This document shows positions 1 through 64,000 of a DNA stretch of 64,000 nucleotides, one piece after another (positions within the stretch are counted from its first letter, which is position 1; each line of letters starts with the position of its first letter). The notes beneath the pieces are model-generated. The model did not search any database, was not told the DNA's origin, and saw only the letters and a list, made by a program, of their open reading frames with translations. This stretch comes from a virus: IMG/VR virus record IMGVR_UViG_3300041955_000531; one strand, given 5' to 3'. Position numbers and translations under genes: made by a program.

Positions 1-292
1 AGGCCAGGCTGTATCAGTGGGAGACTTCACCTTCACTGATGCACGCGTGCGTGGTGGCGGATTATCATCACTCTACCAGCACATTCCTCAGGCAGTCAAC
101 TTCTGGGATCTTGGGTTCTGGGATGGCAAGCCCTTCCCGGCCGGCGGAGCAATGATGCTATATCTGCCAGTCACACTCCTATCGACATTCACTTCCGCGG
201 AAGTATCACAGATCGTAAACGCCGTTGTGCCTATGGGCACAATACCAGTCATAGTCTACTATGATTCGGAAGGCAATGAGACGACAGTATAA
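1..292 (+). CDS. C-terminal end of a virion structural (baseplate-region) protein, 5' truncated
   Basis: Frame is open from the window start; stop overlaps the next ATG (TAATG); structural operon context. Confidence 0.6.
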   Translation, partial: GQAVSVGDFTFTDARVRGGGLSSLYQHIPQAVNFWDLGFWDGKPFPAGGAMMLYLPVTLLSTFTSAEVSQIVNAVVPMGTIPVIVYYDSEGNETTV

Positions 293-804
293 TGACTACC
301 CTACCCACTCCTGGAGTTTATCTGAACTGGACACAAGGTACAGCCGTCCTAATCGGACTGATGAACACTGTCTTCCAGGAAAATCAATGTGTCCAGGGAA
401 TCACTTTCCCTAGCAATGCTACAACTCCAATCAACGTACGTATGTCCTCTAGTTCCCACGATTTGCAGACATTTGATACGTTCCGCAACGTGAAGCTATA
501 TCTTACTGGGGACCCTGCTCAGATTGCCATAGTTCAAGGCCTCTGGCCTACTCAGGGTGGCGGCCTCTTCATCAGTTATGATGGTGGCAAAACGTACACC
601 CCTTTTACTACAAGTTATGGCTATGAATCTAATCCTGCGACCTGGGTGCTTTTGCCAGCGGTAGCCATAGGATTGGGTGGATTGGATGGTATTCTTGGTC
701 CTTTTGATTCGGCGAACTTGGTGCTTAAGTACATCATCCCCGAGCAAGCGAACCAGTATCAGATCTACAACGTGTCTCTAACAGCGGACTTTGACGTGGC
801 CTAA
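292..804 (+). CDS. Putative virion structural protein
   Basis: 170-aa ORF, translationally coupled to both neighbours, T/G/P-rich beta-strand composition. Confidence 0.6.
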   Translation: MTTLPTPGVYLNWTQGTAVLIGLMNTVFQENQCVQGITFPSNATTPINVRMSSSSHDLQTFDTFRNVKLYLTGDPAQIAIVQGLWPTQGGGLFISYDGGKTYTPFTTSYGYESNPATWVLLPAVAIGLGGLDGILGPFDSANLVLKYIIPEQANQYQIYNVSLTADFDVA

Positions 805-2828
805 TGCAACTACTTGGAAACTATCAATCGAACCTTACTGCTTATCTATATGAGCAGTTACTGGGTCAGCTCGAGACCGACATCGCAGCCGGCGAGTATG
901 GTGGTGGAACTCTGTTTGATACGTCGGCAGCCCAGACTATCCAGGCTGAAGGCCAGAGTTTCTCTACTCTTACTCTCCCATCGGCGGGCAATACTGCCTA
1001 TGTGACGGACGTCAATACACCAGTGCAGACTCTGCAAGCGCGCTACAACGCAATCACAAGTGAAGTGGCGAACATGCAGACAACAATCACAGCTCTGCTT
1101 GCCACCATCCAGAAAGAATCTGATCTGATTGACAAGACCATCGCCGCGGCTGAGATAGAGGTGTGGGGCTCTCAACAGCCATACTTGCCAACTGCTCAGG
1201 TCAACCTTTGGAACTTTGAATCAGGTCATGGCGCCACCAGCAAAACTTATCCCACTACAGGTGGGGCTACTTACCAGACAGACCCTACTAATGGTGTAGC
1301 TTGTCTTACTGCGGTGCCAGACGTATCCTACGTCTTCAGTGAATATCTGACACCCGCAGGCACAGGAGTAGCTACGCAAGGTATTGGCTCCCCAACGATT
1401 CATCGTAGTATTCCAGTGAAGGATATTTCCTGGAGCTTTACTCCTAACTCAGGACAGACACAGTTCGAGACTATCTATGCTAACGACCAGACTTGGGCGT
1501 ATCTCTCTACTCTGGAGCCCTCTGCGATACTTACGTTTGGGGCGCCTGTTATCGCAGTGCAACTGCCGGTGGGCGGCTCGGCCGTGGGGCTCTATACTAC
1601 CACAGGCTCAGTGGCAGGCGGCAGTCTTCCAGTCTATGTTAGGATCCTATTCTACCCTCGTCAACAAAATATCTTCGTCAATAACCTCGTATCCGCCCAG
1701 GTCATCCAGCTCTCTGCTTACAATGTAACCGCGGATACTGTCCAGGTATTTACTGCAACCAAGGTCTTTACTCAAGGTATTGACTTCACCGTCAATGATA
1801 CCTCTGCTCTTACTGTGCTGCCTACGGGCGCGCTGCCAGGTCAGAGTGTCACGATCATGTTCGAAGAGTACTACCCAGCCTATCAGTGTTCAATCGACCA
1901 GACGCACTGGAGTCCTATCTTCATGCTGGATCAGAGTCGTCCATATCCAGATGACACTACGGACTTCATTCCGATCGATATACAGAATGGTAACTTCCCT
2001 CTCTTTGATGAACTGGGAGTGCCTCTGGGGCTTTATCTGCAGGTGGTTGGTAGCCCAACAAATCTAGCTGCTGCAGGAGAGATGGTTCTACTTGTCACTA
2101 CTCCAGGCTCAGGAACTTTTGGTGAGATTGCTCAGCTGACTATTACACTAGAGCAAACTGTCTACATGAGTGGGTTGCACTTTGAGCCATTCACCAACTT
2201 CCCTGCAACTATCACTAGCATTGTTGCTTACGGCTTTACGGATGTAGCTCAGACTACGATAGTAGATATACCATTCATTCTCGATCGCGCTGTTACTTTC
2301 AAGTTCCCGCGCCAGCTAGCAAGAACTTTTGTTGTGACCTTCGCCCAGACAAACTATGCGTTGAAGGAATACTTGGTACAACAGCCAGACTCACTGCGCC
2401 GTGATACCTTGGCTCAACTCCAATCTAGTTTGCCTTTCTCTGTGCAACGTCCACAGCCTGGTATTCCGCAGCACTATGAAGGTGCCCTCTATGAGTTTGG
2501 TATTCAAAACATTGCAGCGTATGATGACCTCCCTAATCTCCCTGGTGTATTTAGTAGCGGACCTTATCTTGTCCAAGGTACACCGGAAGTCATTCGCCTA
2601 GATTGCGAACTGACGAATATGCCGACGAACGCAGTCTATCTCGGCTATATTTCATACGATGCCAACGACGCAGTTCTCGAGCAGAGTGAGATTGCATTCA
2701 CACCTGGAACTACGATCTTGTATCCAGGTGCTTTTGTCGCCGACCACGTCGACTTCTTTGTTAAGCTTGTATTCCGTGAGGAGCTGTCAGTAGCACAAGC
2801 CCTGCAGCTACAGGTTACCACACGCTAA
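804..2828 (+). CDS. Putative baseplate/tail structural protein
   Basis: 674 aa; N-terminal helical/coiled-coil segment then beta-rich region; coupled operon. Confidence 0.6.
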   Translation: MQLLGNYQSNLTAYLYEQLLGQLETDIAAGEYGGGTLFDTSAAQTIQAEGQSFSTLTLPSAGNTAYVTDVNTPVQTLQARYNAITSEVANMQTTITALLATIQKESDLIDKTIAAAEIEVWGSQQPYLPTAQVNLWNFESGHGATSKTYPTTGGATYQTDPTNGVACLTAVPDVSYVFSEYLTPAGTGVATQGIGSPTIHRSIPVKDISWSFTPNSGQTQFETIYANDQTWAYLSTLEPSAILTFGAPVIAVQLPVGGSAVGLYTTTGSVAGGSLPVYVRILFYPRQQNIFVNNLVSAQVIQLSAYNVTADTVQVFTATKVFTQGIDFTVNDTSALTVLPTGALPGQSVTIMFEEYYPAYQCSIDQTHWSPIFMLDQSRPYPDDTTDFIPIDIQNGNFPLFDELGVPLGLYLQVVGSPTNLAAAGEMVLLVTTPGSGTFGEIAQLTITLEQTVYMSGLHFEPFTNFPATITSIVAYGFTDVAQTTIVDIPFILDRAVTFKFPRQLARTFVVTFAQTNYALKEYLVQQPDSLRRDTLAQLQSSLPFSVQRPQPGIPQHYEGALYEFGIQNIAAYDDLPNLPGVFSSGPYLVQGTPEVIRLDCELTNMPTNAVYLGYISYDANDAVLEQSEIAFTPGTTILYPGAFVADHVDFFVKLVFREELSVAQALQLQVTTR

Positions 2829-2829
2829 T

Positions 2830-4344
2830 ATGTTCAATCCAGTCTTCAACTCCGTTCAGACCAGCCAGCTAATCCTTAACAGGATCGCGCGCGTTGCTAA
2901 TCAACTGCGTTCATTCAAGGCTTATACTCAGGTTGACTACCAGGCAGAGGTTTACAGCGCTGTTAATGGCGTGCTGAATCTTGGAAATAAGATGACTCCG
3001 CCTGCTTACTTCGCTGGACAGACGCCAGCTACAGTAGGAAATATAACTACCTATCTAGGTAACCTGAATAATGATGGGAATGACGTCGCCGCGGAAGTGA
3101 CTTCTATCGAGACTCAGATCGCCCAGTATTATAACCTATCCGCCGGGGTTCAGAATACCCTGCGTCAAACAGTCCGTGAGCAGGTATACGCTTCGATCGC
3201 CAATCAATACATTGAAGCGTTCGTCAATGATGCTCAGATGCAGCCAGGTTATACAGCCAACCTGGACTTTAATGCTGGTGTGGCTACATGCCCTCTGACT
3301 TCGGATACTACAATCAATCCGACCACCGTTATTACAGGACCATCGAGTATTAGCTCAACAGCTACAGCAAACAATAACTACGATCCGATGCAGCTGCTGA
3401 ATCCTACAAACTCTGTAACAAATGTAGTGGTATGGAATGGCTCCCAGCTTGAGCTGCAACTACAGTTCTCTACTCCTACGCCACTGAACCGACTGATTAT
3501 TCACCAGGACAACTATGAGGGTCTGGAGATCATAAGCCTGACTAGTTCGCCTGATGGGATCTACTTCGATGAGATCGATGCGGAACTCTTCCCGTCGGAT
3601 CTTACACTTGATGCGCAGTCTGGCAAGTATAGTGGTGACGCGATCATCGACTTCAACCCGCGCACTGTCAGCGTTCTTAAGCTTGTGGTTGCTGACTTGA
3701 TTGGACAAGGCTACGTCGCTCTTCGCGGCATCGAAACACACCAGCGAGTCTTCGCTTCCTCGGGGCAGTTCACTTCCAACCCGATATACACTCCTACAGG
3801 GCTCGTGAACTTCTCGACTTTGCAGCGTATCTATCCTCAGCTGACACAGATCACTCACCAGCTCTCCTATGACGGAGTCCACTTCTCAGTGATACAACCC
3901 GGGCAGGCTATCTCCCTGGTTAGCTCCCCGTTCTGGTACCGTGCACAGCTGGACGTCGTCACTACGGCTTTCAACTCGGCCGCCAGCCCGCTAGCACAAG
4001 GCAATGGGGACCCTGGGACATCTCCGAACTATACCCTGGGTAATATAACCAGTACTAATCTTAATGGCGGGGTATTACAACGTAATATAGTATTCACTTC
4101 GGTGACCGGCCCGATCGTTTTGAATGAAACCCCGATCCCGAACACCTTGGCTGTCTACTACGGTTCTACCTTGCAACCCTCGACGGCTTATGTATTTACG
4201 AACAATACCCTTACTCTGGCAGTGTTGCCGCAGAGCAACGTAACGGTCCGCTATCAGACCTCCACCTTTGGTACGGCCGGCCTGGCATCCCTGCAGAACA
4301 ACTTTACGCCCTATCTATTCCAAGCATCATTCGAGCAAGCATAA
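2830..4344 (+). CDS. Putative baseplate/tail structural protein
   Basis: 504 aa; similar architecture to neighbours (helical N-terminus, discoidin-like beta segment around TSSPDGIYF). Confidence 0.6.
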   Translation: MFNPVFNSVQTSQLILNRIARVANQLRSFKAYTQVDYQAEVYSAVNGVLNLGNKMTPPAYFAGQTPATVGNITTYLGNLNNDGNDVAAEVTSIETQIAQYYNLSAGVQNTLRQTVREQVYASIANQYIEAFVNDAQMQPGYTANLDFNAGVATCPLTSDTTINPTTVITGPSSISSTATANNNYDPMQLLNPTNSVTNVVVWNGSQLELQLQFSTPTPLNRLIIHQDNYEGLEIISLTSSPDGIYFDEIDAELFPSDLTLDAQSGKYSGDAIIDFNPRTVSVLKLVVADLIGQGYVALRGIETHQRVFASSGQFTSNPIYTPTGLVNFSTLQRIYPQLTQITHQLSYDGVHFSVIQPGQAISLVSSPFWYRAQLDVVTTAFNSAASPLAQGNGDPGTSPNYTLGNITSTNLNGGVLQRNIVFTSVTGPIVLNETPIPNTLAVYYGSTLQPSTAYVFTNNTLTLAVLPQSNVTVRYQTSTFGTAGLASLQNNFTPYLFQASFEQA

Positions 4345-5645
4345 TGGCTACCTCAATCATACCTCTCGTAGACGGCACAACTGGAAGTGCTTCCGCGGTC
4401 CAGGCGAACTTTGATGTCCTGATCAACCAAGGTCAAGCTGCCATAAATGAGTGTGTTGTCCTGCGTGAAAACACCCTTCTCCTGTTTAATAACGCACTGT
4501 CGGAACTGAATGGGAAGAAGGTCCGTGCCAACCGCCTGGCTCAGATAGGAGTACCTGTCAAGTTCCTGACCACAGATGACAAGGATATCAACCAGCCGAT
4601 CACCACAGCCACCCTCCGGTGCGATGCGGGCAATGTCACCCTTCGCGAACGACAGGCTCCAGGAGAGGCGATCGTCTCCCAGGTAAGGTTCTCTGCCAGC
4701 CAGGGCACGATCCAGGCTCTACAGGTCCCCCAGACGGGTTCTAGTGGCAATCTAGGAGCCCTTTACAGGGTCGCCACCCAGAATGGGGCCGTACCGGTAG
4801 GCACCTTCGATATCCAGCTTGTCAACCCTGTTACGACCGGGCTAATCATCTTTGATATGATGGATATGCCCGCAGGTCCAACGGTCCAGCCTTATATTTC
4901 ATTAAATGGAATAAACTTCGCTCCAGCCGTCACCTTGACTCAGAATGGGTACCGTCTGGCTGCCTGGTTCGCGCCGGCTGAGACACAGTATATTCGCCTG
5001 GCTATCACTCCAGCCCTCCCTGACGTCCTGGGTGGAGATGTCTTTACCTTCGGACTAACCGACTTCCATGCCTTCTCGGTACAATACCATCTGCAGTCAG
5101 ATGTTTATACTAATCAGATACAGCTGACACCCCAGTCTGCCTTTTTGGAGTTTGACACGGATACGGTCTCGGGTGTTACTTACTTCCTGTCCTTGGGAGG
5201 TAATCCTGCCCTCGAGGTATTCCCTGGCGCCATAGTCCCAGTCCCTGGCGCCACAGTGGTAACCTCCACATCAGTGCCTTTAGACTCGGGAACGGGCCAG
5301 CTACAACTACCTAGCCCAGCTGTGACTTACCAGCTGCCGTCCGATGCCTATCCTTCTTCTTTGGTAATAACCGACGTAACAAATCCAGCAGCTCCTGTAG
5401 AAATGAGGATTGCTCCTGGGTTGTCTGCTGCAGCTACACCCCCATCGAATCAATACTTTACATTGGATGGCTCGGGGAATATGTATCTGGTGACGTACCA
5501 TTCAGGGCCAGATGCTTCGCGAGTATTCGATGTGTCTTATACGACTGGGCCAGCACAACTCACAGCTCAGCTTCATGTGCAGCTTACAACTTCAGATCTT
5601 AACACTACGCCGGTCTACTCTGGCGCCCAGCTTGTAGAGGTATAA
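4344..5645 (+). CDS. Putative baseplate/tail structural protein
   Basis: 433 aa; ISLNGINF segment resembles discoidin-like folds; coupled operon. Confidence 0.55.
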   Translation: MATSIIPLVDGTTGSASAVQANFDVLINQGQAAINECVVLRENTLLLFNNALSELNGKKVRANRLAQIGVPVKFLTTDDKDINQPITTATLRCDAGNVTLRERQAPGEAIVSQVRFSASQGTIQALQVPQTGSSGNLGALYRVATQNGAVPVGTFDIQLVNPVTTGLIIFDMMDMPAGPTVQPYISLNGINFAPAVTLTQNGYRLAAWFAPAETQYIRLAITPALPDVLGGDVFTFGLTDFHAFSVQYHLQSDVYTNQIQLTPQSAFLEFDTDTVSGVTYFLSLGGNPALEVFPGAIVPVPGATVVTSTSVPLDSGTGQLQLPSPAVTYQLPSDAYPSSLVITDVTNPAAPVEMRIAPGLSAAATPPSNQYFTLDGSGNMYLVTYHSGPDASRVFDVSYTTGPAQLTAQLHVQLTTSDLNTTPVYSGAQLVEV

Positions 5646-6865
5646 TGAGTAACCTTAACGTACCTACGGTAGAACTAGTCTCGACTCTCCGCGCCGCTCC
5701 TTTGAATGGCGCCGCAAGTTCGCAAGACTACAACGACTCATGGACCGAGTCGTTGGCAGACCTGGCTTCTTTGGCTGGATTCATCAATGATATCTTGATC
5801 CCGATGCTCAATGGTTTGAGCTCGAACATTCAGCCTACGTTGGTGGCTACACCTAATGGACTGGAAGGTCGTTTTATATTCAGTGATACGACAGATACCT
5901 CTCAGGTCTTCTTTGATAACCTGTCCAATACACCGAATACGATCGCGGACTCACTGCGAGTGCTGGAAGGAATCGTAAATGCTGTACAGGTAACGATCGG
6001 GAACCTGAACATCGAAGTCACTGCGTTGCAGACGGCGCTGTCTTCCACCAACCAGAATGATGTAGCTCAAGCATTGCAGAACTTTGCGGCTGCTTTGGAA
6101 AGTTTGACTGCCCAGGTAAATGCGAACACAGCTGCTATTGCTGCCATCTCGCTTACCTTGATGACAGATGGTGTGCCTAACGGTACGCAGAATATCTTGA
6201 ATCTGACGTCTGGCACAGGTATTTCCCTTGTTGCTGGTGCTGGTGGTCTTGTAACGATTGCTTGTACCGTAGCCTTAGCCTCGCTAAAAACTAACTCAGT
6301 TACTAACTCCACCCAGACTTTGCTGAATCTGACTGGTGGAACAGATATCTCATTGGTTGAAAGTGGCGGTACTGTTACGATTGCTTATACGGGCTCGGCT
6401 GGTGCTCTCAGTCTTAAAACTAATGGCACTACCAACTCAACCCAAGCTCTGTTGAATATAGCTGATGGACTTGGGATTCACGCTTCGGAAGCTGCAGGTA
6501 CAGTTACATTAGGTTTGTTGACTCCTCCGTTTGATGTGCCTGTCTTTGCTCCTGGGTTGGGTTCCGCCAGTCAGACGCTGCTGCGTATTCCTATCGCGCG
6601 CAATGTATTGTTCCCGTCTGGTGCTACTAACTCTTTTGCCACAGCATCCGCGGTTGCAGCAGCAAGTACAACATTCACTTTCTCTCACGCTGGAACTCCT
6701 TTTGCCACTGTGAACTTTGCTCTTGGCTCCTCGACTGGGGTATTTACGCAAGCATCCGATCAAGCTTTTGCTCCTGGCGATCTTCTGGAGATCGACGGAC
6801 CTGCCACACCAGATACAACTCTTGCTGATGTAGGCATTGTGCTGTGGGGATATAGAACAAGCTAA
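5645..6865 (+). CDS. Tail fibre protein 1
   Basis: Coiled coil plus repeated LNLTxGTxISL...VTI fibre motifs; N-terminal ~200 aa nearly identical to ORF 9624. Confidence 0.7.
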   Translation: MSNLNVPTVELVSTLRAAPLNGAASSQDYNDSWTESLADLASLAGFINDILIPMLNGLSSNIQPTLVATPNGLEGRFIFSDTTDTSQVFFDNLSNTPNTIADSLRVLEGIVNAVQVTIGNLNIEVTALQTALSSTNQNDVAQALQNFAAALESLTAQVNANTAAIAAISLTLMTDGVPNGTQNILNLTSGTGISLVAGAGGLVTIACTVALASLKTNSVTNSTQTLLNLTGGTDISLVESGGTVTIAYTGSAGALSLKTNGTTNSTQALLNIADGLGIHASEAAGTVTLGLLTPPFDVPVFAPGLGSASQTLLRIPIARNVLFPSGATNSFATASAVAAASTTFTFSHAGTPFATVNFALGSSTGVFTQASDQAFAPGDLLEIDGPATPDTTLADVGIVLWGYRTS

Positions 6866-9615
6866 TGAGTATAGCTCTCGTCCAAGCCGTTAACGGATTC
6901 TGGGTAAGCAGTAGTGTTGTCTCTAACACTTTTACTTCTCCTGTCACGGCTGGGAACTTGCTGATTGCTCATGTTGTTGGAGAGTGGACATACACTCGTC
7001 AACTGACGATTATAGATACACTCGGTAATGCTTGGATTCCTATCTTCGTTACTCAAGATAGTCTGTCGGGTGAACAAAGCAATGTCTGGTATACTTTCTC
7101 ACAGGCTTCTGGTGCTAATACTGTCACGGTCTATGGAGCTAATAACTCTTTTAATGGAGTAGCTCTGGCTGAGTTCTCGGGTGTTATCGGCATTGATCAG
7201 GTCACTAGACCCGTAACTCAAAGTGGAGGTGGCTCTTCCCCGTTATATACAAATACTTCCAATCCTGTAACTACTCTATATGTTCATGAGTTGCTAATCT
7301 CATTTGGATGTATTGCTGTAGGTGGTTATGGGGGAGGTGCTGGTGGAACCGTCGTAGCTCCAATGAGCCTTCTGGCGAATATAGAGTGGACGGGTGGTCC
7401 TGACTGGTTCGGTCAGATGGGCTATCAGATAGTAAGTTCTATCCAGACTGGCTATACAGCACAGATGGGGATTGGTAGCAACAACGCCGACATCCAACTG
7501 ACTACTTTCTATGGTGATGCTTCGTTACCGTTGACGGTGAAGCAACCATATCAACTAACTAGCTACCATGTCGATGTTGTAGGTGGGGTCACAAACCCGA
7601 TTATTGAAGCTGCTTTGATGCCTGACATAGCAGATATGTATGCTGTGTTTGCTTATGCTGCCAACGGACAAAGCTCTCATGCTATTCCCACTTCTACAGT
7701 GCCTGTAGCCACCTATGAGAATCTCAGTGCTACTACGATAACGGCTTCTCTTACGCCAGCTGCTGCTAATGAGTGGGCTCTCTTTTCTTATGCTTCCCAT
7801 AATCAGAGTACGAACTTTGGTCCTGGCGCCGGCTGGACGAAACTCGATGATGGTTATAACGGTCAATCTATCTATTCACAGTTCTTGCCCAGCACTTCTC
7901 CTATTACAGCGACAGTAACTCTTGATAACCCAGGACAGGCTGGAGCTGGCATTCTAGCACTCTTCAAGACTAACGGAAGCACGCCTGTTATGGTGCAGAA
8001 AGGAGTTGGTGGTGGGGCTTGGGGTACTATCACTCCCACATTTTCTGGTCCTATAACTCCGGGTAATGCTTTGATTGCGGTTGCTTCAACAAATACTACA
8101 TTTCAAGGCGCGATTGTCACAACGGCTTCGGATCCAACATATGGAAATGTCTGGGTGCCTATTGGTTTCATTCAAACTGGTGGACTAACTGGTGTCGCAA
8201 CTGCGGTCTTTGTTTGCTATGACCCGAATCCCAGCACCTTAGATGTAACGTTAACTCAATCTCCATCTGCCAGTTCGTCTGATGCCTGGATCTTTGAAGT
8301 CACCAATATTGTGCCTGGACTTGTAGGCTGGACAGAGATTGGTCCTACAGTTGCAGGTCAGGGTATATTCTCTCAAACTATTAGTGCTATTGCTCCTGTT
8401 GGAGCTGTAGTCACTCTGGGAACTCCAAGCGTTTCTGCATCAGCAACGATAGCTCTTATACCTACTGCTAGCACGCCAGCAATCGTTCAGAGTGCTTCAA
8501 GTGCCACTCCCATTACAGGTGCTAATGGTGGGTTTGGATGGAGAACAGTTTTTACCAGTCCTGTTTCAACCAGCAATAGTGTGATTGCTGTGCTGACTAT
8601 AAGTGATGCTGTTCATGGTGGTGTGTTGTGGGCTAATCCAGTCGATGATGCTAATCAATGGTATCAGGTGGGTATAGCTCCAAACACAAACCTGAGTGCT
8701 CTACTAGCAGACTCGGCATCTGTATTTGTGTGGTGGTGTCCGTCGCCACAGAGTGGAACTCAGACGCTTGATGTAATGGCATTCAATGGTCCTACTGGTG
8801 GATTCACAGGTACTTGGTCTATCTATGAAGTCTCTGGTTTGAAGATACCTACTATACCAAAGCTTGTAGAAAAGATTGTGACGGCTGTATCACCTGCTGG
8901 TACGATTGGACCGGATCTTGGACAGCAAGGGACGGCTCCGATCTCGATTACAGGGACGCCAGCACAAGGGAACGAGTGGTTAATCTATCTTGGTTCTGGT
9001 CAGAACTCTCACCAGGAAAACAATAGTGTGCCCTCAGGCTTCACAGCATTTCCTAATGGGCCATCATTTTATCAAGGGATAATGGCGTGGTTGGATCAAG
9101 CTTCTCCTTCTCCTGTAACAGCTGTTTCAACTATTGGAACTCATACAGCTAACTGGGCTGCAATGCTGGCAATGTTCTATACCCAGCCGACAGTGATACA
9201 AGGGAGTAACCCAGGTGGACAGGGTGGTGGTTCTACGAGCTTCAGCAGCACGACACCAGGAAATGCGCTTATTCTTGGTCTCACGATAGGGCAGACAAAC
9301 TTTACATTTGCACCTCCTATCAGTATCTGGGATTCACAGAACAATGCTTATCAGTTGCTGGGAGTAGTTAACAATCCGAATAACGATGTTAACTATGGCT
9401 TCTATTCAAATGCTGTGTATCTCTATATTGCACAAGATATTGTAGGTGGTCCAGTAGAAATCCACACCCAGTATACCTATAACTACGATGGTGGGGGACC
9501 TCCTTATTACTACTTCCCGGAGTATCCGGAGATTCAAGGTTGGGTTGCAGAAATCACTCCCTTGCTGGCTCCATTGCTGTCAGGTTTTGTTGTGATCCCG
9601 ACATTCTTTCAATAA
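6865..9615 (+). CDS. Large repeat-domain virion/adhesin-like protein
   Basis: 916 aa with recurring modules (FTSPVTAGNLLIA / FSGPITPGNALIA / FTSPVSTSNSVIA / FSSTTPGNALIL). Confidence 0.6.
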   Translation: MSIALVQAVNGFWVSSSVVSNTFTSPVTAGNLLIAHVVGEWTYTRQLTIIDTLGNAWIPIFVTQDSLSGEQSNVWYTFSQASGANTVTVYGANNSFNGVALAEFSGVIGIDQVTRPVTQSGGGSSPLYTNTSNPVTTLYVHELLISFGCIAVGGYGGGAGGTVVAPMSLLANIEWTGGPDWFGQMGYQIVSSIQTGYTAQMGIGSNNADIQLTTFYGDASLPLTVKQPYQLTSYHVDVVGGVTNPIIEAALMPDIADMYAVFAYAANGQSSHAIPTSTVPVATYENLSATTITASLTPAAANEWALFSYASHNQSTNFGPGAGWTKLDDGYNGQSIYSQFLPSTSPITATVTLDNPGQAGAGILALFKTNGSTPVMVQKGVGGGAWGTITPTFSGPITPGNALIAVASTNTTFQGAIVTTASDPTYGNVWVPIGFIQTGGLTGVATAVFVCYDPNPSTLDVTLTQSPSASSSDAWIFEVTNIVPGLVGWTEIGPTVAGQGIFSQTISAIAPVGAVVTLGTPSVSASATIALIPTASTPAIVQSASSATPITGANGGFGWRTVFTSPVSTSNSVIAVLTISDAVHGGVLWANPVDDANQWYQVGIAPNTNLSALLADSASVFVWWCPSPQSGTQTLDVMAFNGPTGGFTGTWSIYEVSGLKIPTIPKLVEKIVTAVSPAGTIGPDLGQQGTAPISITGTPAQGNEWLIYLGSGQNSHQENNSVPSGFTAFPNGPSFYQGIMAWLDQASPSPVTAVSTIGTHTANWAAMLAMFYTQPTVIQGSNPGGQGGGSTSFSSTTPGNALILGLTIGQTNFTFAPPISIWDSQNNAYQLLGVVNNPNNDVNYGFYSNAVYLYIAQDIVGGPVEIHTQYTYNYDGGGPPYYYFPEYPEIQGWVAEITPLLAPLLSGFVVIPTFFQ

Positions 9616-9623
9616 GGTAATCT

Positions 9624-11558
9624 ATGGCAAATCTCGATCTATCAACGGTAGAACTGGTCTCGACGCTGCGCGCGGCGCCGCTGAACGGATCTCCCAGCTC
9701 GCAGGACTACAACGATTCCTGGACGGAATCTCTGGCTGACCTTGCTGCTCTGGCTGGCTTCATCGATGACATTCTCATTCCTATGTTGAATGGGTTGATC
9801 TCGACTATCCAGCCGAATCCCAGCAATGCTCCGTACGGATTGGAAGGTCGTTTCATCTACGCCGACACAACAGACAGCAGCCAGGTCTTCTACAATAACC
9901 TCTCGCAGACTTCCAACTCGATAGCAGATGCCCTTCGAGTAATCGAAGGGATCATTGATACTACTCAGACTTCGATCAACACTTTGAGTGTTGAAGTGAC
10001 GGCCCTGCAGACAGCGCTATCCAGCACAAATCAGAATGATGTGGCCCAGGCCCTACAGAACTTTGCCTCAGTCCTACAAGCCCTGACAGCTCAGACAGTT
10101 GCCAACACTCAGGCTATTGCCGCTATATCTCTCACGCTCATGACGAATGGTGTGGTGAATGGCACACAGAATATATTGAATCTGACTGCTGGTGCGGGTA
10201 TCTCTGTGGTATCTGGAGCTGGCGGCTTGGTTACAATCGCTGTTACTCCTGTTACTCTAGTGACTAGCATTGCTGGGTTGTCTGGTGTTGTTACATTAAG
10301 CAGTTCGGATAGCTCTGTAACTATCACTCCTGCAGGAAGCAATATAGACTTCGTCGCCGCTGGCGGCGGTGGAGGAACACCTGGACTTCCTGTAGGATCT
10401 CTACAAGGCAATAACGCTGGTGGTTTTGGTGGTGTCCCGGGTACAGTCGTTGACTTTACGAATGGGTTTATTTCTGTAGCCCCGCCGAATACAGGTGTTC
10501 TTGTTCAAGCTGCATTGACTATTACTGGTGACGATGCTCCCAATAATCTGCAGGAATGGTACCAGAACGGTGTTCCAGGTGCTCCTGTTCTATCGGTTGA
10601 TGCTTATGGAGATTTGATCTTCGGTGCAGATGCTGCTTTGTATCTGTCCGCTACTGGTGCTCTTCTTTTTGATTCTGCTTATTCAGCAGGTACTCTTGGT
10701 CAAGTATTGACTAGCACAGGTTCTGGTATACTCTGGGCTTCTGGCGGAGGCGGAGGTGCACCAGGAGGCCCAACAGGATCGGTTCAGTACAACAATGGTG
10801 GAACTTTCACTGGTGACACTGGGATTGCAGTCAACTATCCTAGCCCAGGATGTAAGCTGTGGGTTCAAGATAACGGTTTTGATGCTTCTCTTGCGGTCGG
10901 TGGTAACACTTACGGTTCGGACATTCAAGACTGGTTTATCAATGGTCATACAGGCCAGGCAGATCTTCAGGTAGATCGATATGCCAATCTGATAGCGAAT
11001 GTTGGTTATGTTCAGCCGCTTCATGGTATTAAGGACGGCAATAGTAGTCTTGGAACGGATGGACAGGTTCTTACCAGTCAGACTATAGGCATAAATCGTT
11101 CTGTAGCTTGGGTAACTCTCACTGGGGCTGTTCTATCGATTCAGGTACCTATCTCATCATCGCAAATCCTTAACCTATTTACCAATCCAGTGACCCTCAT
11201 TCCCGCGCCAGGTAATGGTTACTTCATTCAGATTGTTGGTGGGTCTATAGAGTACAAATACAATACTACTCCGTATACACCAGCATCAGGTTCGAACGTC
11301 ATAGGTATTTTTACTGATGGAAGATCCTATGTAGCAGGAGGTCTGTTGGGTGGTATGAGTGTTACAGGTGCTATGGATCAAAGTCAAAGCATGCTTGCTA
11401 ACTGGTTGGCTTTTGCAGGTAATAGTGGGCAGGATGCAAACTTGATTGCAGTTTCAGATGTAAATAATAAAGCTATTGTTCTTAACTGTGACGCCTCCCC
11501 AACTGGTGGGGATGGTACGTTACTTGTTAATGTGCAGTATATTATACTTCCGCTTTAA
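9624..11558 (+). CDS. Tail fibre protein 2
   Basis: Shares N-terminus with ORF 5645; Gly-rich hinges (GGGGGTPG, PGGPTGSVQYNNGG) and GQVLTS repeats typical of phage fibres. Confidence 0.75.
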   Translation: MANLDLSTVELVSTLRAAPLNGSPSSQDYNDSWTESLADLAALAGFIDDILIPMLNGLISTIQPNPSNAPYGLEGRFIYADTTDSSQVFYNNLSQTSNSIADALRVIEGIIDTTQTSINTLSVEVTALQTALSSTNQNDVAQALQNFASVLQALTAQTVANTQAIAAISLTLMTNGVVNGTQNILNLTAGAGISVVSGAGGLVTIAVTPVTLVTSIAGLSGVVTLSSSDSSVTITPAGSNIDFVAAGGGGGTPGLPVGSLQGNNAGGFGGVPGTVVDFTNGFISVAPPNTGVLVQAALTITGDDAPNNLQEWYQNGVPGAPVLSVDAYGDLIFGADAALYLSATGALLFDSAYSAGTLGQVLTSTGSGILWASGGGGGAPGGPTGSVQYNNGGTFTGDTGIAVNYPSPGCKLWVQDNGFDASLAVGGNTYGSDIQDWFINGHTGQADLQVDRYANLIANVGYVQPLHGIKDGNSSLGTDGQVLTSQTIGINRSVAWVTLTGAVLSIQVPISSSQILNLFTNPVTLIPAPGNGYFIQIVGGSIEYKYNTTPYTPASGSNVIGIFTDGRSYVAGGLLGGMSVTGAMDQSQSMLANWLAFAGNSGQDANLIAVSDVNNKAIVLNCDASPTGGDGTLLVNVQYIILPL

Positions 11559-11578
11559 GACTCAAAGGAGAAACACAA

Positions 11579-11809
11579 ATGGCAACAAAATCAAGAGGAG
11601 CTATTCTTTCAACTCCCCCAGCGTCGACTCGGCCGCGTCCTGCAGCTAAGGCCCCTTATATCAAGGGATCTCAGGGCACCAAGCCAACACCGACGACTAT
11701 CCCAAGCAAGCCAGTGAACTTTTCGGTAACTCAGAACACTGGTCTGTTTCCGCCAGCTAAGCCAGTTGCTCCGGCTAAGCCCGCGGCTCCGCCAGCTGCC
11801 AAGAAGTAA
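11579..11809 (+). CDS. Small basic Pro/Ala/Lys-rich protein
   Basis: RBS AAGGAG; low-complexity basic sequence. Confidence 0.6.
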   Translation: MATKSRGAILSTPPASTRPRPAAKAPYIKGSQGTKPTPTTIPSKPVNFSVTQNTGLFPPAKPVAPAKPAAPPAAKK

Positions 11810-11813
11810 GGCA

Positions 11814-12002
11814 ATGGCTGCGAAGCGTACACATACAAACCGCAAGGTGACGAAGTTCAAGCCTGGCGCCGTGATGGCCCAGCCTTCTTCGCCCGCGGGG
11901 AAGATGCGTACTAAGAAGGGGAAGATAGTCAATCTAGGTTTCCCGGATCCGATGGCTCCCAGCTGGCGCAACCCGCCATTTGTGGGCACATTCAAGGTAT
12001 GA
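11814..12002 (+). CDS. Small basic hypothetical protein
   Basis: ATG at 11814 just after the previous stop; overlaps the next ATG. Confidence 0.5.
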   Translation: MAAKRTHTNRKVTKFKPGAVMAQPSSPAGKMRTKKGKIVNLGFPDPMAPSWRNPPFVGTFKV

Positions 12003-12382
12003 GAAAAGGAATCCCGCGATCGGCCGCACGAAAGCATAATCGCAAGCGTCCCAAGACTTCGATTGAGAAGCTAGTGGCTGCTTGGTTGGACGCCGATGGG
12101 ATTCCTTATCGTACTGAGGTTAGGTGTGGTCGCTGCCACATCGATATTGTGATAGGCAAAAAAGGCGCCGTAGAGCTGAATGGCTGCTACTGGCACTGCT
12201 GTCACCGCTGCTATCCGAAGAAGACCCGGAAGCAGCAAATGAAACGATTCCAGGACATCCATAGGTATCAGTACCTGGGACGTAAAGGCTTCAAACTACT
12301 CATCTTATGGGAGTGTGATATCCTCAACCATCCGGATGAGACAAGAGAGACTCTGCGTAAGTACGCGGAGACTGTGAAATGA
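11999..12382 (+). CDS. Vsr/DUF559-like endonuclease
   Basis: TSIE...HIDIVI...VELNGCYWH...D...LLILWECDI motif pattern of the Vsr family. Confidence 0.8.
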   Translation: MRKGIPRSAARKHNRKRPKTSIEKLVAAWLDADGIPYRTEVRCGRCHIDIVIGKKGAVELNGCYWHCCHRCYPKKTRKQQMKRFQDIHRYQYLGRKGFKLLILWECDILNHPDETRETLRKYAETVK

Positions 12383-12933
12383 TTAGAATCAACGTAGCGA
12401 ATACCATGCCTGAACCTATGCCGTTCAGTCCTGTCAACTGGGGCCGTAACAGAGCCATGTCGACAATGAGGGGCTGGAAGAGCTATGCTAGCTTGACTCC
12501 GGCCGCGCGCCTACCTAAGGCTTGGGGATCTGTAGGCAAGGGATCCTTTCCTTTTGCTCTCGGTTTTGGTGTTCAGTCTGCTATCATGGCGCCGCGGCAC
12601 CAGAAGTTGTCTTCTGGCCTGGCAACTGGGTTATCGATCGGAGTAACAACTGCTCTATCTGTTGGAGTTAGCGCTCTTACGGGCTTGCCTCCTATGTTGA
12701 CGGATCTGGCTTTACAAGCCATGGTTCAGCCGACTATGGATAGGATGTTCCAAGGAGCAATCCAACCTCTCGTGGATTTCGGCACCAACCAACGACGAGT
12801 TAACTTCGGTGGGGATTATAGAGATACAGCTACTGCTCATACAATGAGGCAGGTAGCTGCTCGAGAGATGTCAGCATCTTTGATGAACGCGCGCCAATGG
12901 CTCGGCCAGGAAGCGGCCTTCATGGCTCAATAA
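12379..12933 (+). CDS. Hypothetical virion-associated protein with hydrophobic segments
   Basis: 184-aa ORF coupled to the previous gene. Confidence 0.55.
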   Translation: MIRINVANTMPEPMPFSPVNWGRNRAMSTMRGWKSYASLTPAARLPKAWGSVGKGSFPFALGFGVQSAIMAPRHQKLSSGLATGLSIGVTTALSVGVSALTGLPPMLTDLALQAMVQPTMDRMFQGAIQPLVDFGTNQRRVNFGGDYRDTATAHTMRQVAAREMSASLMNARQWLGQEAAFMAQ

Positions 12934-12943
12934 GGGGAATACA

Positions 12944-13351
12944 ATGGCTATACCAGCACAAGTTAGCGCAATCTTCAATAGGCTCACAGCTTTAGATGGT
13001 ATCACTTCGCCTGTTCCGTCCGCCGCGGCCGTCCCAACGATCGAAGCGGATCTGAACGGTATCCATACGACTATCAGTCAGGTAACCCTGACGATCCAAG
13101 CCCAGCTGAATGAAGTAACTCAGCAGGTTGCTACTCTTCAGGCTACTGTTAACCAAATCCTTGGCAACGCTGGTATCCAGCTTCCTGCTTACGCCACGGC
13201 TTTGCTTCCTACTGGGATAGCAGGTCAGATGGCTTATGCTACCGATGGTCGTAAGATAGGTGAGACTACCGGTCACGGAACAGGAGTACCAGTCTACTTT
13301 TCGAATGGTGCTTGGAGAGTATATTCGACGGATGCAGCCGTCCAATCTTAA
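12944..13351 (+). CDS. Short fibre-like protein
   Basis: Coiled coil then LP..G..GQMAYATDG...PVYFSNGAWR, a common fibre tip motif. Confidence 0.65.
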   Translation: MAIPAQVSAIFNRLTALDGITSPVPSAAAVPTIEADLNGIHTTISQVTLTIQAQLNEVTQQVATLQATVNQILGNAGIQLPAYATALLPTGIAGQMAYATDGRKIGETTGHGTGVPVYFSNGAWRVYSTDAAVQS

Positions 13352-13384
13352 TCGGAGAAAAGCGGTTCCGACAAGGAGAATGCA

Positions 13385-13585
13385 ATGAAGTCAGTAACAC
13401 TATCAGCAGCACAGCAGACGCAGGCTCTTGCTCTCAAAGCAACGTTCACTGCGGCGCAGCAAAACGCACGTACAGCTCACACAGCTTATGTGAACTTCTT
13501 GGCTACGGCAGCAGGAGTTACCGTGAGACCGGGTCAGAGACTTCAACTGACCGATGATGGTTCCTCGGTGGTGGTCATTCCATAA
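13385..13585 (+). CDS. Hypothetical protein
   Basis: RBS AAGGAG; last gene of the + strand operon. Confidence 0.65.
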   Translation: MKSVTLSAAQQTQALALKATFTAAQQNARTAHTAYVNFLATAAGVTVRPGQRLQLTDDGSSVVVIP

Positions 13586-13600
13586 CCGAGTCTTATACAG

Positions 13601-13649
13601 ATAAAAAAAGGGGCCTATTTCCATTCTTGGAGATAGGCCTTTGCTTTTT
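13601..13649. terminator. Bidirectional terminator (left copy)
   Basis: A-run, GGCCTATTTCC/GGAGATAGGCC hairpin, T-run, between convergent genes. Confidence 0.7.
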
Positions 13650-14115
13650 CTATGAGTTCGGGATGCTTTTCAACCATTGCGATTATCTGATTGTTGCATT
13701 TTGAATGAAGAATACTACGAGGTTTTCCAGTTTCATGATTGTGATCCCAATGACATTTTTCAAGATTGACTGGTAACTCTTTCCCGCATAATCCACATAT
13801 ACCTTTTTGCTTCTGGTATTGTTTTAGCTTGGCTTCGTGCGTAAAATACGTGTTTGAAGCAGATGTTATTCCTTCTGAACGGAATCGTTTCCCTTTGCGT
13901 TCTTTGCTTTGACGTTCCCCACAACATCTTGGGCAGCCTTTTGATGTCCCCGAACGTAAAGAATGTCCGAATACTTCTTTCGTTGTATGTTCACACACTA
14001 CTTTCCAAGTTTGTAGTCGAACTTTCTTTCCTTTGAAGATGTAAGTTCGCTTGCGTCCTTTTCCAATAACAAGCCAGTTCCCAAATACTTGTCCTTTCAA
14101 ATCAATCTGTCTCAT
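13615..14115 (-). CDS. Endonuclease VII-like HNH homing endonuclease
   Basis: Start MRQIDLKGQVFG after RBS GAGAGG; CGLC...WDHNHETGKPRSILHSKCN EndoVII motif. Confidence 0.85.
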   Translation of the reverse strand: MRQIDLKGQVFGNWLVIGKGRKRTYIFKGKKVRLQTWKVVCEHTTKEVFGHSLRSGTSKGCPRCCGERQSKERKGKRFRSEGITSASNTYFTHEAKLKQYQKQKGICGLCGKELPVNLEKCHWDHNHETGKPRSILHSKCNNQIIAMVEKHPELIEKAKAYLQEWK

Positions 14116-14130
14116 GATAGCCTCTCGAGA

Positions 14131-14143
14131 CTGATTAGTATAG
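14131..14143 (-). promoter_or_regulatory. Conserved phage promoter motif TATACTAATCAG
   Basis: Same motif recurs upstream of genes at 25170, 30896, 42422 and 55711. Confidence 0.7.
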
Positions 14144-14145
14144 AC

Positions 14146-14188
14146 ATAAAAATAGGGCCTCCATTGCTGGAGGCCCTTGTTTTGTTTT
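14146..14188. terminator. Bidirectional terminator (right copy)
   Basis: AGGGCCTCCA-ttgc-TGGAGGCCCT hairpin flanked by A and T runs. Confidence 0.75.
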
Positions 14189-14374
14189 ATAATCTTATCT
14201 TTGCGCCTTCCCACGAGACCAACAAGCTGAATGCTCTCTTGAAGATCTTCTATAGCTCCTGCCGTTGTGTCGGATGCTTGGGTTAGCTCGGCCGTCGTAT
14301 AGTATTACGTTTTTAGCCGCCGACTCGATGTGCCTCGTAAAATAGACACACCCGCGGCAAGCTATCATGTACTA

Positions 14375-15130
14375 TTATTTGAAAGCCACAATCTCAACTG
14401 CTTCGTTTTGATTGAAGTCGAATGCATTTAGGCAGATAACCTTGGTTCCTTCCCTTTCCTGAACGTCTTTCAAATGCATGTGTCCGTAGAAATGGTATGT
14501 AGGTTTGAACTTGTTGAGCAGCTGTGTAAATCCAGGACATCCTGGAGGTACTGTCTCATCGTGATCTAGTCCCAGGACTCCGCGCAAACCTTCTGGTACT
14601 GGTTTGCCTGCGAACTTCCATGGCACAACAGCCGTCGAACAATCATGTGTAACTAAGACATCTACCGGCCCATCGTACCTGAGAAGCTCAAGGACGTGAG
14701 GACGATAGATATGCAGTGCTTTCAAACTACCTGGAACCGAGTGATTCCTTGCGCACTTAACTATATCAGGATTCATCCAGCTCCGAGGACTGTAGTTACC
14801 CCAGACGGATGCAACCTTTATTCCAGCGATGTCAGTGACACCGCCATCTGGCAGGAGATGCAAGCGAGCGATTCTATCTGGCTCGGCTTGCCACTTCTTG
14901 ATAGACTCATGATTCTCATGGTTGCCCATGTTGACATAAGTCTCTATTGGAACTTGCTTGTCGACTTCCCAGAGATGTTTCCACTGGGTGCCGAACTGAT
15001 CAACTCCAAAATCACCTACGTGAACTACCGCGTCCAGCAAACTGCTCGTACGTAGTTGCCAGGCAGCCAACGCGACATACATCTCATAGAAATGGTAGTG
15101 ACAATCACCAACGAACGCTATGAGAGACAT
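14375..15130 (-). CDS. Calcineurin-like metallophosphoesterase
   Basis: GDCH, GDFG, GNHE, LVTHD and GHMH motifs. Confidence 0.9.
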   Translation of the reverse strand: MSLIAFVGDCHYHFYEMYVALAAWQLRTSSLLDAVVHVGDFGVDQFGTQWKHLWEVDKQVPIETYVNMGNHENHESIKKWQAEPDRIARLHLLPDGGVTDIAGIKVASVWGNYSPRSWMNPDIVKCARNHSVPGSLKALHIYRPHVLELLRYDGPVDVLVTHDCSTAVVPWKFAGKPVPEGLRGVLGLDHDETVPPGCPGFTQLLNKFKPTYHFYGHMHLKDVQEREGTKVICLNAFDFNQNEAVEIVAFK

Positions 15131-15149
15131 TACTTCCTTCCTTTACACT

Positions 15150-15500
15150 TGGTGGAGGCGCGGGGAGTTGAACCCCGGTCCAAAAAGCATCACAACTGCG
15201 GTACTACATGCGTAGTCCTATCACTTCTATCGTCGGCCACAGTAAGCAAGGACAACTCTCTGTAGCCCCGTTCCCTATTGTTTTAAGCACTCATAGTTAG
15301 AGCAGCACTATGAATCACCGAGCCTGCTAGTTTACGCCCTAGCCCAGTCAGCAGACATCGCCAGGTAGGACGTGGCTGCATTAAGCAGCCAACGGCAGTT
15401 CAAAAGCTTCTGCAGTTAAAGTTTTCCATTCTCTTACGGTGGTATGGGCACCGGCATGCACCTAGGTCGATCAGGCTTCTGTCGAAACCAAGTCGCCCCC
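15150..15500 (-). ncRNA. ssrA: tmRNA
   Basis: 5' GGGGGCGACTTGGTTTCGAC; 3' T arm plus CGCCTCCACCA with G3:U; tag ORF at 15381-15413 reads AEAFELPLAA*. Confidence 0.95.
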
Positions 15501-15705
15501 AAGATCAAAAGTTCGGGATAGCAGGCTTGAAGATCTTCTTCGATCTTGTTAGCCTGTAGAACAACCCGCTGATAGACATCTGGCCGTAGTCTACTCCGTA
15601 TGCATACTGCAGACTACAGAAGGATACCCGATGATACGGGTGCGCTCCTTGTTTGTACATCGATGTACATACTTCCAGAATGCCATCATAATCATTATAA
15701 CACAG

Positions 15706-16479
15706 TTACCCTGCTACGGAAAGCAAATCGGCCTTAAGTTGTGCCGCATCGAAGCCGGCAGGATCCCAAGCAGCGCCCAGCAAAGTGTGGGATTCATCAC
15801 AATACTTATCCCAGAAGGCCACGGTCATCTTCTGGAGCTGGCCCCAAGTGATGCAAGTAATGGTTGTAGCTCCGCCGGCATTAGTGTCCTTGACGTGGTA
15901 GGCTGGGCAATAAACAGCGTGACCGCCAACTATACCACCATCATGCTTGACAACGTCCCAGATCTTACCATTCTGATTCTGGATGATGGCCGAATAGGGA
16001 ACCTGCAAACCAATATAGACACCACCGAACTCTGCAACCGAGTGCATGATGTGTCCGAAGTTCTGAGGCTGTGGGCTAACATAAGCCTCCAGCACATGAC
16101 CGCCAAACGTCTGCTGATACCATCTCTTGAGGACTGTGCTCTCGTCGCCGCCGTTATCTGTATTGGGGTTACCAAGAACATAACCATCCCACTCTTCGTA
16201 CTTAGCCAGGATGAGGCTGTCTGGAGGAGTGATTTTACCCTTTGTCCAGACTTGAATAGCATGGCCTGGAGCGGCGATGGTGCAGTCTCCTATACCATCC
16301 GTGGGGACGTTCTCCCCGTAGTTGTTCGGACCGTTGAGCATCATGCCCCAGCTTGTAATGCCGTAAGTATTCTGGGCATAAGGCGGTGGGGTGTAGGAGG
16401 ACTTGATATAGTCCTTCATGCGTGGCTCGTAAGGGTCGAACTTAGCAGCTGTCTTACCGAGTTTGGGGATGAATGTCAT
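15706..16479 (-). CDS. Papain-like cysteine peptidase
   Basis: IGDCTIAA (Cys), GGHAV (His) and ITWG motifs. Confidence 0.75.
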   Translation of the reverse strand: MTFIPKLGKTAAKFDPYEPRMKDYIKSSYTPPPYAQNTYGITSWGMMLNGPNNYGENVPTDGIGDCTIAAPGHAIQVWTKGKITPPDSLILAKYEEWDGYVLGNPNTDNGGDESTVLKRWYQQTFGGHVLEAYVSPQPQNFGHIMHSVAEFGGVYIGLQVPYSAIIQNQNGKIWDVVKHDGGIVGGHAVYCPAYHVKDTNAGGATTITCITWGQLQKMTVAFWDKYCDESHTLLGAAWDPAGFDAAQLKADLLSVAG

Positions 16480-16490
16480 ATTGTCTCCTA

Positions 16491-17432
16491 TTAGACTGAT
16501 GGTCGATGGTGATGATGGTGATGGTGATGCTCGTGATGATGATGTCGATGATCATGGCATTCTGGATTCTTGCAATGCCATTCATCAACCAGCGCGCGCA
16601 TCTGAGGTGGCTTGTTTTGTGCGGCGTAATAGCGATGCGAGAGGGTGTTGTTCACACCTGATGTGGTTTGATTTTCCCACATACGCTCTTTCCAATGGAC
16701 CCAGTCTTGTATCCCTTGGGGTCCAATCTGTGGGTGCCACATGTGCAGAACCTGTCCAGGCATAGTCTTGTGCATTCCATAGAGTGTATCCATGGCACGC
16801 ATAGCGGCATGATCCTCACCGCCCCAGCCGCGGAAGCGAACATCCCAACCACCTACCAGCTCAAAAGCCTCACGAGGTACGATCTGAATCATTGCCCCAT
16901 AGTAATGACCGACTCCTGGATCAGTATCTCCCAGGATATACTCTGCATCTGGGGGAGAAGAGAATGTTGATGGTGATGCAGGATCAGATTGTAGCAAGTG
17001 CTTCGATGCTGTCTCTGTCAGACGATAGAACTTGCGATAAGGAACGAACCAGAGCTTATGCCCACGCTTACGGGCGTGGCGAATCTCCTCTACGCAATGT
17101 ATAACTACATCAGCAGTAACATATCCGTCTGCATCCACGATGACAAATACATCACCGCTAGCTTTGGATGCTGCAGCGTTCACTGCAACTGACTTGGAGA
17201 ATGGTTCTATATTAGGCTCGTCGCCAATAATGATCTCGGCGCCTGGAAGCTGAGTAGCCCAATATCTCTTAAGCCATGCAATGTTTCTTATGCGGGGACT
17301 TGATTGGTCGGTGCAACGGAATGGAATCAAGATACTTACTCCATGTCCCTTACGCAGCCGCCATGCAGCCAGGTATGCGAGGCCACTCGCAGCCAAGACT
17401 GACATAGCTGTGATGAGCATAACTGGGGTCAT
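16491..17432 (-). CDS. GT-A glycosyltransferase (GT2/GT7-like) with N-terminal TM and poly-His tail
   Basis: SILIPFR, DAD and GGWDVRFRGWGGED motifs. Confidence 0.85.
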   Translation of the reverse strand: MTPVMLITAMSVLAASGLAYLAAWRLRKGHGVSILIPFRCTDQSSPRIRNIAWLKRYWATQLPGAEIIIGDEPNIEPFSKSVAVNAAASKASGDVFVIVDADGYVTADVVIHCVEEIRHARKRGHKLWFVPYRKFYRLTETASKHLLQSDPASPSTFSSPPDAEYILGDTDPGVGHYYGAMIQIVPREAFELVGGWDVRFRGWGGEDHAAMRAMDTLYGMHKTMPGQVLHMWHPQIGPQGIQDWVHWKERMWENQTTSGVNNTLSHRYYAAQNKPPQMRALVDEWHCKNPECHDHRHHHHEHHHHHHHHRPSV

Positions 17433-18205
17433 TTCAACTCCCTTCCAAGCGCTCTGAAGGCATCATAGACGGCGAACTTGACATCTTCAACAAAGAACCT
17501 GTTAGGTGTTGTTACTTTCCCTGTAATGAATGGTGTCTTGATCGAGGCGCTGTAGTCCCTGAACTTGAAATCCCCACCATCTTTTGTCAGCTTTGGGCAC
17601 ATCTCCACTCTGCGTGGAATGGCGAAGCCATCTGCTACAATCATACCGTGTAGCGAAGAGGTTACAATCTTGCGGCATGCACCGATCTGGCGTATGACTT
17701 CCAGTGGGTCACCAGTCGGGTCAATAACTTTAGTGGTATAAGGCTTTTGAATCAGAGGAATGAATCGTGCTGCCAGCTCTTTGTCTTGCCAGTGCGGCAC
17801 GATGCCTAGGTCCCATTGCTTCTCTTGTAGTCCTACAAGTTCATCGGCTAGTATGCCTGGATCGCCGATAGCAAAGCTACCTGGTATTCCTTTTGCTGAT
17901 AATGGGCCACGAATGGCGAGTATCTTGGCTGTTACGCCAGACTTAAGTTGTTGCAGTTGCAGGCGGGAGTTTTCAATCAGCCTGCCAGATCCAAGAATAT
18001 AGCCGTCCCACAATGGCGGGATGTGTTCAAGTATCGAACCGACTGATGCTATTGAAGAATGAGAAATCGTATCCCACTCCACCTTGACTTCGGCGAAGTG
18101 TTCGAGCAATAAAGGCGCCATCGTATCGCCAAAGTTAGGAACTTGATTCCACCAATACGCTTTGACTGTATGATCTGCGAAGGGGTTTTGAAACCTGAAC
18201 TTCAT
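17429..18205 (-). CDS. Polysaccharide pyruvyl transferase (ExoV-like)
   Basis: PNFGD, GSIL, AIRGPLS, GDPG, IVPH and SSLHGMIVAD motifs. Confidence 0.85.
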   Translation of the reverse strand: MKFRFQNPFADHTVKAYWWNQVPNFGDTMAPLLLEHFAEVKVEWDTISHSSIASVGSILEHIPPLWDGYILGSGRLIENSRLQLQQLKSGVTAKILAIRGPLSAKGIPGSFAIGDPGILADELVGLQEKQWDLGIVPHWQDKELAARFIPLIQKPYTTKVIDPTGDPLEVIRQIGACRKIVTSSLHGMIVADGFAIPRRVEMCPKLTKDGGDFKFRDYSASIKTPFITGKVTTPNRFFVEDVKFAVYDAFRALGRELK

Positions 18206-18225
18206 TTAGGCCGTCTTCCAGAATG

Positions 18226-18654
18226 TTATTTCGATAAACTCAGTGCCTTCAACAGTACTGCAACACGGGCTAATGCTCTTTCGAGATCGCCCGAAGCTGC
18301 CTGAGGACCGTGCTGAGGTTGAAAGCCATTCAGCCACAGGTCCATCAGCTTGCCCCATAACTTACCAGCTACCTTCGCGCGCCAGGCATGAGTAGACATC
18401 GTCTCATCCTGCGCTCCCCATAAGACTACCACGTTCAGGAAGATATCCAAAGCTACCAGCGCTCTGTGCCAGTATGGTTCTGCTGCTGCCTTGGCTTCTG
18501 CCAGAGGTACATCATCAGGATAGACAAACGGCTTGGCGCCCTTATCTATCCAGTGTCTAACGGATCCTATTGCTACTGAAAGGAATACAAGTCCTGCTAC
18601 AGCGCTGCCGAATATCTCGCCGCCCAGTAGGAACTTGTGCAACAGATCCATCAT
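18226..18654 (-). CDS. Membrane protein
   Basis: Two hydrophobic segments; DETMS motif. Confidence 0.7.
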   Translation of the reverse strand: MMDLLHKFLLGGEIFGSAVAGLVFLSVAIGSVRHWIDKGAKPFVYPDDVPLAEAKAAAEPYWHRALVALDIFLNVVVLWGAQDETMSTHAWRAKVAGKLWGKLMDLWLNGFQPQHGPQAASGDLERALARVAVLLKALSLSK

Positions 18655-18669
18655 TGTGTTTCTCCAAAA

Positions 18670-18748
18670 TGGTCGGAGAGGAGAGATTTGAACTCTCGAT
18701 CTCGTGCGCCCAAGGCACGCGCCTTAAACCGGACTAGGCCACTCTCCG
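18670..18748 (-). tRNA. tRNA-Pro(TGG)
   Basis: Cloverleaf; loop CT TGG GC; encoded CCA. Confidence 0.9.
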
Positions 18749-18749
18749 T

Positions 18750-18823
18750 TGGTACCCGAGCAGAGACTTGAACTCTGTTCTCCAGCTTGAAGGGCTGGTG
18801 TCTTACCCATATACGACTTGGGC
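18750..18823 (-). tRNA. tRNA-Glu(TTC), C33 variant
   Basis: CCAGC-CCTTCAA-GCTGG; CCA. Confidence 0.85.
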
Positions 18824-18825
18824 AC

Positions 18826-18984
18826 TTAAGACTTTGTTGTACCTGGCAGGATGTTCTTGATCCATGCTAGGATACTATCAACGCGCGCGATGAAGTTAGG
18901 ATAGTGCTGCTGGAACTTCATGCCGCCAAAGAAAACAAGAAGGGTAAGAATCCCTTCCACTACAACCTTGAGAAGTGTGAACAT
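18826..18984 (-). CDS. Small membrane protein
   Basis: MFTLLKVVVEGILTLLVFF after RBS GGAG. Confidence 0.6.
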   Translation of the reverse strand: MFTLLKVVVEGILTLLVFFGGMKFQQHYPNFIARVDSILAWIKNILPGTTKS

Positions 18985-19070
18985 AACGTCTCCTAAACTC
19001 TGGCTACGCTTCGGCTCGAGGCGCCCACGTAGCCATGCGATGTGTCCTCGCTTAGACACATCTAAACTGT

Positions 19071-19145
19071 TGGTAGTCTCGGCGAGATTCGAACTCGCGT
19101 GACCAGCTTGAGAAGCTGGCATCCTCGCCACTAGATGACGTGACC
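19071..19145 (-). tRNA. tRNA-Glu(CTC)
   Basis: CCAGC-TTCTCAA-GCTGG; CCA. Confidence 0.9.
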
Positions 19146-19154
19146 ACCGAAAAC

Positions 19155-19190
19155 TGGCGGGACCAACGGGATTTGAACCCGTGATCCTGC
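19155..19190 (-). pseudogene. Orphan 3' half of a tRNA-Asp-like gene
   Basis: GCAGG-ATC-ACGGG TTCAAAT CCCGT-TGGTCCC-GCCA; no 5' half adjacent. Confidence 0.75.
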
Positions 19191-19197
19191 TAAATCT

Positions 19198-19272
19198 TGG
19201 CGGAACCAGCGGGAATCGAACCCGCATCCCACCCGTGACAGGGGTGCGTCATAGCCATTAGACCATGGCTCC
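19198..19272 (-). tRNA. tRNA-Asp(GTC)
   Basis: CACCC-CTGTCAC-GGGTG; CCA. Confidence 0.92.
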
Positions 19273-19593
19273 GTGATGTTTCATTCGGTGATGGTTAGCA
19301 CACAGGATGTCACACTTAGCTATTTCTTCCTGGATGCGTTTCAACGACCATCCCTTACGATTAAAGGAGCCGATCTCGAAAGACTTCTGCGCAGGATTTC
19401 TGTGATGGAAATCCAAGGCACTTGGGTGTTCTTTGAAACCACATACCTTGCAGCCTCTCTCGAGTTTATAGTCTTCGATCCACTTCTTGTTCCGAGCTAT
19501 CCGTAGCTTATCACACTTGCGGACGGCTTTCAAATGCTTCTTGCGATTCGCTGGATTACTATACCACTTCTTCCAAGCTTCTTGATTACTCAT
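19258..19593 (-). CDS. HNH endonuclease
   Basis: CKVCG...LDFHH...CDILCANHHR; 3' end overlaps tRNA-Asp. Confidence 0.9.
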   Translation of the reverse strand: MSNQEAWKKWYSNPANRKKHLKAVRKCDKLRIARNKKWIEDYKLERGCKVCGFKEHPSALDFHHRNPAQKSFEIGSFNRKGWSLKRIQEEIAKCDILCANHHRMKHHGAMV

Positions 19594-19612
19594 TGCTGCT
19601 CCTCGGATAGAG

Positions 19613-20005
19613 GAGTCAGCCTATCAACATCCCGCCATCGGCTAACCGCCGCGGTTTACCATCACGATTGCTTTGTCAAGGCAACCGATAAATACGAGGA
19701 TCTAACTGCAACACTCAAAGGCGACGCCAGCTCTCCCCCGTAATATGAGGGGGCACCAGCTTATGCAGTGGTGTCTGCAGCTCCTGCAGATCCAAGATGG
19801 GCGCGAGCAAGCCCGAAGCCTGACACTGTTCGGCTTTGGCCTCGGTAAGAGCGAGCAAAACAGTAAAAGGAACGCTCACTTACCCGCAAAGAACAACTGA
19901 CCTGAGTGATAAGTCTCACTCTATCCCGCGAGCGCTTTCCCAAACATCGGGCCGATGTAACGTCGCTTGCCGCTTTCCAAAGCGGCCAGGATAGAAGGAC
20001 TACTC
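19613..20005 (-). ncRNA. Candidate ~390-nt structured RNA
   Basis: Ends pair (GAGT..CTATC / GATAG..ACTC); several hairpins; no convincing ORF. Confidence 0.5.
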
Positions 20006-20171
20006 ACTTACTACAGGTCAAACTCTTCAATCTTTCAATCTCGTTTGCTGCTTCTTCCAGAAGATCGGCGATACGATCAGGCTTGCCTTCCTGTACGCTC
20101 TTGCGTGTAGTTATCTGCCTTCGTATCTCGGCGCGCTTGCGCAGCCTGCTAATCAGATCTTCCGTACTCAT
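20004..20171 (-). CDS. Small hypothetical protein (55 aa)
   Basis: MSTEDLISRLRKRAEIRRQITTRKSVQEGKPDRIADLLEEAANEIE...; below the ORF-track cutoff. Confidence 0.65.
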   Translation of the reverse strand: MSTEDLISRLRKRAEIRRQITTRKSVQEGKPDRIADLLEEAANEIERLKSLTCSK

Positions 20172-20176
20172 AAACT

Positions 20177-20250
20177 TGGTCCCTTGGGATGGGCTCGAAC
20201 CATCATCTCCTGATCTTCAGTCAGGGGTCCTACCATTGAACGACCGCGGG
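20177..20250 (-). tRNA. tRNA-Phe(GAA), atypical
   Basis: CCTGA-CTGAAGA-TCAGG; two acceptor-stem mismatches; G37. Confidence 0.7.
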
Positions 20251-20252
20251 TT

Positions 20253-20341
20253 TGGAGGAAGGCCAGAGAATCGAACTCTGTCTCGCCTTTCGACGAGTCT
20301 CGGTTTTCGGGACCGTTGCCGACCATTCAGCGCTGCCCTCC
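20253..20341 (-). tRNA. tRNA-Ser(CGA), C33 variant
   Basis: CGGT-CCCGAAA-ACCG; long variable arm; CCA. Confidence 0.8.
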
Positions 20342-20347
20342 TAAACT

Positions 20348-20437
20348 TGGCGGAGGGTGTAGGATTTGAACCTACGCTGGCTTTCACCAGGCCTCAGGTT
20401 AGCAACCTGGCGCCTTTCCAAACTCAGCCAACCCTCC
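20348..20437 (-). tRNA. tRNA-Ser(GCT)
   Basis: Loop TT GCT AA; long variable arm; CCA. Confidence 0.92.
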
Positions 20438-20506
20438 GAATACACGGGTAGATCGTGATGAGTTTCTACTACTCGAGTTGGCTGTTGCGTTCATCATACT
20501 AATCCT

Positions 20507-20584
20507 TGGCAGGCCAGGATGGATTTGAACCACCGTCATCGGTTTTGGAGACCGAGGTCCTGGGCCAGACTAAACGACCGGCCT
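20507..20584 (-). tRNA. tRNA-Trp(CCA)
   Basis: TCGGT-CTCCAAA-ACCGA; CCA. Confidence 0.92.
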
Positions 20585-20588
20585 GCGA

Positions 20589-20801
20589 TTAAACTATACC
20601 ACCGAATGGCGGCTGGCCAGCATCCACCAGCTTCTGTTCGAGAACCCTGATAGCGCATACGAGAGTCTTGATCAGATTCTCGTTATCGGTATCCTTGAAG
20701 GGTATGTCCAACAGTACTTCGCCACCAACTACACCGACAAAAGCTCTCTTCTGCTTTGTGTCGGGGTCTACTATTTCAGTTACGTATGATTCGATGATCA
20801 T
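20589..20801 (-). CDS. Hypothetical protein
   Basis: 70-aa ORF with RBS AAGGA. Confidence 0.6.
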   Translation of the reverse strand: MIIESYVTEIVDPDTKQKRAFVGVVGGEVLLDIPFKDTDNENLIKTLVCAIRVLEQKLVDAGQPPFGGIV

Positions 20802-20811
20802 TGTCAGTCCT

Positions 20812-20853
20812 TGGTGGAGCAGATGGGAATCGAACCCTCTCTCAAAACCTTAT
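20812..20853 (-). pseudogene. 3' half of a split tRNA-Ala
   Basis: GGG TTCGATT CCC AT-CTGCTCC-ACCA; acceptor strand complements GGGGCAG at 21493-21499. Confidence 0.85.
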
Positions 20854-20886
20854 AGCTCCTATACTATTCAAATATAGAGGAGCTTT

Positions 20887-20962
20887 TGGTGGAGCATGCG
20901 AGATTTGAACTCGCCGCCTCCGCATTGCAAGTGCGGCGCTCTCCCAAATGAGCTAATGCCCC
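20887..20962 (-). tRNA. tRNA-Ala(TGC), intact replacement copy
   Basis: G3:U70; CCGCA-CTTGCAA-TGCGG; CCA. Confidence 0.95.
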
Positions 20963-20963
20963 A

Positions 20964-21455
20964 ATGAAAACTATAACACGAACCTGCTTAAATCCAAAAT
21001 GCAAGAAACAGTTTGAAGCTGAACTCCGAGAAGTACATCGCGGTAATGGTAAATATTGCTGTTTACAATGCTGCCTTAATCACATAAGACCAGTAGGTCG
21101 CACTTTACATACACTAACTTGTTCCTACTGCTTCAAAGAGTTTAAAGATGATCGACCCCTTGTGCCAGGTTTGCCTGATATTGTAGTGCCAGATATACTG
21201 CCTCGTCGATACTGTAGTCGGCAATGTAAGGATCTGAATCATAGAAATGATTGTCATGATGCTCGAACACTGGCGTTTCGCAACTTTCCACATAAATGCA
21301 ATCGCTGTAACTGGGATACAGAACCAGCGGTTCTGGAAGTTCATCACAAAGACCGCAACAGAGAAAACAATGAGCTATCTAATCTTGAACTACTTTGCCC
21401 AACTGATCATTGTTTAGATCACTTTCTTGCAAAAGATGGCAAGTGGCGCAAGTAA
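20964..21455 (+). CDS. HNH endonuclease with N-terminal zinc-binding repeats
   Basis: CxxC/YCSxxC repeats; CNRC...LEVHHKDRNRENNELSNLELLCPTDH. Confidence 0.9.
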   Translation: MKTITRTCLNPKCKKQFEAELREVHRGNGKYCCLQCCLNHIRPVGRTLHTLTCSYCFKEFKDDRPLVPGLPDIVVPDILPRRYCSRQCKDLNHRNDCHDARTLAFRNFPHKCNRCNWDTEPAVLEVHHKDRNRENNELSNLELLCPTDHCLDHFLAKDGKWRK

Positions 21456-21499
21456 CTTATGCTTGCAAAGCATCTGCGCTCCCGTTGCGCCACTGCCCC
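21456..21499 (-). pseudogene. 5' half of a split tRNA-Ala(TGC)
   Basis: GGGGCAG TG GCGC AACGGGA GCGC A GATGC TTTGCAA GCATA AG, then breaks off. Confidence 0.85.
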
Positions 21500-21510
21500 A
21501 CGGAAAATCT

Positions 21511-21621
21511 AATCCTAGATTGACAGCCGGACCAGCGGCGATAAGGTATGTCCGGATTGTGCGCGGCTTTTCTGGTTAGTATCCTGCGTCTAACCATCCT
21601 ATTGACCGCCAATCTAGGGTT
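21511..21621 (-). ncRNA. Candidate ~110-nt structured RNA
   Basis: 15-bp closing stem with G:U pairs on the - strand enclosing internal hairpins. Confidence 0.5.
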
Positions 21622-21652
21622 GATGACCAACTCAACTTGAGTTTGTCAAACT

Positions 21653-21730
21653 TGGTCGGGGAGGGAGGATTCGAACCTCCGTTCTCCTGAATCCGAATCA
21701 GGCGCCTTGGACCAGCTAGACCACTCCCCG
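21653..21730 (-). tRNA. tRNA-Pro(CGG)
   Basis: CCTGA-TTCGGAT-TCAGG; CCA. Confidence 0.92.
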
Positions 21731-21780
21731 ATACTAAACCTTTACGGTCGTTCGGGTCGTGGCTCTAGTCCGCGCGTCAT

Positions 21781-22134
21781 TTAGAAACTCATTCCTAGTA
21801 TCTTGCGATTACGGATCACCATAGCGGTTTCTCCGATCGCTACTGCTCCCCAAAAGATGTATGCGGCCGGCATGCTGTAGTAAGCAAAAGCCCCGCCTGC
21901 AAAAGTAACAAAGGCGCCTTCAAGGAAACAAGTCAAAGCTTGTCCTATCTTGCCGAAGAGCCAGCGATTCCAAGGACTCATTTCTTTATCGCCCTTGGAA
22001 AGGCCAATACCAGTATACCAGCAATCACCGAGCATGGCAACTATAGTATACACGTACACCAGGAACAGCCCTAGAGAATCCCAGAAGCCTGGCTGATTAG
22101 GCCACAAACGCGGATCATCGGGTAGTTGAAACAT
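21781..22134 (-). CDS. Membrane protein (DUF5658-like)
   Basis: TM segments with D.wyT..gL.KG.kE.sP pattern. Confidence 0.6.
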   Translation of the reverse strand: MFQLPDDPRLWPNQPGFWDSLGLFLVYVYTIVAMLGDCWYTGIGLSKGDKEMSPWNRWLFGKIGQALTCFLEGAFVTFAGGAFAYYSMPAAYIFWGAVAIGETAMVIRNRKILGMSF

Positions 22135-22155
22135 TGTTTCTCCTTCTATAAACTC

Positions 22156-22245
22156 TGGTGGAGACGATAGGATTTGAACCTATTCTAGTCCCATTGGGAC
22201 CTGGGGTTACGGCCCAGTGCAGATCCCCGTCTCTGCTGCGCCTCC
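22156..22245 (-). tRNA. tRNA-Tyr(GTA), C33 variant
   Basis: CTGGG-CCGTAAC-CCCAG; long variable arm; CCA. Confidence 0.85.
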
Positions 22246-22313
22246 ATGGAAGCGCACCTCTCCGTGCGCTCATTAAGCGCTACGATAACCGACTCCGCTG
22301 CTCTGTCCACCTT

Positions 22314-22631
22314 TCATGGTACATTCCTATAGTTGTTCACTGTGCAGTAGACGTGATAAGCTGCCTGGCACAAATACCCAACTCCAAATCCGTATCCTGC
22401 AGGTGTCCAGTAATGCGCTGCAATACCTGCTACAAGAACCTCGAGTGCTACGGCAATGCTGCTACGAACCCACATCCTCTTCACTGAAGGATCATCGGTG
22501 CCGTAGATCCAGATCATGATTCGATCTGCTTCAGTGTAACCTTTCCTCAGAAAGCGAGCTGTGCTGACTCCATCCGCTGTTGCAGCTGGGATCAGAATAC
22601 CCACTGCGATCTTGAGAAGCGTTGGTATCAT
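22314..22631 (-). CDS. Membrane protein (DUF5658-like), probable paralog of 21781
   Basis: D..ST..FL.KG..E pattern plus TM segments. Confidence 0.6.
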   Translation of the reverse strand: MIPTLLKIAVGILIPAATADGVSTARFLRKGYTEADRIMIWIYGTDDPSVKRMWVRSSIAVALEVLVAGIAAHYWTPAGYGFGVGYLCQAAYHVYCTVNNYRNVP

Positions 22632-22858
22632 TGCGCTGTCTTTCTCCTGTATTGACGAACCTTTTCGAAAACCCAGTTGACCGTTGAGTACGCGTGCTCA
22701 TCTTCTAACTTGTGATCCTCGATTAGGTGCACAGTCATTCGGTTGCACATGCCGCGAATAACACAGTGTTTGCAGAGTTCACAATCACGAAGCATCGGGA
22801 TGTCCGGATCGAACTGGGGTTTCTCTTTGAACCAACACAACAAAAATCCGAATGTCAT
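22628..22858 (-). CDS. Hypothetical zinc-finger-like protein
   Basis: CELC...H...H pattern. Confidence 0.5.
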   Translation of the reverse strand: MTFGFLLCWFKEKPQFDPDIPMLRDCELCKHCVIRGMCNRMTVHLIEDHKLEDEHAYSTVNWVFEKVRQYRRKTAQ

Positions 22859-22877
22859 CGTGCTCTCGCTATAAACT

Positions 22878-22962
22878 TGGTGTACCTGAGAGGATTCGAA
22901 CCTCCACGCCTTGCGGCACGCGGCTCTCAACCGCGGCTGGCTACCAGTTTCAGCACAGGTAC
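22878..22962 (-). tRNA. tRNA-Leu(GAG)
   Basis: CGCGG-TTGAGAG-CCGCG; long variable arm; CCA. Confidence 0.92.
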
Positions 22963-22963
22963 T

Positions 22964-23052
22964 TGGTGCTGAAGGAGAGATTCGAACTCTCACGGCTTTC
23001 TAGGGCCACAGGGGCTTGAGCCCTGCGCGGCTGCCAGTTACGCCACTCCAGC
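22964..23052 (-). tRNA. tRNA-Leu(CAA)
   Basis: CAGGG-CTCAAGC-CCCTG; long variable arm; CCA. Confidence 0.92.
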
Positions 23053-23065
23053 ACATCTATAAACT

Positions 23066-23144
23066 TGGTGCGCTGGGTGGGATTCGAACCCACAAAATCT
23101 CCTCGGTCTGAACGAGGCGGCTTTGCCATTTTGTCCACCAGCGC
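23066..23144 (-). tRNA. tRNA-Leu(CAG), short variable arm
   Basis: CCTCG-TTCAGAC-CGAGG; CCA. Confidence 0.85.
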
Positions 23145-23234
23145 CTTGAACTACAAGGTCCGGGGACGGCAGTCCGCGGGCCTGCTAACTAAGCAGGCCT
23201 AGCAATCGAATACATCCGCCCATTGTATCGTTCA

Positions 23235-23639
23235 TCATGATTCCATTGTATCACACTGCCAGGCGTTCAGGCCATGGAACAGTGACTTACCTTTCTTCCT
23301 CGAACAAAAGACTGCAACCGCGGTTAAGAGGGCTTCTTCTGTCTGATAGTACCCGGGGTTGGTATCGCGAAACTCTTCCCACGGTAGACGCGCGTGTGAG
23401 ATTTGATGACGGACTTTCTCCAGCTCGTTGCTGTCAACGACTTTGAGGATGATGGTTGTGTGCTCTTCATCAGGGTCCAGTTTAAGTCTCAACTTCAGTT
23501 TCGATACTACATGACATGCCTGGGCTATACAACGGCCGCAAGACATCGGAATAATCTCCCTCAGGAACATCGTAGGTGATATTACGAATGAAGGGAGAAT
23601 AACGTAAATCCTTTTTTCAACTACGGTGCCTGGGGCCAA
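23235..23639 (-). CDS. Peptidyl-tRNA hydrolase (Pth2-like)
   Basis: MSCGRCIAQACH, TIILKV and RDTNP...TAVA match the Pth2 pattern. Confidence 0.75.
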   Translation of the reverse strand: MAPGTVVEKRIYVILPSFVISPTMFLREIIPMSCGRCIAQACHVVSKLKLRLKLDPDEEHTTIILKVVDSNELEKVRHQISHARLPWEEFRDTNPGYYQTEEALLTAVAVFCSRKKGKSLFHGLNAWQCDTMES

Positions 23640-23997
23640 GGACTCTACCTCTCAAAGCCATTCCAATCTTGGCTTTGTGTTCCTCAGACATAGGACCGCG
23701 TTTTGTTCCTGTCTGAGAACCACGGATCTTCGCTGCAATCGCTGGACTACCAGCTGTACGAATAGCATGACAGTTAGCGCAAACTAAATCGCACTTATCA
23801 GCCTCTCGTTTCAGTTCTTCAAGAGATCGATGTAATCCCGAGCTAATAGAAAAGAGTTTAGTACTCGGGTCACGATGATCAAAATGAAAGCAACAGTCAG
23901 GAAAGATATGATTGCAATCAAGACACTTGCCACCTTTGTAGAGAACAAGCTGATGTTTCTTCTCTTGGCGTTTACTCTTTAATCCTAACCATGTCAT
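23617..23997 (-). CDS. HNH endonuclease with NUMOD3-like tail
   Basis: CLDC...FDHRDP...CDLVCANCH; SEEHKAKIG. Confidence 0.9.
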   Translation of the reverse strand: MTWLGLKSKRQEKKHQLVLYKGGKCLDCNHIFPDCCFHFDHRDPSTKLFSISSGLHRSLEELKREADKCDLVCANCHAIRTAGSPAIAAKIRGSQTGTKRGPMSEEHKAKIGMALRGRVLGPRHRS

Positions 23998-24028
23998 TGC
24001 GCTTCTCTACTTTGGGCGTCTCTTTCAT
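23972..24028 (-). pseudogene. Probable orphan N-terminal stub of the pth-like gene
   Basis: MKETPKVEKR versus the Pth N-terminus MAPGTVVEKRIYV. Confidence 0.5.
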
Positions 24029-24034
24029 AAGCTT

Positions 24035-24110
24035 TGGCTGGAGCGGAAGGAATCGAACCTTCAAGTGGATGAGTAACAGTCATCTGCTGTACCGGTTGAG
24101 CCACACTCCA
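24035..24110 (-). tRNA. tRNA-Asn(GTT)
   Basis: GATGA-CTGTTAC-TCATC; CCA. Confidence 0.9.
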
Positions 24111-24600
24111 GTAGAATCTTTTAGTTGTAGGGAGCTAGCTCGCCAGGACGGCAAGCCGAAGAGGAGGGTTACTTACTCTTTGGTTGCGGTAATGGCTTCT
24201 GCGGCTTATACATATTGACTGTCGCCGCTGCTAGTCGTGTGGCCCCATGGTTGAACCATGAGGCCTTCCGAACTTTCTTCTTGCCGGCCATTACCGTTTC
24301 CGGTTAGGCTGACTTGACGCCCGAGTTTGCCACCTTCGGCTGAGTCGGCTTGATAGCCTTTGCCTTGTGTGTGGTCGGGGACGCGAAGATCGGGTCGCCT
24401 ATATACGGGGTCTTGCTAAGTTGTGCTGGGGGTGTCTTAGACCCGTTACTATTCTTCATGTTGTTCTCCATTATTCTGTTTTTGCTTCTGTCGCCAGCCA
24501 CAATAGGGACAGACGAACTCGTCTTTCGGTTCCTTCTTTGAGGCTTGCTTATTGCATACAGGACACTTCATAGTACACATAGCATACCTCTTGGATATCA

Positions 24601-24730
24601 ATAGCGCACGGCTTACATGACAACCGCGCTGGCCTTCCGGTGGGCCAACTTCCAAATCGTCCAGCGTCCCGAACGATTCAGCACCTGCCCTCGGTGTACA
24701 GAGGGGCTACCTTGTCACTTTTCGCGCTAC
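24601..24730 (-). ncRNA. Candidate ~130-nt multibranch RNA
   Basis: Nested closing stems plus three hairpins, with G:U pairs favouring the - strand. Confidence 0.5.
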
Positions 24731-24737
24731 CAATCTT

Positions 24738-24849
24738 TGGAGCTCCAGGTGGGTTTTTCACCATACCGATTTTCACCGGCAACAGGAGTTTAGCCTGCCA
24801 CGACCCCCGGATTAGAAGTCCGGTGCTCTAATAACTGAGCTACTGAAGC
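24738..24849 (-). tRNA. tRNA-Arg(TCT)-like RNA with T loop replaced by a structured insert
   Basis: Acceptor, D and anticodon arms and CCA intact; about 45 nt with two hairpins inside GTGG/CCAC. Confidence 0.75.
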
Positions 24850-24868
24850 TAGAAGCCTTCTCAATCTC

Positions 24869-24944
24869 TGGAGCGGCTAATCGGATTCGAACCGATACAT
24901 CCTGCTTGGAAGGCAGGCATGCTGGCCGTTAACATCACAGCCGC
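24869..24944 (-). tRNA. tRNA-Gly(TCC)
   Basis: CCTGC-CTTCCAA-GCAGG; U73 CCA. Confidence 0.92.
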
Positions 24945-25085
24945 TGGTCCCGATTATCCCTTAAGAGGACCCACCGTGTACTTTGGTGATTGGTCGGGTC
25001 GAAAACCTTTCTTGAAGAACGGCGCGAAGTAAACAGCGCCCAGTAAAATAGTGCAAGTTATTGCATAAGCTAGCATAAGATCTCG

Positions 25086-25159
25086 TGGAGCGAAATGCCG
25101 GATTCGAACCGGCGCTCGAACCTTGGCAAGGTTCTGTACTACCACTATACGAATCCCGC
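25086..25159 (-). tRNA. tRNA-Gly(GCC)
   Basis: GAACC-TTGCCAA-GGTTC; U73 CCA. Confidence 0.92.
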
Positions 25160-25169
25160 TCATTCCCTA

Positions 25170-25182
25170 CTGATTAGTATAG
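25170..25182 (-). promoter_or_regulatory. Conserved phage promoter motif TATACTAATCAG
   Basis: Exact motif 10 nt upstream of tRNA-Gly(GCC). Confidence 0.7.
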
Positions 25183-25575
25183 TAGTTGCCTACGTATAAC
25201 TAACCAATAGAACCTACAACACTTATCTGATTTCACCAATCTACAGCGTATCTGAAAGCTTCCATCTCTTTCTATGGTGCGCAGCCGGAAAACAGCGCGC
25301 CACCATTTAGAGCAGGTAGGATAGATTGGATCGAACACAACCCATTATACCATACTTAGATCAGCTTGGATGGCCCAAATGCGAATCTCTTGCCACCATT
25401 GGTTCCTTCGCTGATGGCGGGGCGGCTCATGAACTCCCATTGCTTTGTTGTATGGTTCCACGTTCGATTCACTCTGACGCCAAGCATCATCTTGGTGCCG
25501 CCAGCCAAGGTGACACCCTGACCCACTGATGGGCATTGCTTCGGTGCTGGTCTTCCTTGGTTCATTGTGACCTCG

Positions 25576-25660
25576 TGGAGCAGGGTGGAGGACTCGAACC
25601 TCCGTGGATTTTACTCGCCGCATTACAGGTGCGGTGCTGTCGCCACTGAGCCAACCCTGC
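25576..25660 (-). tRNA. tRNA-Thr(TGT), C33 variant with long variable arm
   Basis: CCGCA-CCTGTAA-TGCGG; 14-nt variable region; CCA. Confidence 0.75.
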
Positions 25661-25671
25661 TAGTAATCTTG

Positions 25672-25745
25672 TGGCTGCCTTCGAAGGACTCGAACCTTCA
25701 TATCCAGCTCCAGAGGCTGGCGTCCTACCATTAAACGAGTAGGCA
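25672..25745 (-). tRNA. tRNA-Gln(CTG)
   Basis: CCAGC-CTCTGGA-GCTGG; CCA. Confidence 0.9.
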
Positions 25746-25752
25746 ACGGTAT

Positions 25753-25899
25753 TTAGAAGTTCGGATTGTTGGCTATCTGGTAGGTGATATAAGCATAATA
25801 GCTTGCTACCACCGCTAGGGTAATCAGAGCAAGTGCAAATGCCCGCCATCCGATCTCTGCTATGTGCTTGACTTCTTTGACTTCTCTTTCTACGCTCAT
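25753..25899 (-). CDS. Small membrane protein
   Basis: MSVEREVKEV... with one TM helix; RBS GAGG. Confidence 0.55.
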   Translation of the reverse strand: MSVEREVKEVKHIAEIGWRAFALALITLAVVASYYAYITYQIANNPNF

Positions 25900-25916
25900 G
25901 TATGCCTCTTTAAACC

Positions 25917-25993
25917 TGGCGGGCCTGGAGAGATTCGAACTCTCTAGTTGGCAGGTTAGAACTCTGCTGCTCGTCCAATCGAGCTTCAAGCCC
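25917..25993 (-). tRNA. tRNA-Arg(TCT)
   Basis: GCAGA-GTTCTAA-CCTGC (G32, 31-39 mismatch); A20; CCA. Confidence 0.8.
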
Positions 25994-26001
25994 GCGAAAC
26001 T

Positions 26002-26081
26002 TGGCGCGCTATGAGAGATTCGAACTCCCGACCCCTCGGTCCGTAGCCGAGTGCTCTTGGTTTCCGCTGAGCTAATAGCGC
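26002..26081 (-). tRNA. tRNA-Arg(ACG)
   Basis: CTCGG-CTACGGA-CCGAG; CCA. Confidence 0.92.
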
Positions 26082-26082
26082 T

Positions 26083-26157
26083 TGGTAGGTTCGGCGGGCA
26101 TCGAACCCGCAACTCCCTGCTTAAAGGGCAGGTACTCTACCATTGAGTTACGAACCT
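26083..26157 (-). tRNA. tRNA-Lys(TTT), C33 variant
   Basis: CCTGC-CCTTTAA-GCAGG; CCA. Confidence 0.85.
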
Positions 26158-26160
26158 ACG

Positions 26161-26235
26161 TGGTTGGTAGACCTGGACTCGAACCAGGATCTTGGGGTTC
26201 AAGGCCCCACGTGCTACCATTTGCACCACCTACCA
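26161..26235 (-). tRNA. tRNA-Gln(TTG), C33 variant
   Basis: TGGGG-CCTTGAA-CCCCA; CCA. Confidence 0.85.
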
Positions 26236-26238
26236 GTG

Positions 26239-27135
26239 TTACTGTGGCAGGTTGGTTCGTTGCTGGTTTGTATCAGCTGTCCTACCTGGTTCATCTTTCA
26301 TGCGATCAACCAAAGTGGACCTCGTTTCTGGCTTGCCTTTCGACTTCTTACAAATAGCTTCGTACGCGGCCAGAGCGCGATCACGGATGTCTTCATCCGG
26401 ATGCATGTATCCTACTATCTCGAGCGCTTCTCGAGTGTGGTGCCGGAAGTGAATAGGCAGGTTGCCCCACTCCGACGGATACATTTCGAATCTGGTCTCC
26501 AAGTTCATGAACTCTCTGTCCTTCATGTAGTGCGTATCTTCTTTCACGTTCTTCATTACAACCCAACGCAACCAGTGTGTAATTCTTCGGACTTCATCTT
26601 CTGTGGCGATGTCCGATCCGCGCATGGCGCAGAATAAAGCCGACTGCATCTTGCCTGTCAGCTGTAGAACCCAGTCCTGTATTACCCATTCGCCGCGGGC
26701 AATAGGACTGTCATCTTTCAGGCGCTGGATTATATCCACACGATCTTCTGGCAGAATACTCTCGTGCTCTGTCAGATCATGATAGGCCTTCAATGCTTTT
26801 GCCTGGGTCCACTCGTCAGGGTGGAAGAAGGCTATGATAGCCAATGACTGTTTCAGGTGATCGTAGAAGTGTGTCTTCAGACGATCCCATTGCCAAGCAT
26901 CTTGATCCATAAGCGCTTTGATATCAATGAACTCTGTGTCTCTCATGAAATGAGATCTCGGATTGTTCAGCTTGATGCACTGCTTACGGATCCAACGTAC
27001 GACTCTCTTCACTTCTGGTGAATCATCTGAGTCGGCGCCACGGAAAGAGGCAACAAGCTCGGACTGCATACGTCCGGACATGCCGACCTCTTTGATCCAG
27101 TCCTTTAGATTGCACTCGCCTGGCTCGATGATCAT
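26239..27135 (-). CDS. Hypothetical protein with tandem duplicated ~140-aa domain
   Basis: GRMQSELVASFRGAD..HF.DHL..L.II.F.HPD repeated as GKMQSALFCAMRGSD..HF.HH...L.IV.Y.HPD. Confidence 0.8.
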   Translation of the reverse strand: MIIEPGECNLKDWIKEVGMSGRMQSELVASFRGADSDDSPEVKRVVRWIRKQCIKLNNPRSHFMRDTEFIDIKALMDQDAWQWDRLKTHFYDHLKQSLAIIAFFHPDEWTQAKALKAYHDLTEHESILPEDRVDIIQRLKDDSPIARGEWVIQDWVLQLTGKMQSALFCAMRGSDIATEDEVRRITHWLRWVVMKNVKEDTHYMKDREFMNLETRFEMYPSEWGNLPIHFRHHTREALEIVGYMHPDEDIRDRALAAYEAICKKSKGKPETRSTLVDRMKDEPGRTADTNQQRTNLPQ

Positions 27136-27473
27136 ACAACTCTCTCAAAGTATTCTATCGCGAACTTCTGTCTTTCTTCTTCTAGCTCGCGTAGTCGTTC
27201 TTTCTCACGCACTAGAGCCTGGGCTTCTGCTATCTTTACAGGATCATGAAACTCCAGCCAGGCTCGCATGTAACAGTCACAGTAGGGAGTACCATTGTGA
27301 TACTCATCTCCTCTCACTGGGAGCATACTCCCTTCGTGGAAGCGATTATCACCTATATGTGCCGTCGCGTGTATCTCAAATGCTCGTTCCCAGATGGGCG
27401 CTGTTTCCTTACGCGCCTGCTCTGTTGGCAGAGGATATCCCTCACCGAGCACTTCTTTTGGGGTCTCTAACAT
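27132..27473 (-). CDS. Hypothetical protein
   Basis: 113-aa ORF coupled to the next gene. Confidence 0.6.
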   Translation of the reverse strand: MLETPKEVLGEGYPLPTEQARKETAPIWERAFEIHATAHIGDNRFHEGSMLPVRGDEYHNGTPYCDCYMRAWLEFHDPVKIAEAQALVREKERLRELEEERQKFAIEYFERVV

Positions 27474-27489
27474 CTGCCCTCTTTAAATC

Positions 27490-27567
27490 TGGTACCGCGT
27501 CAAGGATTTGAACCTCGGACTTCCTCTTTGTAAGAGAGGCACTCTGACCGGACTGAGTTAACACGGC
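27490..27567 (-). tRNA. tRNA-Val(TAC)
   Basis: CCTCT-CTTACAA-AGAGG; CCA. Confidence 0.92.
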
Positions 27568-27639
27568 ACATAAATCCAAGGCCGACCCCAGATACGGCCG
27601 CCAATGTTGCACTGGGACAGCTGTCGGCACTAATCTCAT

Positions 27640-27710
27640 TGCAGGGTGCTGGAATCGAACCAGCGTCTCCGGTCTTCATGGCCGGTATTCTTCCACTGCA
27701 CCAACCCTAC
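27640..27710 (-). pseudogene. Degenerate tRNA, identity undetermined
   Basis: Good acceptor and T arms; 9-nt anticodon loop CCATGAAGA; no CCA. Confidence 0.6.
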
Positions 27711-27722
27711 GGCCTGCAGAAC

Positions 27723-27920
27723 TTATTTCACCTTGATTTCGGTGACGGGATAGTTGCTGTATGGAGTCTTCTGTACCGCGGCGAAGACGTCGCCAGTAAG
27801 GCGATCGATTACGTGCTTCACTTCGTCACGCGTCAGATCACGTCTCTTGTTGTTCACTTCGATTGTGATCCTGGTACGGGTGTTTCCATCATCTGCGACT
27901 ACTGTTGCGACTCGTTTCAT
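27723..27920 (-). CDS. Hypothetical protein
   Basis: RBS AAGGAG; 65 aa. Confidence 0.6.
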   Translation of the reverse strand: MKRVATVVADDGNTRTRITIEVNNKRRDLTRDEVKHVIDRLTGDVFAAVQKTPYSNYPVTEIKVK

Positions 27921-27936
27921 GGTCGTCTCCTTAAAC

Positions 27937-28009
27937 TGATTGGGGAATCCGGTCTCGGTCCGGAATCTCCCGGTACTATCCGGGGCTTTCGATCTTAAGC
28001 TATTCCCCA
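27937..28009 (-). ncRNA. tRNA-like RNA with non-canonical loops
   Basis: All four stems pair; 6-nt anticodon loop ATAGTA; T loop ACCGAGA; ends ATCA. Confidence 0.6.
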
Positions 28010-28018
28010 GGCTTACAA

Positions 28019-28450
28019 CTATTTCTCACGTGTGTAATGTTGACATTCTTTACACAAGTGATGTAATCCATTGAACTCACTTCTGTTCTTATTGAACTGT
28101 GAAATAGGAAGCATCTTCTTATGCCTACTACACCAGTTCATTCCTTCTGGCCTTTTGATAAAAGGTATGCCTTTTGGTGAATGAGGTCGATCAGGTTTAT
28201 TACAAGCAACATGTGAAAATGCTATGTTATTCAAATCCCAAAAGAGATCTGAACTAATATGTAACCACGGCTTTTTGTGCTCAATAGAAAAGTCTTCGAT
28301 CTTTTCTATTCGTGATCCACACTTGTAACACAGATCCTCATTCAATCTTTGTGCCATTCGAAAGAGCAAACTCTTTCTAAGTTTGGCCATTGCTGTACCA
28401 AACGGCATTCCCAACTGTGATGCCTTCACAGTGTTTGAAGTATTTGGCAT
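28019..28450 (-). CDS. HNH endonuclease
   Basis: CYKCG...SIEHKKPW...NNIAFSHVACN plus C-terminal zinc ribbon. Confidence 0.85.
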   Translation of the reverse strand: MPNTSNTVKASQLGMPFGTAMAKLRKSLLFRMAQRLNEDLCYKCGSRIEKIEDFSIEHKKPWLHISSDLFWDLNNIAFSHVACNKPDRPHSPKGIPFIKRPEGMNWCSRHKKMLPISQFNKNRSEFNGLHHLCKECQHYTREK

Positions 28451-28471
28451 GGATACCCTCCTGCCTTTTAC

Positions 28472-28557
28472 TTGCGGAGGCTGGATTTGAACCAGCGGTG
28501 CCCTTTCGGTTCCAGTTTATGAGACTGGCGACATCGGCCTGACTAGTCGACCCCGCA
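28472..28557 (-). tRNA. tRNA with CAT anticodon (Met-like), long variable arm, no CCA
   Basis: CCAGT-CTCATAA-ACTGG; fMet-like acceptor TGCGGGG/CTCCGCA. Confidence 0.75.
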
Positions 28558-28572
28558 ACAGAAAATGAAAAT

Positions 28573-28817
28573 GAAATGAACGGCGTGGATTCCCGTCTCC
28601 ACCACGCAATAGCCTTTTCTCAACCGACGGCCACGGGTTCCGTTGAGTACTGCCCGTGTAGAGCAGCCCGCTTTATCCCCGCGCGTTTACTTTCTCCCGC
28701 CTTGACGCCAGCCCTGAATCAACCTCGCTTGACCGTCCCCTACGGGGCGCAGACATCACGAGGGCCCTGCTGACGTTATTATATAGCAAGAGCGTCCTAT
28801 TCCGCCACGTTCATTTC
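28573..28817 (-). ncRNA. tRNA-shaped ~245-nt RNA with giant variable region
   Basis: 10-bp terminal stem GAAATGAACG/CGTTCATTTC; D-like arm GCG-GAATAGGA-CGC; T-like arm GCGTGG/CCACGC. Confidence 0.6.
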
Positions 28818-28928
28818 GGAGGGCTCATGACAGGATGCGATCCTAACTCATATCCCTCGTTGCCGCGTCTAGTTCGCGGCCATTACCCTCCATCGACAGG
28901 CATTGACGCCTGCTGGAGGGGATTACGA

Positions 28929-29150
28929 TTAAAGCTTTGCCTTGATCTTCGAGATCTCGGCGAGAACCCAGGTCTTGGCGATAGCTACATCAGCCAGGCC
29001 CTTGCTCTCGAGAACAGCCAGGTCAGTCTTGAGCTCAGCTAACAGCTTCTCCGGCTCACCGATGCCCAACTTCACACCAGCGTAGAAACCGCCGCAGAAT
29101 ACTGCGAGCTCTGCAACTGCTACTAATACAAAAACTCCTAAAGTAACCAT
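28929..29150 (-). CDS. Small membrane protein
   Basis: RBS GGAGGA; N-terminal TM helix. Confidence 0.6.
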   Translation of the reverse strand: MVTLGVFVLVAVAELAVFCGGFYAGVKLGIGEPEKLLAELKTDLAVLESKGLADVAIAKTWVLAEISKIKAKL

Positions 29151-29166
29151 TTGATCTTGTTCCTCC

Positions 29167-29634
29167 TTAAGGAATGTAAGACTTTGTTCTTGAGGGCTCT
29201 GTGCCCAGGTAAACCTTCCGACCTCTGTAAATAGCCACGGGCCTGATATTAGTATAACACGAACTCTCATTGAACAGCAGCTCTAGGCACTTGCCTGGCG
29301 AGCCATACTGATCCAAAGGAGGCTTACTAGCATCGGCACTGAATAACATACTATCACACTTTGTGCTTAAGTCAAAGAGTATAGTCCGGGCTGCTCTTAT
29401 ACCAGCCTGGGCATCATCACAGGTGCCAAGAACGTCTACAAAGACGTGCCAAGTGTCCACCCAGACTCCGAGATCGGAGGGTGGCGGACAAACATATTGA
29501 TTAGAGGGGAGGTCGAAGTCGACCACTGAGCAGTCTGGCTGTAAGGATAACAGCGGTTGCACAAGCTTAATCAGCTCGTCCTTACTGTGAGCCTTTGGGA
29601 GGCTCCAACCATTGCAGGATGGCTTCAAGGTCAA
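29167..29634 (-). CDS. Hypothetical protein
   Basis: 155-aa ORF. Confidence 0.45.
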   Translation of the reverse strand: MTLKPSCNGWSLPKAHSKDELIKLVQPLLSLQPDCSVVDFDLPSNQYVCPPPSDLGVWVDTWHVFVDVLGTCDDAQAGIRAARTILFDLSTKCDSMLFSADASKPPLDQYGSPGKCLELLFNESSCYTNIRPVAIYRGRKVYLGTEPSRTKSYIP

Positions 29635-29736
29635 TCTCCAGACCTTTGTCGCTCAGCGCGCCCGGGAAGGGCATCCAAGGCCTATTCTACGCTGGGTCTA
29701 GAGAGGACCTTGGGGCCCTCTATCCCCTAAGTCCTA

Positions 29737-30876
29737 TTATAACAGAGATCGTATGTCCGCCAGGGCTTGCTTTACTGCTGCCAACTGGCCGGCCTGATAC
29801 GGTCCTGCTGTATTCAACTGCTGGTACTGTACTGCCAAGATATTCTGTAGCAAGTTCAAGTCGGCCACCGTCAGGGTCCCGTTCTGCATGTGGGCCACCG
29901 CCGTTTGGATCGCTGTTTGTTGAGTAGTTTCAAATGGTGAAGCCACGCCTTTGATCAAACCAAGGAAGAAGTTCGATATGAAAGTGACATCTGCTGCTGC
30001 GACCGAACCTACTTGAATCGTTGCTGTAGTGGTAAGGGTGCCTACTTCATCTGATGCGGCCGTTATCACTGTCAAGCCAGGTGCTACTGCTGTGACCAGT
30101 CCTGTGTGAGCTCCAACAGTTGCAACACCTGTGACCGAAGAAGACCAATCTGTTACGTTGGTCGTGCCGCCGGTGACCACGCCACCAGCAAGCAGTAATG
30201 TCTGTCCAGCTTCATCGATCTGTGCGCTGGATGGGCTGATAGCAGAGATCGCGAGGATCTTGTATACCGCGGAGCCTACAGCACTATCCAAATAAGTAGC
30301 CGTGCTGTCATAAGCAAGGGCTTTCAGAGTAAGACCGTGTGGTACTTGAACTGTAGTCGCAGCCAGTATTTTGAAGGTGCTTGGGCCAGCTACACCACCT
30401 ACTTCAGTAGGAGTGGTGCCATCAACCGAATAAAAGAAATGAGTTGCATTGGCACTGGTAAGAGTTACTGTCTGTGTTCCAGCGTACAGCCCGGCAACAG
30501 GACTAAACGTCGGTGTGGCCAAAGATGATTGTGTCCCAACGAAGTTGCATGCAAGATCAGTAGTTGTCTCTACTATGTTGACTGGGACAAATGTCCAGCC
30601 AGTCTTGGTTGGTGTTACAGTGACGGTGCCTGTGAGGCCGCCGAAACTGAAAGTTCCAGGTGCGCCTGTGGTTGCACTTGTTTGACCTGTGCAAGCAACT
30701 GTGACACCTGAGATCGGGTTGGTACTGCCGTCAACAATGGTTCCGGAAACGGTATAACCCACAGCCAAATCAACGGGACCAGAATACTGGTAAGAGTCCT
30801 CAGATACAGGAAGATAGACAGCAGGATTGTCTGTCATCTGGACGACTTTCTTGGTGATTACCTTCATGTTAGTCAT
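29737..30876 (-). CDS. Ig-like (Big_2) and FN3/chitobiase-type domain protein, probable virion decoration
   Basis: TPTFSPVAGLY...YSVDGTTPT; WSSSVTGVATV...GLVTAVAPG. Confidence 0.8.
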   Translation of the reverse strand: MTNMKVITKKVVQMTDNPAVYLPVSEDSYQYSGPVDLAVGYTVSGTIVDGSTNPISGVTVACTGQTSATTGAPGTFSFGGLTGTVTVTPTKTGWTFVPVNIVETTTDLACNFVGTQSSLATPTFSPVAGLYAGTQTVTLTSANATHFFYSVDGTTPTEVGGVAGPSTFKILAATTVQVPHGLTLKALAYDSTATYLDSAVGSAVYKILAISAISPSSAQIDEAGQTLLLAGGVVTGGTTNVTDWSSSVTGVATVGAHTGLVTAVAPGLTVITAASDEVGTLTTTATIQVGSVAAADVTFISNFFLGLIKGVASPFETTQQTAIQTAVAHMQNGTLTVADLNLLQNILAVQYQQLNTAGPYQAGQLAAVKQALADIRSLL

Positions 30877-30888
30877 CGGGCTATGTCC

Positions 30889-32040
30889 TCAAGAGCTGAT
30901 TAGTATAGCAGGCGCTGGGGTTGGCACAGGGACCTTAAACTTGGACTTCAGGAACTGAAGGATGTCGTTATGGATCCGTTGAACCTGGTTGATTGACATC
31001 TTCATGGTCTCGGAGATCTGCTTCCAGGGCATCTCCTGGACATAGTACAGGTAGATCAGATGTCTTTCTCTATAGGTCATGTTGGCAAATAGAGGATCTG
31101 TTGTGCCTTCTACCCAGGCCGGCGTGATGGCAGACAGGTCTAAACACTTTGTTACCATCGACATGTCAGCCGCCCAGGAATGACCACTACCGTCTGTGAG
31201 ATCACCATCTGCATGGGGAACATCGCCGGTGTAGTCCATATCTTCTCCGCCCGCGGTTCGATGCTCGAGTTGGAGCATCTTCTCCCACGCGCGCGCTTCG
31301 AGAGTCTTCATCTGTTCATCGATATGTTCCTGTAAGTAGTAACGGAACCATGTCTGAACAAAGTATACGAAGCCGATCGGACCTGAAGAAAGGAACTCTT
31401 TGCTTGGTGGCCACTGTTCAGTGGTCTGGTATCCGATTAGCTTCTTGCCGGCGCCGCGGATGGCATGGATGTAGCCCTTCCGCGCGAGCAAACGAACAGA
31501 GCCAGTTGGATCGTACTTCACTCTCTTCTGGATCTGATCAAGTGTAATGTGCTTGTTCTTCTTGAGCTGGCCGATGAGCTTGACGATCTCTTTGATCTTG
31601 TCGACATAGCTGGGATCATACTTCTTGATGCAGCGGAGGAGCAACGTATTCAGGACGTCATAGACGTCCGTTGCTGTGTGCTGTGGGAATGCCAAGTGCA
31701 AATGCTTTGCCACCCGGGCAAAGGCAGACTTGGCTTGCTCTTGTGTATCCAAGGGCTCGCTGGCTGGTAGGAAATACTTGAGGAAGCGACGCGTATCTCC
31801 ATTGAAATAGTGTTGCTGCGGGAGGTGCCCGGCTACAATCAAGTCAGTATACTTATAGACATAACCATGGAAGTACTTAACTAGCTCGAGGAGTTTATCT
31901 TCCTTGTCTTGGCTATCGTGCATCAACGCATAGTCGATGCCCGCCTGGTTGACGATCTGCAGATCGTTGAACTCACTATCTTTAGGTAGCGGCCACTTGG
32001 CTGCATAGTGAGTGTTGTCTAAGGTTACGTTGTTTGACAT
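30889..32040 (-). CDS. Phage RNA polymerase sigma-factor-like protein
   Basis: C-terminal region-4-like HTH (MTYRERHLIYLYYVQEMPWKQISETMKMSINQV); region-2-like IKKYDP..FVYF. Confidence 0.65.
   Translation of the reverse strand: MSNNVTLDNTHYAAKWPLPKDSEFNDLQIVNQAGIDYALMHDSQDKEDKLLELVKYFHGYVYKYTDLIVAGHLPQQHYFNGDTRRFLKYFLPASEPLDTQEQAKSAFARVAKHLHLAFPQHTATDVYDVLNTLLLRCIKKYDPSYVDKIKEIVKLIGQLKKNKHITLDQIQKRVKYDPTGSVRLLARKGYIHAIRGAGKKLIGYQTTEQWPPSKEFLSSGPIGFVYFVQTWFRYYLQEHIDEQMKTLEARAWEKMLQLEHRTAGGEDMDYTGDVPHADGDLTDGSGHSWAADMSMVTKCLDLSAITPAWVEGTTDPLFANMTYRERHLIYLYYVQEMPWKQISETMKMSINQVQRIHNDILQFLKSKFKVPVPTPAPAILISS
30896..30908 (-). promoter_or_regulatory. Conserved phage promoter motif (TGc)TATACTAATCAG
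   Basis: Exact motif 20 nt upstream of the 30876 start. Confidence 0.7.
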
Positions 32041-32624
32041 TGTTTTTCCAGTTGTTTCAAAGCTTCTTTTTGATAGGTCGTAACATCGGTATCCCAACCG
32101 ATAATAGAACGACCCATACGAGAAAGCCCATAGGCGTCACATATGTTGTCATCACTAAACTCCTGTCCCCAGAGCTTGTATGTCTTGAGGAGCATTACAT
32201 TCTTGTCTATGTTGCCGGCGCCACCCACGAACTTCTTCAGGACAGTCGGCGGCACAAGAATGTAAGGTATCTCTTCTGTCCAGAGCCAGTGCCTAACGAT
32301 GTAGCCCAAGCCGGCGATCTGAAACAGGGACGATCCTTTGCTGGCAAATGAGAAGTCTTCCATTACCACCAGGATCTCACTCGGTAGCCATCCATTAGGC
32401 AGCTCAATGATGTTCATGATCTGCTTGAGGATAGTATCCATGCGATCCAAGCCAACCAGCTTGTCTGTATCGATGAGACCAGAGTCCCACTGATACTCGG
32501 ATCCCCAGCGAACCCAGCCAGTCCCAGTAAGCGACAGGTCTAAACCCAATACTCGCTTAGCTTTGGGAAAACTGAGACAGGTCGACACTTCCGAGTTCTT
32601 CTCTGCTTTCTTTGGTTTTGCCAT
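32025..32624 (-). CDS. ruvC: RuvC-like Holliday junction resolvase
   Basis: VLGLDLSLTGTG, VVMED, LKKFVGG.GN..K and DNICDAY motifs. Confidence 0.85.
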   Translation of the reverse strand: MAKPKKAEKNSEVSTCLSFPKAKRVLGLDLSLTGTGWVRWGSEYQWDSGLIDTDKLVGLDRMDTILKQIMNIIELPNGWLPSEILVVMEDFSFASKGSSLFQIAGLGYIVRHWLWTEEIPYILVPPTVLKKFVGGAGNIDKNVMLLKTYKLWGQEFSDDNICDAYGLSRMGRSIIGWDTDVTTYQKEALKQLEKQCQTT

Positions 32625-33015
32625 CTCTCATCGCCTCTAGTAAACGTATGATCTCTACCAGGTTCTGGAAGTATATATCCGAGGTGATCAATCTAGCCCC
32701 GCCTAGGGTAGGACGTCCACTAGTTTTCCAGTTGTCAGACCATCTCTGAAAGTCCCATGTCACCGGCCAATCAGGAACTTTCGCTTTCAATATCTTCGTA
32801 AGGCATTCCAGATCACTCTTGAGCCAAGCCACGTCATTGGCATAGCGTGTAGGTTTATCTATCTCTTGTGGCGACGGACCCATCTCCCCAGGCTTCGTCA
32901 GATACTTACCTGTGGCGGACACTTTACCCCTGTGATAGTTCCACGCCCAGCGAACGAGAGTATACAATACCCTATCACACTGTCCATGGATCCAAAGAGG
33001 ATCTGGTTTTGCCAT
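32557..33015 (-). CDS. Hypothetical protein
   Basis: MAKPDP... after RBS GGAGG. Confidence 0.55.
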   Translation of the reverse strand: MAKPDPLWIHGQCDRVLYTLVRWAWNYHRGKVSATGKYLTKPGEMGPSPQEIDKPTRYANDVAWLKSDLECLTKILKAKVPDWPVTWDFQRWSDNWKTSGRPTLGGARLITSDIYFQNLVEIIRLLEAMRDGKTKESREELGSVDLSQFSQS

Positions 33016-33016
33016 A

Positions 33017-33595
33017 TTAGACCTCCGGTTCTTTGTAATCAGGCGGTTCAAGAGTAACCAGCCTCATAGTGGTGGGGTGGAGGATTGTGATCGGCTTAGC
33101 GGCTTTCTTGGCTAGTCTCACACAAGAGCCCGTTCCGCCCCAAGAGCGATCCCAGACAGCAAAGATGTGCGTAGAACAGTCTACAATAGCCTGATTACGC
33201 TTCTGCATCTGCTGGAGCTCGGGTTTATACGACTGAGTGCTCACGTATTCGACAGACCCGTGGGCCTGCATAATACGATCTAGCAACTCAGCGTACTTCT
33301 TCTTGGATTCCTCAGGCCACATAGCATCCTGGCCCGCACAAGGGATCAACGCAAGAATGTTGATGCCTCTATCTAAGGCTACTTCCGCAGCCCACTGATC
33401 TACACCCAGGGCCATGCCCGAAACGACGCAGCTAGGGTTAGACTGAGCATAAATCGTTCTCAGTATAGCCTTAATGGCTGTCGACCGGTTCGTAGCATCG
33501 TTATATCCGCCTAGTTTATTAGGCCGATGCCCTGTGATTCCCAGTACCATATCAGGCGACAACGGTAGAACTGGTCCTTTCATCAGATACTGCAT
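33017..33595 (-). CDS. SLOG superfamily protein (YspA/DUF1273-like)
   Basis: ITGHRP, SGMALGVDQWAA, RNQAIVD and GGT motifs. Confidence 0.85.
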   Translation of the reverse strand: MQYLMKGPVLPLSPDMVLGITGHRPNKLGGYNDATNRSTAIKAILRTIYAQSNPSCVVSGMALGVDQWAAEVALDRGINILALIPCAGQDAMWPEESKKKYAELLDRIMQAHGSVEYVSTQSYKPELQQMQKRNQAIVDCSTHIFAVWDRSWGGTGSCVRLAKKAAKPITILHPTTMRLVTLEPPDYKEPEV

Positions 33596-34175
33596 GTGTC
33601 CTACTATACTCGAGGCATCTCCGCGCGCGGGCAACAAAATCCCACTGGGCTAGATCCCCTTCGTGAATCCCCCAAGCATGAACTTTATACTTGGAGAGAT
33701 ATTCCTTCAGTCGATCGATGTCTTTGTTGATATGTTTATACCAACCATTTTTGATTCCATCGTCGACCAATCCTGGAGGGCCGATCAGAGCTGCCTCAGC
33801 ACAGAGGGCTCGTATATCGGCTTGCTTGATAACATGATGAGCATAAGGTGTAGGTATGGGCAGATCGAAGTGCTTCCAGATCCGCTCTTCCAGCATGTCT
33901 TCAACACCACGCATCTCATCTGATTTGAATGGCTTAGGGATATCACCCACACACGACTCCGTCCCATCATGAAGAAGGGCTGGGAACTCGAATAGAGGGC
34001 ACCCCATCTCAACTACAATGTCGGCGACCAACATAGAGTGGATACCAACCGTATAGTTGACACGGCAAGCTCCCGCATAGCGACATACATGCAGGAGCTG
34101 CCAGGCAATATCTTCCAGGATCGGAGAGCCACCTTCTGGAGTGACTTTCTGTCCTGTGTAAGTAAGGTAAGCCAT
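33552..34175 (-). CDS. HD-domain 5'-deoxynucleotidase-like protein
   Basis: DIA..L...CRYAG...YTVG.HS...LLHD..E..VGDIPKP.K. Confidence 0.85.
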   Translation of the reverse strand: MAYLTYTGQKVTPEGGSPILEDIAWQLLHVCRYAGACRVNYTVGIHSMLVADIVVEMGCPLFEFPALLHDGTESCVGDIPKPFKSDEMRGVEDMLEERIWKHFDLPIPTPYAHHVIKQADIRALCAEAALIGPPGLVDDGIKNGWYKHINKDIDRLKEYLSKYKVHAWGIHEGDLAQWDFVARARRCLEYSRTHAVSDERTSSTVVA

Positions 34176-34177
34176 GA

Positions 34178-34372
34178 TTACTCCGGTGCTTTCTCGACCG
34201 GAATACCCCAGACGTCACCAACAGCATCCTGCATGACGACATAAGGAGTCCCAGTTGCGATGACCCAGGTCTGATCTTCCGTTGGGTCTATGCAGTGAAA
34301 GATATCACCGAGCTTCAGATCCTGCATCAGCACAGGAGTTCCATCTTTCTTTTCGAACGTCTTTCTTTCCAT
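34178..34372 (-). CDS. Hypothetical protein
   Basis: 64-aa ORF in operon. Confidence 0.55.
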   Translation of the reverse strand: MERKTFEKKDGTPVLMQDLKLGDIFHCIDPTEDQTWVIATGTPYVVMQDAVGDVWGIPVEKAPE

Positions 34373-34376
34373 GTTC

Positions 34377-34682
34377 TTAGCGCAAACCTTCGGTCAACAA
34401 TCGACCAGATTCACCTGCGCGCTCCAATATACGAACTGCAATCGCAGCAATCTTGGCGACTTGCTGAAGTGCCGGCAGACTATCTGCCTTACGATCGTTA
34501 GTCCAGGCATCTTCAGCCTTGCGGACATAAGTCGAAAGCATCATGATACCTACAGCACATTCCTTATCGCGCTCGGCGCGCGTTAGACCACTACTCGTCA
34601 CCTTATTTGGATCAAAAGTTGTGTCCTGATAGTCGCGTTCGTCATTAACGATCTTAAGAGCTTGTTCACGTGTTAGGGCCAC
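34377..34682 (-). CDS. MazG-like all-alpha NTP pyrophosphatase-like protein
   Basis: ER.YQD...KIAAIAVRILE pattern. Confidence 0.5.
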   Translation of the reverse strand: MALTREQALKIVNDERDYQDTTFDPNKVTSSGLTRAERDKECAVGIMMLSTYVRKAEDAWTNDRKADSLPALQQVAKIAAIAVRILERAGESGRLLTEGLR

Positions 34683-34691
34683 GGTTCCTCC

Positions 34692-34898
34692 TTAGTCCCA
34701 GCTTGCTAGATAAACACCAGTAACACGATGACTACCATCAATGTAGTCACCTTGAATCTCAACGAAGTCCTGGACATCTTTGTCCTTTGACATCGCGAGC
34801 GCTTCGTCCAGGTCGTGAGCCGAGACCTCTATTGAGACCATCAGCTTAAGCTGGGCCTGGATGCAATACGTTTCCACTTTCTTGGATTTGTCGGCCAC
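34692..34898 (-). CDS. Hypothetical protein
   Basis: RBS GGAGG; 68 aa. Confidence 0.6.
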   Translation of the reverse strand: MADKSKKVETYCIQAQLKLMVSIEVSAHDLDEALAMSKDKDVQDFVEIQGDYIDGSHRVTGVYLASWD

Positions 34899-34909
34899 GA
34901 GGACCTCCT

Positions 34910-35206
34910 TTAGGCGGGGTTGTCTTGTCCTTCCGCGAGGATCTCTGCTTGGTTGTCGTTGATTTCACTCAACTCAGCGTGCATATCTTCAAGTACTTCT
35001 ATTTCCTGCTCAGCCTTGGCGGCTAGAGCTTTATGAAGAGCTTCCAACACCTCAGTCATCTTCTTTGACTGTTCCTTTGCTTCCTTGTGCCTTATTCTTT
35101 CTTCTCTGGAGTGCAAGGCACTATCCCGCAGCTCCACAATAAAGAATATCACAATGAGAAAGTCAGCCAAACACTGAAAGACATCTACTAACAACTGTGC
35201 TGGCAT
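34910..35206 (-). CDS. Membrane-anchored coiled-coil protein
   Basis: N-terminal TM helix plus acidic coil. Confidence 0.55.
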   Translation of the reverse strand: MPAQLLVDVFQCLADFLIVIFFIVELRDSALHSREERIRHKEAKEQSKKMTEVLEALHKALAAKAEQEIEVLEDMHAELSEINDNQAEILAEGQDNPA

Positions 35207-35910
35207 TACTCACTCCGTGCTTCTACCTCTCTGTCGGCGAATATGGTCTTCATCAGGAAGTCATCAAAGGATGAGCAACGTACGTCATCCAAATCCGTAT
35301 ACTGCCTGTTCCACGGCCGGTCCATAAGGAAAGCCTTGGTCTTGCCAAGCTTGTTGATCTCTTCCACGTGCTTGTGGAAGTCATCCAAATGGAAGTCTAC
35401 TCCTAGTTGTTCAAGGAGGGCAGGACGGTCGTCTCCGCCGGCGTTGCAGCCGGTAATCAGGGGAACTCCTTGGTTGCGAATCCAACGCGAAAGGAGCTGA
35501 GTGGTATCCTGAATACCCTCCTTGGCTAGGAGATTAACACGAACGGTGACAGCGTACAGGTTGTACAGCGCATCGTCCAAATCGTTGTTAATAGCAACGA
35601 AGTCCACGTTATGATAAGACTCGAGATTCAAATAGAACTCGGGGATCTTAAGCATAGCGTCGAAGGCAGTCTCAAACTGGTCCTTCGTCATGATCGGATT
35701 CTCAGCCTTCCAGGGCTCATCATTCACCCATTGGTCTTCAGTCAGCTGGGTACCGTTCAGTTCGTTGAAGACTCCCAGAAAGCCCGCCACCCAGTTACAT
35801 ATAACCCCGTCGACGTCGGTACTAACAACATAGAGCTTGTCCTTAGGGTTATCTGTTTCTGGTCTGCCGTGCTTGTTATACTTGAGAGTCTTGTCCATCC
35901 ATGGTTGCAT
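35206..35910 (-). CDS. HAD-family 5'(3')-nucleotidase
   Basis: DVDGVI, VTVR, HLDD and DRPWN motifs. Confidence 0.85.
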   Translation of the reverse strand: MQPWMDKTLKYNKHGRPETDNPKDKLYVVSTDVDGVICNWVAGFLGVFNELNGTQLTEDQWVNDEPWKAENPIMTKDQFETAFDAMLKIPEFYLNLESYHNVDFVAINNDLDDALYNLYAVTVRVNLLAKEGIQDTTQLLSRWIRNQGVPLITGCNAGGDDRPALLEQLGVDFHLDDFHKHVEEINKLGKTKAFLMDRPWNRQYTDLDDVRCSSFDDFLMKTIFADREVEARSE

Positions 35911-36547
35911 TGTTATTCACCTCTACAGGCTCCACTTGCACAGATCCCGGTACTTCAGTACCAGCGGGTAGTTGTGCTTGAGCGGGTTCAGCCACAGGTA
36001 TCGGTGTATCAGCCACTGCCGGCAGTTCAAAATGAACTTGGTCTGGACGGACACAGAGCGAACCACGGCTTCCCTCTTGAAACCCATACATGACTCCTAT
36101 CCCAGGGTAAAACGTTGCTGAATCCAGGGTGATATGATCACCCTTCTTAAAGCCTGGGCGGCGGACACGCATCTTGGTCTCGCGACCTTCAACAGATACG
36201 TATTCTATGTCGCCCACATAGCACTGGCGTTCCATTCTCCGCGGCAAGTCCTCCAATAGAGTAGCGTCTATAACCTTTGGCACAGGGATCGGAAAGGACC
36301 TCTGCCTTGCTGGCCGGTGGAACTTATAACTGACCGGTGGGGGCCCTGGCGTTGGGGCTTCCACCGGTGCTTCTTGTGCTACTTCAGGTGGACTAACCGG
36401 TCCACCTTCAGAAATCATATCCTGTACTTCTTGCACAGCCTCATGGAACGCAGCTTCCAAGACCGCATCTGGCAGCTTGGGCGCCTGAGGAACCGGGCTA
36501 AACTTTGGATCCCACTCTGGATCTCCGGGCTTGATGATCTTATTCAT
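35876..36547 (-). CDS. Hypothetical protein
   Basis: 223-aa Pro-rich ORF. Confidence 0.6.
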   Translation of the reverse strand: MNKIIKPGDPEWDPKFSPVPQAPKLPDAVLEAAFHEAVQEVQDMISEGGPVSPPEVAQEAPVEAPTPGPPPVSYKFHRPARQRSFPIPVPKVIDATLLEDLPRRMERQCYVGDIEYVSVEGRETKMRVRRPGFKKGDHITLDSATFYPGIGVMYGFQEGSRGSLCVRPDQVHFELPAVADTPIPVAEPAQAQLPAGTEVPGSVQVEPVEVNNNATMDGQDSQV

Positions 36548-36632
36548 TTCTTTCTTCCTTTGGAGGTTATTCCCTCTCTATTCCTTTCCAGTAACTGCAG
36601 GAAAATAATAGGAATCATGTGGCCGTCAGAAT

Positions 36633-37211
36633 CTAAGACAGGCTCGCCATACAAAACTTGAAACTAGTATCAAGTTTGATAGGCCCACCGTTCTTGCCAA
36701 CCACATATAACTGATCCTCAGCGCGCGATTTAGCCTGAATCTTCTGAACTACTTGATTCCAAGGATCATCTGTAACAAAGAGATCTTTCCCGGTGTACTC
36801 GTCTTTCAAACTACCAGCTTCTTGTACAGTAAAACCTTTGTCTTTAAAGTACCGAGCTGTGATTGTCTCTCCACACATCCCAAGCCATTCTTCAGTCACA
36901 GGATTTGGCCGCGTAGACAGGAGCAGTTGATATGTCTGCTCCATAGACTCAGTGAACGGAATGATTTGTATACCTTCAACTTTAGTAGGATCGATCAGAT
37001 AGCCAAAAGCTCTTACATATTGCTCTTCAGGCTTACCTATCGTTTTCCTGATTGCCATTACTTTGCTACGATGTAGCTTAGGAGTTCGAGCATTCGCATT
37101 GATATGCTCTTCATCCATGATTTTTACCAACGAGGTCCGTGGCATCAAATACATTATACGCCGGCCAGCAGACAAATCCAAACACACATGTGATAGATAA
37201 TGATAGTCCAA
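36633..37211 (-). CDS. Hypothetical protein
   Basis: 192-aa ORF; start uncertain. Confidence 0.5.
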   Translation of the reverse strand: MDYHYLSHVCLDLSAGRRIMYLMPRTSLVKIMDEEHINANARTPKLHRSKVMAIRKTIGKPEEQYVRAFGYLIDPTKVEGIQIIPFTESMEQTYQLLLSTRPNPVTEEWLGMCGETITARYFKDKGFTVQEAGSLKDEYTGKDLFVTDDPWNQVVQKIQAKSRAEDQLYVVGKNGGPIKLDTSFKFCMASLS

Positions 37212-37278
37212 CTTACGGGGCTCTGTTCAGTGAGCCCCCATGAGTTGATTTCTTTGCTACCGTAGAGCTTAAGACTCA

Positions 37279-38562
37279 TTACTCAACCTCAACGAAGTTG
37301 ATGTCATTCGTTGCGGTGAGACCCGTCTTCTTGTTCGTACGGAACAAGGTATAACCGCGGGTCAGAGGACGCGGAGCACCAGCAAGCTTGGGCTGCGCAT
37401 CATAGTCTGGAGTCAGACACATACAACCATTCTCGATTCCGATTACCTGGTAATCGTTCCAAGTCTTGCCTGCCATGTGGGTATGACCCATCACGGCTGC
37501 GGAGACGGGAAGATGAACCAGGCCTACTGGGATAGCTTTCTTGTAGACCCAATCAATGAACCCACCGACACTCTTGTTGGGAATGCGCGAGTAGAGTTCT
37601 GGATGACCGATGACGATATCGCCGCACTGATAGACGAATCGATACTCGGCGAAGCCATCCTTTGGCACTTCAGGAATGACAATGTTCTCAAACTGCTTGG
37701 TTTGCAGCTCGGCGAAGTCGAATGTGTCAGGTCCATGGAAGTCCAATAGACTCTGATAGAGATCCGCGGGCAATAGCTGAGCGAACTTCTTTCGAGTGCG
37801 CTCGTCATGATTCCCGGGCATCATAATGACTTCGGGATAGGCTGCAGAAAGCTTCTTGAGAATCAGCAAGAAGGCCTTGTGCTCTTCCCGAACAGAGAAG
37901 TGTTGGCCATACTTCATGTACTTGCTGTAGTTATGGTAATCAGGACCGTCACCAGCAAGGATACAAATATCCACCTTGCCAGCGGTGTCAGCGATCATCT
38001 TATCGAAGCGAGCTTCATCGTGGAATGGAGCATGGATGTCGCTAACGATCAAACCTTCTAGGTAATCAGGATTCCCAGGGCCCTTACCTGTTTCAGTGCC
38101 GGCCGGCCAGCTATGCCAGCCTACCCAATCACGATACTCCGTTAGGATCTCGTCAAAGTTCTTGGCGTACATCGTCTTCATGGGAGATACTTCAACGACT
38201 TTAGGGCTCACAACACTTGTATCCATGTTGTTCACTGTATTGAAGATATCCCAGCACTTCTTACAACCAGATCCACCACAACAGGTTGGCGCCACGCTAC
38301 CTTGATAGGTATGCGAGCTACCACAATCCTCTGGGAGGACGGAACTAATCACAGGCTCTGGAACAGCAACCTCGACTATGATTCCCTTCCACGCTTCCTT
38401 CACTTCTTCAACCGTACGGCCGACCTCGTATGCGATCTCCGTGAACTTCATTCGATGACCCAGCAAGGAATAAATCAAATCCTTCTTGGTCTTGGGAGCA
38501 ATAACGTCCCAGTCGTTCTTAAGGTTGAAGATAGCTTCGTCCTTGTTCATGCCTTTCGACAT
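37279..38562 (-). CDS. Metallophosphoesterase with N-terminal HTH
   Basis: SDIHAP, GDGPD, PGNHD and GHTH motifs. Confidence 0.85.
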   Translation of the reverse strand: MSKGMNKDEAIFNLKNDWDVIAPKTKKDLIYSLLGHRMKFTEIAYEVGRTVEEVKEAWKGIIVEVAVPEPVISSVLPEDCGSSHTYQGSVAPTCCGGSGCKKCWDIFNTVNNMDTSVVSPKVVEVSPMKTMYAKNFDEILTEYRDWVGWHSWPAGTETGKGPGNPDYLEGLIVSDIHAPFHDEARFDKMIADTAGKVDICILAGDGPDYHNYSKYMKYGQHFSVREEHKAFLLILKKLSAAYPEVIMMPGNHDERTRKKFAQLLPADLYQSLLDFHGPDTFDFAELQTKQFENIVIPEVPKDGFAEYRFVYQCGDIVIGHPELYSRIPNKSVGGFIDWVYKKAIPVGLVHLPVSAAVMGHTHMAGKTWNDYQVIGIENGCMCLTPDYDAQPKLAGAPRPLTRGYTLFRTNKKTGLTATNDINFVEVE

Positions 38563-38573
38563 GTAGCCTCCTC

Positions 38574-39041
38574 TTAGCTCGTTCTATGTTGATATAGAAA
38601 ATAAGCTAAGGTATCGTATGTTTTGTCGTCGAGGTCCCCGCCAAGCCAGCTACGATCGTAGCGACCTTCAGGAGCCCTTAACATCTCATTGATGCGAATC
38701 GACCTCTCGTTTTGCTTGCGCGGGTCGTCCATCAACCACTTGGGGTATTTCTTGGTGTCCTGACTCTCTAGGAATAGAGCGTCAACCGTGTCACGGTAAA
38801 CGACGAAGACACGCGCGCTCGATTTGTGCCGTATCGTTGCAAGGTGTTCTGCAAGAACGAGCTCATCAGACGTCCGCGCCACATTGGAGCTAAGATTGAT
38901 ACGCGGATCACCTGGGTTTTTACAGATTGCCCCGGGCATTGCATACTGACGCTCATCTGTTATCTCGAGTTGAGACAGGAACTCCTGGTCGATCTTGCGA
39001 CCGGCCAGGAGTGGATTGATTTTAACTTCCTGATTTTGCAT
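38574..39041 (-). CDS. Hypothetical protein
   Basis: MQNQEV... coupled to upstream gene. Confidence 0.55.
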   Translation of the reverse strand: MQNQEVKINPLLAGRKIDQEFLSQLEITDERQYAMPGAICKNPGDPRINLSSNVARTSDELVLAEHLATIRHKSSARVFVVYRDTVDALFLESQDTKKYPKWLMDDPRKQNERSIRINEMLRAPEGRYDRSWLGGDLDDKTYDTLAYFLYQHRTS

Positions 39042-39483
39042 TGGCCTTGACATACAAGTCGTTCTCGATCTTGTCGACACGCTGAATAACAGCTTCGACA
39101 CGACCTTCAACAAACTTGCCCGCAACTGCCTCAAGCACATTACCCTTGACAGAATCAAGCGTCTGAGCGTTCAGGTAGGCTTGGGCCTTGCCGATGGACT
39201 CACGTAGGAGTTTCTGTGAGGTCTCATAGATACCACCAGCACGACGTCCAACTGCCGGCTTGGGTAGTATTGGGAAACCACACGGGCAAATCAAAAGAGG
39301 GAACACCTGCTCATTGGGATCTGCCAAGATCTCAACAGAGCCGGAACCTCCAGCTAGATACTTGGTAACTTGCACTTCATAGAAGTGCCCGCCACCACAG
39401 CGTTCGCAGACAACATCTTTGCCTGCCATTGCTCGTTGCTGGGCTTGTATTCGCGCAGCAGCATTACTTGGACTGTTGCTCAT
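39022..39483 (-). CDS. Zinc-ribbon hypothetical protein
   Basis: CERCG...CPCG. Confidence 0.6.
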   Translation of the reverse strand: MSNSPSNAAARIQAQQRAMAGKDVVCERCGGGHFYEVQVTKYLAGGSGSVEILADPNEQVFPLLICPCGFPILPKPAVGRRAGGIYETSQKLLRESIGKAQAYLNAQTLDSVKGNVLEAVAGKFVEGRVEAVIQRVDKIENDLYVKANAKSGS

Positions 39484-39727
39484 GATTATCGTCCTCCTCG
39501 GGATCGATGATTATGGGGATGCGAACCCTAGTGAGATCGGTGTCTTCTGCGATGAAATCGCCCAGAGTCTTTCCACATATTACACACTTGTCGTTCACGT
39601 CCAGACCATTACGATGGTCGCCGTGAAACTCACATTCGTGTGCTTCGTGGACTACATTTTCAGAGTCCACAAATCCTTTGTTCTTACCCGTTTCGGGATT
39701 GATGATTTCCATCTCGTCGGCTGTCAT
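39464..39727 (-). CDS. Hypothetical protein
   Basis: 87 aa; CVICG. Confidence 0.55.
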   Translation of the reverse strand: MTADEMEIINPETGKNKGFVDSENVVHEAHECEFHGDHRNGLDVNDKCVICGKTLGDFIAEDTDLTRVRIPIIIDPEEDDNHEQQSK

Positions 39728-39750
39728 ATTCCACCTACCTCATTATACCA

Positions 39751-42411
39751 TTAGAACGGTTCCTTATGAGCCGCATGGCTGCCTATGCCAGGAGTTGGGT
39801 CAGTATTCTTGGCAGCAGCCTTATATTCATTGGCGAGCTGATGATACTTAGCCTGATCATTCAGGCTGCACTCATCCATTCGCCCTGACCTGGGCTCGAA
39901 CTTGTAATAGATCGTGCCGTCAAAGGAGTTGATCTTCGACTTGTCGAACACCAGCTCTAAGACAGGCACACGATAAGGCGGAGCGTTGGTGATAGGATCC
40001 TTATGATCCTGATCGGGATCAATCAATGTAGCATCATCCCCAAAGTCCTTGATGTCGTTGTAAACACCGATGTTAAGAGATGAATCGTAGGAGATACCAC
40101 CCGTGCCTTTGATATTCCTTACGCGCGGGCGAACCCCGGGCTGAAGAGAAGTCTTAGGCAGCTCCATGGTCATGATGATCGTTGCATGGTACTTGTTTGC
40201 AAGACCTTTAACAAACGAAGACATGTGGCGCGTCTTAGCCTCTCCGTCTTGAAAGCCTGGGAAATCATAGAGATGAAAGTTATCTCCAATGACGACAAGC
40301 TTTCGTTCGGGGAACTTCTGACGAAGTGCCTTAATGCGGTTCTCCAAAGCTGGCAGCGAAGCAGCCAGTGTCGAAACGTCTTCTGGGATGAATAGCTCAC
40401 GTTCGATCTTCTCCTGTGTCCAGGCCATGGCTTGCTGATAGACTTCATGGAACTCCGGCCAGCGTTCTAATGCGAAGCCAGCCTTCTTGAAGTCATTCGA
40501 ATACCAGCCAGACTTGAATCCGTCGTCATTGAGCTTGGCATCACAGTAGTTAACCTGCTCGAACTTGGATCCCCACAGACGTGGGAGAAAGATAGGCAGG
40601 GAATCATCCACCGTATGGTAGAGAACCATGCATTCATTCGGATTGTTATCGATCAGGCGCCACGCCAGGTTAGCAAGGAAAGAAGACTTGCCCTGGTTCA
40701 TTTTGCCTGGGATGGTAACGAAGCACTCCGACCGCGGAATGCCACCAACCCACTTGTTGAAGAGAGGCCAGTCATTACCCACAGAAAGCTCGACCATGTT
40801 AGAGTCTGCTTCCTGAATGGTCTTGATCTCATCGAGATAGCGCATCGTCGCCGATACACTGTATCCAGCCCTACGCTGTTGGGCTTTCTCGATCTTGTCC
40901 ATCGTAGTGGACAATATGGTCAAAGCTTCTAACGGCTTTAGTTGCAGTTGCTTAGCTGCTTGTTGGGACAGGAGAGTAGTCTCTTCATTAACCTGAGCTA
41001 CCTCACTGTCAACTAGCCTTGTGATCTCACGCCATACCACATCCTGCGCGATCCCAGTAGCTTTAGCAAGCTGTTCTGCTTTACGAAGCCGAACGAAGTT
41101 TGATTGATCATTAACGATAAGTGGTACCATCCTCTCGGCGAGTACCGTCGGATCTTCTCCATTCTTCACCGCCTTATGTAATGACCAGCCAAATATGTCT
41201 ACCTTCTCAAGTTGACGGAAGGCTTTCAGTCCGCCCATCTTGCGGATATAGTTGTCTGGATCGTCGGTGCCTTCTGGCATAGCTACGATTTCAACGCGGA
41301 GGCCAATGTTTCCTCCAACAGACTCCTCCAAAAGCTTGACAAACCGATCAGTGCCAGCTTCTCCTGCGTTGTCAGCGTCGAGAACAAAGACAATGTGCTT
41401 GATACCAAGACCGAGAATAAGTTCGAGATGGTCTCGCGTGAACGACGTCGACCCAATCGAACAGCTGTTCTGTAGTCCTGCGTTGACAGCTGTGACGCAA
41501 TCGGAATACCCCTCAAAGACGTACAGCGGAGGAGTATACTTCCGGGCCCGGTGCAGGCCGAATAGTCTCTTCGACTTCTGATAAATCCTGTTCCGAATGG
41601 CAGTCTCTTCACCAGCATACTCCATCGAGTTTATGTACTTCGCTGGCCGTTTGAGTTCCAATAGTCCCAGCTTACGCTCGTCGCTATCTTCCGCAGTCGT
41701 AGCCAATACATTAGCCTTAGCAGATTCGTACTGTTTGGCTTCTTCTTCGTATAATAGGTTGCGACATGCAAAACCAACTGGGTTGGCATTCTCATCCTTA
41801 ACAGTAAAGACGAGATTGTTTTCATTGAACATACTCCTACGGTGCAGATCGACTTCCTTCATGAAGGCGTCTGTCCAACCATGCTGCTTCTTCATACGCT
41901 CGATGAACTTTTCGTACGACTCCACAGAGCCGACTCCAAGTCCCACGCGCGTCTCTTTCGACCAGCCGTAGTCAGTAAGCTTCGACTCAACGCGGTCGCT
42001 AAACTTGGAGAAGAGAAGGATCTGCGCAGCGTCGCGATAGGCACGATACGTATCCATCTCATACTGTTCCTCAGGATTGGGTTCCTCAATAGGAACCTCA
42101 ACTCCAAAGGTATCAGCGAGATACTTCAAGTTGTCATGGATAAATGCGGCGCCAGACAGCGCTCGCTGTTCGAGGAAGTAGGCCGCGGTAAAGATATCGC
42201 CCGTGCAATCGCAGCCAAAGCAGTGGAAATAACGTCCCTGAGAGTCAGGAACTATCCCACAAGAGGGATCGCTATCCTCATGTTCAGGGTTCAGACAGCT
42301 GAACAGTTTGCCGCTCTTGATGTGGCGGCCCTGGGATTCCAGGTACTGAACGAGATACTCACGCAACTGATCTTTAGCTGCGCTGTACTTACTCAGAATG
42401 TTGTTTGTCAT
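39751..42411 (-). CDS. Fused DNA primase-helicase (DnaG-DnaB type)
   Basis: CHC2 zinc finger, KYINS, EGYSD, TOPRIM LDADNAG/DPD, then Walker A GKMNQGKSS and IKGTGGISYD. Confidence 0.92.
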   Translation of the reverse strand: MTNNILSKYSAAKDQLREYLVQYLESQGRHIKSGKLFSCLNPEHEDSDPSCGIVPDSQGRYFHCFGCDCTGDIFTAAYFLEQRALSGAAFIHDNLKYLADTFGVEVPIEEPNPEEQYEMDTYRAYRDAAQILLFSKFSDRVESKLTDYGWSKETRVGLGVGSVESYEKFIERMKKQHGWTDAFMKEVDLHRRSMFNENNLVFTVKDENANPVGFACRNLLYEEEAKQYESAKANVLATTAEDSDERKLGLLELKRPAKYINSMEYAGEETAIRNRIYQKSKRLFGLHRARKYTPPLYVFEGYSDCVTAVNAGLQNSCSIGSTSFTRDHLELILGLGIKHIVFVLDADNAGEAGTDRFVKLLEESVGGNIGLRVEIVAMPEGTDDPDNYIRKMGGLKAFRQLEKVDIFGWSLHKAVKNGEDPTVLAERMVPLIVNDQSNFVRLRKAEQLAKATGIAQDVVWREITRLVDSEVAQVNEETTLLSQQAAKQLQLKPLEALTILSTTMDKIEKAQQRRAGYSVSATMRYLDEIKTIQEADSNMVELSVGNDWPLFNKWVGGIPRSECFVTIPGKMNQGKSSFLANLAWRLIDNNPNECMVLYHTVDDSLPIFLPRLWGSKFEQVNYCDAKLNDDGFKSGWYSNDFKKAGFALERWPEFHEVYQQAMAWTQEKIERELFIPEDVSTLAASLPALENRIKALRQKFPERKLVVIGDNFHLYDFPGFQDGEAKTRHMSSFVKGLANKYHATIIMTMELPKTSLQPGVRPRVRNIKGTGGISYDSSLNIGVYNDIKDFGDDATLIDPDQDHKDPITNAPPYRVPVLELVFDKSKINSFDGTIYYKFEPRSGRMDECSLNDQAKYHQLANEYKAAAKNTDPTPGIGSHAAHKEPF

Positions 42412-42421
42412 TGGTATCCTT

Positions 42422-42434
42422 CTGATTAGTATAA
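42422..42434 (-). promoter_or_regulatory. Conserved phage promoter motif (TGt)TATACTAATCAG
   Basis: Exact motif 10 nt upstream of the primase start. Confidence 0.7.
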
Positions 42435-42468
42435 CACATTAGCGACCGCTCAACCGCACAAAATAAGG

Positions 42469-44370
42469 CTATATCTCACAATAACCTGCAGTGCACGCAA
42501 GCTCTTGTGCGCCCAATGTGCGGTCGTCCTTCTCATACTTAGTGAGAAGGAGCCAGTCAATATTCGGGAAGGCAGCGACCGCTTTGTCGTATGCCTCCTT
42601 ATCGATGGGCGTGTATGGCGCCTGCTTATAGATGTGATCACTGTAAGGCAGGAATGAGATCCCACCGATCTCATCGAAATGTTCATAGACCCAGGCGCCT
42701 ACAGCCAGCCATTCGCTCTCTTTCACGTAGACCGTACACGACGGGTTATGCTCACACCACCATTGCCTATACTTGAGATACACCTCAAGCTGTTGCAATG
42801 CAGTAAGCTGTAAACGTGTGATAGCATGTGCCGGACTCTTAAGCGGGAAGTAGAAAACGTCCACGTCGTTGGCTTGTGTAATATCACTCTCATTGGGGAC
42901 CTTGGAGTCTCTCAGAAGAGCGGAGATAGGATCTCGCTTATCTTGCCTGACCGCGCGCGTGAAGTACTGGTCGTACCGCGGATGTATCCCAGAGCTCGAG
43001 TTAACCAGCTGTGAGACTGTTCCTGACGGCTTGACACAAGTGACAGCCGCAGCCTGGTTAATCCCAAGTCGTTTTGCCCACTCTGCGTTGGTAGCAATCG
43101 CCACCTTTTTGAGTGAGCGTAGAAGCGCTTCATGAGGATTAGCCGTAAGCGGGTTGTCCATGATACCGGTAAGCGATACACCCAGGAGCCTTTCTTCTTC
43201 GGCATTCTTCTTCCATCCTGCCCGCAAATAGCGGAAGTTCGTTAAGGTTGATTGTAAGGTTCCGAGTATCGTAGCGATACGTACCTTCTTCCGTAGGCTT
43301 CCCGGCGTGTCGTCAGGACGGATGACAACTTCAGTAAGGTTGCAAAAGCCCATATCACGCAGGATGATTTCCCCACAGGGATTCGTACCAAACTCAATCT
43401 TCTCTGTCTTTCGTCTAGTAGACGCTTTTGCTTTAAGAACTGCAGCCTGTCTATTAAATATTCCTCGCTCACCACTTTTGGATTCATATAGTGATAGCCA
43501 CTCCTTCATGAAGATTCCCATTTCGGGGCGCTCGGTATAGACAGCAGAGTTGTTAGCCAGGCGCCGATGAGGATTACTGTTGTACCACTCACCAGTCTTG
43601 GCACCACGCATACGATCGTCGGATAGATTGGACAGGGATATCATAGCAGAACGGCGGACGCCGCCGACTACCACGATGTCACCTACTTTGCACATGATGT
43701 CATGGCATTCGATTGATGTAAGTTTACGTCCAGCCGCTCGTTTAAAAGTTTCGACAGTAAACTTAAAGAGTTCGTCCAAAGGAGCTGGCCCTGAGGATCG
43801 ACCGCCGAAGGTCCTGAGCGGGGCCCCCGCCGGACGAAGTTCACTAAGGTCCCATTTCGGGACCATGCCAGTATATAATAGCGCAATGAGCTCTTTAAAC
43901 GATGTCGCCCAGCCAATCTTGCTATCCTTGACCTTAAGAGTAACGTTGGAAGGATAGAAGTTTTCTGCCACCGCGGGTAACTCGTTGACATACTGCCTCT
44001 CCACAGAGAAGCCCACGCCTGTGCCGCACATAGAAATGTACATAGCTTCGTCGAAGGCTCTTTGATTGTTCACAGCAATGTAACTACAGTTGTAGCCTGC
44101 GCAGTTGTCCTTATCGAGTGCCTCGCCGGCAGTCATGATAGCCCTCATAGAGGGCATCACTTCGAAGTTGAAGATCGCATCCCGCAGTTCCTCCGAAATC
44201 TCTTTACGAAACCGCTTCGGAATACGTACCGAGAAGAACTTAATATACCTGTCGACAGTTTCACTCCAGTTTTCCCTTCGCTCGAGGTCATAAAGCCACC
44301 TTGAATAACGAGATTTGTACATGAAATCAGAATACAGACGGCTCACATCAACAACAGGGATTGGACCCAT
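42469..44370 (-). CDS. nrdJ: Class II (B12-dependent) ribonucleotide reductase
   Basis: NCSY, VGGVRRSA, TNPCGEI, CNLTEV, KPSGTVSQL, EHNPS and C-terminal CTAGYCEI. Confidence 0.95.
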   Translation of the reverse strand: MGPIPVVDVSRLYSDFMYKSRYSRWLYDLERRENWSETVDRYIKFFSVRIPKRFRKEISEELRDAIFNFEVMPSMRAIMTAGEALDKDNCAGYNCSYIAVNNQRAFDEAMYISMCGTGVGFSVERQYVNELPAVAENFYPSNVTLKVKDSKIGWATSFKELIALLYTGMVPKWDLSELRPAGAPLRTFGGRSSGPAPLDELFKFTVETFKRAAGRKLTSIECHDIMCKVGDIVVVGGVRRSAMISLSNLSDDRMRGAKTGEWYNSNPHRRLANNSAVYTERPEMGIFMKEWLSLYESKSGERGIFNRQAAVLKAKASTRRKTEKIEFGTNPCGEIILRDMGFCNLTEVVIRPDDTPGSLRKKVRIATILGTLQSTLTNFRYLRAGWKKNAEEERLLGVSLTGIMDNPLTANPHEALLRSLKKVAIATNAEWAKRLGINQAAAVTCVKPSGTVSQLVNSSSGIHPRYDQYFTRAVRQDKRDPISALLRDSKVPNESDITQANDVDVFYFPLKSPAHAITRLQLTALQQLEVYLKYRQWWCEHNPSCTVYVKESEWLAVGAWVYEHFDEIGGISFLPYSDHIYKQAPYTPIDKEAYDKAVAAFPNIDWLLLTKYEKDDRTLGAQELACTAGYCEI

Positions 44371-44376
44371 GGTAGA

Positions 44377-45030
44377 TTACCTCGGTTTAGATAGAGCTTC
44401 GCTTTGCTTTTGCTCTGGAATGATGTCATCGTACAAGATTGGAATACGTTGCTGCATTTCGGCGAGCAATGGAATCATTACTCGCCTAAAGTCTGGATGT
44501 GTCTCCTTCGTAGTGCGCATAATCAATAGATGACGCCAGTTACGAAGATTGCCTGTTACTGCTATCGTGGAGGCAAGGGCGTTAGGTAATACAGCCCTTG
44601 CAACTTGAGGTGGCCGGCCAACTTGAAGCTGCGCGAGATACTCTCCTTCAGCACTTTCAAAGGCCAACCGGAAGTCGGGATCGTTCGGATCGATTCCCAC
44701 TGGGACGATGAAATCCATATTGCCCTTCTTTCCATAGTTGACGAAGCGAGTACTCTCTTGCGTGAAGCTAAAGAGGCGGTGTCGAACCAACTCGTGAGTA
44801 ACCCCTCGATCGACCCGGAAAAGAATGGTCGCATAAGCATGTTCCACCACACTCCAATCACCTTTATCCATCACTACAAACTTAACGAAGCGCTTCCAGC
44901 TGTCAGCTGTCTGCCCTTCTTCCGATCGATGACTGATACGTGCCATGCTTTCAATGAAGCGCAGCCGCTCGATGCCATCTTCCTGATCTTTAGGGGTAAT
45001 GATGGTAAACGTAGGTTCTATGATTCTCAT
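44377..45030 (-). CDS. thyX: FAD-dependent thymidylate synthase
   Basis: SVVEH, HELVRHRLFSFTQESTRF, ARAVLP and NLRNWRH motifs. Confidence 0.95.
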   Translation of the reverse strand: MRIIEPTFTIITPKDQEDGIERLRFIESMARISHRSEEGQTADSWKRFVKFVVMDKGDWSVVEHAYATILFRVDRGVTHELVRHRLFSFTQESTRFVNYGKKGNMDFIVPVGIDPNDPDFRLAFESAEGEYLAQLQVGRPPQVARAVLPNALASTIAVTGNLRNWRHLLIMRTTKETHPDFRRVMIPLLAEMQQRIPILYDDIIPEQKQSEALSKPR

Positions 45031-45269
45031 TTTCGTCCTGGGCCTGGCGCAAAACCAGCAAACTTGCCATCCTTGATCACCAGCTCATCCATATCACCTT
45101 CACTGTCGATATAGTAGAGTTTGCGCCCAGCTAAAAGAGGCATCAACTCTTCCACTACACGCTCAGCATCGTTCGTCACTGTCAGATGGATAGTCCATGG
45201 ACCTAAGTCCATGATAGTCACATCCCAGTTTGTCTGATCGATTACCTGATACCTAGCTGGTAGTCCCAT
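45027..45269 (-). CDS. Hypothetical protein
   Basis: TVTNDAERVV...YYIDSEG pattern; coupled to neighbours. Confidence 0.6.
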   Translation of the reverse strand: MGLPARYQVIDQTNWDVTIMDLGPWTIHLTVTNDAERVVEELMPLLAGRKLYYIDSEGDMDELVIKDGKFAGFAPGPGRK

Positions 45270-45721
45270 TAGCTCACTGTCTCCCGCGGGACTTCCTCCC
45301 ACTCGGCTCCGCACTCCGTAATATACTTCTTCGTCTTCACGAAGGCTTCCGCCCAGCGAGTAAGAGCATCTGCTGTAGGCTCTGGGAATATGAACCTGAC
45401 TATACCAGCCTGTAGCATCTGCACGACGCAGCGGTCGCACGGCGCAAAGGGAAAGGTATAGAGAGTATAACCCTTCAGATTTTCATAAGAGTGGATCATC
45501 GCGTTGATTTCACAATGAACCACGCGGGAATACTTCTCTTCCCGGTTGGCATACCACTCTGGGTTGTCTGGCATGTTCTTTGGAAAGCCATTGAATCCCA
45601 CTGACACAACTGTGCGGTCAGGACGGATGATTACTCCGCCTGCTTTGGTGCTTGGGTCTTTCGACCAGCTCGCAACCAGGCTGGCTAGCTCCAGGTACCT
45701 ACGATCCCACTTTGTTATCAT
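45269..45721 (-). CDS. dCMP deaminase
   Basis: SKDPST, GFNG, HCEINA and PCDRC motifs. Confidence 0.92.
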   Translation of the reverse strand: MITKWDRRYLELASLVASWSKDPSTKAGGVIIRPDRTVVSVGFNGFPKNMPDNPEWYANREEKYSRVVHCEINAMIHSYENLKGYTLYTFPFAPCDRCVVQMLQAGIVRFIFPEPTADALTRWAEAFVKTKKYITECGAEWEEVPRETVS

Positions 45722-45998
45722 CTGCTAGCTCCGCTAATACGTCTCCATGACACGACAAGGGCTTGCAAAAGCAGCCCAATCTCTTGCCCTTCAGTTCTTT
45801 CAGGGCAGCCATCAGCTCAGGCTTCGACTTGACATACTCGCGATACCTGGCTATGGCTTCTTCTCGGGTTGCCACCATCACCACATCTTTGAACGCCGAC
45901 TTCTTGTGGGTATAGGGATTCCCCCACTTCGATCCGCGGCCGATGTAAACATCATAAGGCTGCGTATGAAGGTTAACTGCTACTGTTTTGGTTTGCAT
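45699..45998 (-). CDS. DUF4326 family protein
   Basis: YIGRGSKWGNPY...LKGKRLGCFCKPLSCHGDVL. Confidence 0.85.
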   Translation of the reverse strand: MQTKTVAVNLHTQPYDVYIGRGSKWGNPYTHKKSAFKDVVMVATREEAIARYREYVKSKPELMAALKELKGKRLGCFCKPLSCHGDVLAELADDNKVGS

Positions 45999-46219
45999 TC
46001 GAATCTCTTGAGGATCTGTTGTGCTTTTGCTCGCGCGCAGTTGGACCAAAGTCCTATGCTATCCTCGTTATCCTCGGCAGTCTTCTGCACATGGGGCTCC
46101 ATTAGAATAGCAGTGAGTTGATCTTCAATCTTATCACTCTTCTGGAGCTCTTGCAAAAGCTTATCTTCGGCTTCGAAGATGTCTGTCTTGAAAGGAATAG
46201 GTTCCTTTTCCTTCTTCAT
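45980..46219 (-). CDS. Hypothetical protein
   Basis: Coupled ORF. Confidence 0.55.
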   Translation of the reverse strand: MKKEKEPIPFKTDIFEAEDKLLQELQKSDKIEDQLTAILMEPHVQKTAEDNEDSIGLWSNCARAKAQQILKRFECKPKQ

Positions 46220-46755
46220 ATCTCTCGCTCCTCAATCAGGTCTGGCAGTGGTGCTTCCTCTGGCTTTTTAGGGCTCACGACTGGCCCAGGCAGAGTAATA
46301 ATAGGCTGGATTGAGAGAGGGAATCCACAATCCACCCAAGCTAAACCACCATCATGGGTGATAGAGCCATATTGGTTATGCCACATAGGCTCATACTGCC
46401 CAGATACTCCATACTGGCTACAGTGCTGTAGCCTGTTGAAGAAATCCATGATCATGTCCCCTATCTTATAGATAGTGTAAGGCATCCATCTCTTCGGTTC
46501 GGTCGGCTGCTCAAACACAGGAGCGTTCTGGAACTTGAACGTGTACTTTGGATCCTGAGCTTTCTGAAGCACGCCGTTTGGATCAACTACATACGTGCCT
46601 GGATCATCTCCTGCGCTCGTCGAGTTAGGCAGATCCTGGTACTGACCGTATGAAAGATCTACCTTATACTGAACTGGCTCATTATAGGTTTTGAAATCTG
46701 ATGCATGTCCGTCACTGAGGGCCTCTGACAGATTACCTTCGAACTCCCCGTTCAT
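46216..46755 (-). CDS. Hypothetical protein
   Basis: 179 aa; WMPYTIYKIGD...DGGLAW resembles a small carbohydrate-binding module. Confidence 0.55.
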   Translation of the reverse strand: MNGEFEGNLSEALSDGHASDFKTYNEPVQYKVDLSYGQYQDLPNSTSAGDDPGTYVVDPNGVLQKAQDPKYTFKFQNAPVFEQPTEPKRWMPYTIYKIGDMIMDFFNRLQHCSQYGVSGQYEPMWHNQYGSITHDGGLAWVDCGFPLSIQPIITLPGPVVSPKKPEEAPLPDLIEEREI

Positions 46756-47126
46756 ACTTCCCTCTCTTCAAACAGAGGTGGCATGTACTTAGGAGTAGCT
46801 TCCTTGGCCTTCACAGGCATGCTGATAGGTTCTCCTGCTAGAGTATAAGCTCCGTCGTCTCTAAGCGCCGACTCTAAGGTAGATGCATGCGGCTTGTCGA
46901 CCTCGACATACTCACAACTGTACAACCAGTCGGCCGTCACTGGAAACCAATCCTGACTACCGATACGCCGAACCCAATAGCGATCGGGATCGTCAGAGGC
47001 CTTTTTGATCCAGATTGAGGCCGCGGGTGAGCGCAGCAAAATCGGCTGCGTCGACCACAATAACGCCTCTTCCAGTCTTGTTTTGTAGGCAAAGAGCCCC
47101 GCAACACCTGCCATTTCGTCTAGCAT
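46752..47126 (-). CDS. Hypothetical protein
   Basis: Coupled ORF; start uncertain. Confidence 0.45.
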   Translation of the reverse strand: MLDEMAGVAGLFAYKTRLEEALLWSTQPILLRSPAASIWIKKASDDPDRYWVRRIGSQDWFPVTADWLYSCEYVEVDKPHASTLESALRDDGAYTLAGEPISMPVKAKEATPKYMPPLFEEREV

Positions 47127-47622
47127 CTTGTCTTACCTTGTCCAACTCCCTGAGATGAATCACGGGTTCCGTGGCCGTTGATTGCAGTTTCGTATCCACC
47201 ACGACAGAATCAAACAACAGATGATCACCGTCACGATTTACTCTCCCAGAGTTCCTGGTAGCCTTGATGATTCTGGCATTGGTGTTTCGTTCAGCTTTGG
47301 CAGCCGCGCGAACACGGGCCTGCTTGGCGGGATCTTTGGCCTTACGTGCTTCGGCACGAGCAATGGTTTCCTCACGCTTCGCATGCCTCTTTTCTTCTTC
47401 CAGTTTTCGGTGCTTAAACCTTGGATCGACAGGCTTCCAGTGATGCGTACGAATAAAGTACGGCGCCCTAGGTGAAAACCTGCAATCGTTACACTTAGAT
47501 TTGTGATCGAAAGAATGAGAGGGGGAGTTAACACACTTCTCCCCCTCGATGCATGCCACAGGTTCGGTTGTTATAGCAAAGACCGAGAGTGGGTTATCCT
47601 TCTGTGATTCCGGCTGCGCCAT
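46993..47622 (-). CDS. PD-(D/E)XK-like endonuclease/resolvase
   Basis: AE..T...NSG....GD......VDTK pattern. Confidence 0.55.
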   Translation of the reverse strand: MAQPESQKDNPLSVFAITTEPVACIEGEKCVNSPSHSFDHKSKCNDCRFSPRAPYFIRTHHWKPVDPRFKHRKLEEEKRHAKREETIARAEARKAKDPAKQARVRAAAKAERNTNARIIKATRNSGRVNRDGDHLLFDSVVVDTKLQSTATEPVIHLRELDKVRQDARRNGRCCGALCLQNKTGRGVIVVDAADFAALTRGLNLDQKGL

Positions 47623-48658
47623 GACTAGCCAGCTCCTCACCAATAGCCTTCTTGATTCCACTGAAGAGTTCTTCGTTCTTCTTCATGGCTTTGTAGAAGT
47701 TCAGGTCGCCCTGAATCTTGGCATCGCCAAACTGATACCAGCCACCCTTCTTAGCAATGACACCGAGTTTCAAACCCAGTTCAAAGTAATCATAGTGGAC
47801 TGAGAACCCTTCACCTAGGACGTAAGTCAGGATTGCCTGCTTGTAGGGCGGCGAGACTTTGTTCTTCGTGGTGTAGACCTTCGTCTTCAACGCGTAGACA
47901 TTCTCTTCACCGTCCTCTTCCTTCTTCAGCTTCTCGATGATCGAGATATCCAAACGGATAGTGCCGAAGAAAGGTAGAGCACGGCCACCCATAGTCTGAT
48001 ATCGAATCTGTCCTGTGGGGTTGTAGCCGCCTACCACCTGTCGAGTCTGGTTGATCCAGATGACAGTAGCGCGCTTAGCAACGTTCTTACGCAGGAAGTT
48101 GGACATCAATAGAGCTACAGCTCCAATCTTAGCATTCTCATCGGTGTCCTTCTCAAGGTTAGCCTTGATATCCATTGCGGCTATAGAGTCCACCACAACG
48201 AGGTCGAACACTTTTGAGGCGTCCCGTACCAAATCCAGGACTTGCTCTGCAGTAAACGCATCAGGCGGTCGGGAAACACGAACTGGTATAACTCCCGGGT
48301 TGCCCGGCGTCGTAACAATCCCCAGTTGCGCGAGGAACTCGATTGTGATTGTCCGCTCAACGTCAATGATGAGTGTTCTTTTGCCCAGGCTCTGCCAATG
48401 CTGGAGAATCTGAAGACCAAGAGATGTCTTGCCCACTTCAGGTTCCTTAGAAAATACCTCGATGTCACGTCCATGTGGTAATCCGTTGAGTTGTGCATGA
48501 AGGATCTTATCCAGCTGCGGAAATCCAGTGGGAGTACACTCGACTGACATGTCTGTGATATTCTCGGCGAGTTCCAGCATGTCGCCGAAGTTGTACTGTG
48601 CGAGTTCCGTTTCCAGCTCCTCGTTTAGATCGACTTGCTCTTCTTTCTTGGCCATCAT
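47594..48658 (-). CDS. recA: RecA/UvsX-like recombinase
   Basis: PTGFPQLD, GKTSL, VVDSIAA, WINQTR, GGRALPF and KNKVSPPYK motifs. Confidence 0.95.
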   Translation of the reverse strand: MMAKKEEQVDLNEELETELAQYNFGDMLELAENITDMSVECTPTGFPQLDKILHAQLNGLPHGRDIEVFSKEPEVGKTSLGLQILQHWQSLGKRTLIIDVERTITIEFLAQLGIVTTPGNPGVIPVRVSRPPDAFTAEQVLDLVRDASKVFDLVVVDSIAAMDIKANLEKDTDENAKIGAVALLMSNFLRKNVAKRATVIWINQTRQVVGGYNPTGQIRYQTMGGRALPFFGTIRLDISIIEKLKKEEDGEENVYALKTKVYTTKNKVSPPYKQAILTYVLGEGFSVHYDYFELGLKLGVIAKKGGWYQFGDAKIQGDLNFYKAMKKNEELFSGIKKAIGEELASHGAAGITEG

Positions 48659-49011
48659 AACCCCTTTAGTTGTAGCGCACTACGGACATCGGCGGATGAA
48701 ATGTAAATCCGCTTGGCCAGCCAGGAACCAACACTGGTCCTGGGCTTAGGCTCGACATCTTGTGCTCTAATAGGAAGTATAACATACTTCCCCTTTGTTA
48801 GTGCATCAAACTTTTGGATCCTATCCTCATCCTTGAGGAAGTGGAAGGCCGATCGATACATCTTTTGTCTGCTGCCGTCCGTTACCCAAGGGCGGGTGGT
48901 CTCAATCCAAGTATCTAAAGGCACAACACTTGTGCCATTATGAGAGTGGAACAGGAACCGCAAGTTGCCCTTCTTGTCCACTCGGAATGCTTTCATCCCT
49001 TGTATTGGCAC
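48655..49011 (-). CDS. Hypothetical protein
   Basis: Coupled ORF. Confidence 0.55.
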   Translation of the reverse strand: MPIQGMKAFRVDKKGNLRFLFHSHNGTSVVPLDTWIETTRPWVTDGSRQKMYRSAFHFLKDEDRIQKFDALTKGKYVILPIRAQDVEPKPRTSVGSWLAKRIYISSADVRSALQLKGL

Positions 49012-49465
49012 TCACTTCCTCCTTATCGAACTCGAGCTTGAGTTTGTTATAAACTTCACGACGTTGATCTTTGTCGCGCGCCTCCGTCAGAAGACCAAGT
49101 CTCTTAGCTTCTTCCTGCTGCTTCCGCGCGTCTTCGTCGAAGAAATCGTTCACAGCTTTCGTGCCTGCGAGCGCCGCATGTAAAGGAATAGTATAAGAGT
49201 TTTGCTCCATTTCTCCGATGCGGTTTTCGAACCATTCTATCGTGATGACAACGTTGTAGTTAATGTTGTCCTTCGAATGGAGCTCTGTATCTCCCCACCG
49301 CACGATCGCCGGCTGACGCTGAAAGAACCGTTGCTTAATAGCATCGGTCGTAGGCGCCAGGACCACCTCGAGCTGCTTCATAGCAGCCAGATGCTTCTTC
49401 CAAATCTTGAGGAAGTCCTCAGACTTGAGGGTAACATCCCCAACTTCAGGCTTCACTACTTTCAT
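48938..49465 (-). CDS. Hypothetical protein
   Basis: Coupled ORF. Confidence 0.55.
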   Translation of the reverse strand: MKVVKPEVGDVTLKSEDFLKIWKKHLAAMKQLEVVLAPTTDAIKQRFFQRQPAIVRWGDTELHSKDNINYNVVITIEWFENRIGEMEQNSYTIPLHAALAGTKAVNDFFDEDARKQQEEAKRLGLLTEARDKDQRREVYNKLKLEFDKEEVSANTRDESIPSGQEGQLAVPVPLS

Positions 49466-49917
49466 ACCGTCTTCTTCCTCGGCGCATCGACTTCGATGCC
49501 TAGCATCTTCTTGGCAAGGTTGACTCGCGAGTCAACGCAATCAATCAAACCTTCTAGGTATGATTGGATTGCCGCAAATCCTCCAGACAGCTTACGACGA
49601 AAAGCGTCACGTTCAATCTCGGGGATTCTTTTGGCTTCGCCTGCACTATCCGTAGTCTTTGATGACAGAAAAGTGCTGTCTTTCGCATGGTCGGTGAATG
49701 CGGACGCGAAAGAGTGGAATCTAACCAGTCTTGCTCGCCAGGATTCAACATAGGCCATATGCTGTTCAAGGCTTGCCACGTCAGAGGACAGAACATTCTT
49801 CTCGAGTGCAGCCACCAACGGGCTGATCTTTTCATTGATCTCTCCTTCGAACTGATCGCGGGCAGCATTGAGCTCCTCGACTGTATTGATCTTGAATATC
49901 TCTTTAATGCTTTGCAT
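49462..49917 (-). CDS. Helical hypothetical protein (possibly a recombination mediator)
   Basis: All-helical 151 aa upstream of recA; RBS GGAGG. Confidence 0.45.
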   Translation of the reverse strand: MQSIKEIFKINTVEELNAARDQFEGEINEKISPLVAALEKNVLSSDVASLEQHMAYVESWRARLVRFHSFASAFTDHAKDSTFLSSKTTDSAGEAKRIPEIERDAFRRKLSGGFAAIQSYLEGLIDCVDSRVNLAKKMLGIEVDAPRKKTV

Positions 49918-49918
49918 A

Positions 49919-50350
49919 CTAACCTCCACGATGTCCTTTGTATGAGTCCGAAGAAGAGTTCTCAAGAACCTCTCCGTCCTTCACTACTAGTTTACCACGA
50001 AAACCCATTCCACCCTCCCAATATTTCAGAGTGAAAGTGTTGTTCTGGAACAGGTCAGATAACCGTCCAACGATAGGTGCTGGCGGCGCCCAAGCCGTGT
50101 CGAAACATAGCTTTACAGCGCCCCTGGACATAGGAACCGTTCGAACTTCTTCACCTACGTTCCACTTGGTACCCCAATGAATAACCCGCCGGTCGAACCA
50201 ATAGTTTGGCTTCTTGAAAGGCCACCACTTTTTCACTTGGCGGACGACCTTGTTGAAATCCAAGGCGCCCTGGCTGCCTTTAAGGAACTCAACTACTTTG
50301 TCAGCTCCCTTACCGCGGATAGTTAGTTCGTTCTCACACCAGTTAGGCAC
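49919..50350 (-). CDS. DUF1281/Api92-like ferredoxin-fold protein
   Basis: PNWCEN, WGTKWN, FDTAWAPP and YWEGGMGFRG motifs. Confidence 0.8.
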   Translation of the reverse strand: MPNWCENELTIRGKGADKVVEFLKGSQGALDFNKVVRQVKKWWPFKKPNYWFDRRVIHWGTKWNVGEEVRTVPMSRGAVKLCFDTAWAPPAPIVGRLSDLFQNNTFTLKYWEGGMGFRGKLVVKDGEVLENSSSDSYKGHRGG

Positions 50351-50741
50351 CGTGAGCATCTCCTGACATAAAGCTGACGCTATTGATATGCTCCCAACGT
50401 TCCCCGAGATTGCCGATATCGTACGGCAGGCATCCTTGACCAACCTTGAGCTTGACATACTTGGATACTCGCTCCCACAGGTCTTTGTTCTTGCGAATAA
50501 GCTGTACGCCTTTGTAGTGAGGGCTGAGCTCTATGATGTAGCCGCCGGCTATAGCGGCAAATATGTGAGCCAGGTCCCAAGTAATAGGAAGCTCTCGATT
50601 CTTGTTAATAGGCTGATTGCTATGCCCATAAGAACCCTGGTTGTAACTCTTACCACTGGCCTGACATCCTGTCCAGTTGTAGATCTCCCATATTAGATGG
50701 AGCCTTTCCGCTTCCTGGGTCGGTCGGAACGGGTAGGGCAT
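50343..50741 (-). CDS. Hypothetical protein
   Basis: 132-aa ORF. Confidence 0.5.
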   Translation of the reverse strand: MPYPFRPTQEAERLHLIWEIYNWTGCQASGKSYNQGSYGHSNQPINKNRELPITWDLAHIFAAIAGGYIIELSPHYKGVQLIRKNKDLWERVSKYVKLKVGQGCLPYDIGNLGERWEHINSVSFMSGDAHGA

Positions 50742-50938
50742 ATGTTACCTCCCTTCTTATCAAGGACCTTGCGGGCAGCATCTCGTACGAGCTCTGCGAT
50801 CTTCCAGGTCTTGTCATTCAAACAACTGTATCCCTTTGAAGTAAAGTAAGAATGCTTCAAACGGATTAGGTATGCCCCAGGCAAGTCAGCAATAGGTGCT
50901 ACACGATCGACTTTGATACGAGGAATCTTAATCATCAT
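50693..50938 (-). CDS. Hypothetical protein
   Basis: 81-aa ORF. Confidence 0.5.
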   Translation of the reverse strand: MMIKIPRIKVDRVAPIADLPGAYLIRLKHSYFTSKGYSCLNDKTWKIAELVRDAARKVLDKKGGNICPTRSDRPRKRKGSI

Positions 50939-51151
50939 CTACTCCCTGTTAGGACACCACGAATAACACATACAATCACCACCACACTGGAGACAGCGTT
51001 CACTGTGATCTCGAAAGCCTCCGCCTAGATGAATCCTCAGGCGGACGCCATTGCGCAGCTTCTTCTGACATCCTTTGCAGATGATCCACTCAACTTTCTT
51101 ATTGCCAATCCACTGGCTGGCTTGCTTATAAAAGACGCAGAGCCGCTTCAT
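50939..51151 (-). CDS. Cys-rich hypothetical protein
   Basis: CKGC...CLQC. Confidence 0.5.
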   Translation of the reverse strand: MKRLCVFYKQASQWIGNKKVEWIICKGCQKKLRNGVRLRIHLGGGFRDHSERCLQCGGDCMCYSWCPNRE

Positions 51152-51152
51152 G

Positions 51153-51419
51153 TTAGTCCCTAAATAGCTTCTTGAACTTAGGGAACTGATCTACAAACTC
51201 AGCAGCGTCAGTATCATCCAACCAGCTGGCGCTATGCAATAGCTCCCAGCCGTTGATGCCACTCAAAGAGTGGGCGAACCTGACAAACACGCCGGCGTCA
51301 GACCATCCCATATTGGGATGATGCCACTCAACGATCACTATCTTAGTGGTGTGGGTGCCACATCGCCGCGCGCGAGTGTAGTAGTCATCGCCTTCATTGA
51401 CTGTAACCCAGTCGCTCAC
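51153..51419 (-). CDS. Hypothetical protein
   Basis: 88-aa ORF. Confidence 0.55.
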   Translation of the reverse strand: MSDWVTVNEGDDYYTRARRCGTHTTKIVIVEWHHPNMGWSDAGVFVRFAHSLSGINGWELLHSASWLDDTDAAEFVDQFPKFKKLFRD

Positions 51420-51799
51420 AGAATGATATCTCCTTTCTCTAACGGCTGAAAGTTACCAATGCGAGTCTTGATAACCGTCGGCCAGTTATTACACTCCATA
51501 TTACTCGCCAAGATGGAGAAGTCCTTCCCCATCTTCTTGACTTGTTCTATGGTATAAGGAGTAGCTCCAGGATAGTACTTCCCCGACTTGTTCTTCTCTT
51601 TCCCGAAGACAGTCTCCTGCTCTCCATCGATCGTAACTTCTTTCGATGTCATATCATAGAACCGAAAGCAGAATGCTCCCTTCGGCATGATCTTCAGAAC
51701 CTTCTTGACATCCCTGGTTATGATCTCCTTGTCTTCAGTCTCCGCAAACAGCGCTCCTGGATAACTGAACTCGACATAGGTCTTGGTTATTTCTTTCAT
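51416..51799 (-). CDS. Hypothetical protein
   Basis: RBS AGGAG; 127 aa. Confidence 0.7.
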   Translation of the reverse strand: MKEITKTYVEFSYPGALFAETEDKEIITRDVKKVLKIMPKGAFCFRFYDMTSKEVTIDGEQETVFGKEKNKSGKYYPGATPYTIEQVKKMGKDFSILASNMECNNWPTVIKTRIGNFQPLEKGDIIL

Positions 51800-51820
51800 G
51801 AGTCTCTCCTAAAAGACTAA

Positions 51821-52410
51821 CCCCAGTTATCAGGTCTGATAACTGGGGCTATGAACTACCACTATAGACTAAGGGTAACATCGGCGAAGCGACGCAGCCC
51901 GTGGTGAGCATTCGATTTTTCCAGACATTTGCTCCAAATGTCTGGAAAGCGCTCCCCACAATCGAAGCGGAACAGGGCGAGAATGGAACTACTAGATAAC
52001 AGCGTAGCCGATTCCCAGCCAGACTACCCCTGTAGGCATACTGAGGAATGGCGTAACGGGCGGTAGCGTTGGGTCAATCGATTGAAAAGCGATTGACCCA
52101 GAGCGGACGCCGTGGAGCGAGTCCGAAGTACTAGGTCATTCTTCTGTAGGGCGCCTGCCAAGATCTCATCCTGAGCCACCAATGCCAAGATAAGATATTA
52201 GTCATGCATCCCCAGAATCTTTCCCTGATTGCATACGGTTTATCTGTTAGCTCGCGAATGACTTCTTTCATAAGGCCTCGAGTCGCTGCCAAGAAAGGAG
52301 GATCCGAGTAGGACCGGGCGGGCAGAAGCAGTGAAGCCGCCCATCGGCGAGCTGCGGTGCCCGCGAAGGGAGTATGAGGATACGAGTTTCGCAGGCTGCA
52401 GGGAGAGGAC
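51821..52410. ncRNA. Candidate ~590-nt structured non-coding region
   Basis: No ORF of 60 aa or more in any frame; three perfect 11-14 bp hairpins and more stems. Confidence 0.55.
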
Positions 52411-52412
52411 TC

Positions 52413-52700
52413 TTACTTATCGTAGTGACGCTTGGCAATCCCATTGCGATCCAGAGTCTGGATGGCTGATATAGCCAGGCCTGCCACCTTCAACATATCC
52501 GTACGGAATCGGATAGGATTGAAGAGACGAGTCGTGCGATCCATTTCCACTGCCCGGCCGGCGTAGATCATGAGATAAGATGCCCAGTCATTGGCTGTGT
52601 TCTTATCATCGAACTCAGTACCCCAAAGGTTCTCGGCATACTCTTTCTCTGCCTTGATCTCAGCCACGATACTTTCGAACTGCTTTTCATCAAATGGCAT
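52413..52700 (-). CDS. MazG-like all-alpha protein
   Basis: E..Y....WG.EFDD.N...DW..Y...MLKVAGLAISAI. Confidence 0.55.
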   Translation of the reverse strand: MPFDEKQFESIVAEIKAEKEYAENLWGTEFDDKNTANDWASYLMIYAGRAVEMDRTTRLFNPIRFRTDMLKVAGLAISAIQTLDRNGIAKRHYDK

Positions 52701-53953
52701 TATACTTTCCTCTCAGCCTCTTCCGTTTCTTCTTCTTCCTGGGCTGCCAACATGTCGTTGACCATGGGCGCCAGGTCTGGGTACTCCAGAGCAATACAAG
52801 GGAACTTATAAGGGCAGTATCGGCACTGCCAGTCCCCAATAATAGGTCCGACCTTAGAGTCCTTCCACTTACGGCTCTTGCCGTTCTTCCAGGACTTCCA
52901 TTCGGCGAACTTAACCTTGCCAATGAAGCCCTTTTCAGCGAAGCTTTCGATAGCTATGTCGGTATAACGGTAGCGGTAGTCTGCTGGGGGTAGGTATGAC
53001 GTCGGTAGGCGTCTCATCTCCTCCCCAACCCTCTCCCAGAATGCCTTTTCCTGCTGTTTCCAGGCGATTACAGCCTCTTCCGGCGCTTCCGCGGGCAAGG
53101 AGGCTGGACGGACTGTCCCCTGCTCCTGGAGCCTCCGGATCGCTTCAGCCTGTGATCGGTTAAAGTAACCCTGGATCTGTTCGAAGCGTTCATAAATCGA
53201 CTCCACCGTGAAAATGCGCCAAACATCTCCGTTGACTTGAGGATAGTGGAGGCCATCATAATCCTCGTAGATTTCGATATCGAACTCCGCTGTGAGGCAG
53301 GTGTCTCGTGTCTCGTAGCAAATCTTTCCATACACGGGCGAATCATCTTTGATCATCCCTAGGTTGACGTCGGTGACACGGACTCGGTTGCGCGGATTAG
53401 TTGGTTTATCCGCTTGCGCAGTTGCAATGATTTGCTTGAGCAGGGCACCATTACGTATCTCGTTGATATAGATGAGTGTCTGGAGAACATGCTCGAGCTT
53501 TGGCTTCCCCTTCTGATAAGGGCCACCAATGATTTCCTTCTGGGCCATATAGCCGTAGATTGATTTGTTTTCACATATCACCGGTTGTCCTGACTGAGGG
53601 TCTATGACAATAAGGTCCAACTCAAAGGCCAGATCAATGTTCGGGACGTAGTGCCTGACCCCACTGGCAATATGCAGACCGGCCTCCATAGCCTGAAGCG
53701 TGGTATCTTCCTCAACGGCTTTACCAGTTCGAACTCGACGCGCACCGACGGGGTCCATCTGACTTGTAGTCTTCTCCCCTGTGAGCCTGTAATATACCTT
53801 TCGTCCACAGCCCCCGGCAAAACCCGCAACTGTGGGTTCGAGGAGGACAGCCGAACTCTCTGAAGGCCAGAGTCTGGCAGACTTGCTTGTCCAGTCATCA
53901 CGCTTCTCCATTCCAACTAGTGCTTTGTCGAGGTGCTCAAACAACTTAAACAT
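52700..53953 (-). CDS. Cas4-like PD-(D/E)XK exonuclease with Fe-S cysteines
   Basis: PSES..CGRKVYY, ELD, ENKS, QTLIY and CRYCPYKFPC. Confidence 0.8.
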   Translation of the reverse strand: MFKLFEHLDKALVGMEKRDDWTSKSARLWPSESSAVLLEPTVAGFAGGCGRKVYYRLTGEKTTSQMDPVGARRVRTGKAVEEDTTLQAMEAGLHIASGVRHYVPNIDLAFELDLIVIDPQSGQPVICENKSIYGYMAQKEIIGGPYQKGKPKLEHVLQTLIYINEIRNGALLKQIIATAQADKPTNPRNRVRVTDVNLGMIKDDSPVYGKICYETRDTCLTAEFDIEIYEDYDGLHYPQVNGDVWRIFTVESIYERFEQIQGYFNRSQAEAIRRLQEQGTVRPASLPAEAPEEAVIAWKQQEKAFWERVGEEMRRLPTSYLPPADYRYRYTDIAIESFAEKGFIGKVKFAEWKSWKNGKSRKWKDSKVGPIIGDWQCRYCPYKFPCIALEYPDLAPMVNDMLAAQEEEETEEAERKV

Positions 53954-54089
53954 CGGTAGGCCTCCACTTCTTGTCGTGCTTTAGCCTCTGCATCTTCTGG
54001 ATAGCCTCGATGCGAGTAAGCTTTTCTTGCTTCATTAGTTCGGCGATTTTTGCTTCTTCTTGCTCTGACCAACCTTTGGTTGTGTCCAT
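53946..54089 (-). CDS. Small helical protein
   Basis: MDTTKGWSEQEE...; RBS GAGG. Confidence 0.55.
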   Translation of the reverse strand: MDTTKGWSEQEEAKIAELMKQEKLTRIEAIQKMQRLKHDKKWRPTDV

Positions 54090-54107
54090 ATTACCTCTTG
54101 AAAGGGT

Positions 54108-54211
54108 GTCTCCCGGGGAGGGATTCGAACCCTCCCCTTCGGTATTCAGGACCGACGTGCTCCGTCGACGGCCTACTATTTTATCGAACTCCAATACACC
54201 ACCCAAGAGAC
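54108..54211 (-). ncRNA. tRNA-like RNA with 35-nt D loop and 10-bp acceptor stem
   Basis: GTCTCTTGGG/CCCGGGAGAC; TCGGT-CCTGAAT-ACCGA; GAGGG-TTCGAAT-CCCTC. Confidence 0.7.
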
Positions 54212-54360
54212 GAGATGTTAGGGCAAGGTGAGAGGATCAAAAGCGGTCCAATGATTAGTATTGTCACCACTAAATCGGGCGCCGACGCTTAATGGGCAAT
54301 CGGACTTCATATTAGATATGGACAGTGCAGTGTCCAGTCTCACCTACTGCTGCCCTAATG

Positions 54361-55152
54361 TTATTCAACCTGTGGGACGGCGTCGCTCACAGCAACAACG
54401 TGAGACTTCTCGCCTTCAATATACTCCACAGGCTTTTGTAACTTGTCTTGGACAGCTTCCCAGACCATCTGGAAGACCTGTCCCGGAGTCTGTTCGGGAT
54501 AGACAGTGATCACGATCGTGCGATCCTGACCTACTAGTCTTTCCAGATACTCCTGCTGGATTCGAATCTGGTCTTGGGTGTGAGCCCAGGCCTTTCCAGC
54601 TTGTTTGTTGTTGTCGCCGCGCCGTTGACGCGCGCGGTCGAGAAAAGCATCCACATCTGATGCTACGAACAGCACGGTGATGTCTGGCAGTGGTCCGTAG
54701 AACTCCTGGAAAGCATCCAGTATAACACCTGGCGTCTTCTTTATGGGTGCGTAGGCCCACTCGGAGTCGGAGTAACGGTCGGACAATACCACCAAGCCTT
54801 TTTCAAGGGCCGGCTCAACCACCTTTGCCACATGCTGAATGTGATCGGCGAGGAAGAGACAGTCAGCCACTCCACGGGCCATGTTGTGTGTCGTGACCGT
54901 GTGGAACAAGATTTGGCGTATCGCAGAGCCCAAGTCAGTTGGGTCGACTGGGCTGCCAGGTTCCTTTGTAACCACAACCCCATAACCTTCCTCCCTCATG
55001 CGGGCAGCAAGCATCTCCAACTGCGTGGACTTACCCGTTCCATCTACTCCCTCGAAGGTTATGAGACGTCCCTTCCGTACTGGCTTATGAAGCTCTGGGT
55101 AAAGAGGATCTCCAAAAATCCGCTTATAGTTTTCTTTCGTCTCTTCCGACAT
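54361..55152 (-). CDS. tmk: Thymidylate kinase
   Basis: ITFEGVDGTGKSTQ, KEPG, LSDRY and PDIT motifs. Confidence 0.95.
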   Translation of the reverse strand: MSEETKENYKRIFGDPLYPELHKPVRKGRLITFEGVDGTGKSTQLEMLAARMREEGYGVVVTKEPGSPVDPTDLGSAIRQILFHTVTTHNMARGVADCLFLADHIQHVAKVVEPALEKGLVVLSDRYSDSEWAYAPIKKTPGVILDAFQEFYGPLPDITVLFVASDVDAFLDRARQRRGDNNKQAGKAWAHTQDQIRIQQEYLERLVGQDRTIVITVYPEQTPGQVFQMVWEAVQDKLQKPVEYIEGEKSHVVAVSDAVPQVE

Positions 55153-55672
55153 TTATGCTCCTCATCCATTCTGCCACTTTCATTACTTCTTCAGGGGTGG
55201 CATCGTTCTTGATTACATTAGCCCGCTGGCTAATAACTTGAATATTTCCTGGGACATAACCCTTATTAGGAACAATCCTATCAAGAGTTGGACTCGACGC
55301 AATAGAACCTGGCTTCCCAACCCCTTTCTTCAATACTATTCCAAGAATAGGACAGACCAAAGGTATTTTGGGGACGTCGGCGGGCTTAATAGAAAAAGGT
55401 AAGTGCTTCTTTATTGCCCTCTTCCTCGCCCCATTCCATAAAGCATACTCTGGGGTGTTGAAAAGACCATGCTTCAAACCACTATGCCCTTTCTTATAAC
55501 ACCCGCAACTTTTGCTTCTTCCGTTCTCAAGGTTGGAACCAATAACGTTTACTACCTTGCCACATTTACATTCACATTGCCAACGAGTAGCACCCCATCT
55601 GGCGTTCTCAACCTGCTTGATAACCTTGAGCCAAGTGAATGTCTTTCCAACAAGATCCAGTATCTTTCCCAT
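55124..55672 (-). CDS. HNH homing endonuclease
   Basis: DLVGKTF..L.V...W.C.C.CG...SCGC; SPTLDRIVPNKGYVPGNIQVISQRANVIK. Confidence 0.9.
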   Translation of the reverse strand: MGKILDLVGKTFTWLKVIKQVENARWGATRWQCECKCGKVVNVIGSNLENGRSKSCGCYKKGHSGLKHGLFNTPEYALWNGARKRAIKKHLPFSIKPADVPKIPLVCPILGIVLKKGVGKPGSIASSPTLDRIVPNKGYVPGNIQVISQRANVIKNDATPEEVMKVAEWMRSINVGRDERKL

Positions 55673-55710
55673 ACTTCACCTCAGTTGAGTAGATTTACAA
55701 GCCTACTCTT

Positions 55711-55723
55711 CTGGTTAGTATAG
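55711..55723 (-). promoter_or_regulatory. Conserved phage promoter motif TATACTAACCAG
   Basis: One-mismatch copy upstream of the HNH gene. Confidence 0.65.
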
Positions 55724-55762
55724 TAAATCAACGCCTTCGAACGTGATGAAATGTCCTTTCAT
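55715..55762 (-). pseudogene. Orphan N-terminal stub of the original tmk
   Basis: RBS GGAG then MKGHFITFEGVD-LLY*. Confidence 0.9.
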
Positions 55763-55801
55763 TCTAATCTCCTGACATGTTGTATGTAAATCAGTTTACC
55801 C

Positions 55802-56278
55802 TTACCGCCCTGTCGAGCCAAAGCCTTGTGCACCCCGAGAACTCTCACCCAAAGTGGTAGCTTCTTGAACAGTGCCGGGAAACACCGGAACCAATACCAG
55901 TTGAGCAATCTTGTCTCCATGGTTGTAAATGACCGTGGGATCCGAGACCGAGTAGTTTGGCCCAAGGCAACCTCCTGAGCCATGATACTCTACCGGCTCG
56001 TTCGAGTTGTACAACAGGACAGTGATTTCACCCCGGTAACCACTGTCAACCACGCCTCCGAAGACATCGATGCCAGCCTTCCCTTGTGAGCTACGAGCTT
56101 TAATGATTGCGCCCCAGCCTTCCGGAAACTCGCAAGCAATGCCTGTCTTGACCGCAACAGTTTGACCGGGCTGTACAGCCACCGTCTCGATGGCGAAAAG
56201 ATCAAACCCGAGATCCCCAGGATGCGCTCTCTGGGGCAGCTTCGCGTCCGCCTGTAGTTTCTTGACATACAGTTCCAT
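55802..56278 (-). CDS. dut: Trimeric dUTPase
   Basis: GFDL, ARSS, GVVDSGYRGEI, KIAQLV and RGAQGFGSTG motifs. Confidence 0.95.
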   Translation of the reverse strand: MELYVKKLQADAKLPQRAHPGDLGFDLFAIETVAVQPGQTVAVKTGIACEFPEGWGAIIKARSSQGKAGIDVFGGVVDSGYRGEITVLLYNSNEPVEYHGSGGCLGPNYSVSDPTVIYNHGDKIAQLVLVPVFPGTVQEATTLGESSRGAQGFGSTGR

Positions 56279-56288
56279 GATTCTCTCC

Positions 56289-56462
56289 TTATAGAGGATA
56301 GCTAGAGTGAGTCTTCACAGGCTTCTTCGTGGTGAAACCGCGAGAGGCCTTGCTAGTAGTCACTTGCTTGGCTCGAATGAGTTCCTTTCCAGGGCTCTTT
56401 GAGCTGCCGGCGATGTTGAACTTCTTCTTCTTCGCCTTCTTCTTATCTTCTGCTTCCATCAT
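56289..56462 (-). CDS. Small basic protein
   Basis: MMEAEDKKKAKKKKF... after RBS AAGGAG. Confidence 0.5.
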   Translation of the reverse strand: MMEAEDKKKAKKKKFNIAGSSKSPGKELIRAKQVTTSKASRGFTTKKPVKTHSSYPL

Positions 56463-56463
56463 A

Positions 56464-57561
56464 TTACTCCTTAGGTGGGCTCGCGAACACTTTCTCGCGC
56501 GCGAACTCATAGTTCTTTTGAACACGTTCCTTCTCAGAGTCAGGAAGGTGTTGACCTTCCTTCACTCCCATTAATAGAGACGCCCACGTATTGGCTGCCT
56601 CATGAAATCGTCCAGTGAAGAAAGCAGCCAAGGCATATTCATCCCTGTTCCGCCACTCATAGTAACTTCGATCTACGAAGAGCTTGTCATCAGGGAGAGG
56701 AATCTGGCATGCCTTCTCAGCCGCCATGTATGCCAGGTGATACATCTTCCTCTCCCGACAGTATCGTGCGAGAGCACCCAAGGACTCAGACCTATTTGGA
56801 TTGTTATCATAAGCATGCAGGAAATCTGCAATGATTATGTTCCAAGTGTCCCCTCTCTTCATCTCCAGAACCGCGACCTGAAACAAAGAATACCATACTT
56901 CTTCGTACCAACCACCCATAGCAGCTCTCTTCAAATAGAGCTCTATAGCTTTGCTATAGGAACCCGCGTCCCTATAGCTCTGAGCTAAGTAGAATATATT
57001 GCGGGCATTATCCGGATCTTTCTTCAGCTCCGCCTCGAGAATCTCGGCGTCCTTAAGAAAATACTCCGTCGTTTTTACCCGCCCAGACTCCTGGACAACA
57101 ACAGGCAACGTCTCCATCTTAGGCTTATCAGGCTCAGGCGTAAGATACTCATGCGTGGCTCCCACATGATGCCAGTTGTACTTGGGTGGCAGAAGGAAAG
57201 GCTTCTTAAACTCTGTGGATCCCTGCTTATGAATAGCCCAATAGGCTACATCAGGATCGAGCTTCAAGGCGAGCTTGCTCTGTGGAACGATAACCTGATC
57301 ACCGTCCAAAAGCAACAGGAAGTCTGGCTTGCTCACTCGACCGAGTTCAATAAGCTCATTCCGATTCGCTGTCCAGCCGACCCACGGTCGATCAATAAGA
57401 TTACCAGGGATATCAGCCATCTCTTCTAGGACGATGTCCTTGGTGTTGTCTGTAGACCCAGTGTCTATGACTAACCAGCGTTGTATGAAGGGCTTAGCTG
57501 ACTTCAAAGCCTCACGGATCCTCTCGGATTCGTTCTTGACCATCATACACAGACAGATCAT
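56464..57561 (-). CDS. GT2 glycosyltransferase with TPR repeats
   Basis: CLCMMVKNE, DTGSTD, LLDGD, THEY, then FYLAQSYRD TPR helices. Confidence 0.9.
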   Translation of the reverse strand: MICLCMMVKNESERIREALKSAKPFIQRWLVIDTGSTDNTKDIVLEEMADIPGNLIDRPWVGWTANRNELIELGRVSKPDFLLLLDGDQVIVPQSKLALKLDPDVAYWAIHKQGSTEFKKPFLLPPKYNWHHVGATHEYLTPEPDKPKMETLPVVVQESGRVKTTEYFLKDAEILEAELKKDPDNARNIFYLAQSYRDAGSYSKAIELYLKRAAMGGWYEEVWYSLFQVAVLEMKRGDTWNIIIADFLHAYDNNPNRSESLGALARYCRERKMYHLAYMAAEKACQIPLPDDKLFVDRSYYEWRNRDEYALAAFFTGRFHEAANTWASLLMGVKEGQHLPDSEKERVQKNYEFAREKVFASPPKE

Positions 57562-58013
57562 TCTGACCCCTTGGTACCATACTCATCCAACCACTTCTTC
57601 CAACACTCCGGCCGATGGAAGTAATCGTAGACGTTATAGATATTCCACAAAGGGTTCCAGGTAATGTTCTGCCACGGCCATACAATCTTGTGGCAGTAAT
57701 GACAGATGTGAGGAGGTTCCACTTTCTTAGCCCGCGGCTTCCTCTTCTTCTTTGGCTTAGGCGCCGGCTTAGGCTTGGGCTTAGGCATAGGCAGATACGG
57801 AACCTTCTTCTTTGCCTCTTTCTCTTCCATCTCATCGAGGAACTTCTTATACTGATCCACCAAGTCTTTGTCAGGCTTGTATGGAATGGTAGGAGGAATG
57901 GCCGGGAACTTAGGGGACTTAGGACTGGGAGCTGGAGTAAAGGGTACGTCATCATAAGTCTCCCAATACTTCTGCTGCCAGGTCTTCCCTTCATAATGTT
58001 GCCAGTCAGTCAT
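57558..58013 (-). CDS. Pro/Lys-rich hypothetical protein with zinc finger
   Basis: CHYC...HRPEC. Confidence 0.55.
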   Translation of the reverse strand: MTDWQHYEGKTWQQKYWETYDDVPFTPAPSPKSPKFPAIPPTIPYKPDKDLVDQYKKFLDEMEEKEAKKKVPYLPMPKPKPKPAPKPKKKRKPRAKKVEPPHICHYCHKIVWPWQNITWNPLWNIYNVYDYFHRPECWKKWLDEYGTKGSE

Positions 58014-58663
58014 CAGACATCTCTCTCGACGTCGAGTACGTGTCCTTGATCTCCAACCTCGGCGATCTTTGTCGTGGCTTGGTCCAACAGAGTTGGATCC
58101 ATCGGTATCTCTTCCATTCCAGGAATGCCAGGCTTGTCAGGCATAATATTCAGGTCACTGTCTTCCTTGACTTGCGTCACGCCGTCAGACAAGACCTTCG
58201 TCACTTCCGTGACTGTCCACTCGACTCCGTCGACCAGGACCACATCACCAACGATATACTCTTTGTTGGATGTGATGGTCGACTTCATGCCGTTCTCTTC
58301 GTTCTCGAGCACATAAGCTGGGACGCCAGAGACCCCAGCAGGAGCCTTCTGAACGTTCTGCATACCGATACCACCCAAGCCTTGATGCCAGGGCTTAAGA
58401 GCGGCAGCAGCTTTCACCAGCGTAATACCATCCACCGCGGCGCCCAAATGCTGTTGGGAGCAGGCCGCCAGGAGCTTGCATGCGTGCATTGGATACATGA
58501 CACAGACACTAGTCGCATTCGGCTCGTAATCTATGTCATCAGGATCCGGACCAGGCTTGGTAAAACTAATCATCACTGGAAACTGCCCAGGCAGCGAAGT
58601 GACAATCTTATACTTCTTGCACGCAGCATTCCAAGCAGCAATGTTTGAAATGAGCAATACCAT
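58013..58663 (-). CDS. Hypothetical protein
   Basis: 216-aa coupled ORF. Confidence 0.55.
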   Translation of the reverse strand: MVLLISNIAAWNAACKKYKIVTSLPGQFPVMISFTKPGPDPDDIDYEPNATSVCVMYPMHACKLLAACSQQHLGAAVDGITLVKAAAALKPWHQGLGGIGMQNVQKAPAGVSGVPAYVLENEENGMKSTITSNKEYIVGDVVLVDGVEWTVTEVTKVLSDGVTQVKEDSDLNIMPDKPGIPGMEEIPMDPTLLDQATTKIAEVGDQGHVLDVERDV

Positions 58664-58978
58664 TTAGACCTCTCTCGATTCTACTATATCAGGCACAGGT
58701 TCCGAAATCATCTCGAGCTTCACTTCCACTTCCTGAGTGCTCAGGCCTAAGGCCGTGAGCAAAGCATCCTTGGATACAAACGTATGATTGACAAGCCACT
58801 CTCTTTCATGATAGCAAGTGACATTGTCAATCAAAGTAATAGCCAAGCCAGGAAATGTAGGTTGATCAGGGTGGGTACGTTGATTGATCTTCCAGCCCTC
58901 AGGGACTGCATCAACGATCCACTTCTTGTACCTCTCGAAGCTCTCTTTACTGCTACATCCGCCATGTACGAAGATCAT
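58664..58978 (-). CDS. Hypothetical protein
   Basis: 104-aa ORF. Confidence 0.55.
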   Translation of the reverse strand: MIFVHGGCSSKESFERYKKWIVDAVPEGWKINQRTHPDQPTFPGLAITLIDNVTCYHEREWLVNHTFVSKDALLTALGLSTQEVEVKLEMISEPVPDIVESREV

Positions 58979-59023
58979 AAATAGTAGGAGCCCAGGCTCG
59001 ATTCTTCCTGGGCCCCTTTCCTA

Positions 59024-61003
59024 TTAGACGTCTCTATCCGAGATCGTCCCGTCTTCGTAGCCCGACTTGATCGAGCTCATGATCTCACCCTTCTTCTGCG
59101 CACGTTCACGCCAATCTTCTGGACAGTAGCCCAGATGGTTCACGAACAGAAGCGACAGGTCGATCATCTTTTCCACTTCACGTGTAGATGGCAGCACATC
59201 ATGGAAGGCCTGATTCCAATCGGCGAGGCCGACGGCCCCACGATTGTCGAAGCATGCGTTGTCGATGGCCTCTTTCAGGACCACCTCCATCTCAGCTCCA
59301 GTCCATATCCGTTGATCATGCAGCATCTTTCCAATACCATCCTCATGAGACTCCAGAGTCTTCTGAAGCTCGGGGGCAAACTTGAATCCTTGTTTCTTCG
59401 TCAAGGCTTTTAAGATCTCCAGCCGCCCTTTGGCATCGCCAGCTGCAGGTGGCAGCGCGGGCAGAATGGCATCGAAACGACCAGAACGAATCAAGGCGGA
59501 GTCCAATAGATCCGGACGGTTCGTGGCGCCAACAACGACGATACGCCCCGAGCGGGATTCATCAGACAACCAAGTCATAATGCTATTAAATACGCGCGAT
59601 GACGTCCCAGAATCTCCCACGCTCGTTCGTCCAGCGGAGAGAACCGATTCCAGTTCATCAATAAATACGATGACAGGAGCCGCACTGTCAGCGGCTTCGA
59701 TGAACTTCTGAGTATTACTTTCCGTCTCGCCAACGAGACCTCCGAACAATCGCGCGAGGTGCGCGATCATGAAGTTTACACCAGCTTCCTTCGCCATAGC
59801 CAGAGTGATGGCTGTCTTTCCAGTGCCCGGAGGCCCGGTAAGCAGTACCCCTCGACTACATATTCGTTTGTCACCCTTCTTAAGCGGAGCGATAATCTTC
59901 CGCTGAAAGTAGCGCTTGAGATGTTCGTGTCCGCCAACCTTATCAAACCCGTGTTCGGGTTCGCGGAAGTCCACCAGACCACCATACTCTTCCTCCAATG
60001 CCTTGGTCTTCAAAGCCCTGACCAATGGGAAGTCAATGGGTTCATGATCCAACTGGGCACGCATGAAGATGTTTTCCATCTGCTTGCGCGAAAGCCCTGC
60101 CGATTGAATAGCAAACGTATGGGCATCAAACCCAGGTGCGTATTCAATACAGGTCACTTCCTTGCCGCCTAGCTTCTGAGGAGATCCCTTCTGAGCACGC
60201 TCTTTCAGGCTAGCATCAAAGTTCGTCAGCCACTCTTCACGGTCTTTCAAGATGGGCTTGGGAATCAGGATAGCCCTGACACCAGACTCTCCGCCGCGGA
60301 TACTCTCATGGATATCAGAGAGGTGGCGGGTAACTATGATGACGCGATTCTTGTTGCCAAGCGCCTCATCTCGAGCCCAACTTCGAATGTTCACGATAGC
60401 TCCGCGATCGCTTGCCAGTGTAGACATCTGACCAGACGGGAAGACGGCGTCGCCATCAAAGAACACGATCGTAAACAAGGGATCAGGGAGCTTGCTCCCC
60501 TTCTTGGTGGCATCAACCTTCTGATTGTGTTGATGCAATCTCTTGGAAGCAGTGAACCAGATGTTCAAGGTGTTCAAAGCCATGTCAAAGTTCGATGGCT
60601 TTTCCAGATCCTTGATCTGATCATCAAGGGCTGCATCGGCTGTGCCGGGCATCAGGTCCTTGATGTACTGCTTCATGACTTGGCGCCAGAGATTGTTGCT
60701 CTCTGGGCTAGCAAACTCAAGGCCATTGGACATCGTATAATACGCCAGAATACGAGCCACCTTGTTCACTTCCTTCTTCTGCTCGTCGTCCTTACACTCC
60801 AGCATCATCGTGGGAGTGTCACAAGACAGAGCAAGGGCCCTGCGCAAATCACCGCGCCGCCCAGAGTTATTCGGGAAGTCATTCACGTTTCCATGGAAAA
60901 TGAAGACGTGAGATTCCTTCGCGCGATAGCTATCGAAGAAGGTCTGAATAAATGCAGGATGTTCAGACGCTCCGTTCGTCGGCTGCGTTGTTGCTTCCGC
61001 CAT
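59024..61003 (-). CDS. AAA+ ATPase (Ycf46-like)
   Basis: GVLLTGPPGTGKT, FIDELE, ATNRPDLLDSALIRSGRFD and TGAE motifs. Confidence 0.9.
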   Translation of the reverse strand: MAEATTQPTNGASEHPAFIQTFFDSYRAKESHVFIFHGNVNDFPNNSGRRGDLRRALALSCDTPTMMLECKDDEQKKEVNKVARILAYYTMSNGLEFASPESNNLWRQVMKQYIKDLMPGTADAALDDQIKDLEKPSNFDMALNTLNIWFTASKRLHQHNQKVDATKKGSKLPDPLFTIVFFDGDAVFPSGQMSTLASDRGAIVNIRSWARDEALGNKNRVIIVTRHLSDIHESIRGGESGVRAILIPKPILKDREEWLTNFDASLKERAQKGSPQKLGGKEVTCIEYAPGFDAHTFAIQSAGLSRKQMENIFMRAQLDHEPIDFPLVRALKTKALEEEYGGLVDFREPEHGFDKVGGHEHLKRYFQRKIIAPLKKGDKRICSRGVLLTGPPGTGKTAITLAMAKEAGVNFMIAHLARLFGGLVGETESNTQKFIEAADSAAPVIVFIDELESVLSAGRTSVGDSGTSSRVFNSIMTWLSDESRSGRIVVVGATNRPDLLDSALIRSGRFDAILPALPPAAGDAKGRLEILKALTKKQGFKFAPELQKTLESHEDGIGKMLHDQRIWTGAEMEVVLKEAIDNACFDNRGAVGLADWNQAFHDVLPSTREVEKMIDLSLLFVNHLGYCPEDWRERAQKKGEIMSSIKSGYEDGTISDRDV

Positions 61004-61250
61004 TATTCACCTCAACTGTCACAGAGTATATATCAGCAGGCCCACAGGACCACGGGACTTCGCTAAGCAAGTTCTCATGGCGCAGGTAGGCTGAAATGTA
61101 GTTCGAGATCGCCTGTTGGAACTGAATCTTATCAGTTAAGTCCAGACCTTTTACGGACTGGTCCCACCAGGGATCTTCCATTGCGCGGTCAGTGTCTAAC
61201 TTGACACGACCGACGATCGTAAATGAAACATCTACGATTGGAACGTTCAT
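60963..61250 (-). CDS. Hypothetical protein
   Basis: 95-aa ORF. Confidence 0.55.
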   Translation of the reverse strand: MNVPIVDVSFTIVGRVKLDTDRAMEDPWWDQSVKGLDLTDKIQFQQAISNYISAYLRHENLLSEVPWSCGPADIYSVTVEVNNGGSNNAADERSV

Positions 61251-61582
61251 GTTAGGTTCTTATTCAGCCACTCGACTTCTCGTCTGAGGGCTGCCTCCCT
61301 TAGGATCGTGGCGCCAGGCAGAATAGGACCACCTACAGGAGTAAGATTCACTCTCCATAGTACATCCCAGCTCCTGGTCCAGTCTGATACTCGCCCTTGA
61401 TCCCCGAAAATCCATCTCAGTAGGTGGAAGCTCATACGATAACCTCTCGTATAAGGTTCCACATGGCTGGCTCTCCGAGTCTTTACAGATCCCATTTCCC
61501 TAAAGCATTTGCATTCAGGGTGATCCAAGCAGACCACCGTCCCGTCATCACGAATGACGACGCTAACTTCTTGGTTGGACAT
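61247..61582 (-). CDS. Hypothetical protein of the AAA module
   Basis: I..DGTV...RASHVEP...GPIL...RE.AL..EV.WL. Confidence 0.6.
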   Translation of the reverse strand: MSNQEVSVVIRDDGTVVCLDHPECKCFREMGSVKTRRASHVEPYTRGYRMSFHLLRWIFGDQGRVSDWTRSWDVLWRVNLTPVGGPILPGATILREAALRREVEWLNKNLT

Positions 61583-61763
61583 GGCTTCGGATCTTAGGAG
61601 CCCGAGATAGCAAAAGATTGCTCAGGTAATCGATCGCAATCTCGACTTCCTTCTCATCAAGCATATCAATCATGCGGTCCAGCTCTTCTTTGCCTGTGCC
61701 GCGGCGACTGAATACAGAAACGGTCTCCATAAATCCACGAGCTGGATCCACTACGCTATTCAT
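61563..61763 (-). CDS. Hypothetical protein
   Basis: 66 aa; RBS GAGG. Confidence 0.5.
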   Translation of the reverse strand: MNSVVDPARGFMETVSVFSRRGTGKEELDRMIDMLDEKEVEIAIDYLSNLLLSRAPKIRSHVQPRS

Positions 61764-61784
61764 GTCCCACCTCTTTGACGGGAC

Positions 61785-61973
61785 TTATCGTCCCGTCTTA
61801 ATGACGTTCTGATTCGGCTGCTTGTAATACTCGGGCTTCTTGACGTCCTTGGTCACCTTGCCGATCTTCTTGAAAGCATCAGCAACGTGTTTACAGGTCC
61901 CATCAATAGCTCCGATGATGTCGACGGATACATTCCCATCTTCATCGATGTCGACGTTGATAGTCTTAGCCAC
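61785..61973 (-). CDS. DUF2997 family protein
   Basis: I.IDEDGNV.V...G..G.C.....KPEYY. Confidence 0.75.
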   Translation of the reverse strand: MAKTINVDIDEDGNVSVDIIGAIDGTCKHVADAFKKIGKVTKDVKKPEYYKQPNQNVIKTGR

Positions 61974-62490
61974 GGCGCTCCTCCAGTTGGGGATTCAAAA
62001 TGCGGTCCAATATCTCCACACTGTCATCCAGCGTGGGCACTCTCCAGCCAGCGATCTCTCGGATCATCGGATAGTCATGCAGGTTATCCTTCGGCTCCAT
62101 AACAATGACGCAGGGCTTGCGATAAGCATCTGCCCAACCAACCTCAATACAGGTCCCGATCGATACTCTTTCGGCGCCTAGGAAGTTGAACAGGACAGCA
62201 TCTGAAGTCATGACGTCAAAGCGATCGCGATGAGTAATCCCGCGGTCGGATGACAGACAAGACAACGGCTGATCTTTCGTCTGGTAAGACTGCTCGAGCT
62301 TACCATACTCCTTGAGGTAAGCTTTGGCTCTCAGTGGAGAGTAACCCAGGATACCTCGATTCATCAGCTCTCTGCTTATTCGAATCCTCCAGTCCTGGCC
62401 TTCATCATACGTCAAGCCAGAGATAGGTCCGGCTAAGTAGACCTTTGGAAGGCTCTTAGCAAACGGATAGGTAGTAGCTGGTAGACTCAT
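61966..62490 (-). CDS. Nucleoside 2-deoxyribosyltransferase-like protein
   Basis: VYLAGPI, RD..DV..SDAVL and SIGTCIEVGWA motifs. Confidence 0.85.
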   Translation of the reverse strand: MSLPATTYPFAKSLPKVYLAGPISGLTYDEGQDWRIRISRELMNRGILGYSPLRAKAYLKEYGKLEQSYQTKDQPLSCLSSDRGITHRDRFDVMTSDAVLFNFLGAERVSIGTCIEVGWADAYRKPCVIVMEPKDNLHDYPMIREIAGWRVPTLDDSVEILDRILNPQLEERRG

Positions 62491-62909
62491 CGGGTCGTCA
62501 CAAACTGCAGACGCTGCACAGGCTTGCCAGTCTTCTGGTCGGTGACCTGCTTCTTGCCGATGAACTTCAGGCCGTTCTTCTTAGCCTGCTTCATGGCAAC
62601 CTTCTCGGCATACTTCGCCTTGAGCTCTTTCTGCCGCTTCATATTGAAGTTCGTGCTCTTATCATAGTCACTGATAATAGCAGTGAACGTCCCATCGGCA
62701 TTCTTCTTGAACCCAACGTCATTGCTCGCTCCGCCAACCTGGCGACGCGGAATGATAATCTCGGCTCGCTGTTCGCGCTTGTCGCCGTGATAGCCTTCCA
62801 GCTGCTGAGGCTTCTCACTGACCTGCGGTTGATAGCCCATCTCTTTGAGGGCTTCAACTAAACAGTCTTGATCCGAGAACTGTGTTTCGATCTCGTTATA
62901 TGCACTCAC
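62487..62909 (-). CDS. DUF1257 family protein
   Basis: L..AL..MGY...L.GY.G....AEI.I......NDVGF....DG.F..I.SDYD. Confidence 0.8.
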   Translation of the reverse strand: MSAYNEIETQFSDQDCLVEALKEMGYQPQVSEKPQQLEGYHGDKREQRAEIIIPRRQVGGASNDVGFKKNADGTFTAIISDYDKSTNFNMKRQKELKAKYAEKVAMKQAKKNGLKFIGKKQVTDQKTGKPVQRLQFVTTR

Positions 62910-63038
62910 GTGTGTCTCCTTAGAGTTTATCCAAATACCCAAAGGTATGATCAAAAAACCAATCGGCTCCACGACCTAGCTTTTCGCATAGCCATCGAGC
63001 CCACTTGAAGTTCAAAATGAACGTATCATAGTCTGGGG

Positions 63039-63710
63039 TCATGGTTTCACAGGGGGTTGATACGGCTTGTAATACTTGATGCATGCTTCGTCCATGAACC
63101 ATCCATATGCGGTTCGCGAAATCAGCACTAACTCCGGGCCATTGCCAACGGCCGGCTCAAAAGCGTACTGATCCTTACCTGCATACTTATTCAATAGGCT
63201 ATTCTTGATGCCCTCGTAGTGCTCATCCTTTATAGCATATTGTATAGGATTCTTGCCCAAAGCCAAAAGCATGTCATACACCCGGTACTCGGGAATAGTC
63301 GAGCTTATCGCCATGAAGTTACAGATATTACCATTGATGACGTCCTCCCTCCGGTCAAAGTGTTCGCCGAAGCGTATCAGCTCGGCGTTGACGGAGGACC
63401 CTCGTCCAATGGTCTGGATCGTGTAACGGCTACGGAACCTGTCGGACCGACCAGGTATAATCCTCTTGTACTTCCCGTCCTTATCTAGTTGATGGGTAAG
63501 GATTTCCTCCCAAGGCTTGGGATCAATCCACTTATCCGTCATGAACAAGGCCTGTACCAGATTACCACACTTGGGACAGGTATGTGCATAGACAAGAGGG
63601 AACTCTAACTCTTGCTCGTGGCTCCCCTCATAAGGGATGAACCAAAGCTTGGTACCATCCTTACTTGGTTTGATCACTTGTAGCCTCCGCGACGCTAGCA
63701 GCAAAATCAT
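63039..63710 (-). CDS. Hypothetical protein
   Basis: 223-aa ORF. Confidence 0.55.
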   Translation of the reverse strand: MILLLASRRLQVIKPSKDGTKLWFIPYEGSHEQELEFPLVYAHTCPKCGNLVQALFMTDKWIDPKPWEEILTHQLDKDGKYKRIIPGRSDRFRSRYTIQTIGRGSSVNAELIRFGEHFDRREDVINGNICNFMAISSTIPEYRVYDMLLALGKNPIQYAIKDEHYEGIKNSLLNKYAGKDQYAFEPAVGNGPELVLISRTAYGWFMDEACIKYYKPYQPPVKP

Positions 63711-64000
63711 GACCGCTCTTCACAGCAAAAGATAGGTTTCGACCATGATACTTGTCCTTTCTGCCGCTGAACGTCTTAGCTGGTTGTATAGCGTCTTCAT
63801 ATAAAGCCCAATCAATAGTGATGGGCAACATCGGATCCTTCAAATCCCAAATCTTGAACTCCCAGTCAGAATGCTTTGGCTTCCAACATCCAATCGTATA
63901 CTTGGCATCCTTAAGACCATCAACTTTGATAGGTCCGGTGCCAAGATTACTGTATGCCTTCTCAGACGACCAGAAGTATTGTGTCTCATTCGGTCGCACG
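63661..64000 (-). CDS. Hypothetical protein, possibly 5' truncated
   Basis: Frame open to the window end. Confidence 0.45.
   Translation of the reverse strand, partial: VRPNETQYFWSSEKAYSNLGTGPIKVDGLKDAKYTIGCWKPKHSDWEFKIWDLKDPMLPITIDWALYEDAIQPAKTFSGRKDKYHGRNLSFAVKSGHDFAASVAEATSDQTK

Follow-up and report, generated by a model that had tools for sequence, protein, structure and literature searches.

A PacI-like endonuclease gene between a displaced 5' fragment of tmk and a complete foreign tmk in a wetland phage: a probable gene-replacing homing cassette

Results

Organization of the tmk locus

The DNA analyzed here is a stretch of 64,000 nucleotides (hereafter the window), which looks like part of a large phage genome, because 25 tRNA-type genes and a tmRNA were predicted within it and the longest contig reaches 162,792 nt; the source is wetland metagenomes. 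The gene order on the minus strand is dut (55802-56278), a short fragment of tmk which we call the stub, a nuclease ORF (55124-55672), and tmk (54361-55152). The features of the locus are given below in comparison to L039 and L001, two relatives in which the site is empty.

55802..56278, minus strand: dut (dUTPase), the resident upstream gene; Pfam dUTPase E 9e-27; 476/477 nt identical to L039
55769..55773, minus strand: original ribosome binding site (RBS) of tmk (AGGAG), read from the sequence; the same in L039 before the intact tmk
55727..55762, minus strand: tmk stub, 12 codons (MKGHFITFEGVD) that remain of the resident allele after its displacement; matches the L039 tmk start at 36/36 nt
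55711..55722, minus strand: motif TATACTAAYCAG, resembling a phage promoter and placed 5 nt in from the left cassette end; contains the stop codon of the stub
55124..55672, minus strand: PacI-like beta-beta-alpha-Me endonuclease, 182 aa; PHROG endonuclease E 1e-30; no Pfam match
55158..55163, minus strand: putative RBS of the working tmk (GAGGAG), inside the nuclease ORF, 5 nt before the ATG at 55152
54361..55152, minus strand: working tmk, a complete foreign allele, 263 aa; Pfam Thymidylate_kin E 6e-30; 74% nt identity to L039, 83% to L001
55075..55152, minus strand: 26-residue N-terminal extension of the working Tmk; its first 29 nt overlap the nuclease ORF
55021..55074, minus strand: codons of the P-loop region of the working tmk; silent differences 15/17 against L001, 10/16 against L039
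53950..55726, minus strand: incoming tract (approximate) with leader, nuclease and tmk; left boundary exact, right boundary somewhere from 54361 to about 53400

The stub and the empty allele

The start codon of the stub lies at 55762 and its 12 codons run to 55727, after which the frame reads LLY and stops at 55715. This is in agreement with the first-pass annotation of the sequence, which had described an RBS (GGAG) and a short frame running into a promoter and a stop. The same annotation had placed the insertion at GVD|G, and the empty alleles confirmed this position to the base. A relative whose tmk begins MKGHFITFEGVDG directly after dut was looked for and was found in L039, where the first 36 nt of tmk are those of the stub and the gene then continues with GGG ACA GGC AAG, so that the break falls at GAT|GGG in the DNA, which is GVD|G in the protein, 12 codons into the resident tmk. 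Up to the last base of the stub (55727), the window and L039 were identical at 1170 of 1174 nt (99.7%). An empty allele in the pond metagenome run X4 leaves the window sequence at 55727 as a loose end and continues as L039 does, with the reservation that X4 and L039 may not be separate samples. In total, the site was found empty in L039, L001, L114, L042 and run X4.

The 36-nt identity to the start of an intact gene excludes chance as the origin of the stub, and the empty alleles of L039 and X4 demonstrate that the stub is the undecayed resident start of tmk and that the insertion of the cassette was a recent event. Six further contigs overlap the stub-nuclease region; they come from JGI, ENA and Logan assemblies and are all 100% identical to the window. 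The stub encodes ITFEGVD at 55747-55727 and the working gene does so at 55062-55042, with the codons as originally reported and with five of the seven third positions different; over K2-D12 the two copies agree at 25 of 33 nt, with no exact run longer than 5 nt.

Foreign origin of the working tmk

The working tmk was correctly described as starting inside the 3' end of the nuclease gene, its start being located 29 nt within the ORF at 55124-55672. The N-terminal extension is missing in the empty-site relatives, whose Tmk begins at the equivalent of residue 26, and a CGG codon occupies the position of their start methionine in the working gene. Only one base of dut differs between the window and L039 (476/477, 99.8%), while the body of tmk is only 74% identical at the nucleotide level. 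The trees of tmk and dut conflict: the working tmk groups with L001 at 100/99, and a grouping of the window with L039 was rejected (p-AU 4.8e-6). Based on the divergence of the tmk body and this rejection in comparison to the near-identical dut, we conclude that the whole tmk was replaced and that the nuclease gene and an entire foreign tmk were brought in together.

Along the locus, the identity to L039 drops from 99-100% to 56-84% at 55727 and from about 53950 onward it is again 86-100%; insertions that L039 itself carries there blur the right end of the incoming tract. A tRNA-like gene and a small ORF downstream of tmk probably also belong to this tract. The tRNA-like gene (54116-54203, minus strand) was missed by ARAGORN and scored 29.4 bits with the Rfam tRNA model; it has about 30 extra nt in the D arm, the loop CCTGAAT and a short variable arm, and it is conserved in L039, where the anticodon stem carries paired changes.

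The recoding of the P-loop noted in the first-pass annotation was found to be unexceptional against the displaced allele. Silent differences from L039 were 10/16 in the P-loop region and 89/164 in the rest of the gene (Fisher p = 0.6), and five differences at seven sites have a P of about 0.30 at the gene-wide rate of 0.54; the P-loop divergence is thus that of the gene background, and the 5/7 is ordinary. In comparison to L001, however, 15 of 17 silent sites differ in codons 2-19 and 64 of 187 elsewhere (p = 1.7e-5), which is slightly past saturation (saturation null p = 0.02). The 5' end of L001 is in turn unusually near that of L114 (4/17 versus 82/163 differences, p = 0.04), for which reason L001 may be a chimera. 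Either the working gene would carry a foreign 5' tract from an earlier event, or L001 would be the chimeric one.

No target motif could be read from the comparison of cassette-linked with empty tmk alleles. The RNA run X6 gave contigs over parts of tmk and the downstream region only, and was uninformative on expression or splicing.

The nuclease

The encoded protein is predicted to have a Cys-rich beta domain at its N-terminus and a catalytic domain in which D131, R132, Y139 and N152 are in register with D92, R93, Y100 and N113 of PacI, the sole match of a profile search; PacI R93 and Y100 have been named as catalytic (PMC13139853). Searches of the PDB and Pfam with the single sequence gave no match. 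The structural model had a pLDDT of 85 and PacI ranked top in both fold searches, the match being a weak one (Foldseek probability 0.92, E 0.045; Z 7.7, rmsd 3.2, 88 aligned residues). The label HNH, under which the gene had first been annotated, could not be kept: the catalytic His after the metal-binding Asp is absent (D131-R132), the position being Arg or Lys across the aligned close relatives, and there is no Pfam HNH match, which together rule out a canonical HNH nuclease in favor of the PacI-like D-R-Y-N residues. With PacI (PDB 3ldy, 3m7k) and the PacI-like phage HNH proteins (PMC12724721) the nuclease shares the catalytic pattern D-R-x6-Y-x12-N and may share the fold; it differs from PacI in being only 18% identical, in its extra N-terminal Cys-rich domain, and in that no equivalent of His42 was identified. 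By model and sequence, it is thus assigned as a PacI-type enzyme with an intact-looking predicted active site.

The promoter-like motif

The promoter noted earlier at the start of the cassette corresponds to a true recurrent motif, since TATACTAAYCAG occurs six times in the window (at 5106, 14142, 25181, 30907, 42433 and 55722) in comparison to 0.03 copies expected by chance. The copies lie mostly in front of genes, and the motif also heads the related cassette of L043. It is probably a phage-specific promoter lacking the sigma-70 -35 box. No sigma-70 promoter above chance was detected at the cassette start, and a hairpin in the leader was not significant (z = -1.3). At another locus, L214, a near-consensus sigma-70 promoter (1450-1480) directly precedes the nuclease gene and has an inverted repeat in its spacer, which may possibly be an operator.

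Relatives of the nuclease and their linkage to tmk

When relatives were picked by nuclease similarity alone, seven of ten (P0002, P0003, P0004, P0006, P0179, P0180 and L117) were located directly upstream of tmk and the remaining three preceded unrelated genes; two more tmk-adjacent nuclease loci, L043 and L069, were found via tmk. Nine tmk-adjacent loci other than the window were thus available (L036, L038, L040, L043, L069, L110, L117, L212 and L214), with widely different gene neighborhoods and with a tmk that mostly overlaps the nuclease stop. None of the more distant relatives (<200 bits) was adjacent to tmk, and cultured phages yielded only distant relatives of the nuclease. A quick-stage tree of the nuclease did not resolve the base and does not establish the tmk-linked group as monophyletic. 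A DNA pattern scan of viral contigs for the stub with the promoter returned no tmk or related nuclease among the matches listed and fetched.

Among the nine other loci a stub is present only in L040, which is unrelated to the window, so that eight of ten loci including the window are without one. The L040 stub ends after EGV plus one base, which is 2 nt before the break in the window and within the same motif; no empty-site relative of L040 was found, and its break point is therefore placed from the motif. Speculatively, a staggered cut could account for the 2-nt offset between the two junctions.

Several neighboring arrangements were also observed. In L212 (1501-2665) a member of the nuclease family precedes tmk, with a c-di-AMP receptor gene downstream, and the locus looks like a bacterial operon; its tmk start seems shifted by one base, perhaps by a long-read error. 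L041 (2890-3590) has a related nuclease gene after dut and no tmk downstream of it; this nuclease ends in RKESHGSTGQ, similar to RKEKGFGSTGK at the end of dut, which could possibly be a mirror case where the 3' end of dut was displaced. A further nuclease ORF, in L039 at about 3362-3907, has a D-R..GY motif and lies directly before the homologue of the window gene 52700-53953; the 5' part of this homologue is more diverged from the window than the middle, and the junction is also present in run X4. In further viral contigs (L121-L136), more distant relatives of the nuclease repeatedly precede a ferredoxin-like gene, which suggests another target-linked group.

Discussion

A cassette that replaces its target gene

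We interpret the locus as a free-standing homing endonuclease cassette which replaces its target gene, a reading to which we assign a probability of roughly 0.7. The nuclease gene has a promoter motif, an RBS and a stop of its own; it is located after codon 12 of the resident tmk and outside any intron or intein, and it is accompanied by a foreign flanking tract, as the tree test on tmk has shown. In a mixed infection, cleavage of the resident tmk by the PacI-like enzyme would take place at the GVD|GTGK codons or right beside them. For the left end to be joined to the cassette leader, the donor would either already have a stub to pair with or offer a 7-nt match (CGTTGAT) at the end of its dut, while the right end would pair only in the better conserved DNA past tmk, so that the whole gene would be exchanged. 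The incoming allele would escape cutting through its different spelling, and the P-loop codons of the working tmk are accordingly presumed to be nuclease-resistant. In later rounds, the stub would supply homology right up to the cut; its divergence from the working copy would steer repair through the nuclease gene and hinder clean excision, and the location of the tmk start inside the nuclease ORF would help to retain the cassette.

Some of the results count against this reading. The stub is not required, since eight of the ten loci linked to tmk are without it. The P-loop divergence from the displaced allele does not exceed background, the fold matches of the nuclease are each weak, and the break point could have been set by the 7-nt match at the junction without a local cut; the free-standing enzymes of T4 often cut far from their own gene (PMC2988022). 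In addition, no common immune spelling emerged when the cassette-linked tmk alleles were compared, and the working P-loop of L214 is near that of L039. A wider generalization, which we put forward only tentatively and consider somewhat doubtful, is that tmk-dedicated PacI-like homing endonucleases of phages and possibly bacteria might constitute a prokaryotic counterpart of the WHO elements of yeasts, with cutting at P-loop codons, the stub as a homology arm, an arms race at silent sites and repeated replacement of tmk.

Alternative explanations

The main rival explanation, which we consider unlikely, is that an ordinary free-standing endonuclease sits beside tmk, that the stub is an accidental scar without function, and that the enzyme cuts elsewhere or not at all. 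A stubless dut-nuclease-tmk module, such as that of L043, would then have recombined in, with the left join slipped onto CGTTGAT within tmk. The L043 cassette does start after a dut end with the same 7-mer, the empty L114 continues with GG like L039, and the frequency of stubless loci and the background level of P-loop divergence are both in line with such an accident. What it leaves unaccounted for is that the stub of the unrelated L040 breaks within 2 nt of the same motif, and that the nuclease group keeps to the 5' side of tmk in distant genomes, which suggests a conserved target close to the P-loop.

It is quite improbable that, as the first-pass annotation proposed, the cassette supplied only a short recoded 5' end to a resident tmk body. 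The excess of silent differences in codons 2-19 against L001 is what such an event would leave behind, and may record an earlier one in the donor lineage, except that L001 may itself be a chimera with a 5' end near that of L114; the body is only 74% identical to the very allele that matches the stub and flank, and with the AU rejection (p = 4.8e-6) this makes the entire working tmk foreign and refutes the proposal for the latest event.

Hardly any credence can be given to the stub as a true first exon that splicing or ribosomal bypass would connect with the body. The break does follow a U in a conserved motif, a position of the kind that group I introns favor. No Rfam intron family was detected even at E values up to 1, however, the ORF is flanked by only 54 nt upstream and 49 nt downstream, which leaves no room for a ribozyme core, and a 5' U together with a terminal G was not available at any in-frame position; bypass would have to span more than 650 nt although the working gene has its own RBS and ATG. 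The lack of a ribozyme core and of usable splice positions excludes splicing, and a group I intron with an encoded nuclease was rejected on these grounds. An assembly chimera of two co-occurring phage strains, which the presence of empty alleles in similar habitats might have suggested, can be dismissed in view of the six identical further contigs and a longest common run of 5 nt between the stub and the working copy.

Comparison with known systems

The gene-replacing cassette proposed here is closest in logic to the WHO elements of Torulaspora and Lachancea yeasts, in which a nuclease gene lies between a displaced fragment and a working gene (PMC7282813; bioRxiv 10.64898/2026.08.13.744650). 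Common to both are the lack of splicing, near-identity on one side of the site with low identity beyond it, and conflicting trees; the resistance through allelic spelling of the WHO elements is the same as we propose from the sequences. Here, however, the arrangement is the mirror image, with a 5' stub left behind and the working gene downstream, and the working gene is wholly foreign, with no resident part, rather than a chimera of resident and donor, an older chimerism at its 5' end being possible. The WHO elements also use a LAGLIDADG enzyme with a zinc finger against FBA1, in comparison to a PacI-like enzyme, a tmk target and phage or prokaryotic hosts, and tandem clusters of the WHO type were not seen in the ten loci here, several of which are on short contigs. 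By this analogy, the cassette would work like a mirror-image WHO element and is not a member of that group.

A mobile endonuclease which brings a foreign gene part, leaving a displaced native part identical to that of an empty relative, is likewise seen in the mORF hybrids of fungal mitochondria (atp6 of Allomyces macrogynus; atp6, atp9, cox2 and nad3 of Glomus; PMC3630166). Those hybrids involve replacement of the C-terminal part, organelles and other nuclease families, whereas here the 5' end was displaced and a whole gene was imported with its start signal. As in the intronless homing of the T4 Seg and Mob enzymes (PMC2988022), a phage nuclease gene lies next to a conserved target gene with co-conversion of the flank, and signals of the next gene are embedded in the nuclease ORF, a pattern that eight of the ten tmk-linked loci fit. 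The T4 genes are intergenic and their enzymes cut hundreds to thousands of bases away, while the gene here is located inside the target ORF with a stub left; the T4 account (PMC2988022) lists no tmk target and no PacI-like enzyme. No paper on a tmk-targeting homing endonuclease was found in the literature searched, the coverage of which was incomplete.

A 2026 account presented homing elements which replace part of a host gene as a rare third category, known from yeasts (bioRxiv 10.64898/2026.08.13.744650). The present locus offers a well-resolved phage case, in which the break can be placed to the base by means of a near-identical empty allele. What it chiefly adds is tmk as a target, the type of enzyme and the replacement of a whole gene. 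One nuclease would in this manner move a whole nucleotide-metabolism gene between lineages, and the locus points to an uncharacterised group of PacI-like enzymes. The empty and working alleles also make up a natural pair of presumably sensitive and resistant substrates for studying resistance by silent change and the role of the stub.

Other features of the window

The tmRNA is located at 15150-15500 and a large tRNA cluster at 18670-28558, with an atypical cloverleaf inside the cluster at 27940-28009. At 20812-21499, a tRNA-Ala is split into 5' and 3' halves on either side of an HNH gene (20964-21455, in opposite orientation) and a second tRNA-Ala, complete and different, at 20887-20962; this locus has the same break-and-replace design as the tmk locus.
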